A stretch of DNA of 64,000 bases from Macrostomum hystrix (GCA_950097015.1 CATNEN010000001.1:5146001-5210000); one strand, 5' to 3'; shown: positions 1-64,000, counted from the stretch's first letter. Made by a program: numbers and translations. The notes: a model not told the origin generated them from the letters alone.

Positions 1-3000
1 TCCCCAGTTGGTCGGCAATAGTCAATGATCCCAGATCCCCAGTTGGTCGGCAATGGTCAATGATCCCAGATCCCCAGTTCGTCAGCAATGGTCAATGATC
101 CCAGATCCCCAGTTGGTCAGCAATGGTCCATGATCCCAGATCCTCTGTTGGTCAGCAATAGTCAATGATCCCAGATCCCCAGTTGGTCAGCAATGGTCAA
201 TGATCCCAGATCCTCAGTTGGTCAGCAATGGTCCATGATCCCAGATCCCCAGTTGGTGAGCAATAGTGTTCGATCACAGATCCTCAATAGTTCAATAACT
301 CATAACGAATTAGTTTTTATGCACTCACCAAAAGATGGTGTTGTATAGAAGCTATTGGTTGAGCAGGAACCCATAACAATCTAAAATGAAAAATAAAATT
401 ATTAGAGATACACTGCACAAATATGAAAAGGTTTAGCATAATTAAACAAATGTCTAGAATTTATAAACTTCAGACGACGCGCATGATTTCGTAATCAGTA
501 GCCAAGAGGAGATTAATCCCCACTAGGGCTTTAGAGAGATTCCCAAATGTTATCATCATTGTTTTATAATTCACTTTACATAAAAGCAATCGTCAATGAT
601 CCCAGATCCTCAGTTGGTCAGCAATGGTCAATGATCCCAGATCCCCAGTTGGTCAGCAATGGTCCATGATCCCAAATCCTCTGTTGGTCAGCAATAGTCA
701 ATGATCCCAGATCCCCAGTTGGTCAGCAATGGTCAATAATCCTAGATCCCCAGTTGGTCAGCAATGGTCCATGATCCCAGATCCTCAGTTGGTCATCAAT
801 AGTCAATGATCCCAGATCCCCAGTTCGTCGGCAATAGTCAATGATCCCAGATCCCCAGTTAGTCAGCAATGGTCAATGATTCCAGATCCCCAGTTGGTCG
901 GCAATAGTCAATGATCCCAGATCCCCAGTTGGTCAGCAATGGTCCATGATGCCAGATCCCCAGTTGGTCAGCAATGGTCAATGATCCCAGATCCCCAGTT
1001 GGTCGGCAATAGTCAATGATCCCAGATCCCCAGTTGGTCAGCAATGGTCCATGATCCCAGATCCTCTGTTGGTCAGCAATAGTCAATGATCCCAGATCCC
1101 CAGTTGGTCAGCAATGGTCAATGATCCCAGATCCCCAGTTGGTCAGCAATGGTCAATGATCCCAGATCCTCAGTTGGTCAGCAATGGTCAATGATCCCAG
1201 ATCCCCAGTTGGTCAGCAATAGTCAATGATCCCAGATCCTCAGTTGGTCAGCAATGGTGTTCGATCACAGATCCTCAATAGTTCAATAACTCATAACGAA
1301 TTAGTTTTTATGCACTCACCAAAAGATGGTGTTGTATAGAAGCTATTGGTTGAGCAGGAACCCATAACAATCTAAAATGAAAAATAAAATTATTAGAGAT
1401 ACACTGCACAAATATGAAAAGGTTTAGCATAATTAAACAAATGTCTAGAATTTATAAACTTCAGACGACGCGCATGATTTCGTAATCAGTAGCCAAGAGG
1501 AGATTAATCCCCACTAGGGCTTTAGAGAGATTCCCAAATGTTATTATCATTGTTTTATAATTCACTTTACATAAAAGCAATCGTCAATGATCCCAGATCC
1601 TCAGTTGGTCAGCAATGGTCAATGATTCCAGATCCCCAGTTGGTCGGCAATAGTCAATGATCCCAGATCCCCAGTTGGTCAGCAATGGTCCATGATGCCA
1701 GATCCCCAGTTGGTCAGCAATGGTCAATGATCCCAGATCCCCAGTTGGTCGGCAATAGTCAATGATCCCAGATCCCCAGTTGGTCAGCAATGGTCCATGA
1801 TCCCAGATCCTCTGTTGGTCAGCAATAGTCAATGATCCCAGATCCCCAGTTGGTCAGCAATGGTCAATGATCCCAGATCCCCAGTTGGTCAGCAATGGTC
1901 AATGATCCCAGATCCTCAGTTGGTCAGCAATGGTCAATGATTCCAGATCCCCAGTTGGTCGGCAATAGTCAATGATCCCAGATCCCCAGTTGGTCAGCAA
2001 TGGTCCATGATGCCAGATCCCCAGTTGGTCAGCAATGGTCCATGATCCCAGATCCTCAGTTGGTCATCAATAGTCAATGATCCCAGATCCCCAGTTCGTC
2101 GGCAATAGTCAATGATCCCAGATCCCCAGTTAGTCAGCAATGGTCAATGATTCCAGATCCCCAGTTGGTCGGCAATAGTCAATGATCCCAGATCCCCAGT
2201 TGGTCAGCAATGGTCCATGATGCCAGATCCCCAGTTGGTCAGCAATGGTCAATGATCCCAGATCCCCAGTTGGTCGGCAATAGTCAATGATCCCAGATCC
2301 CCAGTTGGTCAGCAATGGTCCATGATCCCAGATCCTCTGTTGGTCAGCAATAGTCAATGATCCCAGATCCCCAGTTGGTCAGCAATGGTCAATGATCCCA
2401 GATCCCCAGTTGGTCAGCAATGGTCAATGATCCCAGATCCTCAGTTGGTCAGCAATGGTCAATGATCCCAGATCCCCAGTTGGTCAGCAATAGTCAATGA
2501 TCCCAGATCCTCAGTTGGTCAGCAATGGTGTTCGATCACAGATCCTCAATAGTTCAATAACTCATAACGAATTAGTTTTTATGCACTCACCAAAAGATGG
2601 TGTTGTATAGAAGCTATTGGTTGAGCAGGAACCCATAACAATCTAAAATGAAAAATAAAATTATTAGAGATACACTGCACAAATATGAAAAGGTTTAGCA
2701 TAATTAAACAAATGTCTAGAATTTATAAACTTCAGACGACGCGCATGATTTCGTAATCAGTAGCCAAGAGGAGATTAATCCCCACTAGGGCTTTAGAGAG
2801 ATTCCCAAATGTTATTATCATTGTTTTATAATTCACTTTACATAAAAGCAATCGTCAATGATCCCAGATCCTCAGTTGGTCAGCAATGGTCAATGATTCC
2901 AGATCCCCAGTTGGTCGGCAATAGTCAATGATCCCAGATCCCCAGTTGGTCAGCAATGGTCCATGATGCCAGATCCCCAGTTGGTCAGCAATGGTCAATG

Positions 3001-6000
3001 ATCCCAGATCCCCAGTTGGTCGGCAATAGTCAATGATCCCAGATCCCCAGTTGGTCAGCAATGGTCCATGATCCCAGATCCTCTGTTGGTCAGCAATAGT
3101 CAATGATCCCAGATCCCCAGTTGGTCAGCAATGGTCAATGATCCCAGATCCCCAGTTGGTCAGCAATGGTCAATGATCCCAGATCCTCAGTTGGTCAGCA
3201 ATGGTCAATGATTCCAGATCCCCAGTTGGTCGGCAATAGTCAATGATCCCAGATCCCCAGTTGGTCAGCAATGGTCCATGATGCCAGATCCCCAGTTGGT
3301 CAGCAATGGTCAATGATCCCAGATCCCCAGTTGGTCGGCAATAGTCAATGATCCCAGATCCCCAGTTGGTCAGCAATGGTCCATGATCCCAGATCCTCTG
3401 TTGGTCAGCAATAGTCAATGATCCCAGATCCCCAGTTCGTCGGCAATAGTCAATGATGCCAGATCCCCAGTTAGTCAGCAATGGTCAATGATTCCAGATC
3501 CCCAGTTGGTCGGCAATAGTCAATGATCCCAGATCCCCAGTTGGTCAGCAATGGTCCATGATGCCAGATCCCCAGTTGGTCAGCAATGGTCAATGATCCC
3601 AGATCCCCAGTTGGTCGGCAATAGTCAATGATCCCAGATCCCCAGTTGGTCAGCAATGGTCCATGATCCCAGATCCTCTGTTGGTCAGCAATAGTCAATG
3701 ATCCCAGATCCCCAGTTGGTCAGCAATGGTCAATGATCCCAGATCCTCTGTTGGTCAGCAATAGTCAATGATCCCAGATCCCCAGTTGGTCAGCAATGGT
3801 CAATGATCCCAGATCCCCAGTTGGTGAGCAATAGTGTTCGATCACAGATCCTCAATAGTTCAATAACTCATAACGAATTAGTTTTTATGCACTCACCAAA
3901 AGATGGTGTTGTATAGAAGCTATTAGTTGAGCAGGAACCCATAACAATCTAAAATGAAAAATAAAATTATTAGAGATACACTGCACAAATATGAAAAGGT
4001 ATAGCATAATTAAACAAATGTCTAGAATTTATAAACTTCAGACGACGCGCATGATTTCGTAATCAGTAGCCAAGAGGAGATTAATCCCCACTAGGGCTTT
4101 AGAGAGATTCCCAAATGTTATCATCATTGTTTTATAATTCACTTTACATAAAAGCAATCGTCAATGATCCCAGATCCTCAGTTGGTCAGCAATGGTCAAT
4201 GATCCCAGATCCCCAGTTGGTCAGCAATGGTCCATGATCCCAAATCCTCTGTTGGTCAGCAATAGTCAATGATCCCAGATCCCCAGTTGGTCAGCAATGG
4301 TCCATGATCCCAGATCCTCAGTTGGTCATCAATAGTCAATGATCCCAGATCCCCAGTTCGTCGGCAATAGTCAATGATCCCAGATCCCCAGTTAGTCAGC
4401 AATGGTCAATGATTCCAGATCCCCAGTTGGTCAGCAATGGTCCATGATGCCAGATCCCCAGTTGGTCAGCAATGGTCAATGATCCCAGATCCCCAGTTGG
4501 TCGGCAATAGTCAATGATCCCAGATCCCCAGTTGGTCAGCAATGGTCCATGATCCCAGATCCTCTGTTGGTCAGCAATAGTCAATGATCCCAGATCCCCA
4601 GTTGGTCAGCAATGGTCAATGATCCCAGATCCCCAGTTGGTCAGCAATGGTCAATGATCCCAGATCCCCAGTTGGTCAGCAATGGTCCATGATGCCAGAT
4701 CCCCAGTTGGTCAGCAATGGTCCATGATGCCAGATCCTCAGTTGGTCAGCAATAGTCAATGATCCCAGATCCCCAGTTGGTCAGCAATGGTCAATGATCC
4801 CAGATCCCCAGTTGGTCAGCAATGGTCAATGATCCCAGATCCTCAGTTGGTCAGCAATGGTCAATGATCCCAGATCCCCAGTTGGTGAGCAATAGTGTTC
4901 GATCACAGATCCTCAATAGTTCAATAACTCATAACGAATTAGTTTTTATGCACTCACCAAAAGATGGTGTTGTATAGAAGCTATTGGTTGAGCAGGAACC
5001 CATAACAATCTAAAATGAAAAATAAAATTATTAGAGATACACTGCACAAATATGAAAAGGTTTAGCATAATTAAACAAATGTCTAGAATTTATAAACTTC
5101 AGACGACGCGCATGATTTCGTAATCAGTAGCCAAGAGGAGATTAATCCCCACTAGGGCTTTAGAGAGATTCCCAAATGTTATCATCATTGTTTTATAATT
5201 CACTTTACATAAAAGCAATCGTCAATGATCCCAGATCCTCAGTTGGTCAGCAATGGTCAATGATCCCAGATCCCCAGTTGGTCAGCAATGGTCCATGATC
5301 CCAAATCCTCTGTTGGTCAGCAATAGTCAATGATCCCAGATCCCCAGTTGGTCAGCAATGGTCCATGATCCCAGATCCTCAGTTGGTCATCAATAGTCAA
5401 TGATCCCAGATCCCCAGTTCGTCGGCAATAGTCAATGATCCCAGATCCCCAGTTAGTCAGCAATGGTCAATGATTCCAGATCCCCAGTTGGTCGCCAATA
5501 GTCAATGATCCCAGATCCCCAGTTGGTCAGCAATGGTCCATGATGCCAGATCCCCAGTTGGTCAGCAATGGTCAATGATCCCAGATCCCCAGTTGGTCGG
5601 CAATAGTCAATGATCCCAGATCCCCAGTTGGTCAGCAATGGTCCATGATCCCAGATCCTCTGTTGGTCAGCAATAGTCAATGATCCCAGATCCCCAGTTG
5701 GTCAGCAATGGTCAATGATCCCAGATCCCCAGTTGGTCAGCAATGGTCAATGATCCCAGATCCCCAGTTGGTCAGCAATGGTCCATGATGCCAGATCCCC
5801 AGTTGGTCAGCAATGGTCCATGATGCCAGATCCTCAGTTGGTCAGCAATAGTCAATGATCCCAGATCCCCAGTTGGTCAGCAATGGTCAATGATCCCAGA
5901 TCCCCAGTTGGTCAGCAATGGTCAATGATCCCAGATCCTCAGTTGGTCAGCAATGGTCAATGATCCCAGATCCCCAGTTGGTGAGCAATAGTGTTCGATC

Positions 6001-9000
6001 ACAGATCCTCAATAGTTCAATAACTCATAACGAATTAGTTTTTATGCACTCACCAAAAGATGGTGTTGTATAGAAGCTATTGGTTGAGCAGGAACCCATA
6101 ACAATCTAAAATGAAAAATAAAATTATTAGAGATACACTGCACAAATATGAAAAGGTTTAGCATAATTAAACAAATGTCTAGAATTTATAAACTTCAGAC
6201 GACGCGCATGATTTCGTAATCAGTAGCCAAGAGGAGATTAATCCCCACTAGGGCTTTAGAGAGATTCCCAAATGTTATCATCATTGTTTTATAATTCACT
6301 TTACATAAAAGCAATCGTCAATGATCCCAGATCCCCAGTTGGTCGGCAATAGTCAATGATCCCAGATCCCCAGTTGGTCAGCAATGGTCAATGATCCCAG
6401 ATCCCCAGTTGGTCGGCAATAGTCAATGATCCCAGATCCCCAGTTGGTCAGCAATGGTCCATGATCCCAGATCCTCTGTTGGTCAGCAATAGTCAATGAT
6501 CCCAGATCCCCAGTTCGTCGGCAATAGTCAATGATTCCAGATCCCCAGTTGGTCAGCAATAGTCAATGATGCCAGATCCCCAGTTAGTCAGCAATGGTCA
6601 ATGATTCCAGATCCCCAGTTGGTCGGCAATAGTCAATGATCCCAGATCCCCAGTTGGTCAGCAATGGTCCATGATCCCAGATCCTCTGTTGGTCAGCAAT
6701 AGTCAATGATCCCAGATCCCCAGTTCGTCGGCAATAGTCAATGATTCCAGATCCCCAGTTAGTCAGCAATAGTCAATGATGCCAGATCCCCAGTTAGTCA
6801 GCAATGGTCAATGATTCCAGATCCCCAGTTGGTCGGCAATAGTCAATGATCCCAGATCCCCAGTTGGTCAGCAATGGTCCATGATGCCAGATCCCCAGTT
6901 GGTCAGCAATGGTCAATGATCCCAGATCCCCAGTTGGTCGGCAATAGTCAATGATCCCAGATCCCCAGTTGGTCAGCAATGGTCAATGATCCCAGATCCC
7001 CAGTTGGTCGGCAATAGTCAATGATTCCAGATCCCCAGTTGGTCGGCAATAGTCAATGTTCCCAGATCCCCAGTTGGTCAGCAATGGTCCATGATGCCAG
7101 ATCCCCAGTTGGTCAGCAATGGTCAATGATCCCAGATCCCCAGTTGGTCGGCAATAGTCAATGATCCCAGATCCTCAGTTGGTCAGCAATGGTCCATGAT
7201 TCCAGATCCCCAGTTGGTCGGCAATAGTCAATGATTCCAGATCCCCAGTTGGTCGGCAATAGTCAATGATCCCAGATCCCCAGTTGGTCAGCAATGGTCC
7301 ATGATGCCAGATCCCCAGTTGGTCAGCAATGGTCAATGATCCCAGATCCCCAGTTGGTCGGCAATAGTCAATGATCCCAGATCCCCAGTTGGTCAGCAAT
7401 GGTCCATGATCCCAGATCCTCTGTTGGTCAGCAATAGTCAATGATCCCAGATCCCCAGTTGGTCAGCAATGGTCAATGATCCCAGATCCCCAGTTGGTCA
7501 GCAATAGTGTTCGATCACAGATCCTCAATAGTTCAATAACTCATAACGAATTAGTTTTTATGCACTCACCAAAAGATGGTGTTGTATAGAAGCTATTGGT
7601 TGAGCAGGAACCCATAACAATCTAAAATGAAAAATAAAATTATTAGAGATACACTGCACAAATATGAAAAGGTTTAGCATAATTAAACAAATGTCTAGAA
7701 TTTATAAACTTCAGACGACGCGCATGATTTCGTAATCAGTAGCCAAGAGGAGATTAATCCCCACTAGGGCTTTAGTGAGATTCCCAAATGTTATCATCAT
7801 TGTTTTATAATTCACTTTACATAAAAGCAATCGTCAATGATCCCAGATCCTCAGTTGGTCAGCAATGGTCAATGATCCCAGATCCCCAGTTGGTCAGCAA
7901 TGGTCCATGATCCCAGATCCTCTGTTGGTCAGCAATAGTCAATGATCCCAGATCCCCAGTTGGTCAGCAATGGTCAATAATCCTAGATCCCCAGTTGGTC
8001 AGCAATGGTCCATGATCCCAGATCCTCAGTTGGTCATCAATAGTCAATGATCCCAGATCCCCAGTTAGTCAGCAATGGTCAATGATTCCAGATCCCCAGT
8101 TGGTCGGCAATAGTCAATGATCCCAGATCCCCAGTTGGTCAGCAATGGTCCATGATGCCAGATCCCCAGTTGGTCAGCAATAGTCAATGATCCCAGATCC
8201 CCAGTTGGTCGGCAATAGTAAATGATCCCAGATCCCCAGTTGGTCGGCAATGGTCAATGATCCCAGATCCCCAGTTCGTCAGCAATGGTCAATGATCCCA
8301 GATCCCCAGTTGGTCAGCAATGGTCAATGATCCCAGATCCTCTGTTGGTCAGCAATAGTCAATGATCCCAGATCCCCAGTTGGTCAGCAATGGTCAATGA
8401 TCCCAGATCCCCAGTTGGTCAGCAATGGTGTTCGATCACAGATCCTCAATAGTTCAATAACTCATAACGAATTAGTTTTTATGCACTCACCAAAAGATGG
8501 TGTTGTATAGAAGCTATTAGTTGAGCAGGAACCCATAACAATCTAAAATGAAAAATAAAATTATTAGAGATACACTGCACAAATATGAAAAGGTTTAGCA
8601 TAATTAAACAAATGTCTAGAATTTATAAACTTCAGACGACGCGCATGATTTCGCAATCAGTAGCCAAGAGGAGATTAATCCCCACTAGGGCTTTAGAGAG
8701 ATTCCCAAATGTTATCATCATTGTTTTATAATTCACTTTACATAAAAGCAATCGTCAATGATCCCAGATCCTCAGTTGGTCAGCAATGGTCAATGATCCC
8801 AGATCCCCAGTTGGTCAGCAATGGTCCATGATCCCAAATCCTCTGTTGGTCAGCAATAGTCAATGATCCCAGATCCCCAGTTGGTCAGCAATGGTCAATA
8901 ATCCTAGATCCCCAGTTGGTCAGCAATGGTCCATGATCCCAGATCCTCAGTTGGTCATCAATAGTCAATGATCCCAGATCCCCAGTTCGTCGGCAATAGT

Positions 9001-12000
9001 CAATGATCCCAGATCCCCAGTTAGTCAGCAATGGTCAATGATTCCAGATCCCCAGTTGGTCGGCAATAGTCAATGATCCCAGATCCCCAGTTGGTCAGCA
9101 ATGGTCCATGATGCCAGATCCCCAGTTGGTCAGCAATGGTCAATGATCCCAGATCCCCAGTTGGTCGGCAATAGTCAATGATCCCAGATCCCCAGTTGGT
9201 CAGCAATGGTCCATGATCCCAGATCCTCTGTTGGTCAGCAATAGTCAATGATCCCAGATCCCCAGTTGGTCAGCAATGGTCAATAATCCTAGATCCCCAG
9301 TTGGTCAGCAATGGTCCATGATCCCAGATCCTCAGTTGGTCATCAATAGTCAATGATCCCAGATCCCCAGTTGGTCGGCAATAGTCAATGATCCCAGATC
9401 CCCAGTTGGTCGGCAATAGTCAATGATCCCAGATCCCCAGTTGGTCAGCAATGGTCCATGATGCCAGATCCCCAGTTGGTCAGCAATGGTCCATGATCCC
9501 AAATCCTCTGTTGGTCAGCAATAGTCAATGATCCCAGATCCCCAGTTGGTCAGCAATGGTCAATAATCCTAGATCCCCAGTTGGTCAGCAATGGTCCATG
9601 ATCCCAGATCCTCAGTTGGTCATCAATAGTCAATGATCCCAGATCCCCAGTTCGTCGGCAATAGTCAATGATCCCAGATCCCCAGTTAGTCAGCAATGGT
9701 CAATGATTCCAGATCCCCAGTTGGTCGGCAATAGTCAATGATCCCAGATCCCCAGTTGGTCAGCAATGGTCCATGATGCCAGATCCCCAGTTGGTCAGCA
9801 ATGGTCAATGATCCCAGATCCCCAGTTGGTCGGCAATAGTCAATGATCCCAGATCCCCAGTTGGTCAGCAATGGTCCATGATCCCAGATCCTCTGTTGGT
9901 CAGCAATAGTCAATGATCCCAGATCCCCAGTTGGTCAGCAATGGTCAATGATCCCAGATCCCCAGTTGGTCAGCAATGGTCAATGATCCCAGATCCTCAG
10001 TTGGTCAGCAATGGTCAATGATCCCAGATCCCCAGTTGGTGAGCAATAGTGTTCGATCACAGATCCTCAATAGTTCAATAACTCATAACGAATTAGTTTT
10101 TATGCACTCACCAAAAGATGGTGTTGTATAGAAGCTATTGGTTGAGCAGGAACCCATAACAATCTAAAATGAAAAATAAAATTATTAGAGATACACTGCA
10201 CAAATATGAAAAGGTTTAGCATAATTAAACAAATGTCTAGAATTTATAAACTTCAGACGACGCGCATGATTTCGTAATCAGTAGCCAAGAGGAGATTAAT
10301 CCCCACTAGGGCTTTAGAGAGATTCCCAAATGTTATCATCATTGTTTTATAATTCACTTTACATAAAAGCAATCGTCAATGATCCCAGATCCTCAGTTGG
10401 TCAGCAATGGTCAATGATCCCAGATCCCCAGTTGGTCAGCAATGGTCAATAATCCTAGATCCCCAGTTGGTCAGCAATGGTCCATGATCCCAGATCCTCA
10501 GTTGGTCATCAATAGTCAATGATCCCAGATCCCCAGTTCGTCGGCAATAGTCAATGATCCCAGATCCCCAGTTAGTCAGCAATGGTCAATGATTCCAGAT
10601 CCCCAGTTGGTCGGCAATAGTCAATGATCCCAGATCCCCAGTTGGTCAGCAATGGTCCATGATGCCAGATCCCCAGTTGGTCAGCAATAGTCAATGATCC
10701 CAGATCCCCAGTTGGTCGGCAATAGTCAATGATCCCAGATCCCCAGTTGGTCGGCAATGGTCAATGATCCCAGATCCCCAGTTCGTCAGCAATGGTCAAT
10801 GATCCCAGATCCCCAGTTGGTCAGCAATGGTCAATGATCCCAGATCCTCTGTTGGTCAGCAATAGTCAATGATCCCAGATCCCCAGTTGGTCAGCAATGG
10901 TCAATGATCCCAGATCCCCAGTTGGTCAGCAATGGTGTTCGATCACAGATCCTCAATAGTTCAATAACTCATAACGAATTAGTTTTTATGCACTCACCAA
11001 AAGATGGTGTTGTATAGAAGCTATTAGTTGAGCAGGAACCCATAACAATCTAAAATGAAAAATAAAATTATTAGAGATACACTGCACAAATATGAAAAGG
11101 TTTAGCATAATTAAACAAATGTCTAGAATTTATAAACTTCAGACGACGCGCATGATTTCGTAATCAGTAGCCAAGAGGAGATTAATCCCCACTAGGGCTT
11201 TAGAGAGATTCCCAAATGTTATCATCATTGTTTTATAATTCACTTTACATAAAAGCAATCGTCAATGATCCCAGATCCTCAGTTGGTCAGCAATGGTCAA
11301 TGATCCCAGATCCCCAGTTGGTCAGCAATGGTCCATGATCCCAAATCCTCTGTTGGTCAGCAATAGTCAATGATCCCAGATCCCCAGTTGGTCAGCAATG
11401 GTCAATAATCCTAGATCCCCAGTTGGTCAGCAATGGTCCATGATCCCAGATCCTCAGTTGGTCATCAATAGTCAATGATCCCAGATCCCCAGTTCGTCGG
11501 CAATAGTCAATGATCCCAGATCCCCAGTTAGTCAGCAATGGTCAATGATTCCAGATCCCCAGTTGGTCGGCAATAGTCAATGATCCCAGATCCCCAGTTG
11601 GTCAGCAATGGTCCATGATGCCAGATCCCCAGTTGGTCAGCAATGGTCAATGATCCCAGATCCCCAGTTGGTCGGCAATAGTCAATGATCCCAGATCCCC
11701 AGTTGGTCAGCAATGGTCCATGATCCCAGATCCTCTGTTGGTCAGCAATAGTCAATGATCCCAGATCCCCAGTTGGTCAGCAATGGTCAATAATCCTAGA
11801 TCCCCAGTTGGTCAGCAATGGTCCATGATCCCAGATCCTCAGTTGGTCATCAATAGTCAATGATCCCAGATCCCCAGTTGGTCGGCAATAGTCAATGATC
11901 CCAGATCCCCAGTTGGTCGGCAATAGTCAATGATCCCAGATCCCCAGTTGGTCAGCAATGGTCCATGATGCCAGATCCCCAGTTGGTCAGCAATGGTCCA

Positions 12001-15000
12001 TGATCCCAAATCCTCTGTTGGTCAGCAATAGTCAATGATCCCAGATCCCCAGTTGGTCAGCAATGGTCAATAATCCTAGATCCCCAGTTGGTCAGCAATG
12101 GTCCATGATCCCAGATCCTCAGTTGGTCATCAATAGTCAATGATCCCAGATCCCCAGTTCGTCGGCAATAGTCAATGATCCCAGATCCCCAGTTAGTCAG
12201 CAATGGTCAATGATTCCAGATCCCCAGTTGGTCGGCAATAGTCAATGATCCCAGATCCCCAGTTGGTCAGCAATGGTCCATGATGCCAGATCCCCAGTTG
12301 GTCAGCAATGGTCAATGATCCCAGATCCCCAGTTGGTCGGCAATAGTCAATGATCCCAGATCCCCAGTTGGTCAGCAATGGTCCATGATCCCAGATCCTC
12401 TGTTGGTCAGCAATAGTCAATGATCCCAGATCCCCAGTTGGTCAGCAATGGTCAATGATCCCAGATCCCCAGTTGGTCAGCAATGGTCAATGATCCCAGA
12501 TCCTCAGTTGGTCAGCAATGGTCAATGATCCCAGATCCCCAGTTGGTGAGCAATAGTGTTCGATCACAGATCCTCAATAGTTCAATAACTCATAACGAAT
12601 TAGTTTTTATGCACTCACCAAAAGATGGTGTTGTATAGAAGCTATTGGTTGAGCAGGAACCCATAACAATCTAAAATGAAAAATAAAATTATTAGAGATA
12701 CACTGCACAAATATGAAAAGGTTTAGCATAATTAAACAAATGTCTAGAATTTATAAACTTCAGACGACGCGCATGATTTCGTAATCAGTAGCCAAGAGGA
12801 GATTAATCCCCACTAGGGCTTTAGAGAGATTCCCAAATGTTATCATCATTGTTTTATAATTCACTTTACATAAAAGCAATCGTCAATGATCCCAGATCCT
12901 CAGTTGGTCAGCAATGGTCAATGATCCCAGATCCCCAGTTGGTCAGCAATGGTCAATAATCCTAGATCCCCAGTTGGTCAGCAATGGTCCATGATCCCAG
13001 ATCCTCAGTTGGTCATCAATAGTCAATGATCCCAGATCCCCAGTTAGTCAGCAATGGTCAATGATTCCAGATCCCCAGTTGGTCGGCAATAGTCAATGAT
13101 CCCAGATCCCCAGTTGGTCAGCAATGGTCCATGATGCCAGATCCCCAGTTGGTCAGCAATGGTCAATGATCCCAGATCCCCAGTTCGTCGGCAATAGTCA
13201 ATGATCCCAGATCCCCAGTTAGTCAGCAATGGTCAATGATTCCAGATCCCCAGTTGGTCGGCAATAGTCAATGATCCCAGATCCCCAGTTGGTCAGCAAT
13301 GGTCCATGATGCCAGATCCCCAGTTGGTCAGCAATGGTCAATGATCCCAGATCCCCAGTTGGTCGGCAATAGTCAATGATCCCAGATCCCCAGTTGGTCA
13401 GCAATGGTCAATGATCCCAGATCCTCTGTTGGTCAGCAATAGTCAATGATCCCAGATCCCCAGTTGGTCAGCAATGGTCAATGATCCCAGATCCCCAGTT
13501 GGTCAGCAATGGTGTTCGATCACAGATCCTCAATAGTTCAATAACTCATAACGAATTAGTTTTTATGCACTCACCAAAAGATGGTGTTGTATAGAAGCTA
13601 TTGGTTGAGCAGGAACCCATAACAATCTAAAATGAAAAATATAATTATTAGAGATACACTGCACAAATATGAAAAGGTTTAGCATAATTAAACAAATGTC
13701 TAGAATTTATAAACTTCAGACGACGCGCATGATTTCGTAATCAGTAGCCAAGAGGAGATTAATCCCCACTAGGGCTTTAGAGAGATTCCCAAATGTTATC
13801 ATCATTGTTTTATAATTCACTTTACATAAAAGCAATCGTCAATGATCCCAGATCCTCAGTTGGTCAGCAATGGTCAATAATCCTAGATCCCCAGTTGGTC
13901 AGCAATGGTCCATGATCCCAGATCCTCAGTTGGTCATCAATAGTCAATGATCCCAGATCCCCAGTTCGTCGGCAATAGTCAATGATCCCAGATCCCCAGT
14001 TAGTCAGCAATGGTCAATGATTCCAGATCCCCAGTTGGTCGGCAATAGTCAATGATCCCAGATCCCCAGTTGGTCAGCAATGGTCCATGATGCCAGATCC
14101 CCAGTTGGTCAGCAATGGTCAATGATCCCAGATCCCCAGTTGGTCGGCAATAGTCAATGATCCCAGATCCCCAGTTGGTCAGCAATGGTCCATGATCCCA
14201 GATCCTCTGTTGGTCAGCAATAGTCAATGATCCCAGATCCCCAGTTGGTCAGCAATGGTCAATGATCCCAGATCCTCAGTTGGTCAGCAATGGTCAATGA
14301 TCCCAGATCCCCAGTTGGTCAGCAATAGTCAATGATCCCAGATCCCCAGTTGGTCAGCAATAGTCAATGATCCCAGATCCCCAGTTGGTCAGCAATGGTC
14401 AATGATCCCAGATCCTCAGTTGGTCAGCAATGGTCAATGATCCCAGATCCTCAGTTGGTCAGCAATGGTCCATGATCCCAGATCCCCAGTTGGTCAGCAA
14501 TAGTGTTCGATCACAGATCCTCAATAGTTCAATAACTCATAACGAATTAGTTTTTATGCACTCACCAAAAGATGGTGTTGTATAGAAGCTATTGGTTGAG
14601 CAGGAACCCATAACAATCTAAAATGAAAAATAAAATTATTAGAGATACACTGCACAAATATGAAAAGGTTTAGCATAATTAAACAAATGTCTAGAATTTA
14701 TAAACTTCAGACGACGCGCATGATTTCGTAATCAGTAGCCAAGAGGAGATTAATCCCCACTAGGGCTTTAGAGAGATTCCCAAATGTTATCATCATTGTT
14801 TTATAATTCACTTTACATAAAAGCAATCGTCAATGATCCCAGATCCTCAGTTGGTCAGCAATGGTCAATGATCCCAGATCCCCAGTTGGTCAGCAATGGT
14901 CCATGATCCCAGATCCTCTGTTGGTCAGCAATAGTCAATGATCCCAGATCCCCAGTTGGTCAGCAATGGTCAATAATCCTAGATCCCCAGTTGGTCAGCA

Positions 15001-18000
15001 ATGGTCCATGATCCCAGATCCTCAGTTGGTCATCAATAGTCAATGATCCCAGATCCCCAGTTAGTCAGCAATGGTCAATGATTCCAGATCCCCAGTTGGT
15101 CGGCAATAGTCAATGATCCCAGATCCCCAGTTGGTCAGCAATGGTCCATGATGCCAGATCCCCAGTTGGTCAGCAATAGTCAATGATCCCAGATCCCCAG
15201 TTGGTCGGCAATAGTCAATGATCCCAGATCCCCAGTTGGTCGGCAATGGTCAATGATCCCAGATCCCCAGTTCGTCAGCAATGGTCAATGATCCCAGATC
15301 CCCAGTTGGTCAGCAATGGTCAATGATCCCAGATCCTCAGTTGGTCAGCAATGGTCCATGATCCCAGATCCCCAGTTGGTGAGCAATAGTGTTCGATCAC
15401 AGATCCTCAATAGTTCAATAACTCATAACGAATTAGTTTTTATGCACTCACCAAAAGATGGTGTTGTATAGAAGCTATTGGTTGAGCAGGAACCCATAAC
15501 AATCTAAAATGAAAAATAAAATTATTAGAGATACACTGCACAAATATGAAAAGGTTTAGCATAATTAAACAAATGTCTAGAATTTATAAACTTCAGACGA
15601 CGCGCATGATTTCGTAATCAGTAGCCAAGAGGAGATTAATCCCCACTAGGGCTTTAGAGAGATTCCCAAATGTTATCATCATTGTTTTATAATTCACTTT
15701 ACATAAAAGCAATCGTCAATGATCCCAGATCCTCAGTTGGTCAGCAATGGTCAATGATCCCAGATCCCCAGTTGGTCAGCAATGGTCCATGATCCCAAAT
15801 CCTCTGTTGGTCAGCAATAGTCAATGATCCCAGATCCCCAGTTGGTCAGCAATGGTCCATGATCCCAAATCCTCTGTTGGTCAGCAATAGTCAATGATCC
15901 CAGATCCCCAGTTGGTCAGCAATGGTCCATGATCCCAGATCCTCAGTTGGTCATCAATAGTCAATGATCCCAGATCCCCAGTTCGTCGGCAATAGTCAAT
16001 GATCCCAGATCCCCAGTTAGTCAGCAATGGTCAATGATTCCAGATCCCCAGTTGGTCGGCAATAGTCAATGATCCCAGATCCCCAGTTGGTCAGCAATGG
16101 TCCATGATGCCAGATCCCCAGTTGGTCAGCAATGGTCAATGATCCCAGATCCCCAGTTGGTCGGCAATAGTCAATGATCCCAGATCCCCAGTTGGTCAGC
16201 AATGGTCCATGATCCCAGATCCTCTGTTGGTCAGCAATAGTCAATGATCCCAGATCCCCAGTTGGTCAGCAATGGTCCATGATCCCAGATCCTCAGTTGG
16301 TCATCAATAGTCAATGATCCCAGATCCCCAGTTGGTCGGCAATAGTCAATGATCCCAGATCCCCAGTTGGTCGGCAATAGTCAATGATCCCAGATCCCCA
16401 GTTGGTCAGCAATGGTCCATGATGCCAGATCCCCAGTTGGTCAGCAATGGTCAATGATCCCAGATCCCCAGTTGGTCGGCAATAGTCAATGATCCCAGAT
16501 CCCCAGTTGGTCAGCAATGGTCCATGATCCCAGATCCTCTGTTGGTCAGCAATAGTCAATGATCCCAGATCCCCAGTTCGTCGGCAATAGTCAATGATCC
16601 CAGATCCCCAGTTAGTCAGCAATGGTCAATGATTCCAGATCCCCAGTTGGTCGGCAATAGTCAATGATCCCAGATCCCCAGTTGGTCGGCAATAGTCAAT
16701 GATCCCAGATCCCCAGTTGGTCAGCAATGGTCCATGATGCCAGATCCCCAGTTGGTCAGCAATGGTCCATGATGCCAGATCCCCAGTTGGTCAGCAATGG
16801 TCAATGATCCCAGATCCCCAGTTGGTCGGCAATAGTCAATGATCCCAGATCCCCAGTTGGTCAGCAATGGTCCATGATCCCAGATCCTCTGTTGGTCAGC
16901 AATAGTCAATGATCCCAGATCCCCAGTTCGTCGGCAATAGTCAATGATCCCAGATCCCCAGTTAGTCAGCAATGGTCAATGATTCCAGATCCCCAGTTGG
17001 TCGGCAATAGTCAATGATCCCAGATCCCCAGTTGGTCGGCAATAGTCAATGATCCCAGATCCCCAGTTGGTCAGCAATGGTCAATGATCCCAGATCCTCT
17101 GTTGGTCAGCAATAGTCAATGATCCCAGATCCCCAGTTGGTCAGCAATGGTCAATGATCCCAGATCCCCAGTTGGTCAGCAATGGTGTTCGATCACAGAT
17201 CCTCAATAGTTCAATAACTCATAACGAATTAGTTTTTATGCACTCACCAAAAGATGGTGTTGTATAGAAGCTATTGGTTGAGCAGGAACCCATAACAATC
17301 TAAAATGAAAAATATAATTATTAGAGATACACTGCACAAATATGAAAAGGTTTAGCATAATTAAACAAATGTCTAGAATTTATAAACTTCAGACGACGCG
17401 CATGATTTCGTAATCAGTAGCCAAGAGGAGATTAATCCCCACTAGGGCTTTAGAGAGATTCCCAAATGTTATCATCATTGTTTTATAATTCACTTTACAT
17501 AAAAGCAATCGTCAATGATCCCAGATCCTCAGTTGGTCAGCAATGGTCAATAATCCTAGATCCCCAGTTGGTCAGCAATGGTCCATGATCCCAGATCCTC
17601 AGTTGGTCATCAATAGTCAATGATCCCAGATCCCCAGTTCGTCGGCAATAGTCAATGATCCCAGATCCCCAGTTAGTCAGCAATGGTCAATGATTCCAGA
17701 TCCCCAGTTGGTCGGCAATAGTCAATGATCCCAGATCCCCAGTTGGTCAGCAATGGTCCATGATGCCAGATCCCCAGTTGGTCAGCAATGGTCAATGATC
17801 CCAGATCCCCAGTTGGTCGGCAATAGTCAATGATCCCAGATCCCCAGTTGGTCAGCAATGGTCCATGATCCCAGATCCTCTGTTGGTCAGCAATAGTCAA
17901 TGATCCCAGATCCCCAGTTGGTCAGCAATGGTCAATGATCCCAGATCCTCAGTTGGTCAGCAATGGTCAATGATCCCAGATCCCCAGTTGGTCAGCAATA

Positions 18001-21000
18001 GTCAATGATCCCAGATCCCCAGTTGGTCAGCAATAGTCAATGATCCCAGATCCCCAGTTGGTCAGCAATGGTCAATGATCCCAGATCCTCAGTTGGTCAG
18101 CAATGGTCAATGATCCCAGATCCTCAGTTGGTCAGCAATGGTCCATGATCCCAGATCCCCAGTTGGTCAGCAATAGTGTTCGATCACAGATCCTCAATAG
18201 TTCAATAACTCATAACGAATTAGTTTTTATGCACTCACCAAAAGATGGTGTTGTATAGAAGCTATTGGTTGAGCAGGAACCCATAACAATCTAAAATGAA
18301 AAATAAAATTATTAGAGATACACTGCACAAATATGAAAAGGTTTAGCATAATTAAACAAATGTCTAGAATTTATAAACTTCAGACGACGCGCATGATTTC
18401 GTAATCAGTAGCCAAGAGGAGATTAATCCCCACTAGGGCTTTAGAGAGATTCCCAAATGTTATCATCATTGTTTTATAATTCACTTTACATAAAAGCAAT
18501 CGTCAATGATCCCAGATCCTCAGTTGGTCAGCAATGGTCAATGATCCCAGATCCCCAGTTGGTCAGCAATGGTCCATGATCCCAGATCCTCTGTTGGTCA
18601 GCAATAGTCAATGATCCCAGATCCCCAGTTGGTCAGCAATGGTCAATAATCCTAGATCCCCAGTTGGTCAGCAATGGTCCATGATCCCAGATCCTCAGTT
18701 GGTCATCAATAGTCAATGATCCCAGATCCCCAGTTAGTCAGCAATGGTCAATGATTCCAGATCCCCAGTTGGTCGGCAATAGTCAATGATCCCAGATCCC
18801 CAGTTGGTCAGCAATGGTCCATGATGCCAGATCCCCAGTTGGTCAGCAATAGTCAATGATCCCAGATCCCCAGTTGGTCGGCAATAGTCAATGATCCCAG
18901 ATCCCCAGTTGGTCGGCAATGGTCAATGATCCCAGATCCCCAGTTCGTCAGCAATGGTCAATGATCCCAGATCCCCAGTTGGTCAGCAATGGTCAATGAT
19001 CCCAGATCCTCAGTTGGTCAGCAATGGTCCATGATCCCAGATCCCCAGTTGGTGAGCAATAGTGTTCGATCACAGATCCTCAATAGTTCAATAACTCATA
19101 ACGAATTAGTTTTTATGCACTCACCAAAAGATGGTGTTGTATAGAAGCTATTGGTTGAGCAGGAACCCATAACAATCTAAAATGAAAAATAAAATTATTA
19201 GAGATACACTGCACAAATATGAAAAGGTTTAGCATAATTAAACAAATGTCTAGAATTTATAAACTTCAGACGACGCGCATGATTTCGTAATCAGTAGCCA
19301 AGAGGAGATTAATCCCCACTAGGGCTTTAGAGAGATTCCCAAATGTTATCATCATTGTTTTATAATTCACTTTACATAAAAGCAATCGTCAATGATCCCA
19401 GATCCTCAGTTGGTCAGCAATGGTCAATGATCCCAGATCCCCAGTTGGTCAGCAATGGTCCATGATCCCAAATCCTCTGTTGGTCAGCAATAGTCAATGA
19501 TCCCAGATCCCCAGTTGGTCAGCAATGGTCCATGATCCCAAATCCTCTGTTGGTCAGCAATAGTCAATGATCCCAGATCCCCAGTTGGTCAGCAATGGTC
19601 CATGATCCCAGATCCTCAGTTGGTCATCAATAGTCAATGATCCCAGATCCCCAGTTCGTCGGCAATAGTCAATGATCCCAGATCCCCAGTTAGTCAGCAA
19701 TGGTCAATGATTCCAGATCCCCAGTTGGTCGGCAATAGTCAATGATCCCAGATCCCCAGTTGGTCAGCAATGGTCCATGATGCCAGATCCCCAGTTGGTC
19801 AGCAATGGTCAATGATCCCAGATCCCCAGTTGGTCGGCAATAGTCAATGATCCCAGATCCCCAGTTGGTCAGCAATGGTCCATGATCCCAGATCCTCTGT
19901 TGGTCAGCAATAGTCAATGATCCCAGATCCCCAGTTGGTCAGCAATGGTCCATGATCCCAGATCCTCAGTTGGTCATCAATAGTCAATGATCCCAGATCC
20001 CCAGTTGGTCGGCAATAGTCAATGATCCCAGATCCCCAGTTGGTCGGCAATAGTCAATGATCCCAGATCCCCAGTTGGTCAGCAATGGTCCATGATGCCA
20101 GATCCCCAGTTGGTCAGCAATGGTCAATGATCCCAGATCCCCAGTTGGTCGGCAATAGTCAATGATCCCAGATCCCCAGTTGGTCAGCAATGGTCCATGA
20201 TCCCAGATCCTCTGTTGGTCAGCAATAGTCAATGATCCCAGATCCCCAGTTCGTCGGCAATAGTCAATGATCCCAGATCCCCAGTTAGTCAGCAATGGTC
20301 AATGATTCCAGATCCCCAGTTGGTCGGCAATAGTCAATGATCCCAGATCCCCAGTTGGTCGGCAATAGTCAATGATCCCAGATCCCCAGTTGGTCAGCAA
20401 TGGTCCATGATGCCAGATCCCCAGTTGGTCAGCAATGGTCCATGATTCCAGATCCCCAGTTGGTCGGCAATAGTCAATGATCCCAGATCCCCAGTTGGTC
20501 AGCAATGGTCCATGATGCCAGATCCCCAGTTGGTCAGCAATGGTCAATGATCCCAGATCCCCAGTTGGTCAGCAATAGTCAATGATCCCAGATCCCCAGT
20601 TGGTCAGCAATGGTCCATGATCCCAGATCCTCTGTTGGTCAGCAATAGTCAATGATCCCAGATCCCCAGTTGGTCAGCAATGGTCAATGATCCCAGATCC
20701 CCAGTTGGTCAGCAATGGTCAATGATCCCAGATCCTCAGTTGGTCAGCAATGGTCAATGATCCCAGATCCCCAGTTGGTCAGCAATAGTGTTCGATCACA
20801 GATCCTCAATAGTTCAATAACTCATAACGAATTAGTTTTTATGCACTCACCAAAAGATGGTGTTGTATAGAAGCTATTAGTTGAGCAGGAACCCATAACA
20901 ATCTAAAATGAAAAATAAAATTATTAGAGATACACTGCACAAATATGAAAAGGTTTAGCATAATTAAACAAATGTCTAGAATTTATAAACTTCAGACGAC

Positions 21001-22113
21001 GCGCATGATTTCGTAATCAGTAGCCAAGAGGAGATTAATCCCCACTAGGGCTTTAGAGAGATTCCCAAATGTTATCATCATTGTTTTATAATTCACTTTA
21101 CATAAAAGCAATCGTCAATGATCCCAGATCCTCAGTTGGTCAGCAATGGTCAATGATCCCAGATCCCAAGTTGGTCAGCAATGGTCCATGATCCCAGATC
21201 CTCTGTTGGTCAGCAATAGTCAATGATCCCAGATCCCCAGTTGGTCAGCAATGGTCAATAATCCTAGATCCCCAGTTGGTCAGCAATGGTCCATGATCCC
21301 AGATCCTCAGTTGGTCATCAATAGTCAATGATCCCAGATCCCCAGTTAGTCAGCAATGGTCAATGATTCCAGATCCCCAGTTAGTCAGCAATGGTCAATG
21401 ATTCCAGATCCCCAGTTGGTCAGCAATGGTCAATGATCCCAGATCCTCAGTTGGTCAGCAATGGTCCATGATTCCAGATCCCCAGTTAGTCAGCAATGGT
21501 CAATGATTCCAGATCCCCAGTTGGTCAGCAATGGTCCATGATCCCAGATCCTCAGTTGGTCATCAATAGTCAATGATCCCAGATCCTCTGTTGGTCAGCA
21601 ATAGTCAATGATCCCAGATCCCCAGTTGGTCAGCAATGGTCAATAATCCTAGATCCCCAGTTGGTCAGCAATGGTCCATGATCCCAGATCCTCAGTTGGT
21701 CATCAATAGTCAATGATCCCAGATCCCCAGTTAGTCAGCAATGGTCAATGATTCCAGATCCCCAGTTAGTCAGCAATGGTCAATGATCCCAGATCCCCAG
21801 TTGGTCGGCAATAGTCAATGATCCCAGATCCCCAGTTGGTCAGCAATGGTCCATGATGCCAGATCCCCAGTTGGTCAGCAATGGTCAATGATTCCAGATC
21901 CCCAGTTGGTCGGCAATAGTCAATGATCCCAGATCCCCAGTTGGTCGGCAATGGTCAATGATCCCAGATCCCCAGTTCGTCAGCAATGGTCCATGATCCC
22001 AGATCCCCAGTTGGTCAGCAATGGTCAATGATCCCAGATCCTCAGTTGGTCAGCAATGGTCCATGATCCCAGATCCCCAGTTGGTGAGCAATAGTGTTCG
22101 ATCACAGATCCTC
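1..22113. repeat. Composite macrosatellite: 35-bp minisatellite arrays (consensus GTCAATGATCCCAGATCCCCAGTTGGTCAGCAATG) separated by 18 near-identical ~300-bp AT-rich spacers; continues past the left window edge
   Basis: 35-bp period visible throughout. The spacer AATAGTTCAATAACTCATAACG...ACATAAAAGCAATC follows the array-end motif GTGTTCGATCACAGATCCTC at about 266, 1257, 2528, 3834, 4895, 5991, 7506, 8428, 10049, 10935, 12556, 13512, 14503, 15389, 17185, 18176, 19062 and 20788. The final array-end motif at ~22094 runs into different sequence. Confidence 0.97.
20851..20902 (-). other. Putative 52-nt exon (rightmost of 18 copies; leftmost copy 329-380) inside the macrosatellite spacer
   Basis: Minus strand reads ttttatttttcattttAG|ATTGTTATGGGTTCCTGCTCAACYAATAGCTTCTATACAACACCATCTTTTG|GTGAGTgc, i.e. 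a strong polypyrimidine acceptor and a consensus donor. Frame 1 = IVMGSCSTNSFYTTPSF. Confidence 0.55.
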
Positions 22114-22505
22114 TTGTAGATCAACTATTACACTCCTAGAGCTCCGTAAATCTTGTAGATCAACAATTACACTCCTAGATATCCATAAGCCTTGTAGATC
22201 AAGAATTACACTCCTAGATATCCGAAAGTATTGTGGATCAACACTTACACTCCTAGAGCTCCGTAAACCTTGTAGATCAACAATTACACTCCTAAAGCTC
22301 TGTAAATCTTGTAGATCAACAATTACACTCCTAGATCTCCGTAAGTCTTGTAGATCAACAATTACACTGCTAGATATCCGAAAGTCTTGTAGATCAACAA
22401 TTACACTGCTAGATATCCGAAAGTCTTGTAGATCAACAATTACACTGCTAGATATCCGAAAGTCTTGTAGATCAACTATTACACCACTAGATCTCCGTAA
22501 ACATT
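22112..22505. repeat. 39-bp minisatellite (~10 copies, CTTGTAGATCAACAATTACACTCCTAGATATCCGAAAGT-like)
   Basis: Direct inspection; 13-aa periodicity in spurious ORFs 22094..22549 and 22102..22602. Confidence 0.92.
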
Positions 22506-22653
22506 GTAAGGCGCTAGCTAGTTGTAAACTAATTAGTTCTATTTTATAACTGGCACAGTAGTAGTCTAGGCATATACCAGTTGCTAGAACTTTACCAAGC
22601 ATTGTAATAAAAAGGGCAAGAAGATAATTAACCTCCTAATAGAATGATCGCTT

Positions 22654-22801
22654 ACCGTTAATTAGTCGGGTTTCGTGTAAGTTTCCGAGATTTATCATTA
22701 TCCTACCATTGGCTGTATGCTTTACAATGCAAGCCGTAGTGGTAGTGAATTTATTTTTATAATCCGTTAGCGAAGACCAGATTGGGGCTGAAATGAGTCA
22801 C
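22654..22801 (-). promoter_or_regulatory. Possible Pol II promoter and first exon of a minus-strand gene running into the macrosatellite
   Basis: On the minus strand: AP-1-like TGA(G/C)TCA (~22794-22800), CCAAT (~22782-22786), TATAAAA (~22755-22761), then a CG|GTAAG donor at 22656/22655. Motif-level evidence only. Confidence 0.3.
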
Positions 22802-23797
22802 ACATTGTCGTATCTTTTTTTGTAGAATTAATGCTACTATAAGTAGAACAATATGGACCAGGACAGATAAATTGGAAATGACACCAAAAAACCAGTTGGA
22901 TAATTGGCGGTGAATTTGAAAGACTGTGAACAACTACATTAGTCCAATGTGGAGTTGTTTCAATGCAGACACGAATTGTTTTAGTTCAGTCAAGAATTAA
23001 GAATCGAACTCCAGACTTTCAAAGACATGAGTAGGACTATCTAACAAACTACTAGGCCTACTTAAAACAAGCAAAACAAAAATAAGATAAGACAGCAAGC
23101 CAGGTTTGATGTGCCTATATTTATGTACGATTATTAGAACTTTTTCATTGTCCAAAATTGACACAAAAGTTTTGAAACAGCCCGCCATGTTTCATATGCA
23201 TTATAATAAGTATTAATCATTTGAGTTATTATAATCGTGACACGTTTAGCGGGGAAATTGTTTTAGCAACAGCTGTTTCGATTAGACGTTCTTATAGAAA
23301 AAACTACTTTTAAAACGAAAGCAAAAGATGAAATGGTTAGTAGTATTTGACGCAAAAAGATGTTCATTAATTATTCAAAATTATTAGCGAACACAATATT
23401 AAACCATTAAATGCAACTATCATTTAGACATTTGATTTATTTGTTATTTCAGACCGTAACAGTTTAAAGAGAAAGCCAAGACTCGATAAAGATGACACAC
23501 CGGAAGAAAGAAAAATATTGGGCCACGCACAAGAATCATACTACTTATTAGTTAAGTAGATAATTCAACACCAGGCAGTTAGTTAAATTGACTTATAAAC
23601 GACAAAAAGAACAAATTGATACAATTTGGACAACATCAAGCTTCAAGATTGCATTAGAAAATAGAGAACAGTAGTTACTTAGTAAAGAATTTTCTAGTTA
23701 TATAAAAATTTTGACGAAAATAAGTAGTCTATTTTAAACGACTGGTTCTTCTCAATGTTGCGGCGACAATAGAAACACAAAGGACGCATACTTAGGC

Positions 23798-23886
23798 TTA
23801 ACAATCTTCTTCTTTGTCTTCGTCGTCCTCCTCGCCGACATCCTCTTCGTCAATATCTTCTTCCTCTTCATCATCGTCATCCTCGT
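23798..23886 (-). CDS. SET: SET / TAF-I (NAP family histone chaperone), coding exon 4: acidic tail and stop
   Basis: acAG acceptor at 23888-23887; encodes (D)EDDDDEEEEDIDEEDVGEEDDEDKEEDC*; phase matches exon 3. Confidence 0.9.
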
Positions 23887-23899
23887 CTGTTAAATGAAT

Positions 23900-25185
23900 T
23901 TGTAAATCAGTTCAGTAAGATTTTAAATCAGTTCAGTGAGATTGTGAATCAGTTCATTAAGATTGTGAATAGTTCAGTGAATCAGTTTAGTGAGATTGTG
24001 AATAGTTCAGTGAATCAGTTCATTAAGATTGTGAATAGTTCAGTGAGATTGTGAATCAGTTCAGTAAGATTGTGAATCAGTTCAGTGAGATTGTGAATCA
24101 GTTCAGTGAGATTGTGAATCAGTTCAGTGAGATTGTGAATCAGTTCAGTAAGATTGTGAATCAGTTCAGTGAGATTGTGAATCTCTTCAGTGAGATTGTG
24201 AATCTCTTCAGTGAGATTGTGAATCAGTTCAGTGAGATTGTGAATCAGTTCAGTAAGATTGTGAATCAGTTCAGTGAGATTGTGAATCTCTTCAGTGAGA
24301 TTGTGAATCAGTTTAGTAAGATTTTGAATCAGTTCATCAAGATTTTGAATCAGTTCATTAAGATTTTGAATCAGTTCATTAAGATTTTGAATCAGTTCAT
24401 TAAGATTTTGAATCAGTTCATTAAGATTGTGAATCAGTTCAGTGAGATTGTGAATCAGTTTAGTAAGATTGTGAATCAGTTCATTAAGATTGTGAATGAG
24501 TTTAGTGAGATTGTGAATCAGTTCATTAAGATTGTGAATGAGTTTAGTGAGATTGTGAATCAGTTTAGTAAGATTGGGAATCAGTTCATTAAGATTGTGA
24601 ATGAGTTCAGTGAGATTGTGAATCAGTTTAGTAAAATTGGGAATCAGTTCATTAATATTGTGAATAGTTCAGTGAGATTGTGAATCAGTTCATTAGGAAT
24701 GTGAATATGTTCAGTAAGATTGTGTATCAGTTTAGTAAGATTGGGAATCAGTTCATTAATATTGTGAATAGTTCAGTGAGATTGTGAATCAGTTTAGTAA
24801 GATTGTGAATCAGTTCATTAATATTGTGAATAGTTCAGTGAGATTGTGAATCAGTTCATTAGGAATGTGAATATGTTCAGTAAGATTGTGTATCAGTTTA
24901 GTAAGATTGGGAATCAGTTCATTAATATTGTGAATAGTTCAGTGAGATTGTGAATCAGTTTAGTAAGATTGTGAATCAGTTCATTAAGATTGTGAATGAG
25001 TTTAGTGAGATTGTGAATCAGTTTAGTAAGATTGGGAATCAGTTCATTAAGATTGTGAATGAGTTCAGTGAGATTGTGAATCAGTTTAGTAAAATTGCGA
25101 ATCAGTTCCCAATGATTGATTGTGATAAGATTGTGAATGAGTTCAGTGACACTGTGAATCAGTTCAGTCAGATTGTGAATCAGAG
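23900..25185. repeat. 21-bp minisatellite (GATTGTGAATCAGTTCAGTGA) filling SET intron 3
   Basis: Direct inspection; 7-aa period in spurious ORF 24051..24683. Confidence 0.95.
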
Positions 25186-25214
25186 CTCTAAATATTCAGA
25201 GATAAATCACTGAC

Positions 25215-25530
25215 CGCCCATAGCGCTATCGTCCATCTCGGAAGCCAGATAGTACTGCAGAGGGTTAGGCCAAATATCGTCCTTAATAATTTCGCCCAGC
25301 TCGTCCTGAGTGGCGTCGCCTTGATCGGCGAACCACGCAAAGAAGGAGTCGGAGTCTTCAAACGATCGCTTCTTGCCGGGCTTACCGCCGGCGTTGTTGG
25401 CCTTCTTAATTGGATCTTTGCCGGCTTGCCAATCGATTGGAGAGAATTCGGTGCGTGGCTCGCCGCTCTCGCCTAGGTGAAATTCTTTCCAAAGAACTTC
25501 GTTCTTGAAGAACGGATTCTTGTCGAAAGT
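25215..25530 (-). CDS. SET: SET coding exon 3
   Basis: TFDKNPFFKNEVLWKEFHLGESGEP...SFFAWF...DELGEIIKDDIWPNPLQYYL, the hallmark SET/NAP C-terminal motifs; AG and GT boundaries in phase (316 bp). Confidence 0.95.
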
Positions 25531-25736
25531 CTAGATGTTGGTAGGCAAAGTAAGGGACTGATTTTTAAAGAAAGTACTATTCAGCTAAAAACCTTAGCTG
25601 ATGCTGGTACCAATTTAACAGCTGGGTGAAGAGAACTAATACAGAGTAACGTGAAATAGCTTAAGGATACAAATTGTTTAAGTGAAGTCGGGAGTCGAAC
25701 CCATGACCTTCAAAAAAGAGAATCAATCTAACTTAC

Positions 25737-26041
25737 AAACGATACTTTGTAGCCAGACTTGATATCTTCAAATTCTTTAACTTCAACCTTCTTCAGGTAT
25801 TGAAGCATCTCTTCGTCTTCCTCATTGAGCATGCTAGACACCTGTGGATGATTGATAAAGGCTGTCACCCAGAAGTTAGGAATCTTGGCAATCAACTCTG
25901 AGCGTTTAACAAAGTGTGGCTGACGCAATTTGTTGTACTTCTGCTCGACCTTGAGAATCTCTTCGCTGGCAGCCTCATTAAGCTTGTCAATTTCAGTTTG
26001 AACTTCGTCAATCTTCTCAATAGCTTCATGAGTGGCTTTCT
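25737..26041 (-). CDS. SET: SET coding exon 2
   Basis: [37 protein letters not shown]...[17 protein letters not shown]...EFEDIKSGY closely matches known SET proteins; tAG acceptor, GTAAGT donor. Confidence 0.96.
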
Positions 26042-26285
26042 CTACAAAATCAAGTTTAAAAAAAGTAATTAACAAGAAGTCAAAGTGATAACATCAAAAA
26101 TTTCATAAGTAATACATAAATATACATCAAAAATACATAAATATCATTTTGTTAACAAAGTTGATAGCACAAAACACAAAATTGCAAATGAATGTATGTG
26201 AACTACTCAATAAAATAAATAAATCTTGCTTTTAAATAAAATATGCCAACATTTCTAAGATTGTGATAATTAGGTAAAACAAAAT

Positions 26286-26841
26286 GGTTAATGGTCATTT
26301 TGTCTGCCCCCTTTTTGTCTGACAATATATTATATAGTCCATTCATATGCTAATTTAGGCATTAGTTGGAATAACCAATTATGTCATCAAGCTTTGTAAT
26401 GTAAATGCAATGTAAATGTTTTGTAATTTATAATTTGTTATAATGCTTTGTTCTGAAAGTTCCGGAGCTAATTTGTAGCCTATAATTGATGAGCTAATAC
26501 ATTCACATGACCTGAATTACACTTTCAATGTTGCCAATGGTTGCATCTGTCACACTGAAGGGCATTCTACTTAACTATAACAACAGCATAGCAAACAACA
26601 CAATCATCCATGAATACTAAAGCTAAAGCCATGAAGACTAAAATATTCTTCTTAAAAGACTGTTTCATAATTCTGATAATATTCCTATGAATGAATTGTA
26701 TAAGTTTATTTTGCTAAAAATATTTATCATTATATATACACTTTCTGTTATAAAAAATGTTTGAGAATAATATGTTCTTACAGTTCATATACTTTTTCAA
26801 AATACGTAGTTGTTATGTCAGCAGACAAAATGACCCACACC
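26286..26841. mobile_element. Small non-autonomous TIR element (MITE-like) in SET intron 1
   Basis: GGTCATTTTGTCTGC at ~26293 and its reverse complement GCAGACAAAATGACC at 26821; ends and TSD not resolved. Confidence 0.5.
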
Positions 26842-28664
26842 AACAAAAGCTAAAAAAGATTTTTACTTAAATGTTTTAAAAATGTTTATTATTTATTTAA
26901 TTAAAAAGTTTTTTAAAAGAATTTCTTTTTTAATTATTTATTTGTTTTCAATAGACATATCAGCCTAACTCTAAGCAAATTTTTGGCAGTTGGCATACAA
27001 GGAAACTTTATTTATAATGTATGGGTAAATCCATTATGGGTAAGATGACCAGATATATAAAAATTTTGTGTCTAATGCAATATTTTAATGCTGTTTTAGC
27101 CTTTTTTCATTGCAAAGTTGTGCTAAATCAACATTTATGTTATTAAAATTAATTTGCATTTCCATTTCAGATTAATGACTGCCGTTTTGATGGATTCATA
27201 TGGAAATATAATTTGAAAATGTTTGAAAATGGCATGTCTTTTTTGGGTGATAAAAGGTGTTTATTAAATTGTATCTAGATATACATCTTTAAATAGTTGT
27301 CAAGCTTTTCTTATCTCTAGCTAATATATGCAAAAATGTTGTTTTACTGCTTTAAGCTTTTTAAAAGAAGCTCTCCCATTTTTGTCCACCATTTTTGTTG
27401 TCTCTTTGTCACATTGGCTTACTTAGAGCTATTTTGCAAGCACAATATGTCCCATCATTGTTGGCATAACTTTTGCATGTCACTAAAAATTTATGTGACC
27501 TAGTATATTATTGTTTCCTAAGAAAAAATATATTGTTGAACAGTAGAATCACTGTGCTCAAGATCTATAATATTTTGGTCATTGTCATTTGCTTGCAAAA
27601 TACAGCACAACTTGTCACAACATCAATAATCTCATTGTTGGGACCAACAAATTTGTGCTGCTTTTGATGTTAGGACTCCAATTTTTTAATCCTAATACTT
27701 GTATCGAAGAGCAGTAACATTTAATTATGAAAGATTTAATTGATTTTAATGCTTTCTTTGCAGATCAGCAGATGGCACGTAAGCTACTAGTTGTGACTGC
27801 TGCAAGAGTAAGAAAAAGAGAATGTCATCTTCAATACCAGGAAAGGAAGAAGAAAGAAAGCAAGGCTGCATTTTATGCCAAGAACAATGAGGCCTGTAAG
27901 AAATACAGGAAAAACCAGAAGCACATCTATTCTAAAAGCAAGCATGCTGCTTGTGCAAATCAAAGATATGAAACTGAGCAGAAGCAAGCTTGGCGCTTAA
28001 AAAAGTGACAATAGGCCAGTGAAAGCCTTAGCCAATCTTTGCCAACAGTTGTAGCTAGTAGCCCAGTAGGGTTGACTTGCCCTTGTACTTCTAGGATTAA
28101 ACAGACATCAAGCCAAAGTTCTGTTTATCAGCCAACAAGCATTTGCCCCAGTCCAATGGACTCCACTAACTCCATAGTCAAGAAGGTGGCCTCTGAGGGG
28201 GAAAATTCCTGCGCACACAAAGGGTCTTGGCACACATTAGCACACACAAAGGGTCTCAGCACATATTGGCGCACAAGTGAGGTGTACACAAAAGCTCATT
28301 GGCCCATAAGCTGCAGTACACACTATAAATTCCTAGAAGTCATAATTTGTCATAAATTGTATATTTATTATTCTAACTTCCATTTTTCAAATAGTGAAAT
28401 TGTTCATAATTTTTTGTGCTGCATAGCATTGAATCATTGATCATTGTATTTATCTTATCAACTGTGTTACAATTACTGTATAGTGCACGGCTGATGCACA
28501 GATGGCACACAGATTGTCCCTCCAAAATTTATTCTGGTGCACACTCTGCCACCTTCTTGACTATGGCACTAACTCAAGGCGAAAGGCAGCTGCACTAGCT
28601 TGTGAGAAGCATAGAAAAAGAGAAACTCAGCTGGAGCTTAAGAAAGTTATAGGGACTTCAGCAG

Positions 28665-28935
28665 CATACATGCTCAACCTCCCAAATCTTAGCTGGCCGT
28701 GCGACTTAGTTTTTGCTCTCATTTGCGACTTAGTTCATTTCATTGCTCTATATACAACTTAGTTTGCTCTCATTTGCTCTCTTTTTCTCTCCCCTTTTTC
28801 CTTTTCTTCATGCCTTCCTTTTTTGTCCCTAGGTCCCCCTTTGATTTTTTTGTGCTTGGTTGATTGGTTTTTGTGACTTACCTTGCTTGGCCCTTGTTTC
28901 ACCCGGCCGGTGTGGCCGGGTGTTGCACATGTATG
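28665..28935. mobile_element. hAT-type MITE, same family as 48664-48926 in the opposite orientation
   Basis: Termini CATACATGCTCAAC...GTTGCACATGTATG; the body aligns by eye to the reverse complement of 48664-48926. Confidence 0.75.
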
Positions 28936-29449
28936 TTGGCTAAGCAGATATATTGCAAGGTAATTTAGAGCATGAATATTAATTAATTAAGATATTTCAA
29001 CATTAAACATAATCTACAAATGTTATGAAACACTGACTTCATATTAAAGCTTTTGAATGCTCTTATTACCAGGTTCCCATGTGCTGCTGCTAAACAGAAG
29101 GAGATAACAGCTGCTGAAATGCACAAGGCAAATTGCCACATTTTCCATGCCAGCAGCAGAAAGCATCTGCAAAAGCTACGCCAAGTACAAGAAGAGCATG
29201 CAAGGCAAGAAGGCTAGAGGTCACTTTTGACATCATGGCTAAGTTCAAGCAGTCACAACCCATTCTTAAGATGGTCAAAAAGGTTAAACCTTTAAATTCT
29301 GCCTTAATGATTTAGTCTTAAAATGTAAATCTACCCTAATTTCTTAATGCAATTAATTAATTTGATTCTGAGATTACCTAAAGTACTTTTCATATCGTAC
29401 AGATCTGCTGCAAAGCCCATTGCAATGCAAGGCGCTTTCTTGTCAGGAA

Positions 29450-29740
29450 GTTGTGACTTGATTATTGGACTATAGCTAAACCTGAATCTGATGACAAGCT
29501 AGTCTGTGCCACATCAAAGCCAAGGGATCTGGAGGCCCTCATTGTTGCTTTCCTGTCACGCGGCAACAACTAATATATTACATCATACAAGAAGGATGTG
29601 GTACCTGGACTTGATGGAAAGATTCAGAAGCGATTTCTCAACTTTTCTGTGGACTTCCTGTTTGAGAAGTTCTGCAGCGAGAACCCTGACGACAAGATCT
29701 CTTGATCAACTAGTTAAGAGACCTTGCTTAACTATAAATC
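29450..29740 (+). pseudogene. Decayed Sola2-like DNA transposase fragment (N-terminal part)
   Basis: Translates IVAFLSRGNN*YITSYKKDVVPGLDGKIQKRFLNFSVDFLFEKFCSENPDDKIS*ST, resembling the F..D.NS....KKD...QKR.L....L..KF..E.P..KIS.STF motif of this transposase group; contains in-frame stops. Confidence 0.5.
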
Positions 29741-29777
29741 TAAAAAATTGTTGTCTTACACCAGCTATGAAATTTAA

Positions 29778-30457
29778 AAGAAGGCAGAGCTTTTTCCCAC
29801 GGTTGATAAGTTCAATTTTATCCACACAGATCCATGCCGATAATTTTCTGCTTATCCACACGGCAGCTTGTATGAATAGGTCTACAACTCTTTATATAAA
29901 TATGATGTGCCGTTAATTTCTGAAATTTTATCTACACAGTTCTGTTCTTTGAAACGAGGCCCTTTCGGGTTTGAACGTTTTGTTGAACCCTGGAGCCAAT
30001 AGATCGACAAAGTTGACAGTGCGTTACGACAGTGTTCTACATTTCGACCTACACATTCATTAACCGACATTAATGTCATCCTTTTTAATTATTGTAATAA
30101 CAAATTTCAAAATCTTTTGTCATTGTTACGTGTTTTCATTCGAATTGTATTGACTTAAAAAAAGTAAGAAGTCTATCAAAGAAAATCATACGAGTTAACC
30201 AGCAGAATTCTAGTCAGCACCAAACTCGTCACACATATTATACATCATTGTTATTCTTTTACACTATGCATTGATAGTGTACACTATACACTATACTCTG
30301 AAGCAAAAGCCTTATGCTTAGCAAAGAATAGGCAGGGACTTGAAAGTAGACCTTTTCATACAAGCTGCCGTGTGGATAAGCAGAAAATTATCGGCATGGA
30401 TCTGTGTGGACAAAAGTGAAATTATCGGCACAGGACCATGGGAATAAGCACTTTCTT
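29778..30457. mobile_element. MITE with ~110-bp terminal inverted repeats
   Basis: CCACACAGATCCATGCCGATAATTTTCTGCTTATCCACACGGCAGCTTGTATGAA (~29822-29877) is inverted at ~30355-30410; imperfect similarity extends outward to TTAA-containing ends. Confidence 0.75.
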
Positions 30458-30715
30458 AAAAGAAAGATGCTGATGGTCTTTAAAGTAACTAAGTTTCTCT
30501 TAAGTTTTTTCTTTTGAGTACTTTAAGGTCTCAGTGATTAATTGTAAAAATAACTGTGATCGATTGGCCACAATTTGCAACTAAAGTTGTTTTAAATAAA
30601 ACAAAAAGTCTAAGAACTAATGAAATTATTCAGTAAAAAAATAACAAAGAAGCCAACTTAAAAAATCATAATAGAAAGGCACTTTACTTCTTCTCTTTGT
30701 TTCTTGCAATCTTAC

Positions 30716-30788
30716 CTTGCTCGGTAACACCATCACCTTCTCCAGCATTTCGCTCAGCCTCTACTTTGGCTTGTTTTGCGTTGGACAT
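30716..30788 (-). CDS. SET: SET coding exon 1 (MSNAKQAKVEAERNAGEGDGVTEQ)
   Basis: ATG at 30788, G|GTAAG donor, phase 1 joins exon 2 in frame; similar in length and character to the TAF-I beta N-terminus. Confidence 0.85.
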
Positions 30789-31464
30789 GTCTAAAACCTT
30801 AGTCTTTATTCTAGCAACAACAAAAATATAAAACGAAAATGAAGATAGCTTACAAATCTAACTAGCTTTAGTCACAAGAAAGTAAGTCAAGTAGCAGCTA
30901 AAAGAGATTTCCTTAACACACGCCGAAGTTAAATTAAATTATGTAAAATAAGTATTGTTACCGCTTGCAGCCAGAATGATCTAATCCGAGTCGAGCGCGA
31001 CGTTTAATATAAAAATTTGTTCAAATAAAAGCAGCAGTTAGAAATTATATTGCTATAATTCATATTATTAGGTCAAAAAAAGTTGCTAATAGTTTTGGCG
31101 AAGACTTTTATCTAAAAACTAAATATAAAACAATATAATTTTTAACTTTTTGTTAAAACGGGCTTAATTAAATAATTACAATTGTGTAACTTTAACTGTA
31201 ATAACTTGTCGTTTAATTTAATTATAATAAAGCAATTGCACAAATTCTGCCTCAGTTTGGGAGGTAATTTTTAGGCTGGTTTGTTTCTACACTGAATTAG
31301 AAAAAGCTGCTTGCCTTCGATCGTTTACTAGTGCTAGTAAAATAGCCATAGCTGAACTAAAAATAATTTGATATTTCTTACATCTCTTTCTTGCTTTTAC
31401 TACTAGGCCTAGGCCTTGTTTTGCTTCTGAGTTTAGCCGCAACATTAAACATAGAAATAGAATA
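30789..31464. promoter_or_regulatory. Bidirectional promoter / 5' UTR region shared by SET and PRPF38B
   Basis: Two divergent start codons are separated by 676 bp. Confidence 0.6.
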
Positions 31465-31492
31465 ATGTCTTCAGAAGTCGACGTTGACACAG
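31465..31492 (+). CDS. PRPF38B: PRPF38B putative coding exon 1 (MSSEVDVDT)
   Basis: ATG...ACAG|GTAAGA donor; phase 1 joins the acceptor at 50363 in frame. An alternative start at MTPS in exon 2 cannot be excluded. Confidence 0.6.
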
Positions 31493-33194
31493 GTAAGAGC
31501 CTCTTTTATTTTACCTTAAGTATCTTTGAAGCAACCAGGATTAAATATTAAAAACTTGCTTTTCACAAAGGTCACTTAGACATTTCACAAGTCAAACAAA
31601 ATCAAATTACCAATATTGTAATTATCTCGTATAATTATTCTTTTGTATTGTCTCAGAAGTTAAAAAATTGCTAGCAGTCTTGCAAAAAGAATTGTGATTA
31701 TGAAAATATTTACTAATTGATATTAATATTTCAATATTATGAAAATTACATCAGACCATCAGTATTATTTTAATTATATAATATAAATATAATATAGTAG
31801 GGTGAAATCTCATCAACCGAACAAGAAAATGTCATTTTCAAACATTCCATGTTTGATAACAAAAAAACTAAACAAGATAAGAAAATCAAATTTACCGGTA
31901 CTTGTTAAAAACAATTTTATCTTTCAAATGAAAGTCTACTCATCCAAATCGGTTAACTACAAAAAAAGTTGTGTCTATTTTTGTTTCAATTCCGAACAAT
32001 GAATTTCCCATTTCATCAAACCGAACGATGTTTCTGATGTTCGGTTTTTTTTTATTTGCCCAAAAAATTGACTTCTGCTCAATAAAAAGCTATAACAAAA
32101 CAGTGTAAAAGAAAGAAAAAATCATGCTGCATCGATTTAAGTAAAGTTCAATAGTCCGATTTGATAAGAAGAGGGTTATTTTTTACATCGAAGTATGTAC
32201 CCCCCACCCGAGTCAAATAGTGCAATTTTCATTCCATCTTGAGTTTTCCTGCTTCAGGCACACTAAACAGCGAAACAAACAGCGAAAAAGTCATGTGCTG
32301 TCTTTGCTCATGAGTTTCCTATGGTTCGTGGAGTTTATAGTCTTTTGCAACGAAGCCTTTAGTGACAAACTCACCCTCATTTCATAATTTTAGGCCTGGC
32401 AGTACTTGCGATATCTCAGACTTAAAGTCGCTGCAGCTTTATTATGCAAACACAGATGCTTGGTAAAACTTTAAAGTAAATAAAAACCGTGCAGAACTTC
32501 AAGTTAAAATCGGTTTCTCCAAGTTTAAAAGTGTTTACGCTGACTAATGAGAATTAATGTAACTCACTTACACAAAAAATGTCCATTTTTTCGAAATCTT
32601 TCATACTTTTTTCTGAGCGTGTTTTTCTACTGCCAGACTACTAGTCCTACTGGCAGTAGTCTGTTGCGGGAATTTTAAAAGCTAAAGCAAATGATCCCAG
32701 CTCTTAGGAAAAAAAAGATTGAAGGTCCAATAAAGGCTAGGCTACACAACTGGGCCTCCTTGGCAGACAGGGCAGAGAAGGAGACAAAGGCGGGAGAGAG
32801 CCGAACAGACCATTGTGTGATCTCCATGGCAACCGAGTTTCACAAATGACAATTGTTGGCAACGATGAATGACAGGGCGAGGCCTAGCCAAAGGTATGAA
32901 GAAGCAATCTGGACTGGAAGCCGACCCCCTGACTCGACTTGTTGGAGGCCACTTAAATTTGCTCATCAATACACAGCAGATAGACAAAGTAGGCCTAGCA
33001 TTAGGCCTATAGGCCCCTAGGCCTAGCACATAAAGAAAGGCCATAAATGAGAGCAAGTACTTGGGGCCTAATTTCAAGGCCGAAAATTTACTCTGGAACT
33101 TGATCTTTAACAAAAAATGGATGCAGTCACAATGCAGGGAGACAAAAAGAAGATGAGGAAGAGAGCTGAAGATATATAGCGACTAGGCGTTAAA

Positions 33195-33555
33195 AAGGAG
33201 AGAGAGGAGAAGGGTAAGAGAGAGAAGGAGAGGGGGGAGACGTAGAAGGAGAGGGGAAGACAGAGAAGGAGAGGGGAAGACAGAAAAAATGAGGGGAAGA
33301 CAGAGAAGGAGAGGGGAAGACAGAAAAAATGAGGGGAAGACAGAGAAGGAGAGGAGAAGACAGAGAAGGAGAGGGGAAGACAGAGAAGGAGATGGGGAGG
33401 ACAGAGAAGGAGAGTGGAAGACAGAAAAAATCAGGGGAAGACAGAGGAGGAGAGGGAAAGACAGAAAAATAAGGTGAAGACAGAGAAGGAGAGGGGAAGA
33501 CAGAGAAGGAGAGGGGAAGACAGAGAAGGAGAGGGGAAGACAGACAGAGAAGGAG
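33195..33555. repeat. GA-rich ~20-bp minisatellite (GAGGGGAAGACAGAGAAGGA)
   Basis: Direct inspection. Confidence 0.9.
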
Positions 33556-35957
33556 AGGAAGCTGAGAGCCAGAAAGAAGAGGGCGGAAGTGAGGAAGCTG
33601 AGAGCCAGAAAGCAGAGGTTAGGAGTGAGGAAGCTGAGAGCCAGAAAGAAGAGGTTAGGAGTGAGGAAGCTGAGAGCCAGAAAGAAGAGGGCGGGAGTGA
33701 GGAAGCTGAGAGCCAGAAAGAAGAGGGCGGAAGTGAGGAAGCTGAGAGCCAGAAAGAAGAGGGCGGGAGTGAGGAAGCTGAGAGCCAGAAAGAAGAGGGC
33801 GGGAGTGAGGAAGCTGAGAGCCAGAAAGCAGAGGTTAGGAGTGAGGAAGCTGAGAGCCAGAAAGCAGAGGTTAGGAGTGAGGAAGCTGAGAGCCAGAAAG
33901 AAGAGGGCGGAAGTGAGGAAGCTGAGAGCCAGAAAGAAGAGGGCGGGAGTGAGGAAGCTGAGAGCCAGAAAGAAGAGGGCGGGAGTGAGGAAGCTGAGAG
34001 CCAGAAAGAAGAGGGCGGATGAGGAAGCTGAGAGCCAGTAAGAAGAGGGCGGATGAGGAAGCTGAGAGCCAGAAAGAAGAGGGCGGGAGTGAGGAAGCTG
34101 AGAGCCAGAAAGCAGAGGTTAGGAGTGAGGAAGCTGAGAGCCAGAAAGAAGAGGGCGGGAGTGAGGAAGCTGAGAGCCAGAAAGAAGAGGGCGGGAGTGA
34201 GGAAGCTGAGAGCCAGAAAGAAGAGGGCGGGAGTGAGGAAGCTGAGAGCCAGAAAGAAGAGGGCGGATGAGGAAGCTGAGAGCCAGTAAGAAGAGGGCGG
34301 ATGAGGAAGCTGAGAGCCAGAAAGAAGAGGGCGGGAGTGAGGAAGCTGAGAGCCAGAAAGAAGAGGGCGGATGAGGAAGCTGAGAGCCAGTAAGAAGAGG
34401 GCGGATGAGGAAGCTGAGAGCCAGTAAGAAGAGGGCGGAAGTGAGGAAGCTGAGAGCCAGAAAGAAGAGGGCGGATGAGGAAGCTGAGAGCCAGTAAGAA
34501 GAGGGCGGATGAGGAAGCTGAGAGCCAGAAAGAAGAGGGCGGATGAGGAAGCTGAGAGCCAGTAAGAAGAGGGCGGATGAGGAAGCTGAGAGCCAGTAAG
34601 AAGAGGGCGGATGAGGAAGCTGAGAGCCAGTAAGAAGAGGGCGGATGAGGAAGCTGAGAGCCAGAAAGGAGAGGGCGGGAGTGAGGAAGCTGAGAGCCAG
34701 AAAGAAGAGGGCGGATGAGGAAGCTGAGAGCCAGTAAGAAGAGGGCGGATGAGGAAGCTGAGAGCCAGTAAGAAGAGGGCGGAAGTGAGGAAGCTGAGAG
34801 CCAGAAAGAAGAGGGCGGATGAGGAAGCTGAGAGCCAGTAAGAAGAGGGCGGATGAGGAAGCTGAGAGCCAGAAAGAAGAGGGCGGATGAGGAAGCTGAG
34901 AGCCAGTAAGAAGAGGGCGGATGAGGAAGCTGAGAGCCAGTAAGAAGAGGGCGGATGAGGAAGCTGAGAGCCAGTAAGAAGAGGGCGGAAGTGAGGAAGC
35001 TGAGAGCCAGAAAGAAGAGGGCGGGAGTGAGGAAGCTGAGAGCCAGAAAGAAGAGGGCGGAAGTGAGGAAGCTGAGAGCCAGAAAGAAGAGGGCGGGAGT
35101 GAGGAAGCTGAGAGCCAGAAAGAAGAGGGCGGATGAGGAAGCTGAGAGCCAGTAAGAAGAGGGCGGATGAGGAAGCTGAGAGCCAGTAAGAAGAGGGCGG
35201 AAGTGAGGAAGCTGAGAGCCAGAAAGAAGAGGGCGGAAGTGAGGAAGCTGAGAGCCAGAAAGAAGAGGGCGGGAGTGAGGAAGCTGAGAGCCAGAAAGCA
35301 GAGGTTAGGAGTGAGGAAGCTGAGAGCCAGAAAGAAGAGGGCGGGAGTGAGGAAGCTGAGAGCCAGAAAGAAGAGGGCGGATGAGGAAGCTGAGAGCCAG
35401 TAAGAAGAGGGCGGATGAGGAAGCTGAGAGCCAGTAAGAAGAGGGCGGAAGTGAGGAAGCTGAGAGCCAGAAAGAAGAGGGCGGGAGTGAGGAAGCTGAG
35501 GGCCAGAAAGCAGAGGTTAGGAGTGAGGAAGCTGAGAGCCAGAAAGAAGAGGGCGGGAGTGAGGAAGCTGAGAGCCAGAAAGAAGAGGGCGGAAGTGAGG
35601 AAGCTGAGAGCCAGAAAGCAGAGGTTAGGAGTGAGGAAGCTGAGAGCCAGAAAGAAGAGGTTAGGAGTGAGGAAGCTGAGAGCCAGAAAGAAGAGGGCGG
35701 GAGTGAGGAAGCTGAGAGCCAGAAAGAAGAGGGCGGAAGTGAGGAAGCTGAGAGCCAGAAAGAAGAGGGCGGGAGTGAGGAAGCTGAGAGCCAGAAAGCA
35801 GAGGTTAGGAGTGAGGAAACTGAGAGCCAGTAAGAAGAGGGCGGGAGTGAGGAAGCTGAGAGCCAGAAAGCAGAGGTTAGGAGTGAGGAAGCTGAGAGCC
35901 AGAAAGAAGAGGGCGGGAGTGAGGAAGCTGAGAGCCAGAGAGAAGATGGCGGGAGTG
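33555..35957. repeat. 36/34-bp minisatellite (GAGGAAGCTGAGAGCCAGAAAGAAGAGGGCGGGAGT)
   Basis: Direct inspection; 34-bp variants shift the frame, so the ORFs here are spurious. Confidence 0.95.
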
Positions 35958-36622
35958 TAAATGTGAGTGAGGCTGTGAATGTAAGTGAGGCTGTGAATGT
36001 GAGTGAGGCTGTAAATGTGAGTGAGGCTGTTAATGTAAGTGAGGCTGTGAATGTGAGTGAGGCTGTAAATGTAAGTGAGGCTGTGAATGTAAGTGAGGCT
36101 GTGAATGTGAGTGAGGCTGTAAATGTGAGTGAGGCTGTGAATGTAAGTGAGGCTGTGAATGTGAGTGAGGCTGTGAATGTGAGTGAGGCTGTAAATGTGA
36201 GTGAGGCTGTTAATGTAAGTGAGGCTGTGAATGTGAGTGAGGCTGTAAATGTAAGTGAGGCTGTGAATGTAAGTGAGGCTGTGAATGTGAGTGAGGCTGT
36301 AAATGTGAGTGAGGCTGTGAATGTAAGTGAGGCTGTGAATGTGAGTGAGGCTGTGAATGTGAGTGAGGCTGTAAATGTGAGTGAGGCTGTGAATGTAAGT
36401 GAGGCTGTGAATGTGAGTGAGGCTGTGAATGTGAGTGAGGCTGTGAATGTAAGTGAGGCTGTGAATGTGAGTGAGGCTGTGAATGTGAGTGAGGCTGTGA
36501 ATAAAGCTGTGAGTGTGAATAAGGTTGTAAATAAAGCTGTGAATGTGAGTGAGGCTGTGAACGTGAGTGACGCTGTGGAAAAGTTGTGAGTGTGAATAAG
36601 GCTGTGAATGAGGCTGTGAATG
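35958..36622 (+). repeat. 18-bp minisatellite (GTGAGTGAGGCTGTGAAT), outer left arm
   Basis: Direct inspection; inverted counterpart at 44225-44712 shares the variant tail GACGCTGTGGAAAAGTTG. Confidence 0.93.
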
Positions 36623-37744
36623 ATCTCACAGTGTTTATCATTTGCAGCATGTCTGTGTCATTTTGAATAGCTGTATATCCCTCCCATTGTGTGTCACTTC
36701 TTTGTTATCCATTGCTTACTGTATATTGACAGCAGCGGATCTCACAGTGTTTATCATTTGCAGCATGTCTGTGTCATTTTGAATAGCTGTATATCCCTCC
36801 CATTGTGTGTCACTTCTTTGTTATCCATTGCTTACTGTATATTGACAGCAGCGGATCTCAAGGGCTACTCAATGAATTGAAAATGCAGAAAAACTGAGTA
36901 TTCGAAACCCAAACTAGATCAGTGAGTCTGGCTGTGAATGAGGCACTGAATGAGGCAGTGAATGTGAATGAGGCTGTGAATTAGATAGGGTGAGCTAGCT
37001 TTAAAGCAAGTTATGCCTTGCTTGACTTGAACCAGGTAATTGTCATGATTGCGCAATAATCCCCTTTTTGTGTTAGTGTTTTATTTTTAATAGGAACGCA
37101 GTTCTGGGGTAAGTAATACTCAATCTGTTTTTGGTCCTTATCTGTTGGAGGTGTGATTGACAGTTTTGCATGCAGTCATGAAGCTACACTGTTCATTATT
37201 GACACCAGGTTGATATAAACGTATCTTTTTTGACTACAATACTTACATTAACAAAACCAATAGTCTTGCGCAATGCCGCTAGGCCTAGCACCCCCAGTTT
37301 TAGGCCTCTCCAACTGTTGCGCAATGTCGAAAAAATCGAGCTTCTGTTTCGATCTCAAGGTTTGTGCTGTGCACGAGGTTGTAAATGTGGCTATGAATGT
37401 TAGTGAAGATGTGAATGAGGCTGCGAATGTGAGTGGGGCTGTGAATGTGGGTGAGGCTGTGAATAAAGTTGTGAGTGTGAATAAGGCTGTGAATGAGGCT
37501 GTAAATGATTTCACAGCGCTTAAGATTTGCAGCATGTCTGTTTCATTTTGAATAGCTGTATATCCCTCCCATTGTGTGTCACTTCTGTGTTATCCATTGC
37601 TTACTGTATATTGACAGCAGCGGATCTCACAGTGTTTATCATTTGCAGCATGTCTGTGTCATTTTGAATAGCTGTATATCCCTCCCATTGTGTCACTTCT
37701 TTGTTATCCGTTGCTTACTGTATATTGACAGCAGCGGATCTCAA

Positions 37745-39085
37745 GAAGGCGCCGCTTCAAGACAGTTAGAAACTGCTGAAAAAGCAGGCCGCATGCGTCA
37801 TCTGTGCAGCTGTGTATATCTGTCTCATCTAGTGTCATTTCTGAGTCTTCTATTTGATTCTGTATATAGAAGGCGCCGCTTCAAGACAGTTAGAAACTGC
37901 TGAAAAAGCAGGCCGCATGCGTCATCTGTGCAGCTGTGTATATCTGCCCCATCTAGTGTCATTTCTGAGTCTTCTATTTGATTCTGTATATAGAAGGCGC
38001 CGCTTCAAGACAGTTAGAAACTGCTGAAAAAGCAGGCCGCATGCGTCATCTGTGCAGCTGTGTATATCTGTCCCATCTAGTGTCATTTCTGAGTCTTCTA
38101 TTTGATTCTGTATATAGAAGGCGCCGCTTCAAGACAGTTAGAAACTGCTGAAAAAGCAGGCCGCATGCGTCATCTGTGCAGCTGTGTATATCTGTCCCAT
38201 CTAGTGTCATTTCTGAGTCTTCTATTTGATTCTGTATATAGAAGGCGCCGCTTCAAGACAGTTAGAAACTGCTGAAAAAGCAGGCCGCATGCGTCATCTG
38301 TGCAGCTGTGTATATCTGTCCCATCTAGTGTCATTTCTGAGTCTTCTATTTGATTCTGTATATAGAAGGCGCCGCTTCAAGACAGTTAGAAACTGCTGAA
38401 AAAGCAGGCCGCATGCGTCATCTGTGCAGCTGTGTATATCTGTCCCATCTAGTGTCATTTCTGAGTCTTCTATTTGATTCTGTATATAGAAGGCGCCGCT
38501 TCAAGACAGTTAGAAACTGCTGAAAAAGCAGGCCGCATGCGTCATCTGTGCAGCTGTGTATATCTGTCCCATCTAGTGTCATTTCTGAGTCTTCTATTTG
38601 ATTCTGTATATAGAAGGCGCCGCTTCAAGACAGTTAGAAACTGCTGAAAAAGCAGGCCGCATGCGTCATCTGTGCAGCTGTGTATATCTGCCCCATCTAG
38701 TGTCATTTCTGAGTCTTCTATTTGATTCTGTATATAGAAGGCGCCGCTTCAAGACAGTTAGAAACTGCTGAAAAAGCAGGCCGCATGCGTCATCTGTGCA
38801 GCTGTGTATATCTGTCCCATCTAGTGTCATTTCTGAGTCTTCTATTTGATTCTGTATATAGAAGGCGCCGCTTCAAGACAGTTAGAAACTGCTGAAAAAG
38901 CAGGCCGCATGCGTCATCTGTGCAGCTGTGTATATCTGTCCCATCTAGTGTCATTTCTGAGTCTTCTATTTGATTCTGTATATAGAAGGCGCCGCTTCAA
39001 GACAGTTAGAAACTGCTGAAAAAGCAGGCCGCATGCGTCATCTGTGCAGCTGTGTATATCTGCCCCATCTAGTGTCATATCTCAG
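37745..39085 (+). repeat. 124-bp tandem array, ~10.8 copies (inner left arm)
   Basis: Unit GAAGGCGCCGCTTCAAGACAG...TGATTCTGTATATA starts at 37745, 37869, 37993 ... 38985. Confidence 0.97.
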
Positions 39086-39256
39086 TATTTTGTCTAGCAT
39101 TGAAATAGCGCAGCGAAAATGTGTTTTTGAATTATGGTGCAAGTTTTATACATTTTACGCAGTTATTACAAGTATATTACAAGAGCAATTACAAGTATAA
39201 AGTTAAAGATTAAAAAGTTTCGTGCAAATAATAGATAAGAGCAAACAGTTAATTCT

Positions 39257-41074
39257 TTATAAAAAATTGTCTAAGCGAGACTCAATTTCTAGTTTGCTGG
39301 CCTTCGCCATTTGTTCGTAGGCTTGGTGGAGCTTTTTGGAGGCATTGTTTGGAGTCGGCTCTGCTCCGCTTACAAGCTGCCACCGGTGGAGCCAGGCACT
39401 CGACGGCGGTTTATCGAAAAATTGCACATGAATTTTTAGAGTGCAAATGCCTTTTGTGCAGCTCGAACCGTGGCTGGGTAGGCAAACCATTGCCGGCCAC
39501 CAGTTTTCTCCGTCCGTTGGCCAGTAGCCGAGAACAAGGCAGCCTGGCTGAATTTCTTGCCGCTCAACTTCTGGCCGCTTGCTCGCTGGACTAGCGGCGC
39601 TGGTGCTGGCGCTGAACTCTGGACGTCGCTTTAGAGCCAAGCGGTTACCCGGCGGCTTGGCGGAGTCGACTTTAGCGCCAGCAGCAGGCAGGTCGGCGCC
39701 AGCAGCAGACAGGTCGGCGCCAGCAGCAGACAGGTCGGCGCCAGCAGCAGACAGGTCGGCGCCAGTAGCAGGCAGGTCGGCGCTAGCAGCAGGCAGGTCG
39801 GCGCCAGCAGTAGGCAAGTCGGCGCCAGCAGCAGGCAGGTCGGCGCCAGCAGTAGGCATGTCGGCGCCAGTAGCAGGCAGGTCGGCGCCAGCAGCAGACA
39901 GGTCGGCGCCAGCAGTAGGCATGTCGGCGCCAGCAGCAGGCAGGTCGGCGCCAGCAGCAGGCAGGTCGGCGCCAGCAGCAGGCAGGTCGGCGCTAGCAGC
40001 AGCCGACGAGCTCGAGCTCGCCGTCCAATTTTTGGTGGCCTGCCGGTACGAGGTGAGCTGCTGCTGCAGCCCACCATCGAAGATGCGCTGGTAGCGCGCC
40101 GAAATCAGAAAGTTTCCGACCTTCTCAAGGGCGGAAACTGTCTGCTTCAGCATTGAGTATGTCAGGCTGTCCAAGTAGGCGCTTACCGCGCCACGCCGAT
40201 CCTCGCCGATCAGCTGCTCAAAGCTGACTATGTCGAGGCGCTGCATCAGCCGTTTCAGATAGCACCGGATTTCCCGGACCGTAGCCGGTTTTCTGCGTCC
40301 GCCGAGCGAGCTCGCTAGGAAGACGCACAGGGCCTCAACATCAGCGGCTGAAGGATGCTCGGCCACCACCGCTCTGGCCGGCACTTTTAACCTGGCGTCA
40401 GCCAGCTTTTGTTGTTTTGCCGCTCTGACAGCGACAGGATGGCTGTTGCGCAAGTGGCTGGATAATAGATTCGGATTATTCCGCCACTCGCCGCAGATGT
40501 GGCACTGCTGCGCCATCTCCGGCATCGGGCTGGCAGTCAGCTGATGGGTGTGCAGCTTAACTGCCGCACGCACAGCTTTTAAGGCCTCTTTTTGAAGCGC
40601 AGCTTCAGATGAAATTCCGGTTGCTGCTAGCTGCTGCTTTGTGCTCTCTAGCACAGTCACGTGGGATCTTTTTAGGTGCTCGCTGAAGCGGGACTTTTTT
40701 ATTGGCAAGCAATTTCCGAAAGGGCAGATGTACTCTTGCCCGGCCCGCATCTTCTTCGGCTCAACGGCGGCAGGCTGTTGGACGGTGGCGGGCTGTTGGA
40801 CGGTGGCGAGCTGTTGGACGGTGGCGGGCTGCTGGACGGTAGCGGGCTGTTGGACGGTGGCGGGCTGTTGGACGGTGGCGGGCTGTTGGACGGTGGCGGG
40901 CTGTTGGACGGTGGCGGGCTGCTGGACGGTGGCGGGCTGCTGGACGGTGGCGGGCTGCTGGACGGTGGCGGGCTGCTGGACGGTGGCGGGCTGCTGGACG
41001 GTGGCGGGCTGCTGGACTTTGCTGGAGGTCCATTTCTCCCATTGAAGAAGTTTTTCAATGAAGGATTTTTCCAT
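39257..41074 (-). CDS. 605-aa intronless protein: (QQPATV)n, two C2H2-like zinc fingers, putative integrase core-binding (SAM-like) helical domain, (ADLPAAG)n linker, C-terminal PWWP domain
   Basis: Open frame with AAAAATG start, visibly GC-richer than its flanks. Fingers: YICPFGNC...FSEHLKRSH and QCHICGEW...LSSHLRNSH. PWWP: GCLVLGYWPTDGENWWPAMVC...IHVQFFDKPPSSAWLH...LHQAYEQM. Basic NLS-like LKRRP and KRPE motifs. The SAM-like call is weaker. Confidence 0.8.
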   Translation of the reverse strand: MEKSFIEKLLQWEKWTSSKVQQPATVQQPATVQQPATVQQPATVQQPATVQQPATVQQPATVQQPATVQQPATVQQPATVQQPATVQQLATVQQPATVQQPAAVEPKKMRAGQEYICPFGNCLPIKKSRFSEHLKRSHVTVLESTKQQLAATGISSEAALQKEALKAVRAAVKLHTHQLTASPMPEMAQQCHICGEWRNNPNLLSSHLRNSHPVAVRAAKQQKLADARLKVPARAVVAEHPSAADVEALCVFLASSLGGRRKPATVREIRCYLKRLMQRLDIVSFEQLIGEDRRGAVSAYLDSLTYSMLKQTVSALEKVGNFLISARYQRIFDGGLQQQLTSYRQATKNWTASSSSSAAASADLPAAGADLPAAGADLPAAGADMPTAGADLSAAGADLPATGADMPTAGADLPAAGADLPTAGADLPAASADLPATGADLSAAGADLSAAGADLSAAGADLPAAGAKVDSAKPPGNRLALKRRPEFSASTSAASPASKRPEVERQEIQPGCLVLGYWPTDGENWWPAMVCLPSHGSSCTKGICTLKIHVQFFDKPPSSAWLHRWQLVSGAEPTPNNASKKLHQAYEQMAKASKLEIESRLDNFL

Positions 41075-41230
41075 TTTTTGAAACCGAAAAATATACTTAA
41101 AATAGGATTATATGATTAAAAATGTATCTAGAGTCATGACTTAAATACGATGCCTGTGCTCAAAGGTGGGGATGAAGTCAGTCATCGGCCAATAAAAATA
41201 TAGATAGCATATCATTGGTTTTGGCTTTCG
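41075..41230 (-). promoter_or_regulatory. Candidate promoter of the PWWP ORF
   Basis: TATTTAA on the minus strand at 41141-41147, about 70 bp upstream of the ATG; CCAAT motifs at ~41189 (+) and ~41214 (-). Confidence 0.35.
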
Positions 41231-41746
41231 ACAGTCTTTGCAAAAACATAACAAGTCTCATTCAAATTTCAAATTGGAAATTGGAATTGGAATTGGAAGC
41301 ACTGCTTTGCCTCCGATTTAAAATTGCGCAATCATAAATTTAGTGCAACAAAAATGCTCCTCACATAGGTGTCACCGTCTATCATTCACCACCTCTAAAC
41401 ACTCGAGTCTATTTGAGTGTTCAAGTTGCGCAAACTCGACCATATTGATAATACGTACTTCGTGAACAACTTTTTAAAAAGCCGCGAAGTATATATTATC
41501 TATTACTCAACTCAAAAAACTGTCGAGAGATAGAAAAACCGCAAATCTCACACCGCACAAAACAACCGTGCATCATGGCTCCATAGGACCCATGGTATCC
41601 ATGGCACCCATGGTATCCATGGCACCAGGATATCAAATAAAAGAAAAAATAGTTTCGTCACCAAAAAAATTGCGCCATACAACCAAACAAATATTGCAAA
41701 TCGTAAACTTTATCACTAACAATTCGATCCTCATAAGCATCATAGG

Positions 41747-43987
41747 GGCGCCTTCTATATACAGAATCAAATAGAAGACTCAGATATGACACTAGATGGG
41801 GCAGATATACACAGCTGCACAGAAGACGCATGCGGCCTGCTTTTTCAGCAGTTTCTAACTGTCTTGAAGCGGCGCCTTCTATATACAGAATCAAATAGAA
41901 GACTCAGATATGACACTAGATGGGGCAGATATACACAGCTGCACAGATGACGCATGCGGCCTGCTTTTTCAGCAGTTTCTAACTGTCTTGAAGCGGCGCC
42001 TTCTATATACAGAATCAAATAGAAGACTCAGATATGACACTAGATGGGACAGATATACACAGCTGCACAGATGACGCATGCGGCCTGCTTTTTCAGCAGT
42101 TTCTAACTGTCTTGAAGCGGCGCCTTCTATATACAGAATCAAATAGAAGACTCAGAAATGACACTAGATGGGACAGATATACACAGCTGCACAGATGACG
42201 CATGCGGCCTGCTTTTTCAGCAGTTTCTAACTGTCTTGAAGCGGCGCCTTCTATATACAGAATCAAATAGAAGACTCAGATATGACACTAGATGGGGCAG
42301 ATATACACAGCTGCATAGAAGACGCATGCGGCCTGCTTTTTCAGCAGTTTCTAACTGTCTTGAAGCGGCGCCTTCTATATACAGAATCAAATAGAAGACT
42401 CAGATATGACACTAGATGGGGCAGATATACACAGCTGCACAGATGACGCATGCGGCCTGCTTTTTCAGCAGTTTCTAACTGTCTTGAAGCGGCGCCTTCT
42501 ATATACAGAATCAAATAGAAGACTCAGAAATGACACTAGATGAGACAGATATACACAGCTGCACAGATGACGCATGCGGCCTGCTTTTTCAGCAGTTTCT
42601 AACTGTCTTGAAGCGGCGCCTTCTATATACAGAATCAAATAGAAGACTCAGATATGACACTAGATGGGGCAGATATACACAGCTGCACAGATGACGCATG
42701 CGGCCTGCTTTTTCAGCAGTTTCTAACTGTCTTGAAGCGGCGCCTTCTATATACAGAATCAAATAGAAGACTCAGAAATGACACTAGATGGGACAGATAT
42801 ACACAGCTGCACAGATGACGCATGCGGCCTGCTTTTTCAGCAGTTTCTAACTGTCTTGAAGCGGCGCCTTCTATATACAGAATCAAATAGAAGACTCAGA
42901 AATGACACTAGATGGGATAGATATACACAGCTGCACAGATGACGCATGCGGCCTGCTTTTTCAGCAGTTTCTAACTGTCTTGAAGCGGCGCCTTCTATAT
43001 ACAGAATCAAATAGAAGACTCAGAAATGACACTAGATGGGACAGATATACACAGCTGCACAGATGACGCATGCGGCCTGCTTTTTCAGCAGTTTCTAACT
43101 GTCTTGAAGCGGCGCCTTCTATATACAGAATCAAATAGAAGACTCAGAAATGACACTAGATGGGGCAGATATACACAGCTGCACAGATGACGCATGCGGC
43201 CTGCTTTTTCAGCAGTTTCTAACTGTCTTGAAGCGGCGCCTTCTATATACAGAATCAAATAGAAGACTCAGAAATGACACTAGATGGGACAGATATACAC
43301 AGCTGCACAGATGACGCATGCGGCCTGCTTTTTCAGCAGTTTCTAACTGTCTTGAAGCGGCGCCTTCTATATACAGAATCAAATAGAAGACTCAGAAATG
43401 ACACTAGATGGGGCAGATATACACAGCTGCACAGATGACGCATGCGACCTGCTTTTTCAGCAGTTTCTAACTGTCTTGAAGCGGCGCCTTCTATATACAG
43501 AATCAAATAGAAGACTCAGAAATGACACTAGTTGGGACAGATATACACAGCTGCACAGATGACGCATGCGGCCTGCTTTTTCAGCAGTTTCTAACTGTCT
43601 TGAAGCGGCGCCTTCTATATACAGAATCAAATAGAAGACTCAGAAATGACACTAGTTGGGACAGATATACACAGCTGCACAGATGACGCATGCGGCCTGC
43701 TTTTTCAGCAGTTTCTAACTGTCTTGAAGCGGCGCCTTCTATATACAGAATCAAATAGAAGACTCAGAAATGACACTAGATGGGGCAGATATACACAGCT
43801 GCACAGATGACGCATGCGGCCTGCTTTTTCAGCAGTTTCTAACTGTCTTGAAGCGGCGCCTTCTATATACAGAATCAAATAGAAGACTCAGAAATGACAC
43901 TAGATGAGACAGATATACACAGCTGCACAGATGACGCATGCGGCCTGCTTTTTCAGCAGTTTCTAACTGTCTTGAAGCGGCGCCTTC
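41747..43987 (-). repeat. 124-bp tandem array, 18 full copies, inverted relative to 37745-39085 (inner right arm)
   Basis: GGCGCCTTC ends at 41755, 41879 ... 43987 (period 124). Confidence 0.97.
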
Positions 43988-44224
43988 TTGAGATCCGCTG
44001 CTGTCAATATACAGTAAGCAATGGATAACAAAGAAGTGACACAATGGGAGGGATATACAGCTATTCAAAATGACACAGACATGCTGCAAATGATAAACAC
44101 TGTGAGATCCGCTGCTGTCAATATACAGTAAGCAGTGGATAACAAAGAAGTGACACACAATGGGAGGGATATATAGCTATTTAAAATGACACAGACATGC
44201 TGCAAATCTTAAGCGCTGTGAAAT

Positions 44225-44712
44225 CATTCACAGCCTCATTCACAGCCTTATTCACACTCACAACTTTTCCACAGCGTCACTCACGTTCACAGCCTCACTC
44301 ACATTCACAGCTTTATTTACAACCTTATTCACACTCACAGCTTTATTCACAGCCTCACTTACATTAACAGCCTCACTCACATTTACAGCCTCACTCACAT
44401 TCACAGCCTCACTCACATTCACAGCCTCACTTACATTCACAGCCTCACTCACATTTACAGCCTCACTCACATTCACAGCCTCACTTACATTCACAGCCTC
44501 ACTTACATTTACAGCCTCACTCACATTCACAGCCTCACTTACATTCACAGCCTCACTCACATTTACAGCCTCACTCACATTCACAGCCTCACTTACATTC
44601 ACAGCCTCACTCACATTTACAGCCTCACTCACATTCACAGCCTCACTCACATTTACAGCCTCACTCACATTCACAGCCTCACTCACGTTTACATTTATGG
44701 CCTCATTCACAG
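44225..44712 (-). repeat. 18-bp minisatellite, outer right arm (inverted copy of 35958-36622)
   Basis: ATTCACAGCCTCACTCAC repeats. Confidence 0.93.
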
Positions 44713-45104
44713 TCTTACATGTATATACAGCTTTTTCACATCTTTACCCACACTTTTAGTGTGTTAGTATTTTGATTTTAAGATTAAAAAGTTATTGTTA
44801 GTTGGTACAATTAAAAAGATATGTACCAAGACTATTGGCAGTAGTTTTTCAGATTTTGTTCTGCTTTTTGCGGTTAGAACTTAAATTCTGTCTTTGTTTT
44901 GCAGTGCTTAAATATACACTATTTTTTTTAATTCAGTTTTTACGCAAGCATGGATCTTGGTTTTTTCGCATATATCTCATGCGTCATTTCTCATTCTGGC
45001 GTCATACAAACCCCCCTGTGCACCTAATTGGTTCTTTATTAAATGTAACACATGCAGTTAGGCCCTTATCTTTCTACCTTCATCCATATCCATACAGTTT
45101 AGTT

Positions 45105-45190
45105 CAGGGGTCGGCAAACTCCAGCCCGCGAGCCAGATGCGGCCCTCGAAGCTCCCAAATCCGGCCCGTTGCCCCCTTCCGACACCTAGT
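45105..45190. mobile_element. hAT/Charlie-like MITE terminus fragment
   Basis: CAGGGGTCGGCAAAC...GCCCGCGAGCCAGATGCGGCCC is a typical hAT end with GGCCCG-type subterminal motifs. Confidence 0.5.
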
Positions 45191-45192
45191 AT

Positions 45193-45981
45193 CCTGTCTC
45201 ATCTCTCCCCTGTCTTATCTCTCCCCTGTCTCGTCTCTCCCCTGTCTCATCTCTCCCCTGTCTTATTTCTCCCCTGTCTCATCTCTCCCCTGTTTCATCT
45301 ATCCCTGTCTTATTTCTCCCCTGTCTCATCTCTCCCCTGTTTCATCTATCCCCTGTCCTATTTCTCCCCTGTCTCATCTCTCCCCTGTCTTATTTCTCCC
45401 CTGTCTCATCTCTCCCCTGTTTCATCTATCCCTGTCTTATTTCTCCCCTGTCTCATCTCTCCCCTGTTTCATCTATCCCCTGTCTTATTTCTCCCCTGTC
45501 TCATCTCTCCCCTGTTTCATCTATCCCCTGTCTTATTTCTCCCTTGTCTCATCTCTCCCCTGTTTCATCTATCCCCTGTCTTATTTCTCCCCTGTCTCAT
45601 CTCTCCCCTGTTTCATCTATCCCCTGTCTTATTTCTCCCTTGTCTCATCTCTCCCCTGTTTCATCTCTCCCCTGTCTTATCTCTCCCCTGTCTCGTCTCT
45701 TCCCTGTCTCATCTCTCCCCTGTTTCATATCTATCCCCTGCCTTATTTCTCCCTTGTCCCATCTCTCCCCTGTTTCATCTCTCCCCTGTTTCATCTCTCC
45801 CCTGTCTTATCTCTCCCCTGTCTCGTCTCTCCCCTGTCTCATCTCTCCCCTGTTTCATCTCTCCCCTGTCTTATCTCTCCCCTGTCTCGTCTCTCCCCTG
45901 TCTTATCTCTCCCCTGTCTCATCTCTCCCCTGTTTCATATCTATCCCCTGCCTTATTTCTCCCTTGTCTCATCTCTCCCCT
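45193..45981. repeat. CT-rich ~18-bp minisatellite (CTCCCCTGTCTCATCTCT)
   Basis: Direct inspection. Confidence 0.93.
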
Positions 45982-47332
45982 ATAGTAGGGGCCGGGGCAT
46001 ATTGCCATATTTCTTAGTTAGAAGCCAATTGATATACCAAAGAATCGGACTTAAACTTAGGCCTAACTGAAACAAAGGCACAAAGATTTCTTTGGTATAG
46101 GCTAGGCCCCCCTATATATAGCTAAATAGCTAGGCAGTTTGCTGGCAGCTACATGTAGGCGTCCTATCTAGTCATTGATAGTTTGGTCGGTGCTGGACAA
46201 TCAGCTGTATAGCATGCGATTTGCCATCATGCATGGACTCTGTTGCAGAGAGGCAATTGCCAATTTGGTGGCAATGCAGATTGCGATGACTTGCTGCATT
46301 ATAGACTTGGCATAAGACGATAAGAGGACCTGCACAGACCATAGGTTCAGTATGGTTTAGTTGTAAAGAGGATCCACTGGACAGGCAGGCACGTGGAAAC
46401 CGGATGATTCATGCGTTGTCTGCTTGTCTAATTATAATAGTTGTCCCAACTTGTCCATTCTGAAATGATTTTTTGAAGAAAAATATATTCAAAGTATATT
46501 CATACCAAATTTTGCTACTGCAAGTAGTAATCAAAACATTTGACAAACTAAATTCAACGAAAGAGTAAATTTGAATAATGAAAATTTGGCCGCATCTGAA
46601 ATGAAAAAAGTAACAAAATTAAAGATAATAAAACTAGAGTTTTGAGGCTTTAGATTACGTGTAATGATTTGTGAGAGAGGAAAAAACATTCTTACTATAC
46701 ATATTTGTCAAATTCGACACTTAAAGCGACAAAAAAGGCATGTTCGGTTTGATGAATTTCTGTTCGGTTTGATGAAACGTCTATCTGAAAACCGAACGGA
46801 GCAGCAAATTCTGTTCCATCAACCGAACAAGAAAAAGAACTGAGTAAATACTAGAGTATTTCACACAAAATATATTGCATTCTGTACAGAATTTAATATT
46901 GAATCCAAAGAGTGGTTATAGTCTCAAATCAGATAAGTTTTGTGGGTTTAAGAGTATTTCTTCTGCACACCTATGATTTTCAATAATCTTGCAAATAAGC
47001 GATTTTTTTACTTTCTTCAGAACTTCTTGGCCTATAACTTTTTTCGTAGTGAATATCATAATAAAACGATAGCACGAAACTGTTTATGAATTAGTCTGCT
47101 GTAAGTTAAGTGGTTTTTACAGATAAAAGCCGATCTCGATGCAAGACAGGAGGTTAAATTCGGCCATGACTTTGTTGTTCGGTTTTGATGAGACATTGTT
47201 CGGTTGATGAGATTTCACCCTATATTATTTTATACTTTGTTGTCTGAAATTATATATATTTTAAAAAATATGATTTTTAGGCCTATCTGATATAAATGAC
47301 TAAGCTAAGACAAGCAATTTAGTCCAAAATAA

Positions 47333-49014
47333 ACATCCTATTTTCCAGTACCAGTAACAGTAGGCCCCTACCACAAAAAAATAAAAGTTAAAACAATGGG
47401 TCATAACAATGAAGCATGTGCAATTTCAGCTTTCTACCTACAGCATCCAGGGCTGGAGCAGTGGACCCTTTAAGTGTGTCTCCCCACCCCAGCCATAGAA
47501 GCCTCTGCTACTAAGGTCATGACAACCCTTTAAAAAGTGTGAAAGCTTCACTGAAACTGTTAGGACAAAGATGTGACAGGGTTTTGAAGGTTTGTGAATG
47601 GTGCAGAAAGATTTTGAAGTATTTTGTTGGCAGAGTTAATTAATGGATTTGGTTAGAGCAGTAAATTAGGCATATGTGCACCCTCCTTTTTCAATCTGGC
47701 TTGGGACAGACTTTGGCAAAGTTACTCACAAAGTTTTTATTTGTATTATGTTATGATCACAAAGCATGGCTGCTTACAGTTTTAAACACAATTATGTGTT
47801 AAGTTTTAGTTATGAACAGACAAAAATAATATTAAAAAATGTATTATTCATATTTTGCCAAAAATTAATTTGCTAAGTAGAATTTAAATATTCTAATCAA
47901 CTATGCTAATCATAAAAAGCTACCTTCTATGATTTGTATGGTAGTTTTCTTTGTTGGAGTGTTTCCGCTTTTCGATGATAGATTTCGATGATGCCTCAGC
48001 GAGTAGATGAGGCATCACTTTTTTACATGTTCGATAATTCAATGAACTCCACCTGTCTTATCTAAATGTAAATCGCACCCAGGCCGGTCAGCCAGTAAGT
48101 TTAACTGCTTTTCTGAGTACAACGTTTTTAGAAACAGGTCAAACTCAAAGCTTTGAATGAAGCATTTTATGGAATTTCTTTCACTGTCCATATTTCGCAT
48201 AATTTTTGCATAATATGAAGTTCTTTAATGACATTTTTGTGCACAGGTCCTTCTTCTTTGACTTCTAGCTTCACGTTAATTCACCAAATAGCTGGAAGAG
48301 ATTTGACACATGAAAAGTCGTTCTCATCTATCTCTTTTTCTGTCATTGACACCAAAAGCTCTTCATACAGTTCAGCCAGACTTTTTTCTTTCAAAAGCTC
48401 TTTAAATTTTTCTGCTTAATCAGCTGTAACTTTACTTAGAGTTGGAAAGTTGTGCCTTTTCTGTCCTTGTGTTGAAACTAATAGCGTAATATCTTCATGT
48501 GCTATTCTTGGCAATGTTTTTAATATAAAATTAAAAATTGACTAATTTCGGCATATCTGAAGTTGCCAAAAGGCCATATGGCTGGGGTGGGGAGAAACAC
48601 TTTAAGGGTCCACTGCTCCGGCCTGGATGCTGTAGGAAGCTGAAATTGCACATGCTTCATCTACATACATGCGCAACACCCGGCCGAACCGGCCAGGTGA
48701 AACGAGGGCCAAGCAAGGTAAGTCGCAAAAACCAATCAACCAAGTGCAAAAGAATCAAAGGGGGGACCAAGGGACAAAAAAGGAAGGCGTGAAGAAAATG
48801 AAAAAGGGGATAAAAAAGAGAGCAAATGAGAGCAAACTAAGTCGCAAATGAGAGCAAACTAAGTCATAAATAGAGCAAAAACTAAGTCGCACGGCCGGCT
48901 AAGATTTGGGAGGTTGCGCATGTATGCTCATCTACAGCCATGGCAATTAATTTTTTCTATTACCACCCTTTAAACTTTTATTTTTTCCCATACTGGTACT
49001 GGAAAATAGGATGT
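47333..49014 (-). mobile_element. Decayed Mutator-like element with long imperfect TIRs
   Basis: Termini ACATCCTATTTTCCAGTACCAGTA and TACTGGTACTGGAAAATAGGATGT; direct repeat CAAAATAA at 47325-47332 and 49015-49022; further inverted match 47409-47497 vs ~48577-48660; internal minus-strand relic LYSEKQLNLLADRPGCDLHLDKTGGV resembling the MULE first-Asp (D-x-T-G) motif. Confidence 0.65.
48664..48926. mobile_element. hAT-type MITE inserted in the right TIR of the Mutator-like element
   Basis: 14-bp TIR CATACATGCGCAAC / GTTGCGCATGTATG; 8-bp TSD TTCATCTA / CTCATCTA. Confidence 0.85.
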
Positions 49015-49089
49015 CAAAATAAGCACATTTTCATCAAACAAATACCTTGTATCTTGGTACAAGGTCTGGTGGATGATGATTTCTGAACA

Positions 49090-49545
49090 ATAGTTTAAGT
49101 GCAAGGACAGGGGACTTAGTTTTAGAGCCATATTTTCCAGAGTAGTTCCGGAATAGTCAACATGCAGAACTATGTGATCAGGCTGCATTTGTGTGCACGT
49201 GTTGTGTATGGCCCATAACTAGTGCCTAACTTGCAAATGATGCACAACATACTTTGTCATTAAGTTATTGAATTTGTCTATGGCATCCTGAATGCTATCA
49301 GACTTCTTGATCCTGAGCTACATTTATTTAAATCCTGTTTTCTTGCATGTTGTCAGCCCTCACTGCTGATAGTAAATTGTTGCTGGAGATGCATCAGTCA
49401 TCTGATGGAGTACTGAGTTGTTGGCACATGCTTGGCACTTGTGATATATGCTAGCTTTTGAGTCAATGTCGCAGACCAGCTGCTCAATTATATGTAGATT
49501 CATGCAACTATCGACAAGCTTGACCAGGAACAGCACATTGAGCAT
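49090..49545 (-). pseudogene. Decayed Sola2-like transposase fragment (Cys cluster to first catalytic Asp)
   Basis: LVCDIDSKASIYHKCQAC...IYYQQ*...VHHLQVRH*...IVLHVDYS, then a frameshift into NYSGKYGS; resembles HxDFSENY motif transposases. Confidence 0.55.
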
Positions 49546-50363
49546 CAGTTTTGGATATAGTTTGTATGTTATAACATATAAATATTTATTCATTCAAACA
49601 AAAGTCACAATTATAACAAAGTATTATTTTTGATGTATATTTTCTAGGAAATCCTCACTTTAAAATGAGCTTATATATAAATCTTGATAAATAGATAAGT
49701 TATGTCTGAAATTAGTTTTAAAATTGAGCTTATTACATGAAAATATGTATAAAAACATCACAATTTGCCTGCCACAAACTGCCATCTTCATAAAGAAAAA
49801 TAGAATACATTAAGCATTTACCAGTCATTTTTTTTATTTGAATAAAACTTGATCTACAAAAAGATAGAACTTAAATGAAAGCAGCATGAACTATGATCTT
49901 GACCATTGACAATTTGCAAAAGATAATTACTCTATAGCAAGCATTGTAGTAAAAATATCCATTTTTTTAATCTAGGAAGATATATTTTGTTTTTATGTAT
50001 TTTTTAACATATCTTTGAAATATTTTTTGCTAGGTGGCTACTTTTAGTTTCTTTTATAACAAGCTACAAGCCATTTGTTTGTCTTGGGGTCACAATCGTC
50101 TTGTATTTGCTACTATACTGAAAAGTTTTGGCCCAGTACTTACATTCTGGCTAGTTTAGCCAGTAATTGTTAGTGCTAAATAAATACTTCGTCCCTGACA
50201 GCGGCTAATAAGATCCCGCGGACTTCACTTAGCAACCAATAGCAAGTGACTGAGAGACATGCATCAAATTGTTCGAATCAGTATTTAAAGAGTGCGTAAG
50301 GTATTTTAATGATTTATATATCCATTCAGCACATATACTTTGCCATCTCAACTATTTCCACAG

Positions 50364-50584
50364 ATGACATGACACCATCCGTTGCTGAACTAACTGGATT
50401 AACTGGCTTCGGACATCATCAGCATCAGAATCAAAAGTCTGGCAATCTGCATCTATGGGGCAATCGTGAAACGATGAATATCAATTCTATGGTGCTGACT
50501 AATATCAAACAGTCGCCATATTTTAAACATGAATTAGTGGAAATAACCACATTCAATGAAGTTGTCGATGCCATCTACTACAAG
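50364..50584 (+). CDS. PRPF38B: PRPF38B coding exon 2
   Basis: LHLWGNRETMNINSMVLTNIKQSPYFKHELVEITTFNEVVDAIYYK, the PRP38B N-terminal region; ccacAG acceptor, GTGGGT donor. Confidence 0.93.
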
Positions 50585-51590
50585 GTGGGTTAAAGGTACA
50601 AATTAAACCTTTGTTTTCTTTCATATCCATTATGCCAAGTTGGTTGCTTAAAAGTCAATACAGGATTCTTTAATAATATAATATTTTCTCATTTCTGTTT
50701 GTGTCTAATTCAAGCCAAAAAAAGTTCGACGTACTTTATTTGAAGCTGCGAATCTGTTTTGTCACTGACGCAGCTGCATGGCCGGTTGAATGAGCGTGAC
50801 GGCTTGTGACCAATGATCTGGTACTGAGGGTGAGACACTCCTCTGATCGAGCTGACAATCTGTAGACATTATTGCATAATCTTTTTTGCTCTTTTGGGTT
50901 AAAATTGAATATTCAGTCTAGGGACTGAGGGCTGCCATTGCACCCACACGCTTCCATCCGACATCGTTACCCTTGTCCTTCTTAAATACTGGTACCCTAT
51001 AAGGATATAACACATAATTATCTTAACAGTAGAACTACAAAGGGAGGAATTCCTAAGAAAACTTAAGAACACAGGCCAAATTTTTGTTGCGCATCTTTTA
51101 AAATAATAATTAGGTCGCCAGCTCTTCAGACCGTCGAGATATTCAATGGTTCTTGCCGAAGATCAGATTTTTCCTATAAGCGCTAGTGTATTTCAAACAC
51201 CCCTATATAAATTAGAACTGCGCCTCAGTGCGGCCTTGCCAGGCCTTCAAAATTTATCAGCATGTCACCCGAATGTGCCTGCCTCATCTCCGTCTTCGGT
51301 GGTCACTTACCTTTATCTAGATGTACTGCTGGACCTTTAAGGGCTACAACAGGTGGAAATAGGCAACTAAGGACACCCTGACGCGAATTTCTCAGATTTC
51401 CCTAATCAAGCCTAAATATTAGGCAATTAGTCACCACTCAACGCTGTTAGAATTCGAGCACTGCCAACAAAATTTTAGGGGGGAGGATTTTCCTAATAAA
51501 AAAATAAAAAAGCGATTAGTTCCTAGTAATCTACTTATAGTAGTTTAAGCGAATTTTGTAACAATTGTGATTGTGATTGAACTCTCCCAG

Positions 51591-51881
51591 GTCAGCCATC
51601 TGGAGCCGTGGGAGCGAGGCACCCGCCGAACAACCGGTTTGAGCGGCGCCAGCGGCGGCGGTCTGCAAGTTCGCGGTGTTGGCGCCGGCGGTGTAGTCAG
51701 CACAGCCTACTGCCTGCTGTTCAAACTGTTTACTCTGCGATTGAATCGCAAGCAATTGCAGACATTGATGGATCATCCGGATTCGCCCTATATTAGAGCT
51801 CTGGGCTTTATGTACATTCGATATTGCTTGGATCCTAAGGATCTATGGGAATGGTACGAGCCCTACTTGAGTGATGACGAG
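51591..51881 (+). CDS. PRPF38B: PRPF38B coding exon 3
   Basis: VSHLEPWERGTR...VRGVGAGGVVSTAYCLLFKLFTL...DSPYIRALGFMYIRY, the PRP38 domain core. Confidence 0.96.
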
Positions 51882-52004
51882 GTGAGGATTGATAGGTAGA
51901 TAAATAGTTGTTTATTTAAATTTTTAGGAATTTCAAATCTAAATCGTCTTCCTACATCATCATTTAGAATACTTGTCTTTCATCATTCTCAGTTTAATAC
52001 AGCT

Positions 52005-52295
52005 GTTTTCCCAGATCCTCAGTTTAGAATACATTGCTTCCCAAATCCTAATTTTGGGATAAATGTGTTCCCAGATCCTGCGTTTGAATACATTGCTTCA
52101 CAGATTTTTGGATAAATTTCTTTCCAGATCGTAAGTTAGAATACATTGCTTCCCAGATCCTACGAGTATTTAGGATGGCTGTCTAGATCCCCAATCTGGG
52201 TGGGAAGGATGGGATCTTCTTAGATCATCATTTTGGGATAAAAAAATCTTCCCAGATTTCCGTTCAGGAAAACTAATTTTCGAGATCCTCATTTA
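52005..52295. repeat. Degenerate ~30-bp minisatellite with a CCCAGATCCTCAGTT core
   Basis: Repeated (T)TCCCAGATCC..., alternating with TTAGAATACATTGC and GGATAAAT. Confidence 0.6.
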
Positions 52296-52406
52296 AGGAT
52301 AGTTCTATTAAATCTATCTACCCTAATTTTTCCTCAAATGTTCATAAAGTTCCTCATTATCAGATTATCTTTTTTTAAAGAAACATTATTTTTCCTCACT
52401 CATCAG

Positions 52407-52645
52407 GAAATCGACGTCAAAGCCGGCGGCGGTTGCAACATCACCATCGGTGAAATGTTGCGGCAATTCCTGACCCAGTTAGACTGGTATTCCACTCTGT
52501 TTCCTCGCATTCCTGTGCCAATTGAGAAGGACATTAGGGCGCGACTGCAGGAGAGATCGGCTGGCAATAAGCCTATGACAAAGGCTCAATCGCCAGCGGT
52601 CGCTGCCGCTTCCGCCGCCGCGGCTTCTGGTAGAGACAGAGAAAG
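52407..52645 (+). CDS. PRPF38B: PRPF38B coding exon 4
   Basis: EIDVKAGGGCNITIGEMLRQFLTQLDWYSTLFPRIPVPIEKDI; phases consistent. Confidence 0.95.
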
Positions 52646-52814
52646 GTAAAAACTGAACATTATATCTGATCGCGTATAGGGATTATTTAAGACGAAATAT
52701 TGAGACGAGATTTTTATAACAAGTGCTGAAAAAGTTGTAGATTTAAAGTGGATTTTGGAATGACTAAAAAGGTTGGGTCAAACAAGAATAGCGTTTGTGA
52801 TAACGGAGGTTAGA

Positions 52815-53110
52815 AACACAGCAGTCTAACGCATTTGCCTCTCGCACCAAGGTCCCTGAGCTCGATTTCGCGGCGAAACTACATTAAATTGGGGCGCAGA
52901 CGCGGAAAAAAGTCCAACGGTCTCCAAGGCATAGTGAGGGTGTACACTGCCTGACGATGAGAAAGTCAGGGCAGATGTACACACCTGTGTGAGCGTGTGC
53001 CTGCGTACGGTATCTGTGTGCGTGTGTGCTCAGGATTCAGCTAGGTGGGCAGAATTGCCTACTCGCTGGCTGCGGGTCTAGTGTCACCAAATGATGGGCC
53101 ATTGCTCGCA
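52815..53110 (+). mobile_element. tRNA-derived SINE-like repeat
   Basis: High similarity to 57603-57850; degenerate B box (GAGCTCGATTTC). Confidence 0.7.
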
Positions 53111-53153
53111 GCCCACCTGCAATCTAATTAATTAATATTTAAATTATATTCAG

Positions 53154-53406
53154 ATCTAGGTCCAGATCGCGCATTAGATCGTCGCGTTCTCGCGATCGTG
53201 ATCAGGCCCGTCGGTCGTCACGTGACCGAGACAGGGACAGAGAACGGAACCGTGATCGCGACAGAGGCAGAGACAGAGATCGCGACAGAGATTCCGACCG
53301 GCATCGGAAGCATCGGTCAGAACGCGACGATTACAAGCGGGACCGCGACGGTGACAGGGACAGGGATCGAGACAAGCATCGGGATCGCGATCGTCGCGAT
53401 CGTTAG
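53154..53406 (+). CDS. PRPF38B: PRPF38B coding exon 5 (RS/RD-rich tail and stop)
   Basis: ttcAG acceptor; phase 2 gives RSRSRSRIRSSRSRDRD...RDRRDR*. Confidence 0.9.
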
Positions 53407-54147
53407 GCGCACGTTGTTCTGTAACATATTATTTTACTTTTGTTTCTCGCCCTGTCTTTTATAACCGATTATTAATCACTACTGAGTTTTTTCAAATACA
53501 CTGGCAGCTGGTATATTGTCATTTCTAATAGCCAACAATGATATTTTTATAGCGTCGCTGCATAGTCTCAAAAATATTAAATTCCGTGTTTAACAATTGA
53601 TGCGAATCCTAAGTTAAAGCTACGAATCAGTTTTTTCTCAGTCAAACGGCGAATAGTTTGACAAATTAAATACTAAATCAATTAAATTTACTCATTCACA
53701 CACTTGGTAATGCACTGTGAATGTGCGTTTTATGTCATGTTGTTAGCCACAAATGTAATGTAAAGTATTTTCTTTTTTATTTCTCATTTTCTTTCTATTT
53801 ATAAGGGTAATATCTGCAGTCTATTCTAGACTTGTAATTGCATTTAGATTGCAACAGATGTCTATAAAACTGACTGATATAAAGGGCTGACGGGCGGAGT
53901 GAAAATGGGGTGCAAAAACATTACATAACTGCGAGGTTAACAGCCATCGATAAAGTAAGGAGGCGGAGGCAATCTAGATAGCGTGACCAGACTTTGAGGG
54001 GGTACAGAATAATCGATAATGGATTGGGTGGACGGGCCAGGCAGATAACAGAGGGTCCGCAGAATGAATGGCGAACAATTAATGTGATTGGCTGGTTCCT
54101 ACATTAAAGGACAAGCACGTTTCTGCAACAGCCATTTCCACACTAAA

Positions 54148-55140
54148 TTTCTACACTATCCGCCCCTCTATTCTCCACTATCCGCCCCTCTATTCTACAC
54201 AATCCGCCCCTCAATTCTACACTATCCGCCCCTGTATTCTCCACTATCCGCCCCTCTATTCTACACAATCCGCCCCTCAATTCTACACTATCCGCCCCTC
54301 TATTCTACACTATCCGCCCCTCTATTCTACACTATCCGCCCCTCTATTCTACACTATCCGCCCCTCTATTCTACACTATCCGCCCCTCTATTCTGCACTA
54401 TCCGCCCCTCTATTCTACACAATCCGCCCCTCTATTCTCCACTATCCGCCCCTCTATTCTCCACTATCCGCCCCTCTATTCTACACAATCCGCCCCTCTA
54501 TTCTCCACTATCCGCCCCTCTATTCTCCACTATCCGCCCCTCTATTCTCCACTATCCGCCCCTCTATTCTACACAATCCGCCCCTCTATTCTACACTATC
54601 CGCCCCTCTATTCTCCACTATCCGCCCCTCTATTCTCCACTATCCGCCCCTCTATTCTCCACTATCTGCCCCTCTATTCTACACTATCCGCCCCTCTATT
54701 CTACACTATCCGCCCCTCTATTCTGCACTATCCGCCCCTATTTTCTACACTATCCGCCCCTCTATTCTCCACTATCCGCCCCTCTATTCTACACAATCCG
54801 CCCCTCTATTCTCCACTATCCGCCCCTCTATTCTCCACTATCCGCCCCTCTATTCTACACAATCCGCCCCTCTATTCTCCACTATCCGCCCCTCTATTCT
54901 CCACTATCCGCCCCTCTATTCTCCACTATCCGCCCCTCTATTCTACACAATCCGCCCCTCTATTCTACACTATCCGCCCCTCTATTCTCCACTATCCGCC
55001 CCTCTATTCTCCACTATCCGCCCCTCTATTCTCCACTATCTGCCCCTCTATTCTACACTATCCGCCCCTCTATTCTACACTATCCGCCCCTGTATTCTAC
55101 ACTATCCGCCCCTATTTTCTACACTTTCCGCCCCTCTACT
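54148..55140. repeat. 22-bp minisatellite (CTATTCTACACTATCCGCCCCT)
   Basis: Direct inspection. Confidence 0.95.
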
Positions 55141-55186
55141 TTATAGTAAATTCTACATTGTTCGCATCTTTTTTACACTATTAGGC

Positions 55187-56367
55187 CAGTGGTCGTGGCG
55201 TTGGCGCGAATTCGCGCCTGCGCGAAAATGGCGCAAATACGCGAATTCTGTGACCATGGCGCGAAAAATTAGGATGGCTAATGGCGCGAAAATATGAAAA
55301 ATATTCCCCCATTTTTGCGCTATTTTTTCATTAAGAAGCTTTAAACTCCAGGCACCCATTTGAATAATTAAATTTCATGATGTTCTGTACCTCCATAACT
55401 ATTTTGACCTTCATATTCACATGTGCATCTCTGAATTTATTGTTACTGAATAGTTTATATCGGCAGATATAGGATCGGCAGCGTGGAGGTGGAGGCGCGT
55501 CTTCAACAGGAGGATGTGTCTAACTCTACCTCTGGGAGTCCATTTTGAACGCTGGAAATCGTCCTCTGCTGATGAGATTAGTACGAGCACTACTTGTTTT
55601 GCCCCATGGGAACGCGGAAGTTAAGCGAGTGTTCAGTCAGCTGAGACGAGGTTAGGCGGAAGACTGAAGAGAGGGACAGAGAGCTGGAAATCCTTCGCAA
55701 GGAACAGGAGCGCATTCGCAAGCGAAAGGAACGAGAGGCGGAGCGAATCACTGAGGCGGTGATCAAGCGAAAGGCTGCGGAGATGGCCATTGTAAACCGA
55801 CTTCCTGAAGAAATTGCGAAGAAGTTCCGACGTGACGACTGACGAGTCCGTCTAGCTCTGGCGTGCTTCCTATCCACTGTCCACTATTGAACTATGACAC
55901 TTAATCGATTATCAAGTAATAGTTCTATATTTAGCCTTCTTTATAATTTAACTAATTTTATTATTTTAACCTTATAATTTAATTTATAATTTTACTTTTT
56001 AACAAATACCAACTAAATCTAGGAAAAACTGTAGATCCGTATATAGTTTGATCCAAATGTTGCTTAGCTTTACAACAAACGGACCGGATGGGGTGAACTC
56101 TTTAGATTGCCGTATGATCTCTCAGTCTCAGCGCACTGATATAATCTAATCTGCTTCTTAATATTTTCTATGCAATATTACGACTTACACTGTCTGTCTA
56201 ATTTTACACTTTAAGCTACATTTGTAATTTTGTATTGCAAACTTATCTATACCACAGTTATCATAACTTCTTTTTGTTGGGTATTCTTAGCTGTATGTAT
56301 AGATACCTATGGCGCGAAAAAAATTGGGTGGCGCGAAAATTTAGAAGAAGACCCGCCACGACCACTG
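55187..56367 (+). mobile_element. Non-autonomous, internally deleted hAT transposon
   Basis: 14-bp TIR CAGTGGTCGTGGCG / CGCCACGACCACTG; perfect 8-bp TSD TATTAGGC; subterminal TGGCGCGAA repeats; residual SVEVE/RVFN resembling the hAT dimerisation motif, followed by a charged C-terminal reading frame. Confidence 0.9.
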
Positions 56368-57003
56368 TATTAGGCCTCTACAGTCGTCGCGCTCCTGTAA
56401 AAAGTCGCATTACTGGTTTTAGTTAAAAAAAATTAGACCAATTTTATTACAATTGTTTTCTGTAATTGATGTTTTTTCTGCTCATACTTAACGCTGAATA
56501 AAAACGAAATTTGTTCCGTTTTTGTCATTAGTTACGTGTTGAAATCGATACACTTTTGATTAATTTTTGGGACCCATTAGCGGAAAGCAGTGAGATCACT
56601 GTGTGTACTAAATTGATCACATCTCTTAGGAAGCTTTGTACTGCATCCATTTAAAAAATATTTTTATAGATTTATATTTTGCTTATTGTCTATTTAGCAA
56701 ACTATTTCAATCGATTAAGATTGACTTTAGGGATAAATTTAGCGAATTGGAAATAAATTCCACAATTTAAGCTCCGGGACTTTAGTAAGAGAGGCCAACC
56801 CGCCACTCAAAAACAATTTGCCACTCGTTCTTTGTCAAGATGTATTCCCAAGGAAAGCAAGATTTTCACAAATGCCTCACAAATGAAACAGTCTCTCCGC
56901 CAATCACAAGCTTGTTCTTGTTCTCTATTAAAAAAAAGTGACATTGCTACATTAGGTAGAGCTGGTGTATTGATTCAAACTGACGTTGAAAACGCCTTTC
57001 AAA

Positions 57004-57385
57004 ATGCCCACGTCTATATTATTAGTTTTCTTATTTTATTGTAGCCAGTTTTATCAAATAGAAGCTACTGTCGACTATATGTCGATATGTGTCGAATATA
57101 TTGGTTGCTACAAAGACAACTTATCCAGGGACATCAACGGCCAGACAATAATATATTCCCAAACAAATAGTCCAGTAAATTGCGGCCGCTATTGTCAGGC
57201 TAGCGGCTACAATTATATCGGATTGCAACACGGCACCGAATGCTACTGCGGCAATGCCTATGGTCGTCTGGGTAGGTCGCCAAGCGATTCAGACTGTAAC
57301 AAAGCCTGTAGCGGCGATTCCAGCATCTGGTGCGGCGGTTCGTGGAGGAATAGTGTCTACAGGGTGTACAGTTGCCTGTTAGCTC
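57004..57385 (+). CDS. Secreted WSC-domain protein, main exon
   Basis: Hydrophobic N-terminus MPTSILLVFLFYC; YIGCYKD...C...C...GYNYIGLQHGTECYCG...C...CSGD...CGG..RNSVY is the canonical WSC pattern; GTGAGT donor at 57386. Confidence 0.88.
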
Positions 57386-57438
57386 GTGAGTATTTTGCCG
57401 ACTAAATGCGTGTGCACATTTTTGTCATAACTCTATAG

Positions 57439-57469
57439 CTGTCTTTCATGGCCGAGGTAGCTTTAACAG
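57439..57469 (+). CDS. Putative small second exon of the WSC gene (PVFHGRGSFNR); stop possibly at 57889-57891 after an acceptor at 57887
   Basis: ctatAG acceptor and AG|GTAAG donor; phase compatible. Confidence 0.5.
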
Positions 57470-57602
57470 GTAAGGCTTGGTAAGTATTTACAGTGTCCTT
57501 ATTTGCTCGTTTTTATTCTACTGAGGGTGTGACAGCTTGCACAGTCCGTGGACTGTTAAGTTGTACATAGCCTTTGGAAGTGCTGCGCAACTGTATCGAA
57601 GT

Positions 57603-57850
57603 CGCTGGCAGTGCGGTTAACGCGTTTGCCTCTCGCACCAAGCTTCCTGAGCTCGATTTCGCGGCGAGGCCACATTCAGAGTGTACACTGCCTGACAATG
57701 AGAAAGCCAGGGCAGATGTACACACCCCTGTGTGAGTGTGTGCCTGCGAACGGTATCTGTGTGCGTGTGTGCTCAGGAGTCAGCGAAATGGGCAGAATTG
57801 CCTACTCGCTGGCTGCGGGTCTATTGTCACTTAATGATGTGCCATTGCCC
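57603..57850 (+). mobile_element. tRNA-derived SINE-like repeat
   Basis: A-box-like TGGCAGTGCGG, B-box-like GAGCTCGATTTC; second copy at 52815-53110. Confidence 0.7.
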
Positions 57851-58877
57851 ATTGATCTGATTTTCTCTTATCTGATTGCTGCTACAGATAAGAAGCAGAT
57901 CAAATTTATTTTTTGTTCGCCGTAAGTTTTTATTATAATTCTATTCTAAGATTTTCTATTGCTGCTATATTCCAGTGGTTTTTTTCAGACATTTTGGTCG
58001 ATTGCTTTTTATTTGACACTCGTTAAAAGCGTGTCAACCCGATACTCGCAGTTTGATTGACAGCCTTTTCAATTAACGAGATCAGTTAGTCAAACGCAAA
58101 TATTATTATGTAATATTCTGTAGCTTAAGTTGGCTCTAATGCATCAATTTATTAATATGAATTACTTTAGTGAATGTGTTTCTGTATAATTAATTTTTTT
58201 CTTGCTATATTATAAAACTTGAAATCACTAACAAGTTTCTCGTTTGCAAATAAATTTGAACTTTACCGAGCAACTTAACTCGTTCAAGTAAATAAGCCTT
58301 CTACTCTACTTTATTATCGTCTGGGAAGTAGTATTTGCCAAGGGTTGCTTTTATTGAAATTAAAAAACTTTTTTTATTATTTAAAATGTTCTAAAATATC
58401 ACTGCTTATGTATTATAACTGATACAAGAACACTAAATGTTTAGGAAATAATAATAATAAATATAAATTTAGCCATATATGCTCACTATGTACTACTCGT
58501 TCTACAAAAACTATATTTCTAAGAAACTAAATATAAGCAGCTGAATGTAGAGCGAAGGTTCTACGTAAATAAAATTCGAGTATTTATCGCAAGTATTAAG
58601 TCTATATAGAATACTTTTTTAACTAAAGAAACGTACAAAACACGGCATTATTTGGTGTCAAAAACAAAAATAATGACTTTTAAATCTCGAATTCTATAAT
58701 GTGACTAAACTAAATTCTTATACAAAGTGTGAACTATTGAGACTAGGCTATATTACTTACTTATCCAAATGAGTAGTGAAAAAGCATTTTCTTATATCGT
58801 AAATTTATCATGAGTAAGTTTCCTTCCTTTTTGTTTCAATTTCGTCATCAATTAATCTCGATCTCAATGTTGTCAGC

Positions 58878-58955
58878 TCAAACGTCAGTCGAGTTCTCCA
58901 TCTGGGGCTGCATGAGATCGTCAGAGAAGTCGCCAATCAGATGTATTGTTTGGGT
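58878..58955 (-). CDS. Class III nucleotide cyclase-like gene, putative last coding exon (TQTIHLIGDFSDDLMQPQMENSTDV*)
   Basis: tttcAG acceptor; phase 0 matches the upstream exon. Confidence 0.65.
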   Translation of the reverse strand, partial: TQTIHLIGDFSDDLMQPQMENSTDV

Positions 58956-58987
58956 CTGAAATTTGACGCCGAGGAACGAGTATGATG

Positions 58988-61900
58988 AGCTACCCCCAAA
59001 TCCACCAATCCTTCAGGGCCACAGCTACCACCAAATTCACCAATCCTTCAGGGCCACAGCTACCCCCAAATCCACCAATCCTTCAGGGCCACAGCTACCC
59101 CCAAATCCACCAATCCTTCAGGGCCACAGCTACCCCAAATTCACCAATCCTTCAGGGCCACAGCTACCCCCAAATCCACCAATCCTTCAGGGCCACAGCT
59201 ACCCCCAAATCCACCAATCCTTCAGGGCCACAGCTACCCCCAAATCCACCAATCCTTCAGGGCCACAGCTACCCCAAATCCACCAATCCTTCAGGGCCAC
59301 AGCTACCCCAAATCCACCAATCCTTCAGGGCCACAGCTACCCCCAAATCCACCAATCCTTCAGGGCCACAGCTACCCCCAAATCCACCAATCCTTCAGGG
59401 CCACAGCTACCCCCAAATTCACCAATCCTTCAGGGCCACAGCTACCCCCAAATCCACCAATCCTTCAGGGCCACAGCTACCCCCAAATCCACCAATCCTT
59501 CAGGGCCACAGCTACCCCCAAATCCACCAATCCTTCAGGGCCACAGCTACCCCAAATCCACCAATCCTTCAGGGCCACAGCTACCCCAAATCCACCAATC
59601 CTTCAGGGCCACAGCTACCCCCAAATCCACCAATCCTTCAGGGCCACAGCTACCCCCAAATCCACCAATCCTTCAGGGCCACAGCTACCCCCAAATCCAC
59701 CAATCCTTCAGGGCCACAGCTACCCCAAATCCACCAATCCTTCAGGGCCACAGCTACCCCAAATCCACCAATCCTTCAGGGCCACAGCTACCCCAAATCC
59801 ACCAATCCTTCAGGGCCACAGCTACCCCCAAATCCACCAATCCTTCAGGGCCACAGCTACCCCCAAATCCACCAATCCTTCAGGGCCACAGCTACCCCCA
59901 AATCCACCAATCCTTCAGGGCCACAGCTACCACCAAATCCACCAATCCTTCAGGGCCACAGCTACCCCCAAATCCACCAATCCTTCAGGGCCACAGCTAC
60001 CCCCAAATCCACCAATCCTTCAGGGCCACAGCTACCCCCAAATCCACCAATCCTTCAGGGCCACAGCTACCCCAAATCCACCAATCCTTCAGGGCCACAG
60101 CTACCACCAAATCCACCAATCCTTCAGGGCCACAGCTACCCCAAATCCACCAATCCCTCAGGGCCACAGCTACCCCAAATCCACCAATCCTTCAGGGCCA
60201 CAGCTACCCCAAATTCACCAACCCTTCAGGGCCACAGCTACCACCAAATCCACCAACCCTTCAGGGCCACAGCTACCCCAAATTCACCAATCCTTCAGGG
60301 CCACAGCTACCACCAAATCCACCAATCCTTCAGGGCCACAGCTACCCCAAATTCACCAACCCTTCAGGGCCACAGCTACCACCAAATCCACCAATCCTTC
60401 AGGGCCACAGCTACCCCAAATCCACCAATCCTTCAGGGCCACAGCTACCCCAAATCCACCAACCCTTCAGGGCCACAGCTACCACCAAATCCACCAATCC
60501 TTCAGAGCCATAGCTGCCACCAAATTCACCAATCCTTCAGGACCACAGCTACCACCAAATCCACCAATCCTTCAGGGCCACAGCTACCACCAAATCCACC
60601 AATCCTTCAGGGCCACAGCTACCCCCAAATCCACCAATCCTTCAGGGCCACAGCTACCACCAAATCCACCAATCCCTCAGGGCCACAGCTACCCCAAATC
60701 CACCAATCCTTCAGGGCCACAGCTACCCCAAATCCAAATCCACCAATCCTTCAGGGCCACAGTTTCCCCCAAATCCACCAATCCTTCAGGGCCACAGCTA
60801 CCCCAAATCCAAATCCACCAATCCTTCAGGGCCACAGCTACCACCAAATCCACCAATCCTTCAGGGCCACAGCTACCCCAAATCCACCAATCCTTCAGGG
60901 CCACAGCTACCCCCAAATCCACCAATCCTTCAGGGCCACAGCTACCCCCAAATCCACCAATCCTTCAGGGCCACAGCTACCCACAAATCCACCAATCCTT
61001 CAGGGCCACAGCTACCCCCAAATCCACCAATCCTTCAGGGCCACAGCTACCACCAAATCCACCAATCCTTCAGGGCCACAGCTACCACCAAATTCACCAA
61101 TCCTTCAGGGCCACAGCTACCCCCAAATCCACCAATCCTTCAGGGCCACAGCTACCACCAAATCCACCAATCCTTCATGGCCACAGCTACCACCAAATCC
61201 ACCAATCCTTCAGGGCCACAGCTACCACCAAATTCACCAATCCTTCAGGGCCACAGCTACCCCAAATTCACCAATCCTTCAGGGCCACAGCTACCCCCAA
61301 ATCCACCAATCCTTCAGGGCCACAGCTACCCCCAAATCCACCAATCCTTCAGGGCCACAGCTACCCCCAAATCCACCAATCCTTCAGGGCCACAGCTACC
61401 CCCAAATCCACCAATCCTTCAGGGCCACAGCTACCCCCAAATCCACCAATCCTTCAGGGCCACAGCTACCCCCAAATCCACCAATCCTTCACGGCCACAA
61501 CTACCCCCAAATCCACCAATCCTTCAGGGCCACAGCTACCCCCAAATCCACCAATCCTTCAGGGCCACAGCTACCCCCAAATCCACCAATCCTTCAGGGC
61601 CACAGCTACCCCAAATCCAAATCCACCAATCCTTCACGGCCACAGCTACCACCAAATCCACCAATCCTTCAGGGCCACAGCTACCACCAAATTCACCAAT
61701 CCTTCAGGGCCACAGCTACCCCAAATTCACCAATCCTTCAGGGCCACAGCTACCCCCAAATCCACCAATCCTTCAGGGCCACAGCTACCCCCAAATCCAC
61801 CAATCCTTCAGGGCCACAGCTACCCCCAAATCCACCAATCCTTCAGGGCCACAGCTACCCCCAAATCCACCAATCCTTCAGGGCCACAGCTACCCCTAAA

Positions 61901-62746
61901 TCCACCAATCCTTCAGGGCCACAGCTACCCCCAAATCCACCAATCCTTCAGGGCCACAGCTACCCCCAAATCCACCAATCCTTCAGGGCCACAACTACCC
62001 CCAAATCCACCAATCCTTCAGGGCCACAGCTACCCCCAAATCCACCAATCCTTCAGGGCCACAGCTACCCCCAAATCCACCAATCCTTCAGGGCCACAGC
62101 TACCCCAAATCCAAATCCACCAATCCTTCAGGGCCACAGCTACCACCAAATCCACCAATCCTTCAGGGCCACAGCTACCCCCAAATCCACCAATCCTTCA
62201 GGGCCACAGCTACCCCCAAATCCACCAATCCTTCAGGGCCACAACTACCCCCAAATCCACCAATCCTTCAGGTCCACAGCTACCCCCAAATCCACCAATC
62301 CTTCAGGGCCACAGCTACCCCAAATCCAAATCCACCAATCCTTCAGGGCCACAGCTACCACCAAATCCACCAATCCTTCAGGGCCACAGCTACCCCCAAA
62401 TCCACCAATCCTTCAGGGCCACAGCTACCCCCAAATCCACCAATCCTTCAGGGCCACAGCTACCCCCAAATCCAAATCCACCAATCCTTCAGGGCCACAG
62501 CTACCCCCAAATCCACCAATCCTTCAGGGCCACAGCTACCCCAAATCCAAATCCACCAATCCTTCAGGGCCACAGCTACCACCAAATCCACCAATCCTTC
62601 AGGGCCACAGCTACCACCAAATCCACCAATCCTTCAGGGCCACAGCTACCACCAAATCCACCAATCCTTCAGGGCCACAGTTTCCCCCAAATCCACCAAT
62701 CCTTCAGAGCCACAGCTACCCCAAATCCACCAATCCTTCAGGGCCA
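58988..62746. repeat. 35/34-bp minisatellite (CCACAGCTACCCCCAAATCCACCAATCCTTCAGGG) filling a cyclase intron
   Basis: Direct inspection; the consensus unit has no plus-strand stop codons, which explains the 1295-aa pseudo-ORF. Confidence 0.96.
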
Positions 62747-62763
62747 TTAATCCTCCAAGTCAC

Positions 62764-62889
62764 CTTATTAGCCTCGGCGAGCTCAGCGAGAAACTCGGTC
62801 GGATCTTCGATGCATTTTGGCCAGCATTTGAAGCTGGACACCAAGCCGTCCTTCTCAGTCAACCAATAGGTGCACTCGATTCTACCAGG
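62764..62889 (-). CDS. Guanylyl/adenylyl cyclase-like gene exon (PGRIECTYWLTEKD...AEANK)
   Basis: TYWL motif that closes the cyclase catalytic domain; ttttcAG and GTGAC boundaries; 126 bp. Confidence 0.75.
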
Positions 62890-62962
62890 CTGAAAAAAAG
62901 TAAAATTTTTAACGAATTCAATACGAACTAAGGCGTAAAAATTATTTTGTTTTAATTCTTAC

Positions 62963-63054
62963 CGCAATTTCAAATTTTCCACGCGGCTGCATTTTGAATT
63001 TGATGTCGTTGATGAGATAGTTGCGGCTTTGCTCGCTCATGTGCAATTTGCCAG
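62963..63054 (-). CDS. Guanylyl/adenylyl cyclase-like gene exon (GKLHMSEQSRNYLINDIKFKMQPRGKFEIA); the gene continues past the right edge
   Basis: Matches the I-H-x-S-E...L...F...RG.I.V segment of class III cyclases; ccacAG acceptor, GTAAG donor. Confidence 0.75.
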
Positions 63055-63164
63055 CTGTGGAAAGTTTAAATTTTACGAGTATAAGCTTATAAGCAAACCG
63101 GCATTCTACGATAATTGTGCAACTGTCTGCTGTAAAATAGACTGCCCTGTCCTGGAGTTTTATT

Positions 63165-64000
63165 TGCAGTTTCTTGGAATCTCACAGTTTTCGAATGTTC
63201 GGAAATGTTTTTTAGAATATCGCCAGTTTCTTAGAATATTACAAGTTTCTTAGAATATACGCGCTCGTAGAAGGTTTCTGAGAATTTCGCCTGTTGTTTC
63301 TTAGAATCTTACATGTCGTTTCCTATAATCTGGCCTGTTTCTTAGAATCTCGCCTGTTGTTTCTTATAATCTCACCTGTTTCTTAGAGTTTCGCCTGTTT
63401 CTAAGAATCTCGCCTGTTTCTTAGAAACTCACCTGTTTCTTAGAAACTCAAGTGTTTCTTAGAATCTCGCCAGTTTCTTAGAAACTCAAATGTTTCTTAG
63501 AATCTCTAATGTTTCTTAGAATCTCTAATGTTTCTTAGAATCTCTAATGTTTCTTAGAATCTCTAATGTTTCTTAGAATCTCTAATGTTTCTTAGAATCT
63601 CTAATGTTTCTTAGAATCTCTAATGTTTCTTAGAATCTCTAATGTTTCTTAGAATCTCTAATGTTTCTTAGAATCTCTAATGTTTCTTAGAATCTCTAAT
63701 GTTTCTTAGAATCTCTAATGTTTCTTAGAATCTCTAATGTTTCTTAGAATCTCTAATGTTTCTTAGAATCTCTAATGTTTCTTAGAATCTCTAATGTTTC
63801 TTAGAATCTCTAATGTTTCTTAGAATCTCTAATGTTTCTTAGAATCTCTAATGTTTCTTAGAATCTCTAATGTTTCTTAGAATCTCTAATGTTTCTTAGA
63901 ATCTCTAATGTTTCTTAGAATCTCTAATGTTTCTTAGAATCTCTAATGTTTCTTAGAATCTCTAATGTTTCTTAGAATCTCTAATGTTTCTTAGAATCTC
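63165..64000. repeat. 19-bp minisatellite (GTTTCTTAGAATCTCTAAT), degenerate at its left edge and homogeneous from ~63490
   Basis: Direct inspection. Confidence 0.96.

Follow-up and report, generated by a model that had tools for sequence, protein, structure and literature searches.

What kind of unit is formed when two multi-kilobase, repeat-built inverted arms enclose a single gene, and by which enzymes has such a unit been shaped and moved? This question is raised by a locus of the flatworm Macrostomum hystrix, lying in a stretch of 64,000 nucleotides (GCA_950097015.1, CATNEN010000001.1:5146001-5210000) that is referred to here as the window and whose positions are used throughout. A preliminary description had presented positions 35958-44712 as a Foldback-type element, young and possibly of viral origin, with a zinc finger-PWWP gene as a new kind of cargo. 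Comparison of the locus with its copies and relatives in the same genome leads to a different reading, which we consider probable: the locus is a nested composite, in which a deleted derivative of a Crypton-like tyrosine recombinase (YR)-PWWP element lies inside a non-autonomous pogo-type transposon.

Anatomy of the Locus

The array coordinates and copy numbers, determined with Tandem Repeats Finder, agree with the mirror-image modular order originally described for the arms (Table 1). From left to right, the structure consists of an 18-bp array, two 116-bp units, 10.8 units of 124 bp, a 2.66-kb loop (39090-41746), 18.1 units of 124 bp, two 116-bp units and again an 18-bp array; in the right arm, the last two components are a 116-bp array of 2.1 copies at 43989-44225 and an 18-bp array at 44270-44686. 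In a repeat search of the window, the inner arms (37465-39089 and 42643-44267) are 99% complementary over 1625 nt and the outer arms (36154-36808 and 44039-44693) are 95% complementary. The surplus of about 880 bp noticed earlier in the left arm is also borne out, and measures 885 bp (36622-37506), made of two 116-bp units (2.1 copies at 36622-36860) plus a 604-bp unique piece (36861-37464). As claimed, the loop contains a single intronless open reading frame (ORF), of 605 aa and on the minus strand. On contig C29, a PWWP-only mini-ORF is preceded by the same 103 bp that lie closest to the array in the upstream loop. The span first proposed as the repeated mobile unit is too short, since the sequence shared between copies runs from 31798 to 47222.

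Table 1. Features of the composite locus in window coordinates.
Feature	Position	Strand	Evidence or remark
Left 27-bp TIR, TAGGGTGAAATCTCATCAACCGAACAA	31798..31824	+	C1/C3 homology halts sharply, flanks differ
Left unique subterminal region	31798..33198	+	97.5% identity to C3 copy
20-bp array (33199-33544) and 36-bp array (33555-35957)	33199..35957	+	Internal satellites of outer element
18-bp array, outer left arm (array 35956-36577, 34 copies)	35956..36621	+	Tandem Repeats Finder, module maps
116-bp x2, 604-bp unique piece, 116-bp x2	36622..37743	+	94-99% identity to L051-L054
124-bp array x10.8, inner left arm	37744..39086	+	Tandem Repeats Finder and repeat search
Loop, 3' side of ORF	39090..39256	-	97-99% conserved in C3, C11 and C2 copies
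Intact intronless 605-aa ORF	39257..41074	-	ORF translation, Pfam, family alignment, structure model, PWWP comparison
PWWP domain	aa 521-592, window 39299-39514		
GADLPAA repeats	605-aa ORF, between deletion junction and PWWP		
Deletion junction	after aa ~366 of the 605-aa ORF		
YR core-binding domain	aa 241-358, window 40001-40354		
Two zinc fingers	aa ~113-212, window 40439-40738		
QQPATV repeats	N-terminal part of the 605-aa ORF		
Loop, 5' upstream side of ORF	41075..41746	-	Module maps
124-bp array x18.1, inner right arm, inverted	41747..43988	-	Tandem Repeats Finder and repeat search
116-bp x2 and 18-bp array, outer right arm	43989..44693	-	Tandem Repeats Finder, module maps
5' terminal 296 bp of Crypton-like YR element	44721..45016	-	Element end ~45016; terminal GYGTCAYTTCT copy at 44981-44991
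174-bp piece, 16-bp array (45193-45981), unique region, right 27-bp TIR (47196-47222)	45017..47222	+	

Copies of the Structure and Orientation of the Loop

The ORF and the 124-bp arrays occur together on contigs C1, C3, C11 and C2, and partial copies lie on C29 and C38; the 124-bp unit is confined to these element loci (with only a trace on C38). A search of the own genome with the ORF protein recovers copies of 99-100% identity on C1 and C3 and of 98% on C2, as well as the C11 copy; the ORF is intact in two of these four short-family copies (C1 and C2) and interrupted by stops in the other two, three of them on C11. Around the ORF the 124-bp units lie on the plus and then on the minus strand, array copy numbers vary among copies, and at every unlinked site the ORF sits inside mobile sequence. 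This co-occurrence of ORF and arrays with like architecture at unlinked loci sustains the earlier view of a young mobile structure, which is multi-copy and neither single-copy nor a misassembly. An assembly artefact or a local inverted duplication is ruled out because sharp ends and differing flanks are found at four loci. No pogo-type carrier surrounds the 124-bp arms and the ORF on C2 (C2:2961697-2968152), and this copy adjoins a truncated paralogous zinc finger gene as well as a 1671-bp block found with 100% identity on C29. The foldback module thus also exists without the carrier, and may move independently. When the asymmetric outer parts are taken as reference, the loop lies one way in the window copy and the opposite way in the C3 and C11 copies, from which it follows that the loop has inverted.

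The Outer Element, a Probable Non-autonomous Pogo-type Transposon

The unit shown to transpose is 15.4 kb long (window 31798-47222), has 27-bp terminal inverted repeats (TIRs) and is flanked by TA. In the window copy the TIR is perfect, the left one being identical to the reverse complement of 47196-47222. Full pairs of termini are present at C1:5177798-5193222, C3:240315-252600, C11:911037-936623 and C1:2418170-2431493, and the last 50 bp of the element are common to about 35 loci. The first 503 bp of the left subterminal region are found at five large loci and in one MITE-like copy of ~293 bp on C33, the 20-bp and 36-bp arrays recur in inverted orientation in the C3 copy, and the right part matches the C3 and C11 copies with 98.6-99% identity until 47217-47222, after which the flanks are unlike. 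The termini could be defined from several copies, on C1, C3 and C11, although the target site duplication is less clear: TA is present at all ends read (both in the window copy, both in C3 and the right one in C11, that is, two left and three right ends), but it may represent the first two bases of the TIR. A hAT assignment, considered for the TAGGG... end, is ruled out by the lack of an 8-bp duplication.

The assignment of the outer element to the pogo type of the Tc1/mariner superfamily comes from its sister copies, whose transposase genes were placed by coordinates alone. All four DDE_1 matches of the genome, and six of the seven matches to a 136-aa HTH_psq ORF of the C11 copy (HTH_psq E 9e-5, with a weak additional match to the Tc5 transposase DNA-binding domain), lie inside or adjoin copies of the outer family. 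Loci with HTH_psq or DDE_1 matches are C11, C2:4.68 Mb, C39:17.76 Mb, C1:19.44 Mb and C1:2.42 Mb, the last of which has no DDE_1 match. The window copy matches neither DDE_1 nor HTH_psq, and the outer element is probably a non-autonomous member of this group.

The Resident Gene Is a Recombinase Derivative That Lacks Its Catalytic Domain

The ORF of the loop is not a new cargo gene but a tyrosine recombinase minus its catalytic domain, as indicated by the family alignment, the predicted folds and the C38 copy. Residues 108-366 are colinear with the N-terminal half of a YR-PWWP family, after which the sequences diverge; the match ends just before the catalytic domain, and the Arg-Lys-Arg-His-Tyr set is absent from the window ORF. 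The C38 copy, with 86-89% nucleotide identity to the window ORF, retains the catalytic exon. In structural comparisons, the nine best neighbours of the model of residues 241-358 are all N-terminal domains of tyrosine recombinases, headed by Brujita Int (Z 10.4), XerA (9.4) and XerD (9.1). The 605-aa ORF is thus an in-frame deletion derivative of a YR-PWWP fusion. The zinc finger part of the original annotation stands on the C/H columns, which are invariant in the family alignment, although Pfam sees the finger only weakly (zf-C2H2_4, E 0.46). The PWWP domain is recognized by Pfam (PF00855) with 27.9 bits against a cut-off of 25.6, and its closest types are MSH6 (E 1e-5) followed by NSD2/NSD3 (E 7e-4 to 3e-3), which places it, as judged from sequence, among the MSH6/NSD-like putative readers of H3K36 methylation.

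Relative to the long family described below, dN/dS is 0.08 in the N-terminal part and 0.18 in the PWWP part. Among the short-family copies dS is 0.004-0.017, and selection on the short form of the ORF is beyond measurement because these copies are too young. A word-indexed protein search with residues 108-366 gives no homologue, and the same search with the family alignment gives two proteins only. Logan contigs place the loop in a cDNA-type library in which its coding and non-coding parts are covered alike and the only tagged 5' end is antisense, which does not demonstrate expression of the ORF strand. No viral gene was seen in any of the copies, and the suggested virus origin is accordingly abandoned.

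Full-length YR-PWWP Relatives and Origin of the Arms

Four long relatives (L051-L054), of 11-19 kb, are 98-99% identical to each other and 66% identical to the window ORF. They are mobile elements that share one sharp 3' terminus in four differing flanks. Each encodes a single intron-containing protein with N-terminal DNA-binding domains, a YR catalytic domain and a C-terminal PWWP. With these relatives and the DDE_1 genes of the sister copies, the genome contains both a recombinase and a transposase, the enzymes for which the preliminary description had proposed to search longer copies. The protein of the catalytic exon (L051:5625-6083) is stop-free and 100% identical in the four long copies, matches seven proteins among 1.84 billion, and in the resulting family R20, K49, R118, H143 and Y152 are invariant. 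In a VIA-align comparison, the structural neighbours of its AF2 model (pLDDT 70) include XerA (Z 9.2 over 140 aa), IntI (8.9), Cre (7.2) and lambda Int (7.0), and each of the top 24 is a tyrosine recombinase or a type IB topoisomerase; QRICH1 matches it weakly (Z 3.1). The fold matches of the catalytic exon and the core-binding domain come from models with a pLDDT of 70-79, for which 7-8 sequences served as input, with the exons of the long relatives searched separately rather than as a spliced model. Foldseek against the PDB also ranks recombinases first, but with E values of 0.37 or worse, and a sequence-profile search of the PDB gives no recombinase and only chance zinc finger matches. Neither the window ORF nor the long-relative exons nor family members P0001-P0007 match Phage_integrase, DUF3504 or GCR1_C in Pfam. 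Within the 10-kb loci of the long relatives there is no reverse transcriptase, and apart from translated repeats the YR-PWWP gene accounts for all ORFs of at least 150 aa. None of the four loci contains inverted repeats, and the parent element is therefore not a foldback. Literature searches returned no description of a PWWP-bearing transposase or recombinase, nor of these Macrostomum repeats.

The long elements also account for the arms. Their two ends are imperfect inverted repeats of each other over ~40 bp, and their 5' part consists of kilobases of higher-order tandem repeats. In the 116-bp arrays and the 604-bp piece, identity to the long elements is 94-99%. Outside the long elements, where it recurs 4-7 times per element with countable repeats, the 604-bp piece is limited to the C1 and C3 copies; segment 36622..37743 is one unit of this higher-order 5' repeat. 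The 124-bp unit, the 116-bp unit and the last 120 bp at the 3' end of the long elements are homologous to one another, an 18-bp array matching that of the arms adjoins the 5' terminus of full-length YR elements, and window 44721-45016 matches the extreme 5' sequence of each of the four long elements at 98% identity, with homology ending at position 296-302. By this homology, the arms correspond to the 5' repeat arrays of the YR element, apparently duplicated in inverted orientation. A further feature common to arms and parent is the motif GYGTCAYTTCT, with 29 occurrences in the window where 0.15 would be expected: one in each 116/124-bp arm unit, one at the terminus and none elsewhere in the window. 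At either terminus of the YR element it lies ~25-35 bp from the end. This distribution would agree with the earlier suggestion of a protein binding its own arrays, and the truncated protein may bind the motif both in the arms and at the parent termini.

Alternative Readings of the Locus

The most direct competitor is the original one, a true Foldback-type transposon in which the arms are the substrates of transposition, arms and ORF move together and the pogo-type shell was just one landing site, by which they were later amplified. The C2 copy has its 124-bp arms and ORF outside the shell, with both outer array ends at one unit position (TGCGTCAT...), a matching array-end junction exists on C29, and array copy numbers vary between copies as in FB elements. 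However, the surroundings of the C2 copy, with its truncated zinc finger paralogue and C29-identical block, fit recombination or segmental duplication equally well. The arms are, moreover, not the ends they were taken for: homology among the C1, C3 and C11 copies extends 4.2 and 2.5 kb past them, to the 27-bp TIRs. The flanks show at most TA and no 7-9-bp duplication, and instead of an FB/Galileo-type (P-like) transposase, which is absent from every copy read, the linked enzymes are the YR and, in the sister copies, the pogo-type DDE_1 transposase. A Foldback transposon is, on this evidence, quite improbable.

The inversion of the loop invites another interpretation, namely that the 124-bp arrays are recombinase sites at which a full-length YR flips the loop in trans and so switches the arm upstream of the ORF. 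Both orientations do occur among otherwise near-identical copies, one motif is present per arm unit as well as near both YR-element termini, and intact YR genes exist in the genome, their catalytic exon being stop-free in the four long copies. Nevertheless, ordinary homologous recombination would likewise produce inversions between arms that are 1.3-3.2 kb long and 99% identical, and there is no evidence for both orientations at a single locus, which leaves an invertible segment of this kind unlikely. In its fullest form it would be a chromosomal flip-flop segment in an animal, flipped in trans, whose resident gene would be a dead, site-binding and H3K36me-reading version of the enzyme that regulates or tethers the reaction; this, too, is a speculative proposal to which we give little credence. 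Hardly credible is a domesticated host gene, a Crypton-derived zinc finger-core-binding-PWWP chromatin factor with incidental repeats. The intact ORFs on C1 and C2 and the low dN/dS relative to the long family (0.08-0.18) would suit it, as would the loss of the catalytic domain with retention of the DNA-binding parts, which is usual in Crypton domestication (PMC3212892). But low dN/dS stems mostly from a long shared past as a transposon protein, and the gene is multi-copy, very young by its dS, carries stops in half of its four copies, is always found within mobile sequence at unlinked sites and has no homologue in the word-indexed protein search.

Proposed Origin of the Composite

The nested composite is built on demonstrated features of the copies, namely anatomy, copy number, termini, nesting, domain loss, homology between arms and parent, and the two loop orientations. 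In this model, an in-frame genomic deletion would have removed the introns and the catalytic exon of a YR-PWWP element, leaving the zinc fingers, the YR core-binding domain and the PWWP, and the long 5' arrays of the parent (116-124-bp repeats) would have come to flank the gene in inverted orientation, creating the foldback. The outer element would be mobilized in trans by the DDE transposase of its sister copies. Recombination between the inverted arms would then have flipped the loop, giving both orientations among copies, either through homologous recombination or through a full-length recombinase acting in trans. The truncated protein would be a catalytically dead binder that acts as regulator, competitor or tether of recombinase elements, and it may read H3K36-methylated chromatin through its PWWP. 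Tethering to chromatin, with a role in insertion targeting, anti-silencing or segregation as first suggested, is conceivable for such a protein.

Comparison with Known Systems

The closest precedent is MarCry-1_FO of Fusarium oxysporum, in which a mariner element with TA duplications contains a Crypton (Kojima and Jurka, 2011; PMC3212892). In both cases a YR element is carried in an element of the Tc1/mariner superfamily with short TIRs and TA flanks, and the carrier is the unit that is multiplied. However, the carrier described here is of the pogo type (HTH_psq plus DDE_1) and its transposase is missing from the window copy, the recombinase gene lacks its catalytic domain, multi-kilobase inverted satellite arms and an invertible loop are present, and the host is a flatworm, an animal. 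The outer element in itself resembles pogo and Tc1/mariner transposons in its short TIRs and in the DDE_1 and HTH_psq/Tc5-type DNA-binding domains of its sister copies. Crypton termini have no long terminal repeats and carry 4-6-bp direct repeats. The long relatives resemble Cryptons (CryptonF/S/A/I/V) in being mobile, with a single intron-containing YR gene and no reverse transcriptase in the loci read, but the window ORF, the long-relative exons and the members scanned bear no Pfam signature of the described clades. They also differ in their imperfect terminal inverted repeat of ~40 bp, their kilobases of 5' repeats and their C-terminal PWWP, Cryptons being described as devoid of TIRs (PMC3212892).

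With Foldback elements the locus shares long, modular, repeat-built inverted arms of variable copy number around a central loop. These elements include Drosophila FB, Galileo with the 1360 and P superfamily, and sea urchin TU, and are associated with a P-superfamily transposase and a 7-9-bp target duplication; here, in contrast, the unit shown to transpose ends outside the arms, no such duplication is found, and the locus is associated with a YR and a pogo DDE. The yeast 2-micron FLP/FRT system is similar in having a unique segment between long inverted repeats, in both orientations, and an enzyme of the tyrosine recombinase family, yet the Macrostomum segment is chromosomal, its local gene lacks the catalytic domain and homologous recombination is an equally good cause of its inversion. 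Host genes derived from Cryptons (ZMYM2-4, QRICH1, KCTD1 and KIAA1958) are ancient and single-copy. They, too, encode recombinase-derived proteins no longer able to recombine DNA, whereas the window gene is a young, multi-copy and partly pseudogenized transposon derivative.

Concluding Remarks

The locus indicates that a foldback transposase is not required for a foldback architecture, which can arise by inverted duplication of the 5' arrays of a recombinase element and spread by a cut-and-paste carrier, and it provides a second example of a mariner-superfamily/Crypton composite, here in an animal. The natural deletion of the catalytic domain from a YR-PWWP protein offers a probe for recognition of the 11-bp motif and for a choice of chromatin guided by H3K36 methylation. 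If the loop inversions are enzyme-driven, the locus would constitute a testable site-specific inversion system in a genus of regenerating model animals.

The foldback and its pogo-type carrier

The foldback consists of inverted satellite arms, built of 18-, 116- and 124-bp repeats, around a loop with a 605-aa ORF. Mapping of the arrays with Tandem Repeats Finder and of the arms with an inverted-repeat search matched, almost base for base, the architecture read from the sequence in the preliminary description, and the extra ~880 bp attributed there to the left arm was located at 36622-37506. The arms are 99% complementary over 1625 nt (37465-39089 versus 42643-44267), and the PWWP domain of the ORF scores over the Pfam cut-off.

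Coordinates of the foldback, of the paired carrier copies and of transposase-related matches (plain numbers are window positions; all others are contig positions)
Feature	Position	Remarks
18-bp array	35956-36577	left arm
116-bp block x2.1	36622-36860	left arm
124-bp array x10.8	37744-39086	left arm
Unique loop	39090-41746	
Sole ORF of the loop, 605 aa	39257-41074	minus strand
124-bp array x18.1	41747-43988	inverted
116-bp block x2.1	43989-44225	inverted
18-bp array	44270-44686	inverted
Carrier copy (window)	C1:5177798-5193222	15.4 kb
Carrier copy	C3:240315-252600	12.3 kb
Carrier copy	C11:911037-936623	25.6 kb
Second C1 carrier copy	C1:2418170-2431493	13.3 kb
HTH_psq ORF matches at TIR family	C11; C2:4.69 Mb; C1:2.426 Mb; C39:17.77 Mb; C1:19.44 Mb	
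DDE_1 matches	C11:918966; C2:4688004; C39:17764146; C1:19444785	

A six-frame search of the 220-Mb assembly, in which the window is G000:C1:5146001-5210000, found copies of the ORF at 99-100% on contigs C1 and C3 (the latter with 1 stop), at 98% on C2 (intact), one on C11 (3 stops), and a more diverged one on C38. Genome-wide, the 124-bp unit is confined to the ORF loci and C29, with its plus strand before the ORF and its minus strand after it. ORF and arrays thus co-occur at several loci, and the single-copy structure considered as an alternative in the preliminary description does not hold. The mobile unit had, on the other hand, been drawn too small at 35958-44712: module BLAST and flank comparison showed that the C1, C3 and C11 copies are 97-99% identical from 31798 to 47217-47222. 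Their ends, defined from multiple copies as had been advised, are sharp, with a perfect 27-bp terminal inverted repeat (TIR; TAGGGTGAAATCTCATCAACCGAACAA) and unrelated flanks outside. Every end read has a TA, to be taken either as a target duplication or as the initial two bases of the TIR itself. When 500-bp probes from the termini were used to locate paired ends genome-wide, they also detected an unpaired left end at C2:4681133, a MITE-like copy of ~293 bp on C33 and, for the last 50 bp of the carrier, ~35 more loci at 84-86%. The entire carrier is enclosed by a 275-bp inverted pair of 88.7% identity (28663-28936 and 48663-48928), whose members lie ~2.9 kb outside its left end and 1.4 kb outside its right end. 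C38 has related copies; the pair may represent a small repeat present twice, or it may mark the ends of a nested element that is larger still.

The search of longer copies for a transposase, also advised earlier, was productive in the C11 copy, which contains DDE_1 as well as a 136-aa ORF that has HTH_psq and weakly matches the DNA-binding domain of the Tc5 transposase. Six of the seven genome matches of this ORF lie inside or beside TIR-family copies, that at C1:2.426 Mb being a 616-aa open frame, and so do all four Pfam DDE_1 matches in the genome. Judged by these domains, the carrier is a pogo-type DNA transposon. Neither HTH_psq nor DDE_1 was found in the window and C3 copies, which are therefore non-autonomous. 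A search of the C1:2.42 Mb copy for the ORF, the 124-bp repeat and a 604-bp piece of the left arm found none of them; the carrier therefore exists without the foldback insert too.

The loop gene and its full-length relatives

Four longer relatives (L051-L054, on C39, C14, C2:9.09 Mb and C12, respectively) match aa 23-364 of the window ORF at 66% and, ~2 kb away, aa 356-605 at 52%. These elements span 11-19 kb, are 98-99% identical to each other and share one sharply defined 3' terminus, beyond which the flank differs in each; they behave like a recently mobile element. In L051, whose exons were searched individually and not as a spliced protein, exon 1 terminates at a GT donor (~5190) and is followed by an intron of 433 bp (5191-5623), almost wholly a ~20-bp tandem repeat, and by an exon (5624-6083) that is missing from the window. 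This extra exon is not recognized by Pfam; exhaustive phmmer among 1.84 billion representatives retrieved 7 proteins, one of which is a Macrostomum lignano hypothetical protein. Residues R20, K49, R118, H143 and Y152 are invariant in the protein alignment, and the distances from R to H (25 residues) and from H to Y (9 residues) match, on our reading, the Arg...His/Trp...Tyr spacing of XerD and Cre. The best 24 structural neighbours of an AlphaFold2 model (7 sequences, pLDDT 70) are all tyrosine recombinases (YRs) or type IB topoisomerases, with XerA (Z 9.2, 140/153 residues), IntI (8.9), XerH (7.7), Cre (7.2), lambda Int (7.0) and Flp (5.2) among them, after which only unrelated 60-residue matches follow. 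The modelled exon thus looks like a recombinase catalytic domain, of which the genome has ~14 close and ~15 distant copies.

The window ORF is colinear over aa 108-366 with the N-terminal half of this family, both Cys/His pairs being invariant, and the alignment breaks exactly where the relatives run on into the catalytic domain. In a model of its N-terminal part (pLDDT 79), aa 241-358 superpose on the N-terminal core-binding domains of Brujita Int (Z 10.4), XerA (9.4), XerD (9.1) and lambda Int (8.0), and the top 9 neighbours are all YR domains of this type; subject to the caveat that applies to helical bundles, the assignment is secure enough because fold match and sequence colinearity agree. 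What had been described as a ZnF/PWWP cargo gene is, on this evidence, instead a YR without its catalytic domain. The C38 copy, closest to the window ORF in nucleotides (86-89%), retains the catalytic exon (74-77% amino-acid identity), and the window form is therefore an in-frame genomic deletion, which rules out a retrocopy origin. This deletion extends from late exon 1 into the repeats of the last exon. For the PWWP end, the best match is the PWWP of MSH6 (E 1e-5), with those of NSD2 and NSD3 next; these are H3K36me readers.

Short-family copies have a mutual dS of 0.004-0.017. Between short and long families dN/dS is 0.08-0.18 with dS saturated, which shows that the family has been under constraint in the course of its history, but does not show this for the truncated form. 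The loop was found in 8 sequencing runs from one organism. In contigs of a genomic run, the loop has a depth of ~265-400 and the 124-bp arrays one of 14,000-19,000. A further run has template-switch and Nextera adaptor tails and is therefore a cDNA library; its contigs cover ORF and non-coding loop alike. The only tagged RNA 5' end, a template-switch-oligo tail at 39185 (+) on a cDNA contig of run X3 that reads rightwards, is antisense to the ORF and 72 bp past its stop codon. The loop, lying between inverted arms, may be transcribed from both strands.

Other derivatives occur in the genome. In the C2 copy, the 124-bp arms and an intact ORF are present but the pogo-type shell is not; this copy adjoins a truncated paralogous zinc-finger gene. 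Its left 124-bp array cuts an open frame (C2:2961385-2961697) with two C2H2-like fingers, which resembles the recombinase-family N-terminus, and distant YR-exon fragments lie 6-7 kb to the left (C2:2954526-2955554). This suggests insertion into, or recombination with, a paralogous element. On C29, a 189-aa PWWP-only open frame (1608530-1609096), 34% identical to the window PWWP, is preceded by a 20-unit 124-bp array and the 103-bp upstream piece of the window loop, and is a second, more extreme deletion derivative. A 1671-bp block beside the 124-bp array is 100% identical between C29 (L047:4440-6110) and C2 (2968153-2969823); it was duplicated either very recently in the genome or during assembly.

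Minisatellites build up in introns, exons and flanks of the YR-PWWP family alike, and the L051-family protein has three in-frame tandem-repeat tracts. A 35-bp satellite of 609 copies occupies the first 22 kb of the window (1-22092) and resembles, by translation, the array that immediately follows the C39 long element on its 3' side (L051:8554-10000).

Origin of the arms and inversion of the loop

Sequence matching the left-arm 116-bp blocks and 604-bp piece at 94-99% lies upstream of the gene in the long relatives. No locus in the genome other than the C1 and C3 copies and the four long elements has the 604-bp piece; in the three long elements where it is countable, it is repeated 4-7 times with a period of 1.1-2.3 kb and thus belongs to a higher-order repeat. 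The first 296 bp beyond the right arm's 18-bp array (44721-45016) are 98% identical to the extreme 5' end of each of the four long elements, with homology ending at position 296-302. The right arm is therefore a complete YR-element 5' end with its tip at ~45016. By sequence, then, the foldback arms are the 5' arrays of the parent recombinase element. The last ~90 bp between the right arm and a 16-bp array (45098-45190) are a separate short dispersed repeat, found at >25 loci genome-wide (90-98%).

Homology links the 116-bp unit, the 124-bp unit and the last 120 bp at the 3' end of the long element, and the two tips of the latter form an imperfect inverted repeat of ~40 bp. There are 29 occurrences of the 11-mer GYGTCAYTTCT in the 64-kb window versus 0.15 expected, a count inflated by repetition: most arm units contain one, the 5' tip another (44981-44991), and the rest of the window none. 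The 3' tip of the long element also has the 11-mer. It is a candidate recognition motif, for which the meaningful evidence is its presence in four independent contexts (116 unit, 124 unit and both tips).

Loop orientation can be judged against asymmetric flanks: one consists of the 604-bp piece together with the arrays of 20-, 36- and 18-bp units, the other of the 296-bp tip, the 16-bp array and the unique region on the right. The ORF 3' end faces the 604-bp side in the window copy, whereas the 5' upstream region faces this side (or the corresponding left side) in the C3 and C11 copies. The C2 and C29 loci differ likewise, judged against their common 1671-bp flank. The simplest account is inversion of the loop by recombination between the arms, either homologous or recombinase-mediated.

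Comparison with known elements

MarCry-1_FO, described by Kojima & Jurka (PMC3212892), is a Crypton carried within a mariner element that has 16-bp TIRs and TA duplications. The window composite follows the same idea but has a pogo-type carrier. Cryptons are described as having no TIRs but direct repeats of 4-6 bp at their termini (PMC3212892; restated in PMC13465315), while the YR family here has inverted tips, kilobase 5' arrays and a PWWP, and no match to the Pfam recombinase or DUF3504 models. Literature searches found no paper on PWWP-bearing transposon enzymes. The "new system" of the preliminary description is thus better seen as a composite of a Crypton-like and a Tc1/mariner element, both of known kinds. 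New are the derivative with the catalytic domain deleted, the formation of a foldback by inverted duplication of the arrays, the loop isomers and the nesting inside a pogo-type carrier.

In all, the structure is real, exists in several copies and is largely explained in its anatomy. Motif binding, chromatin reading and enzyme-driven flipping are the functions proposed for it, and these are open to direct test.
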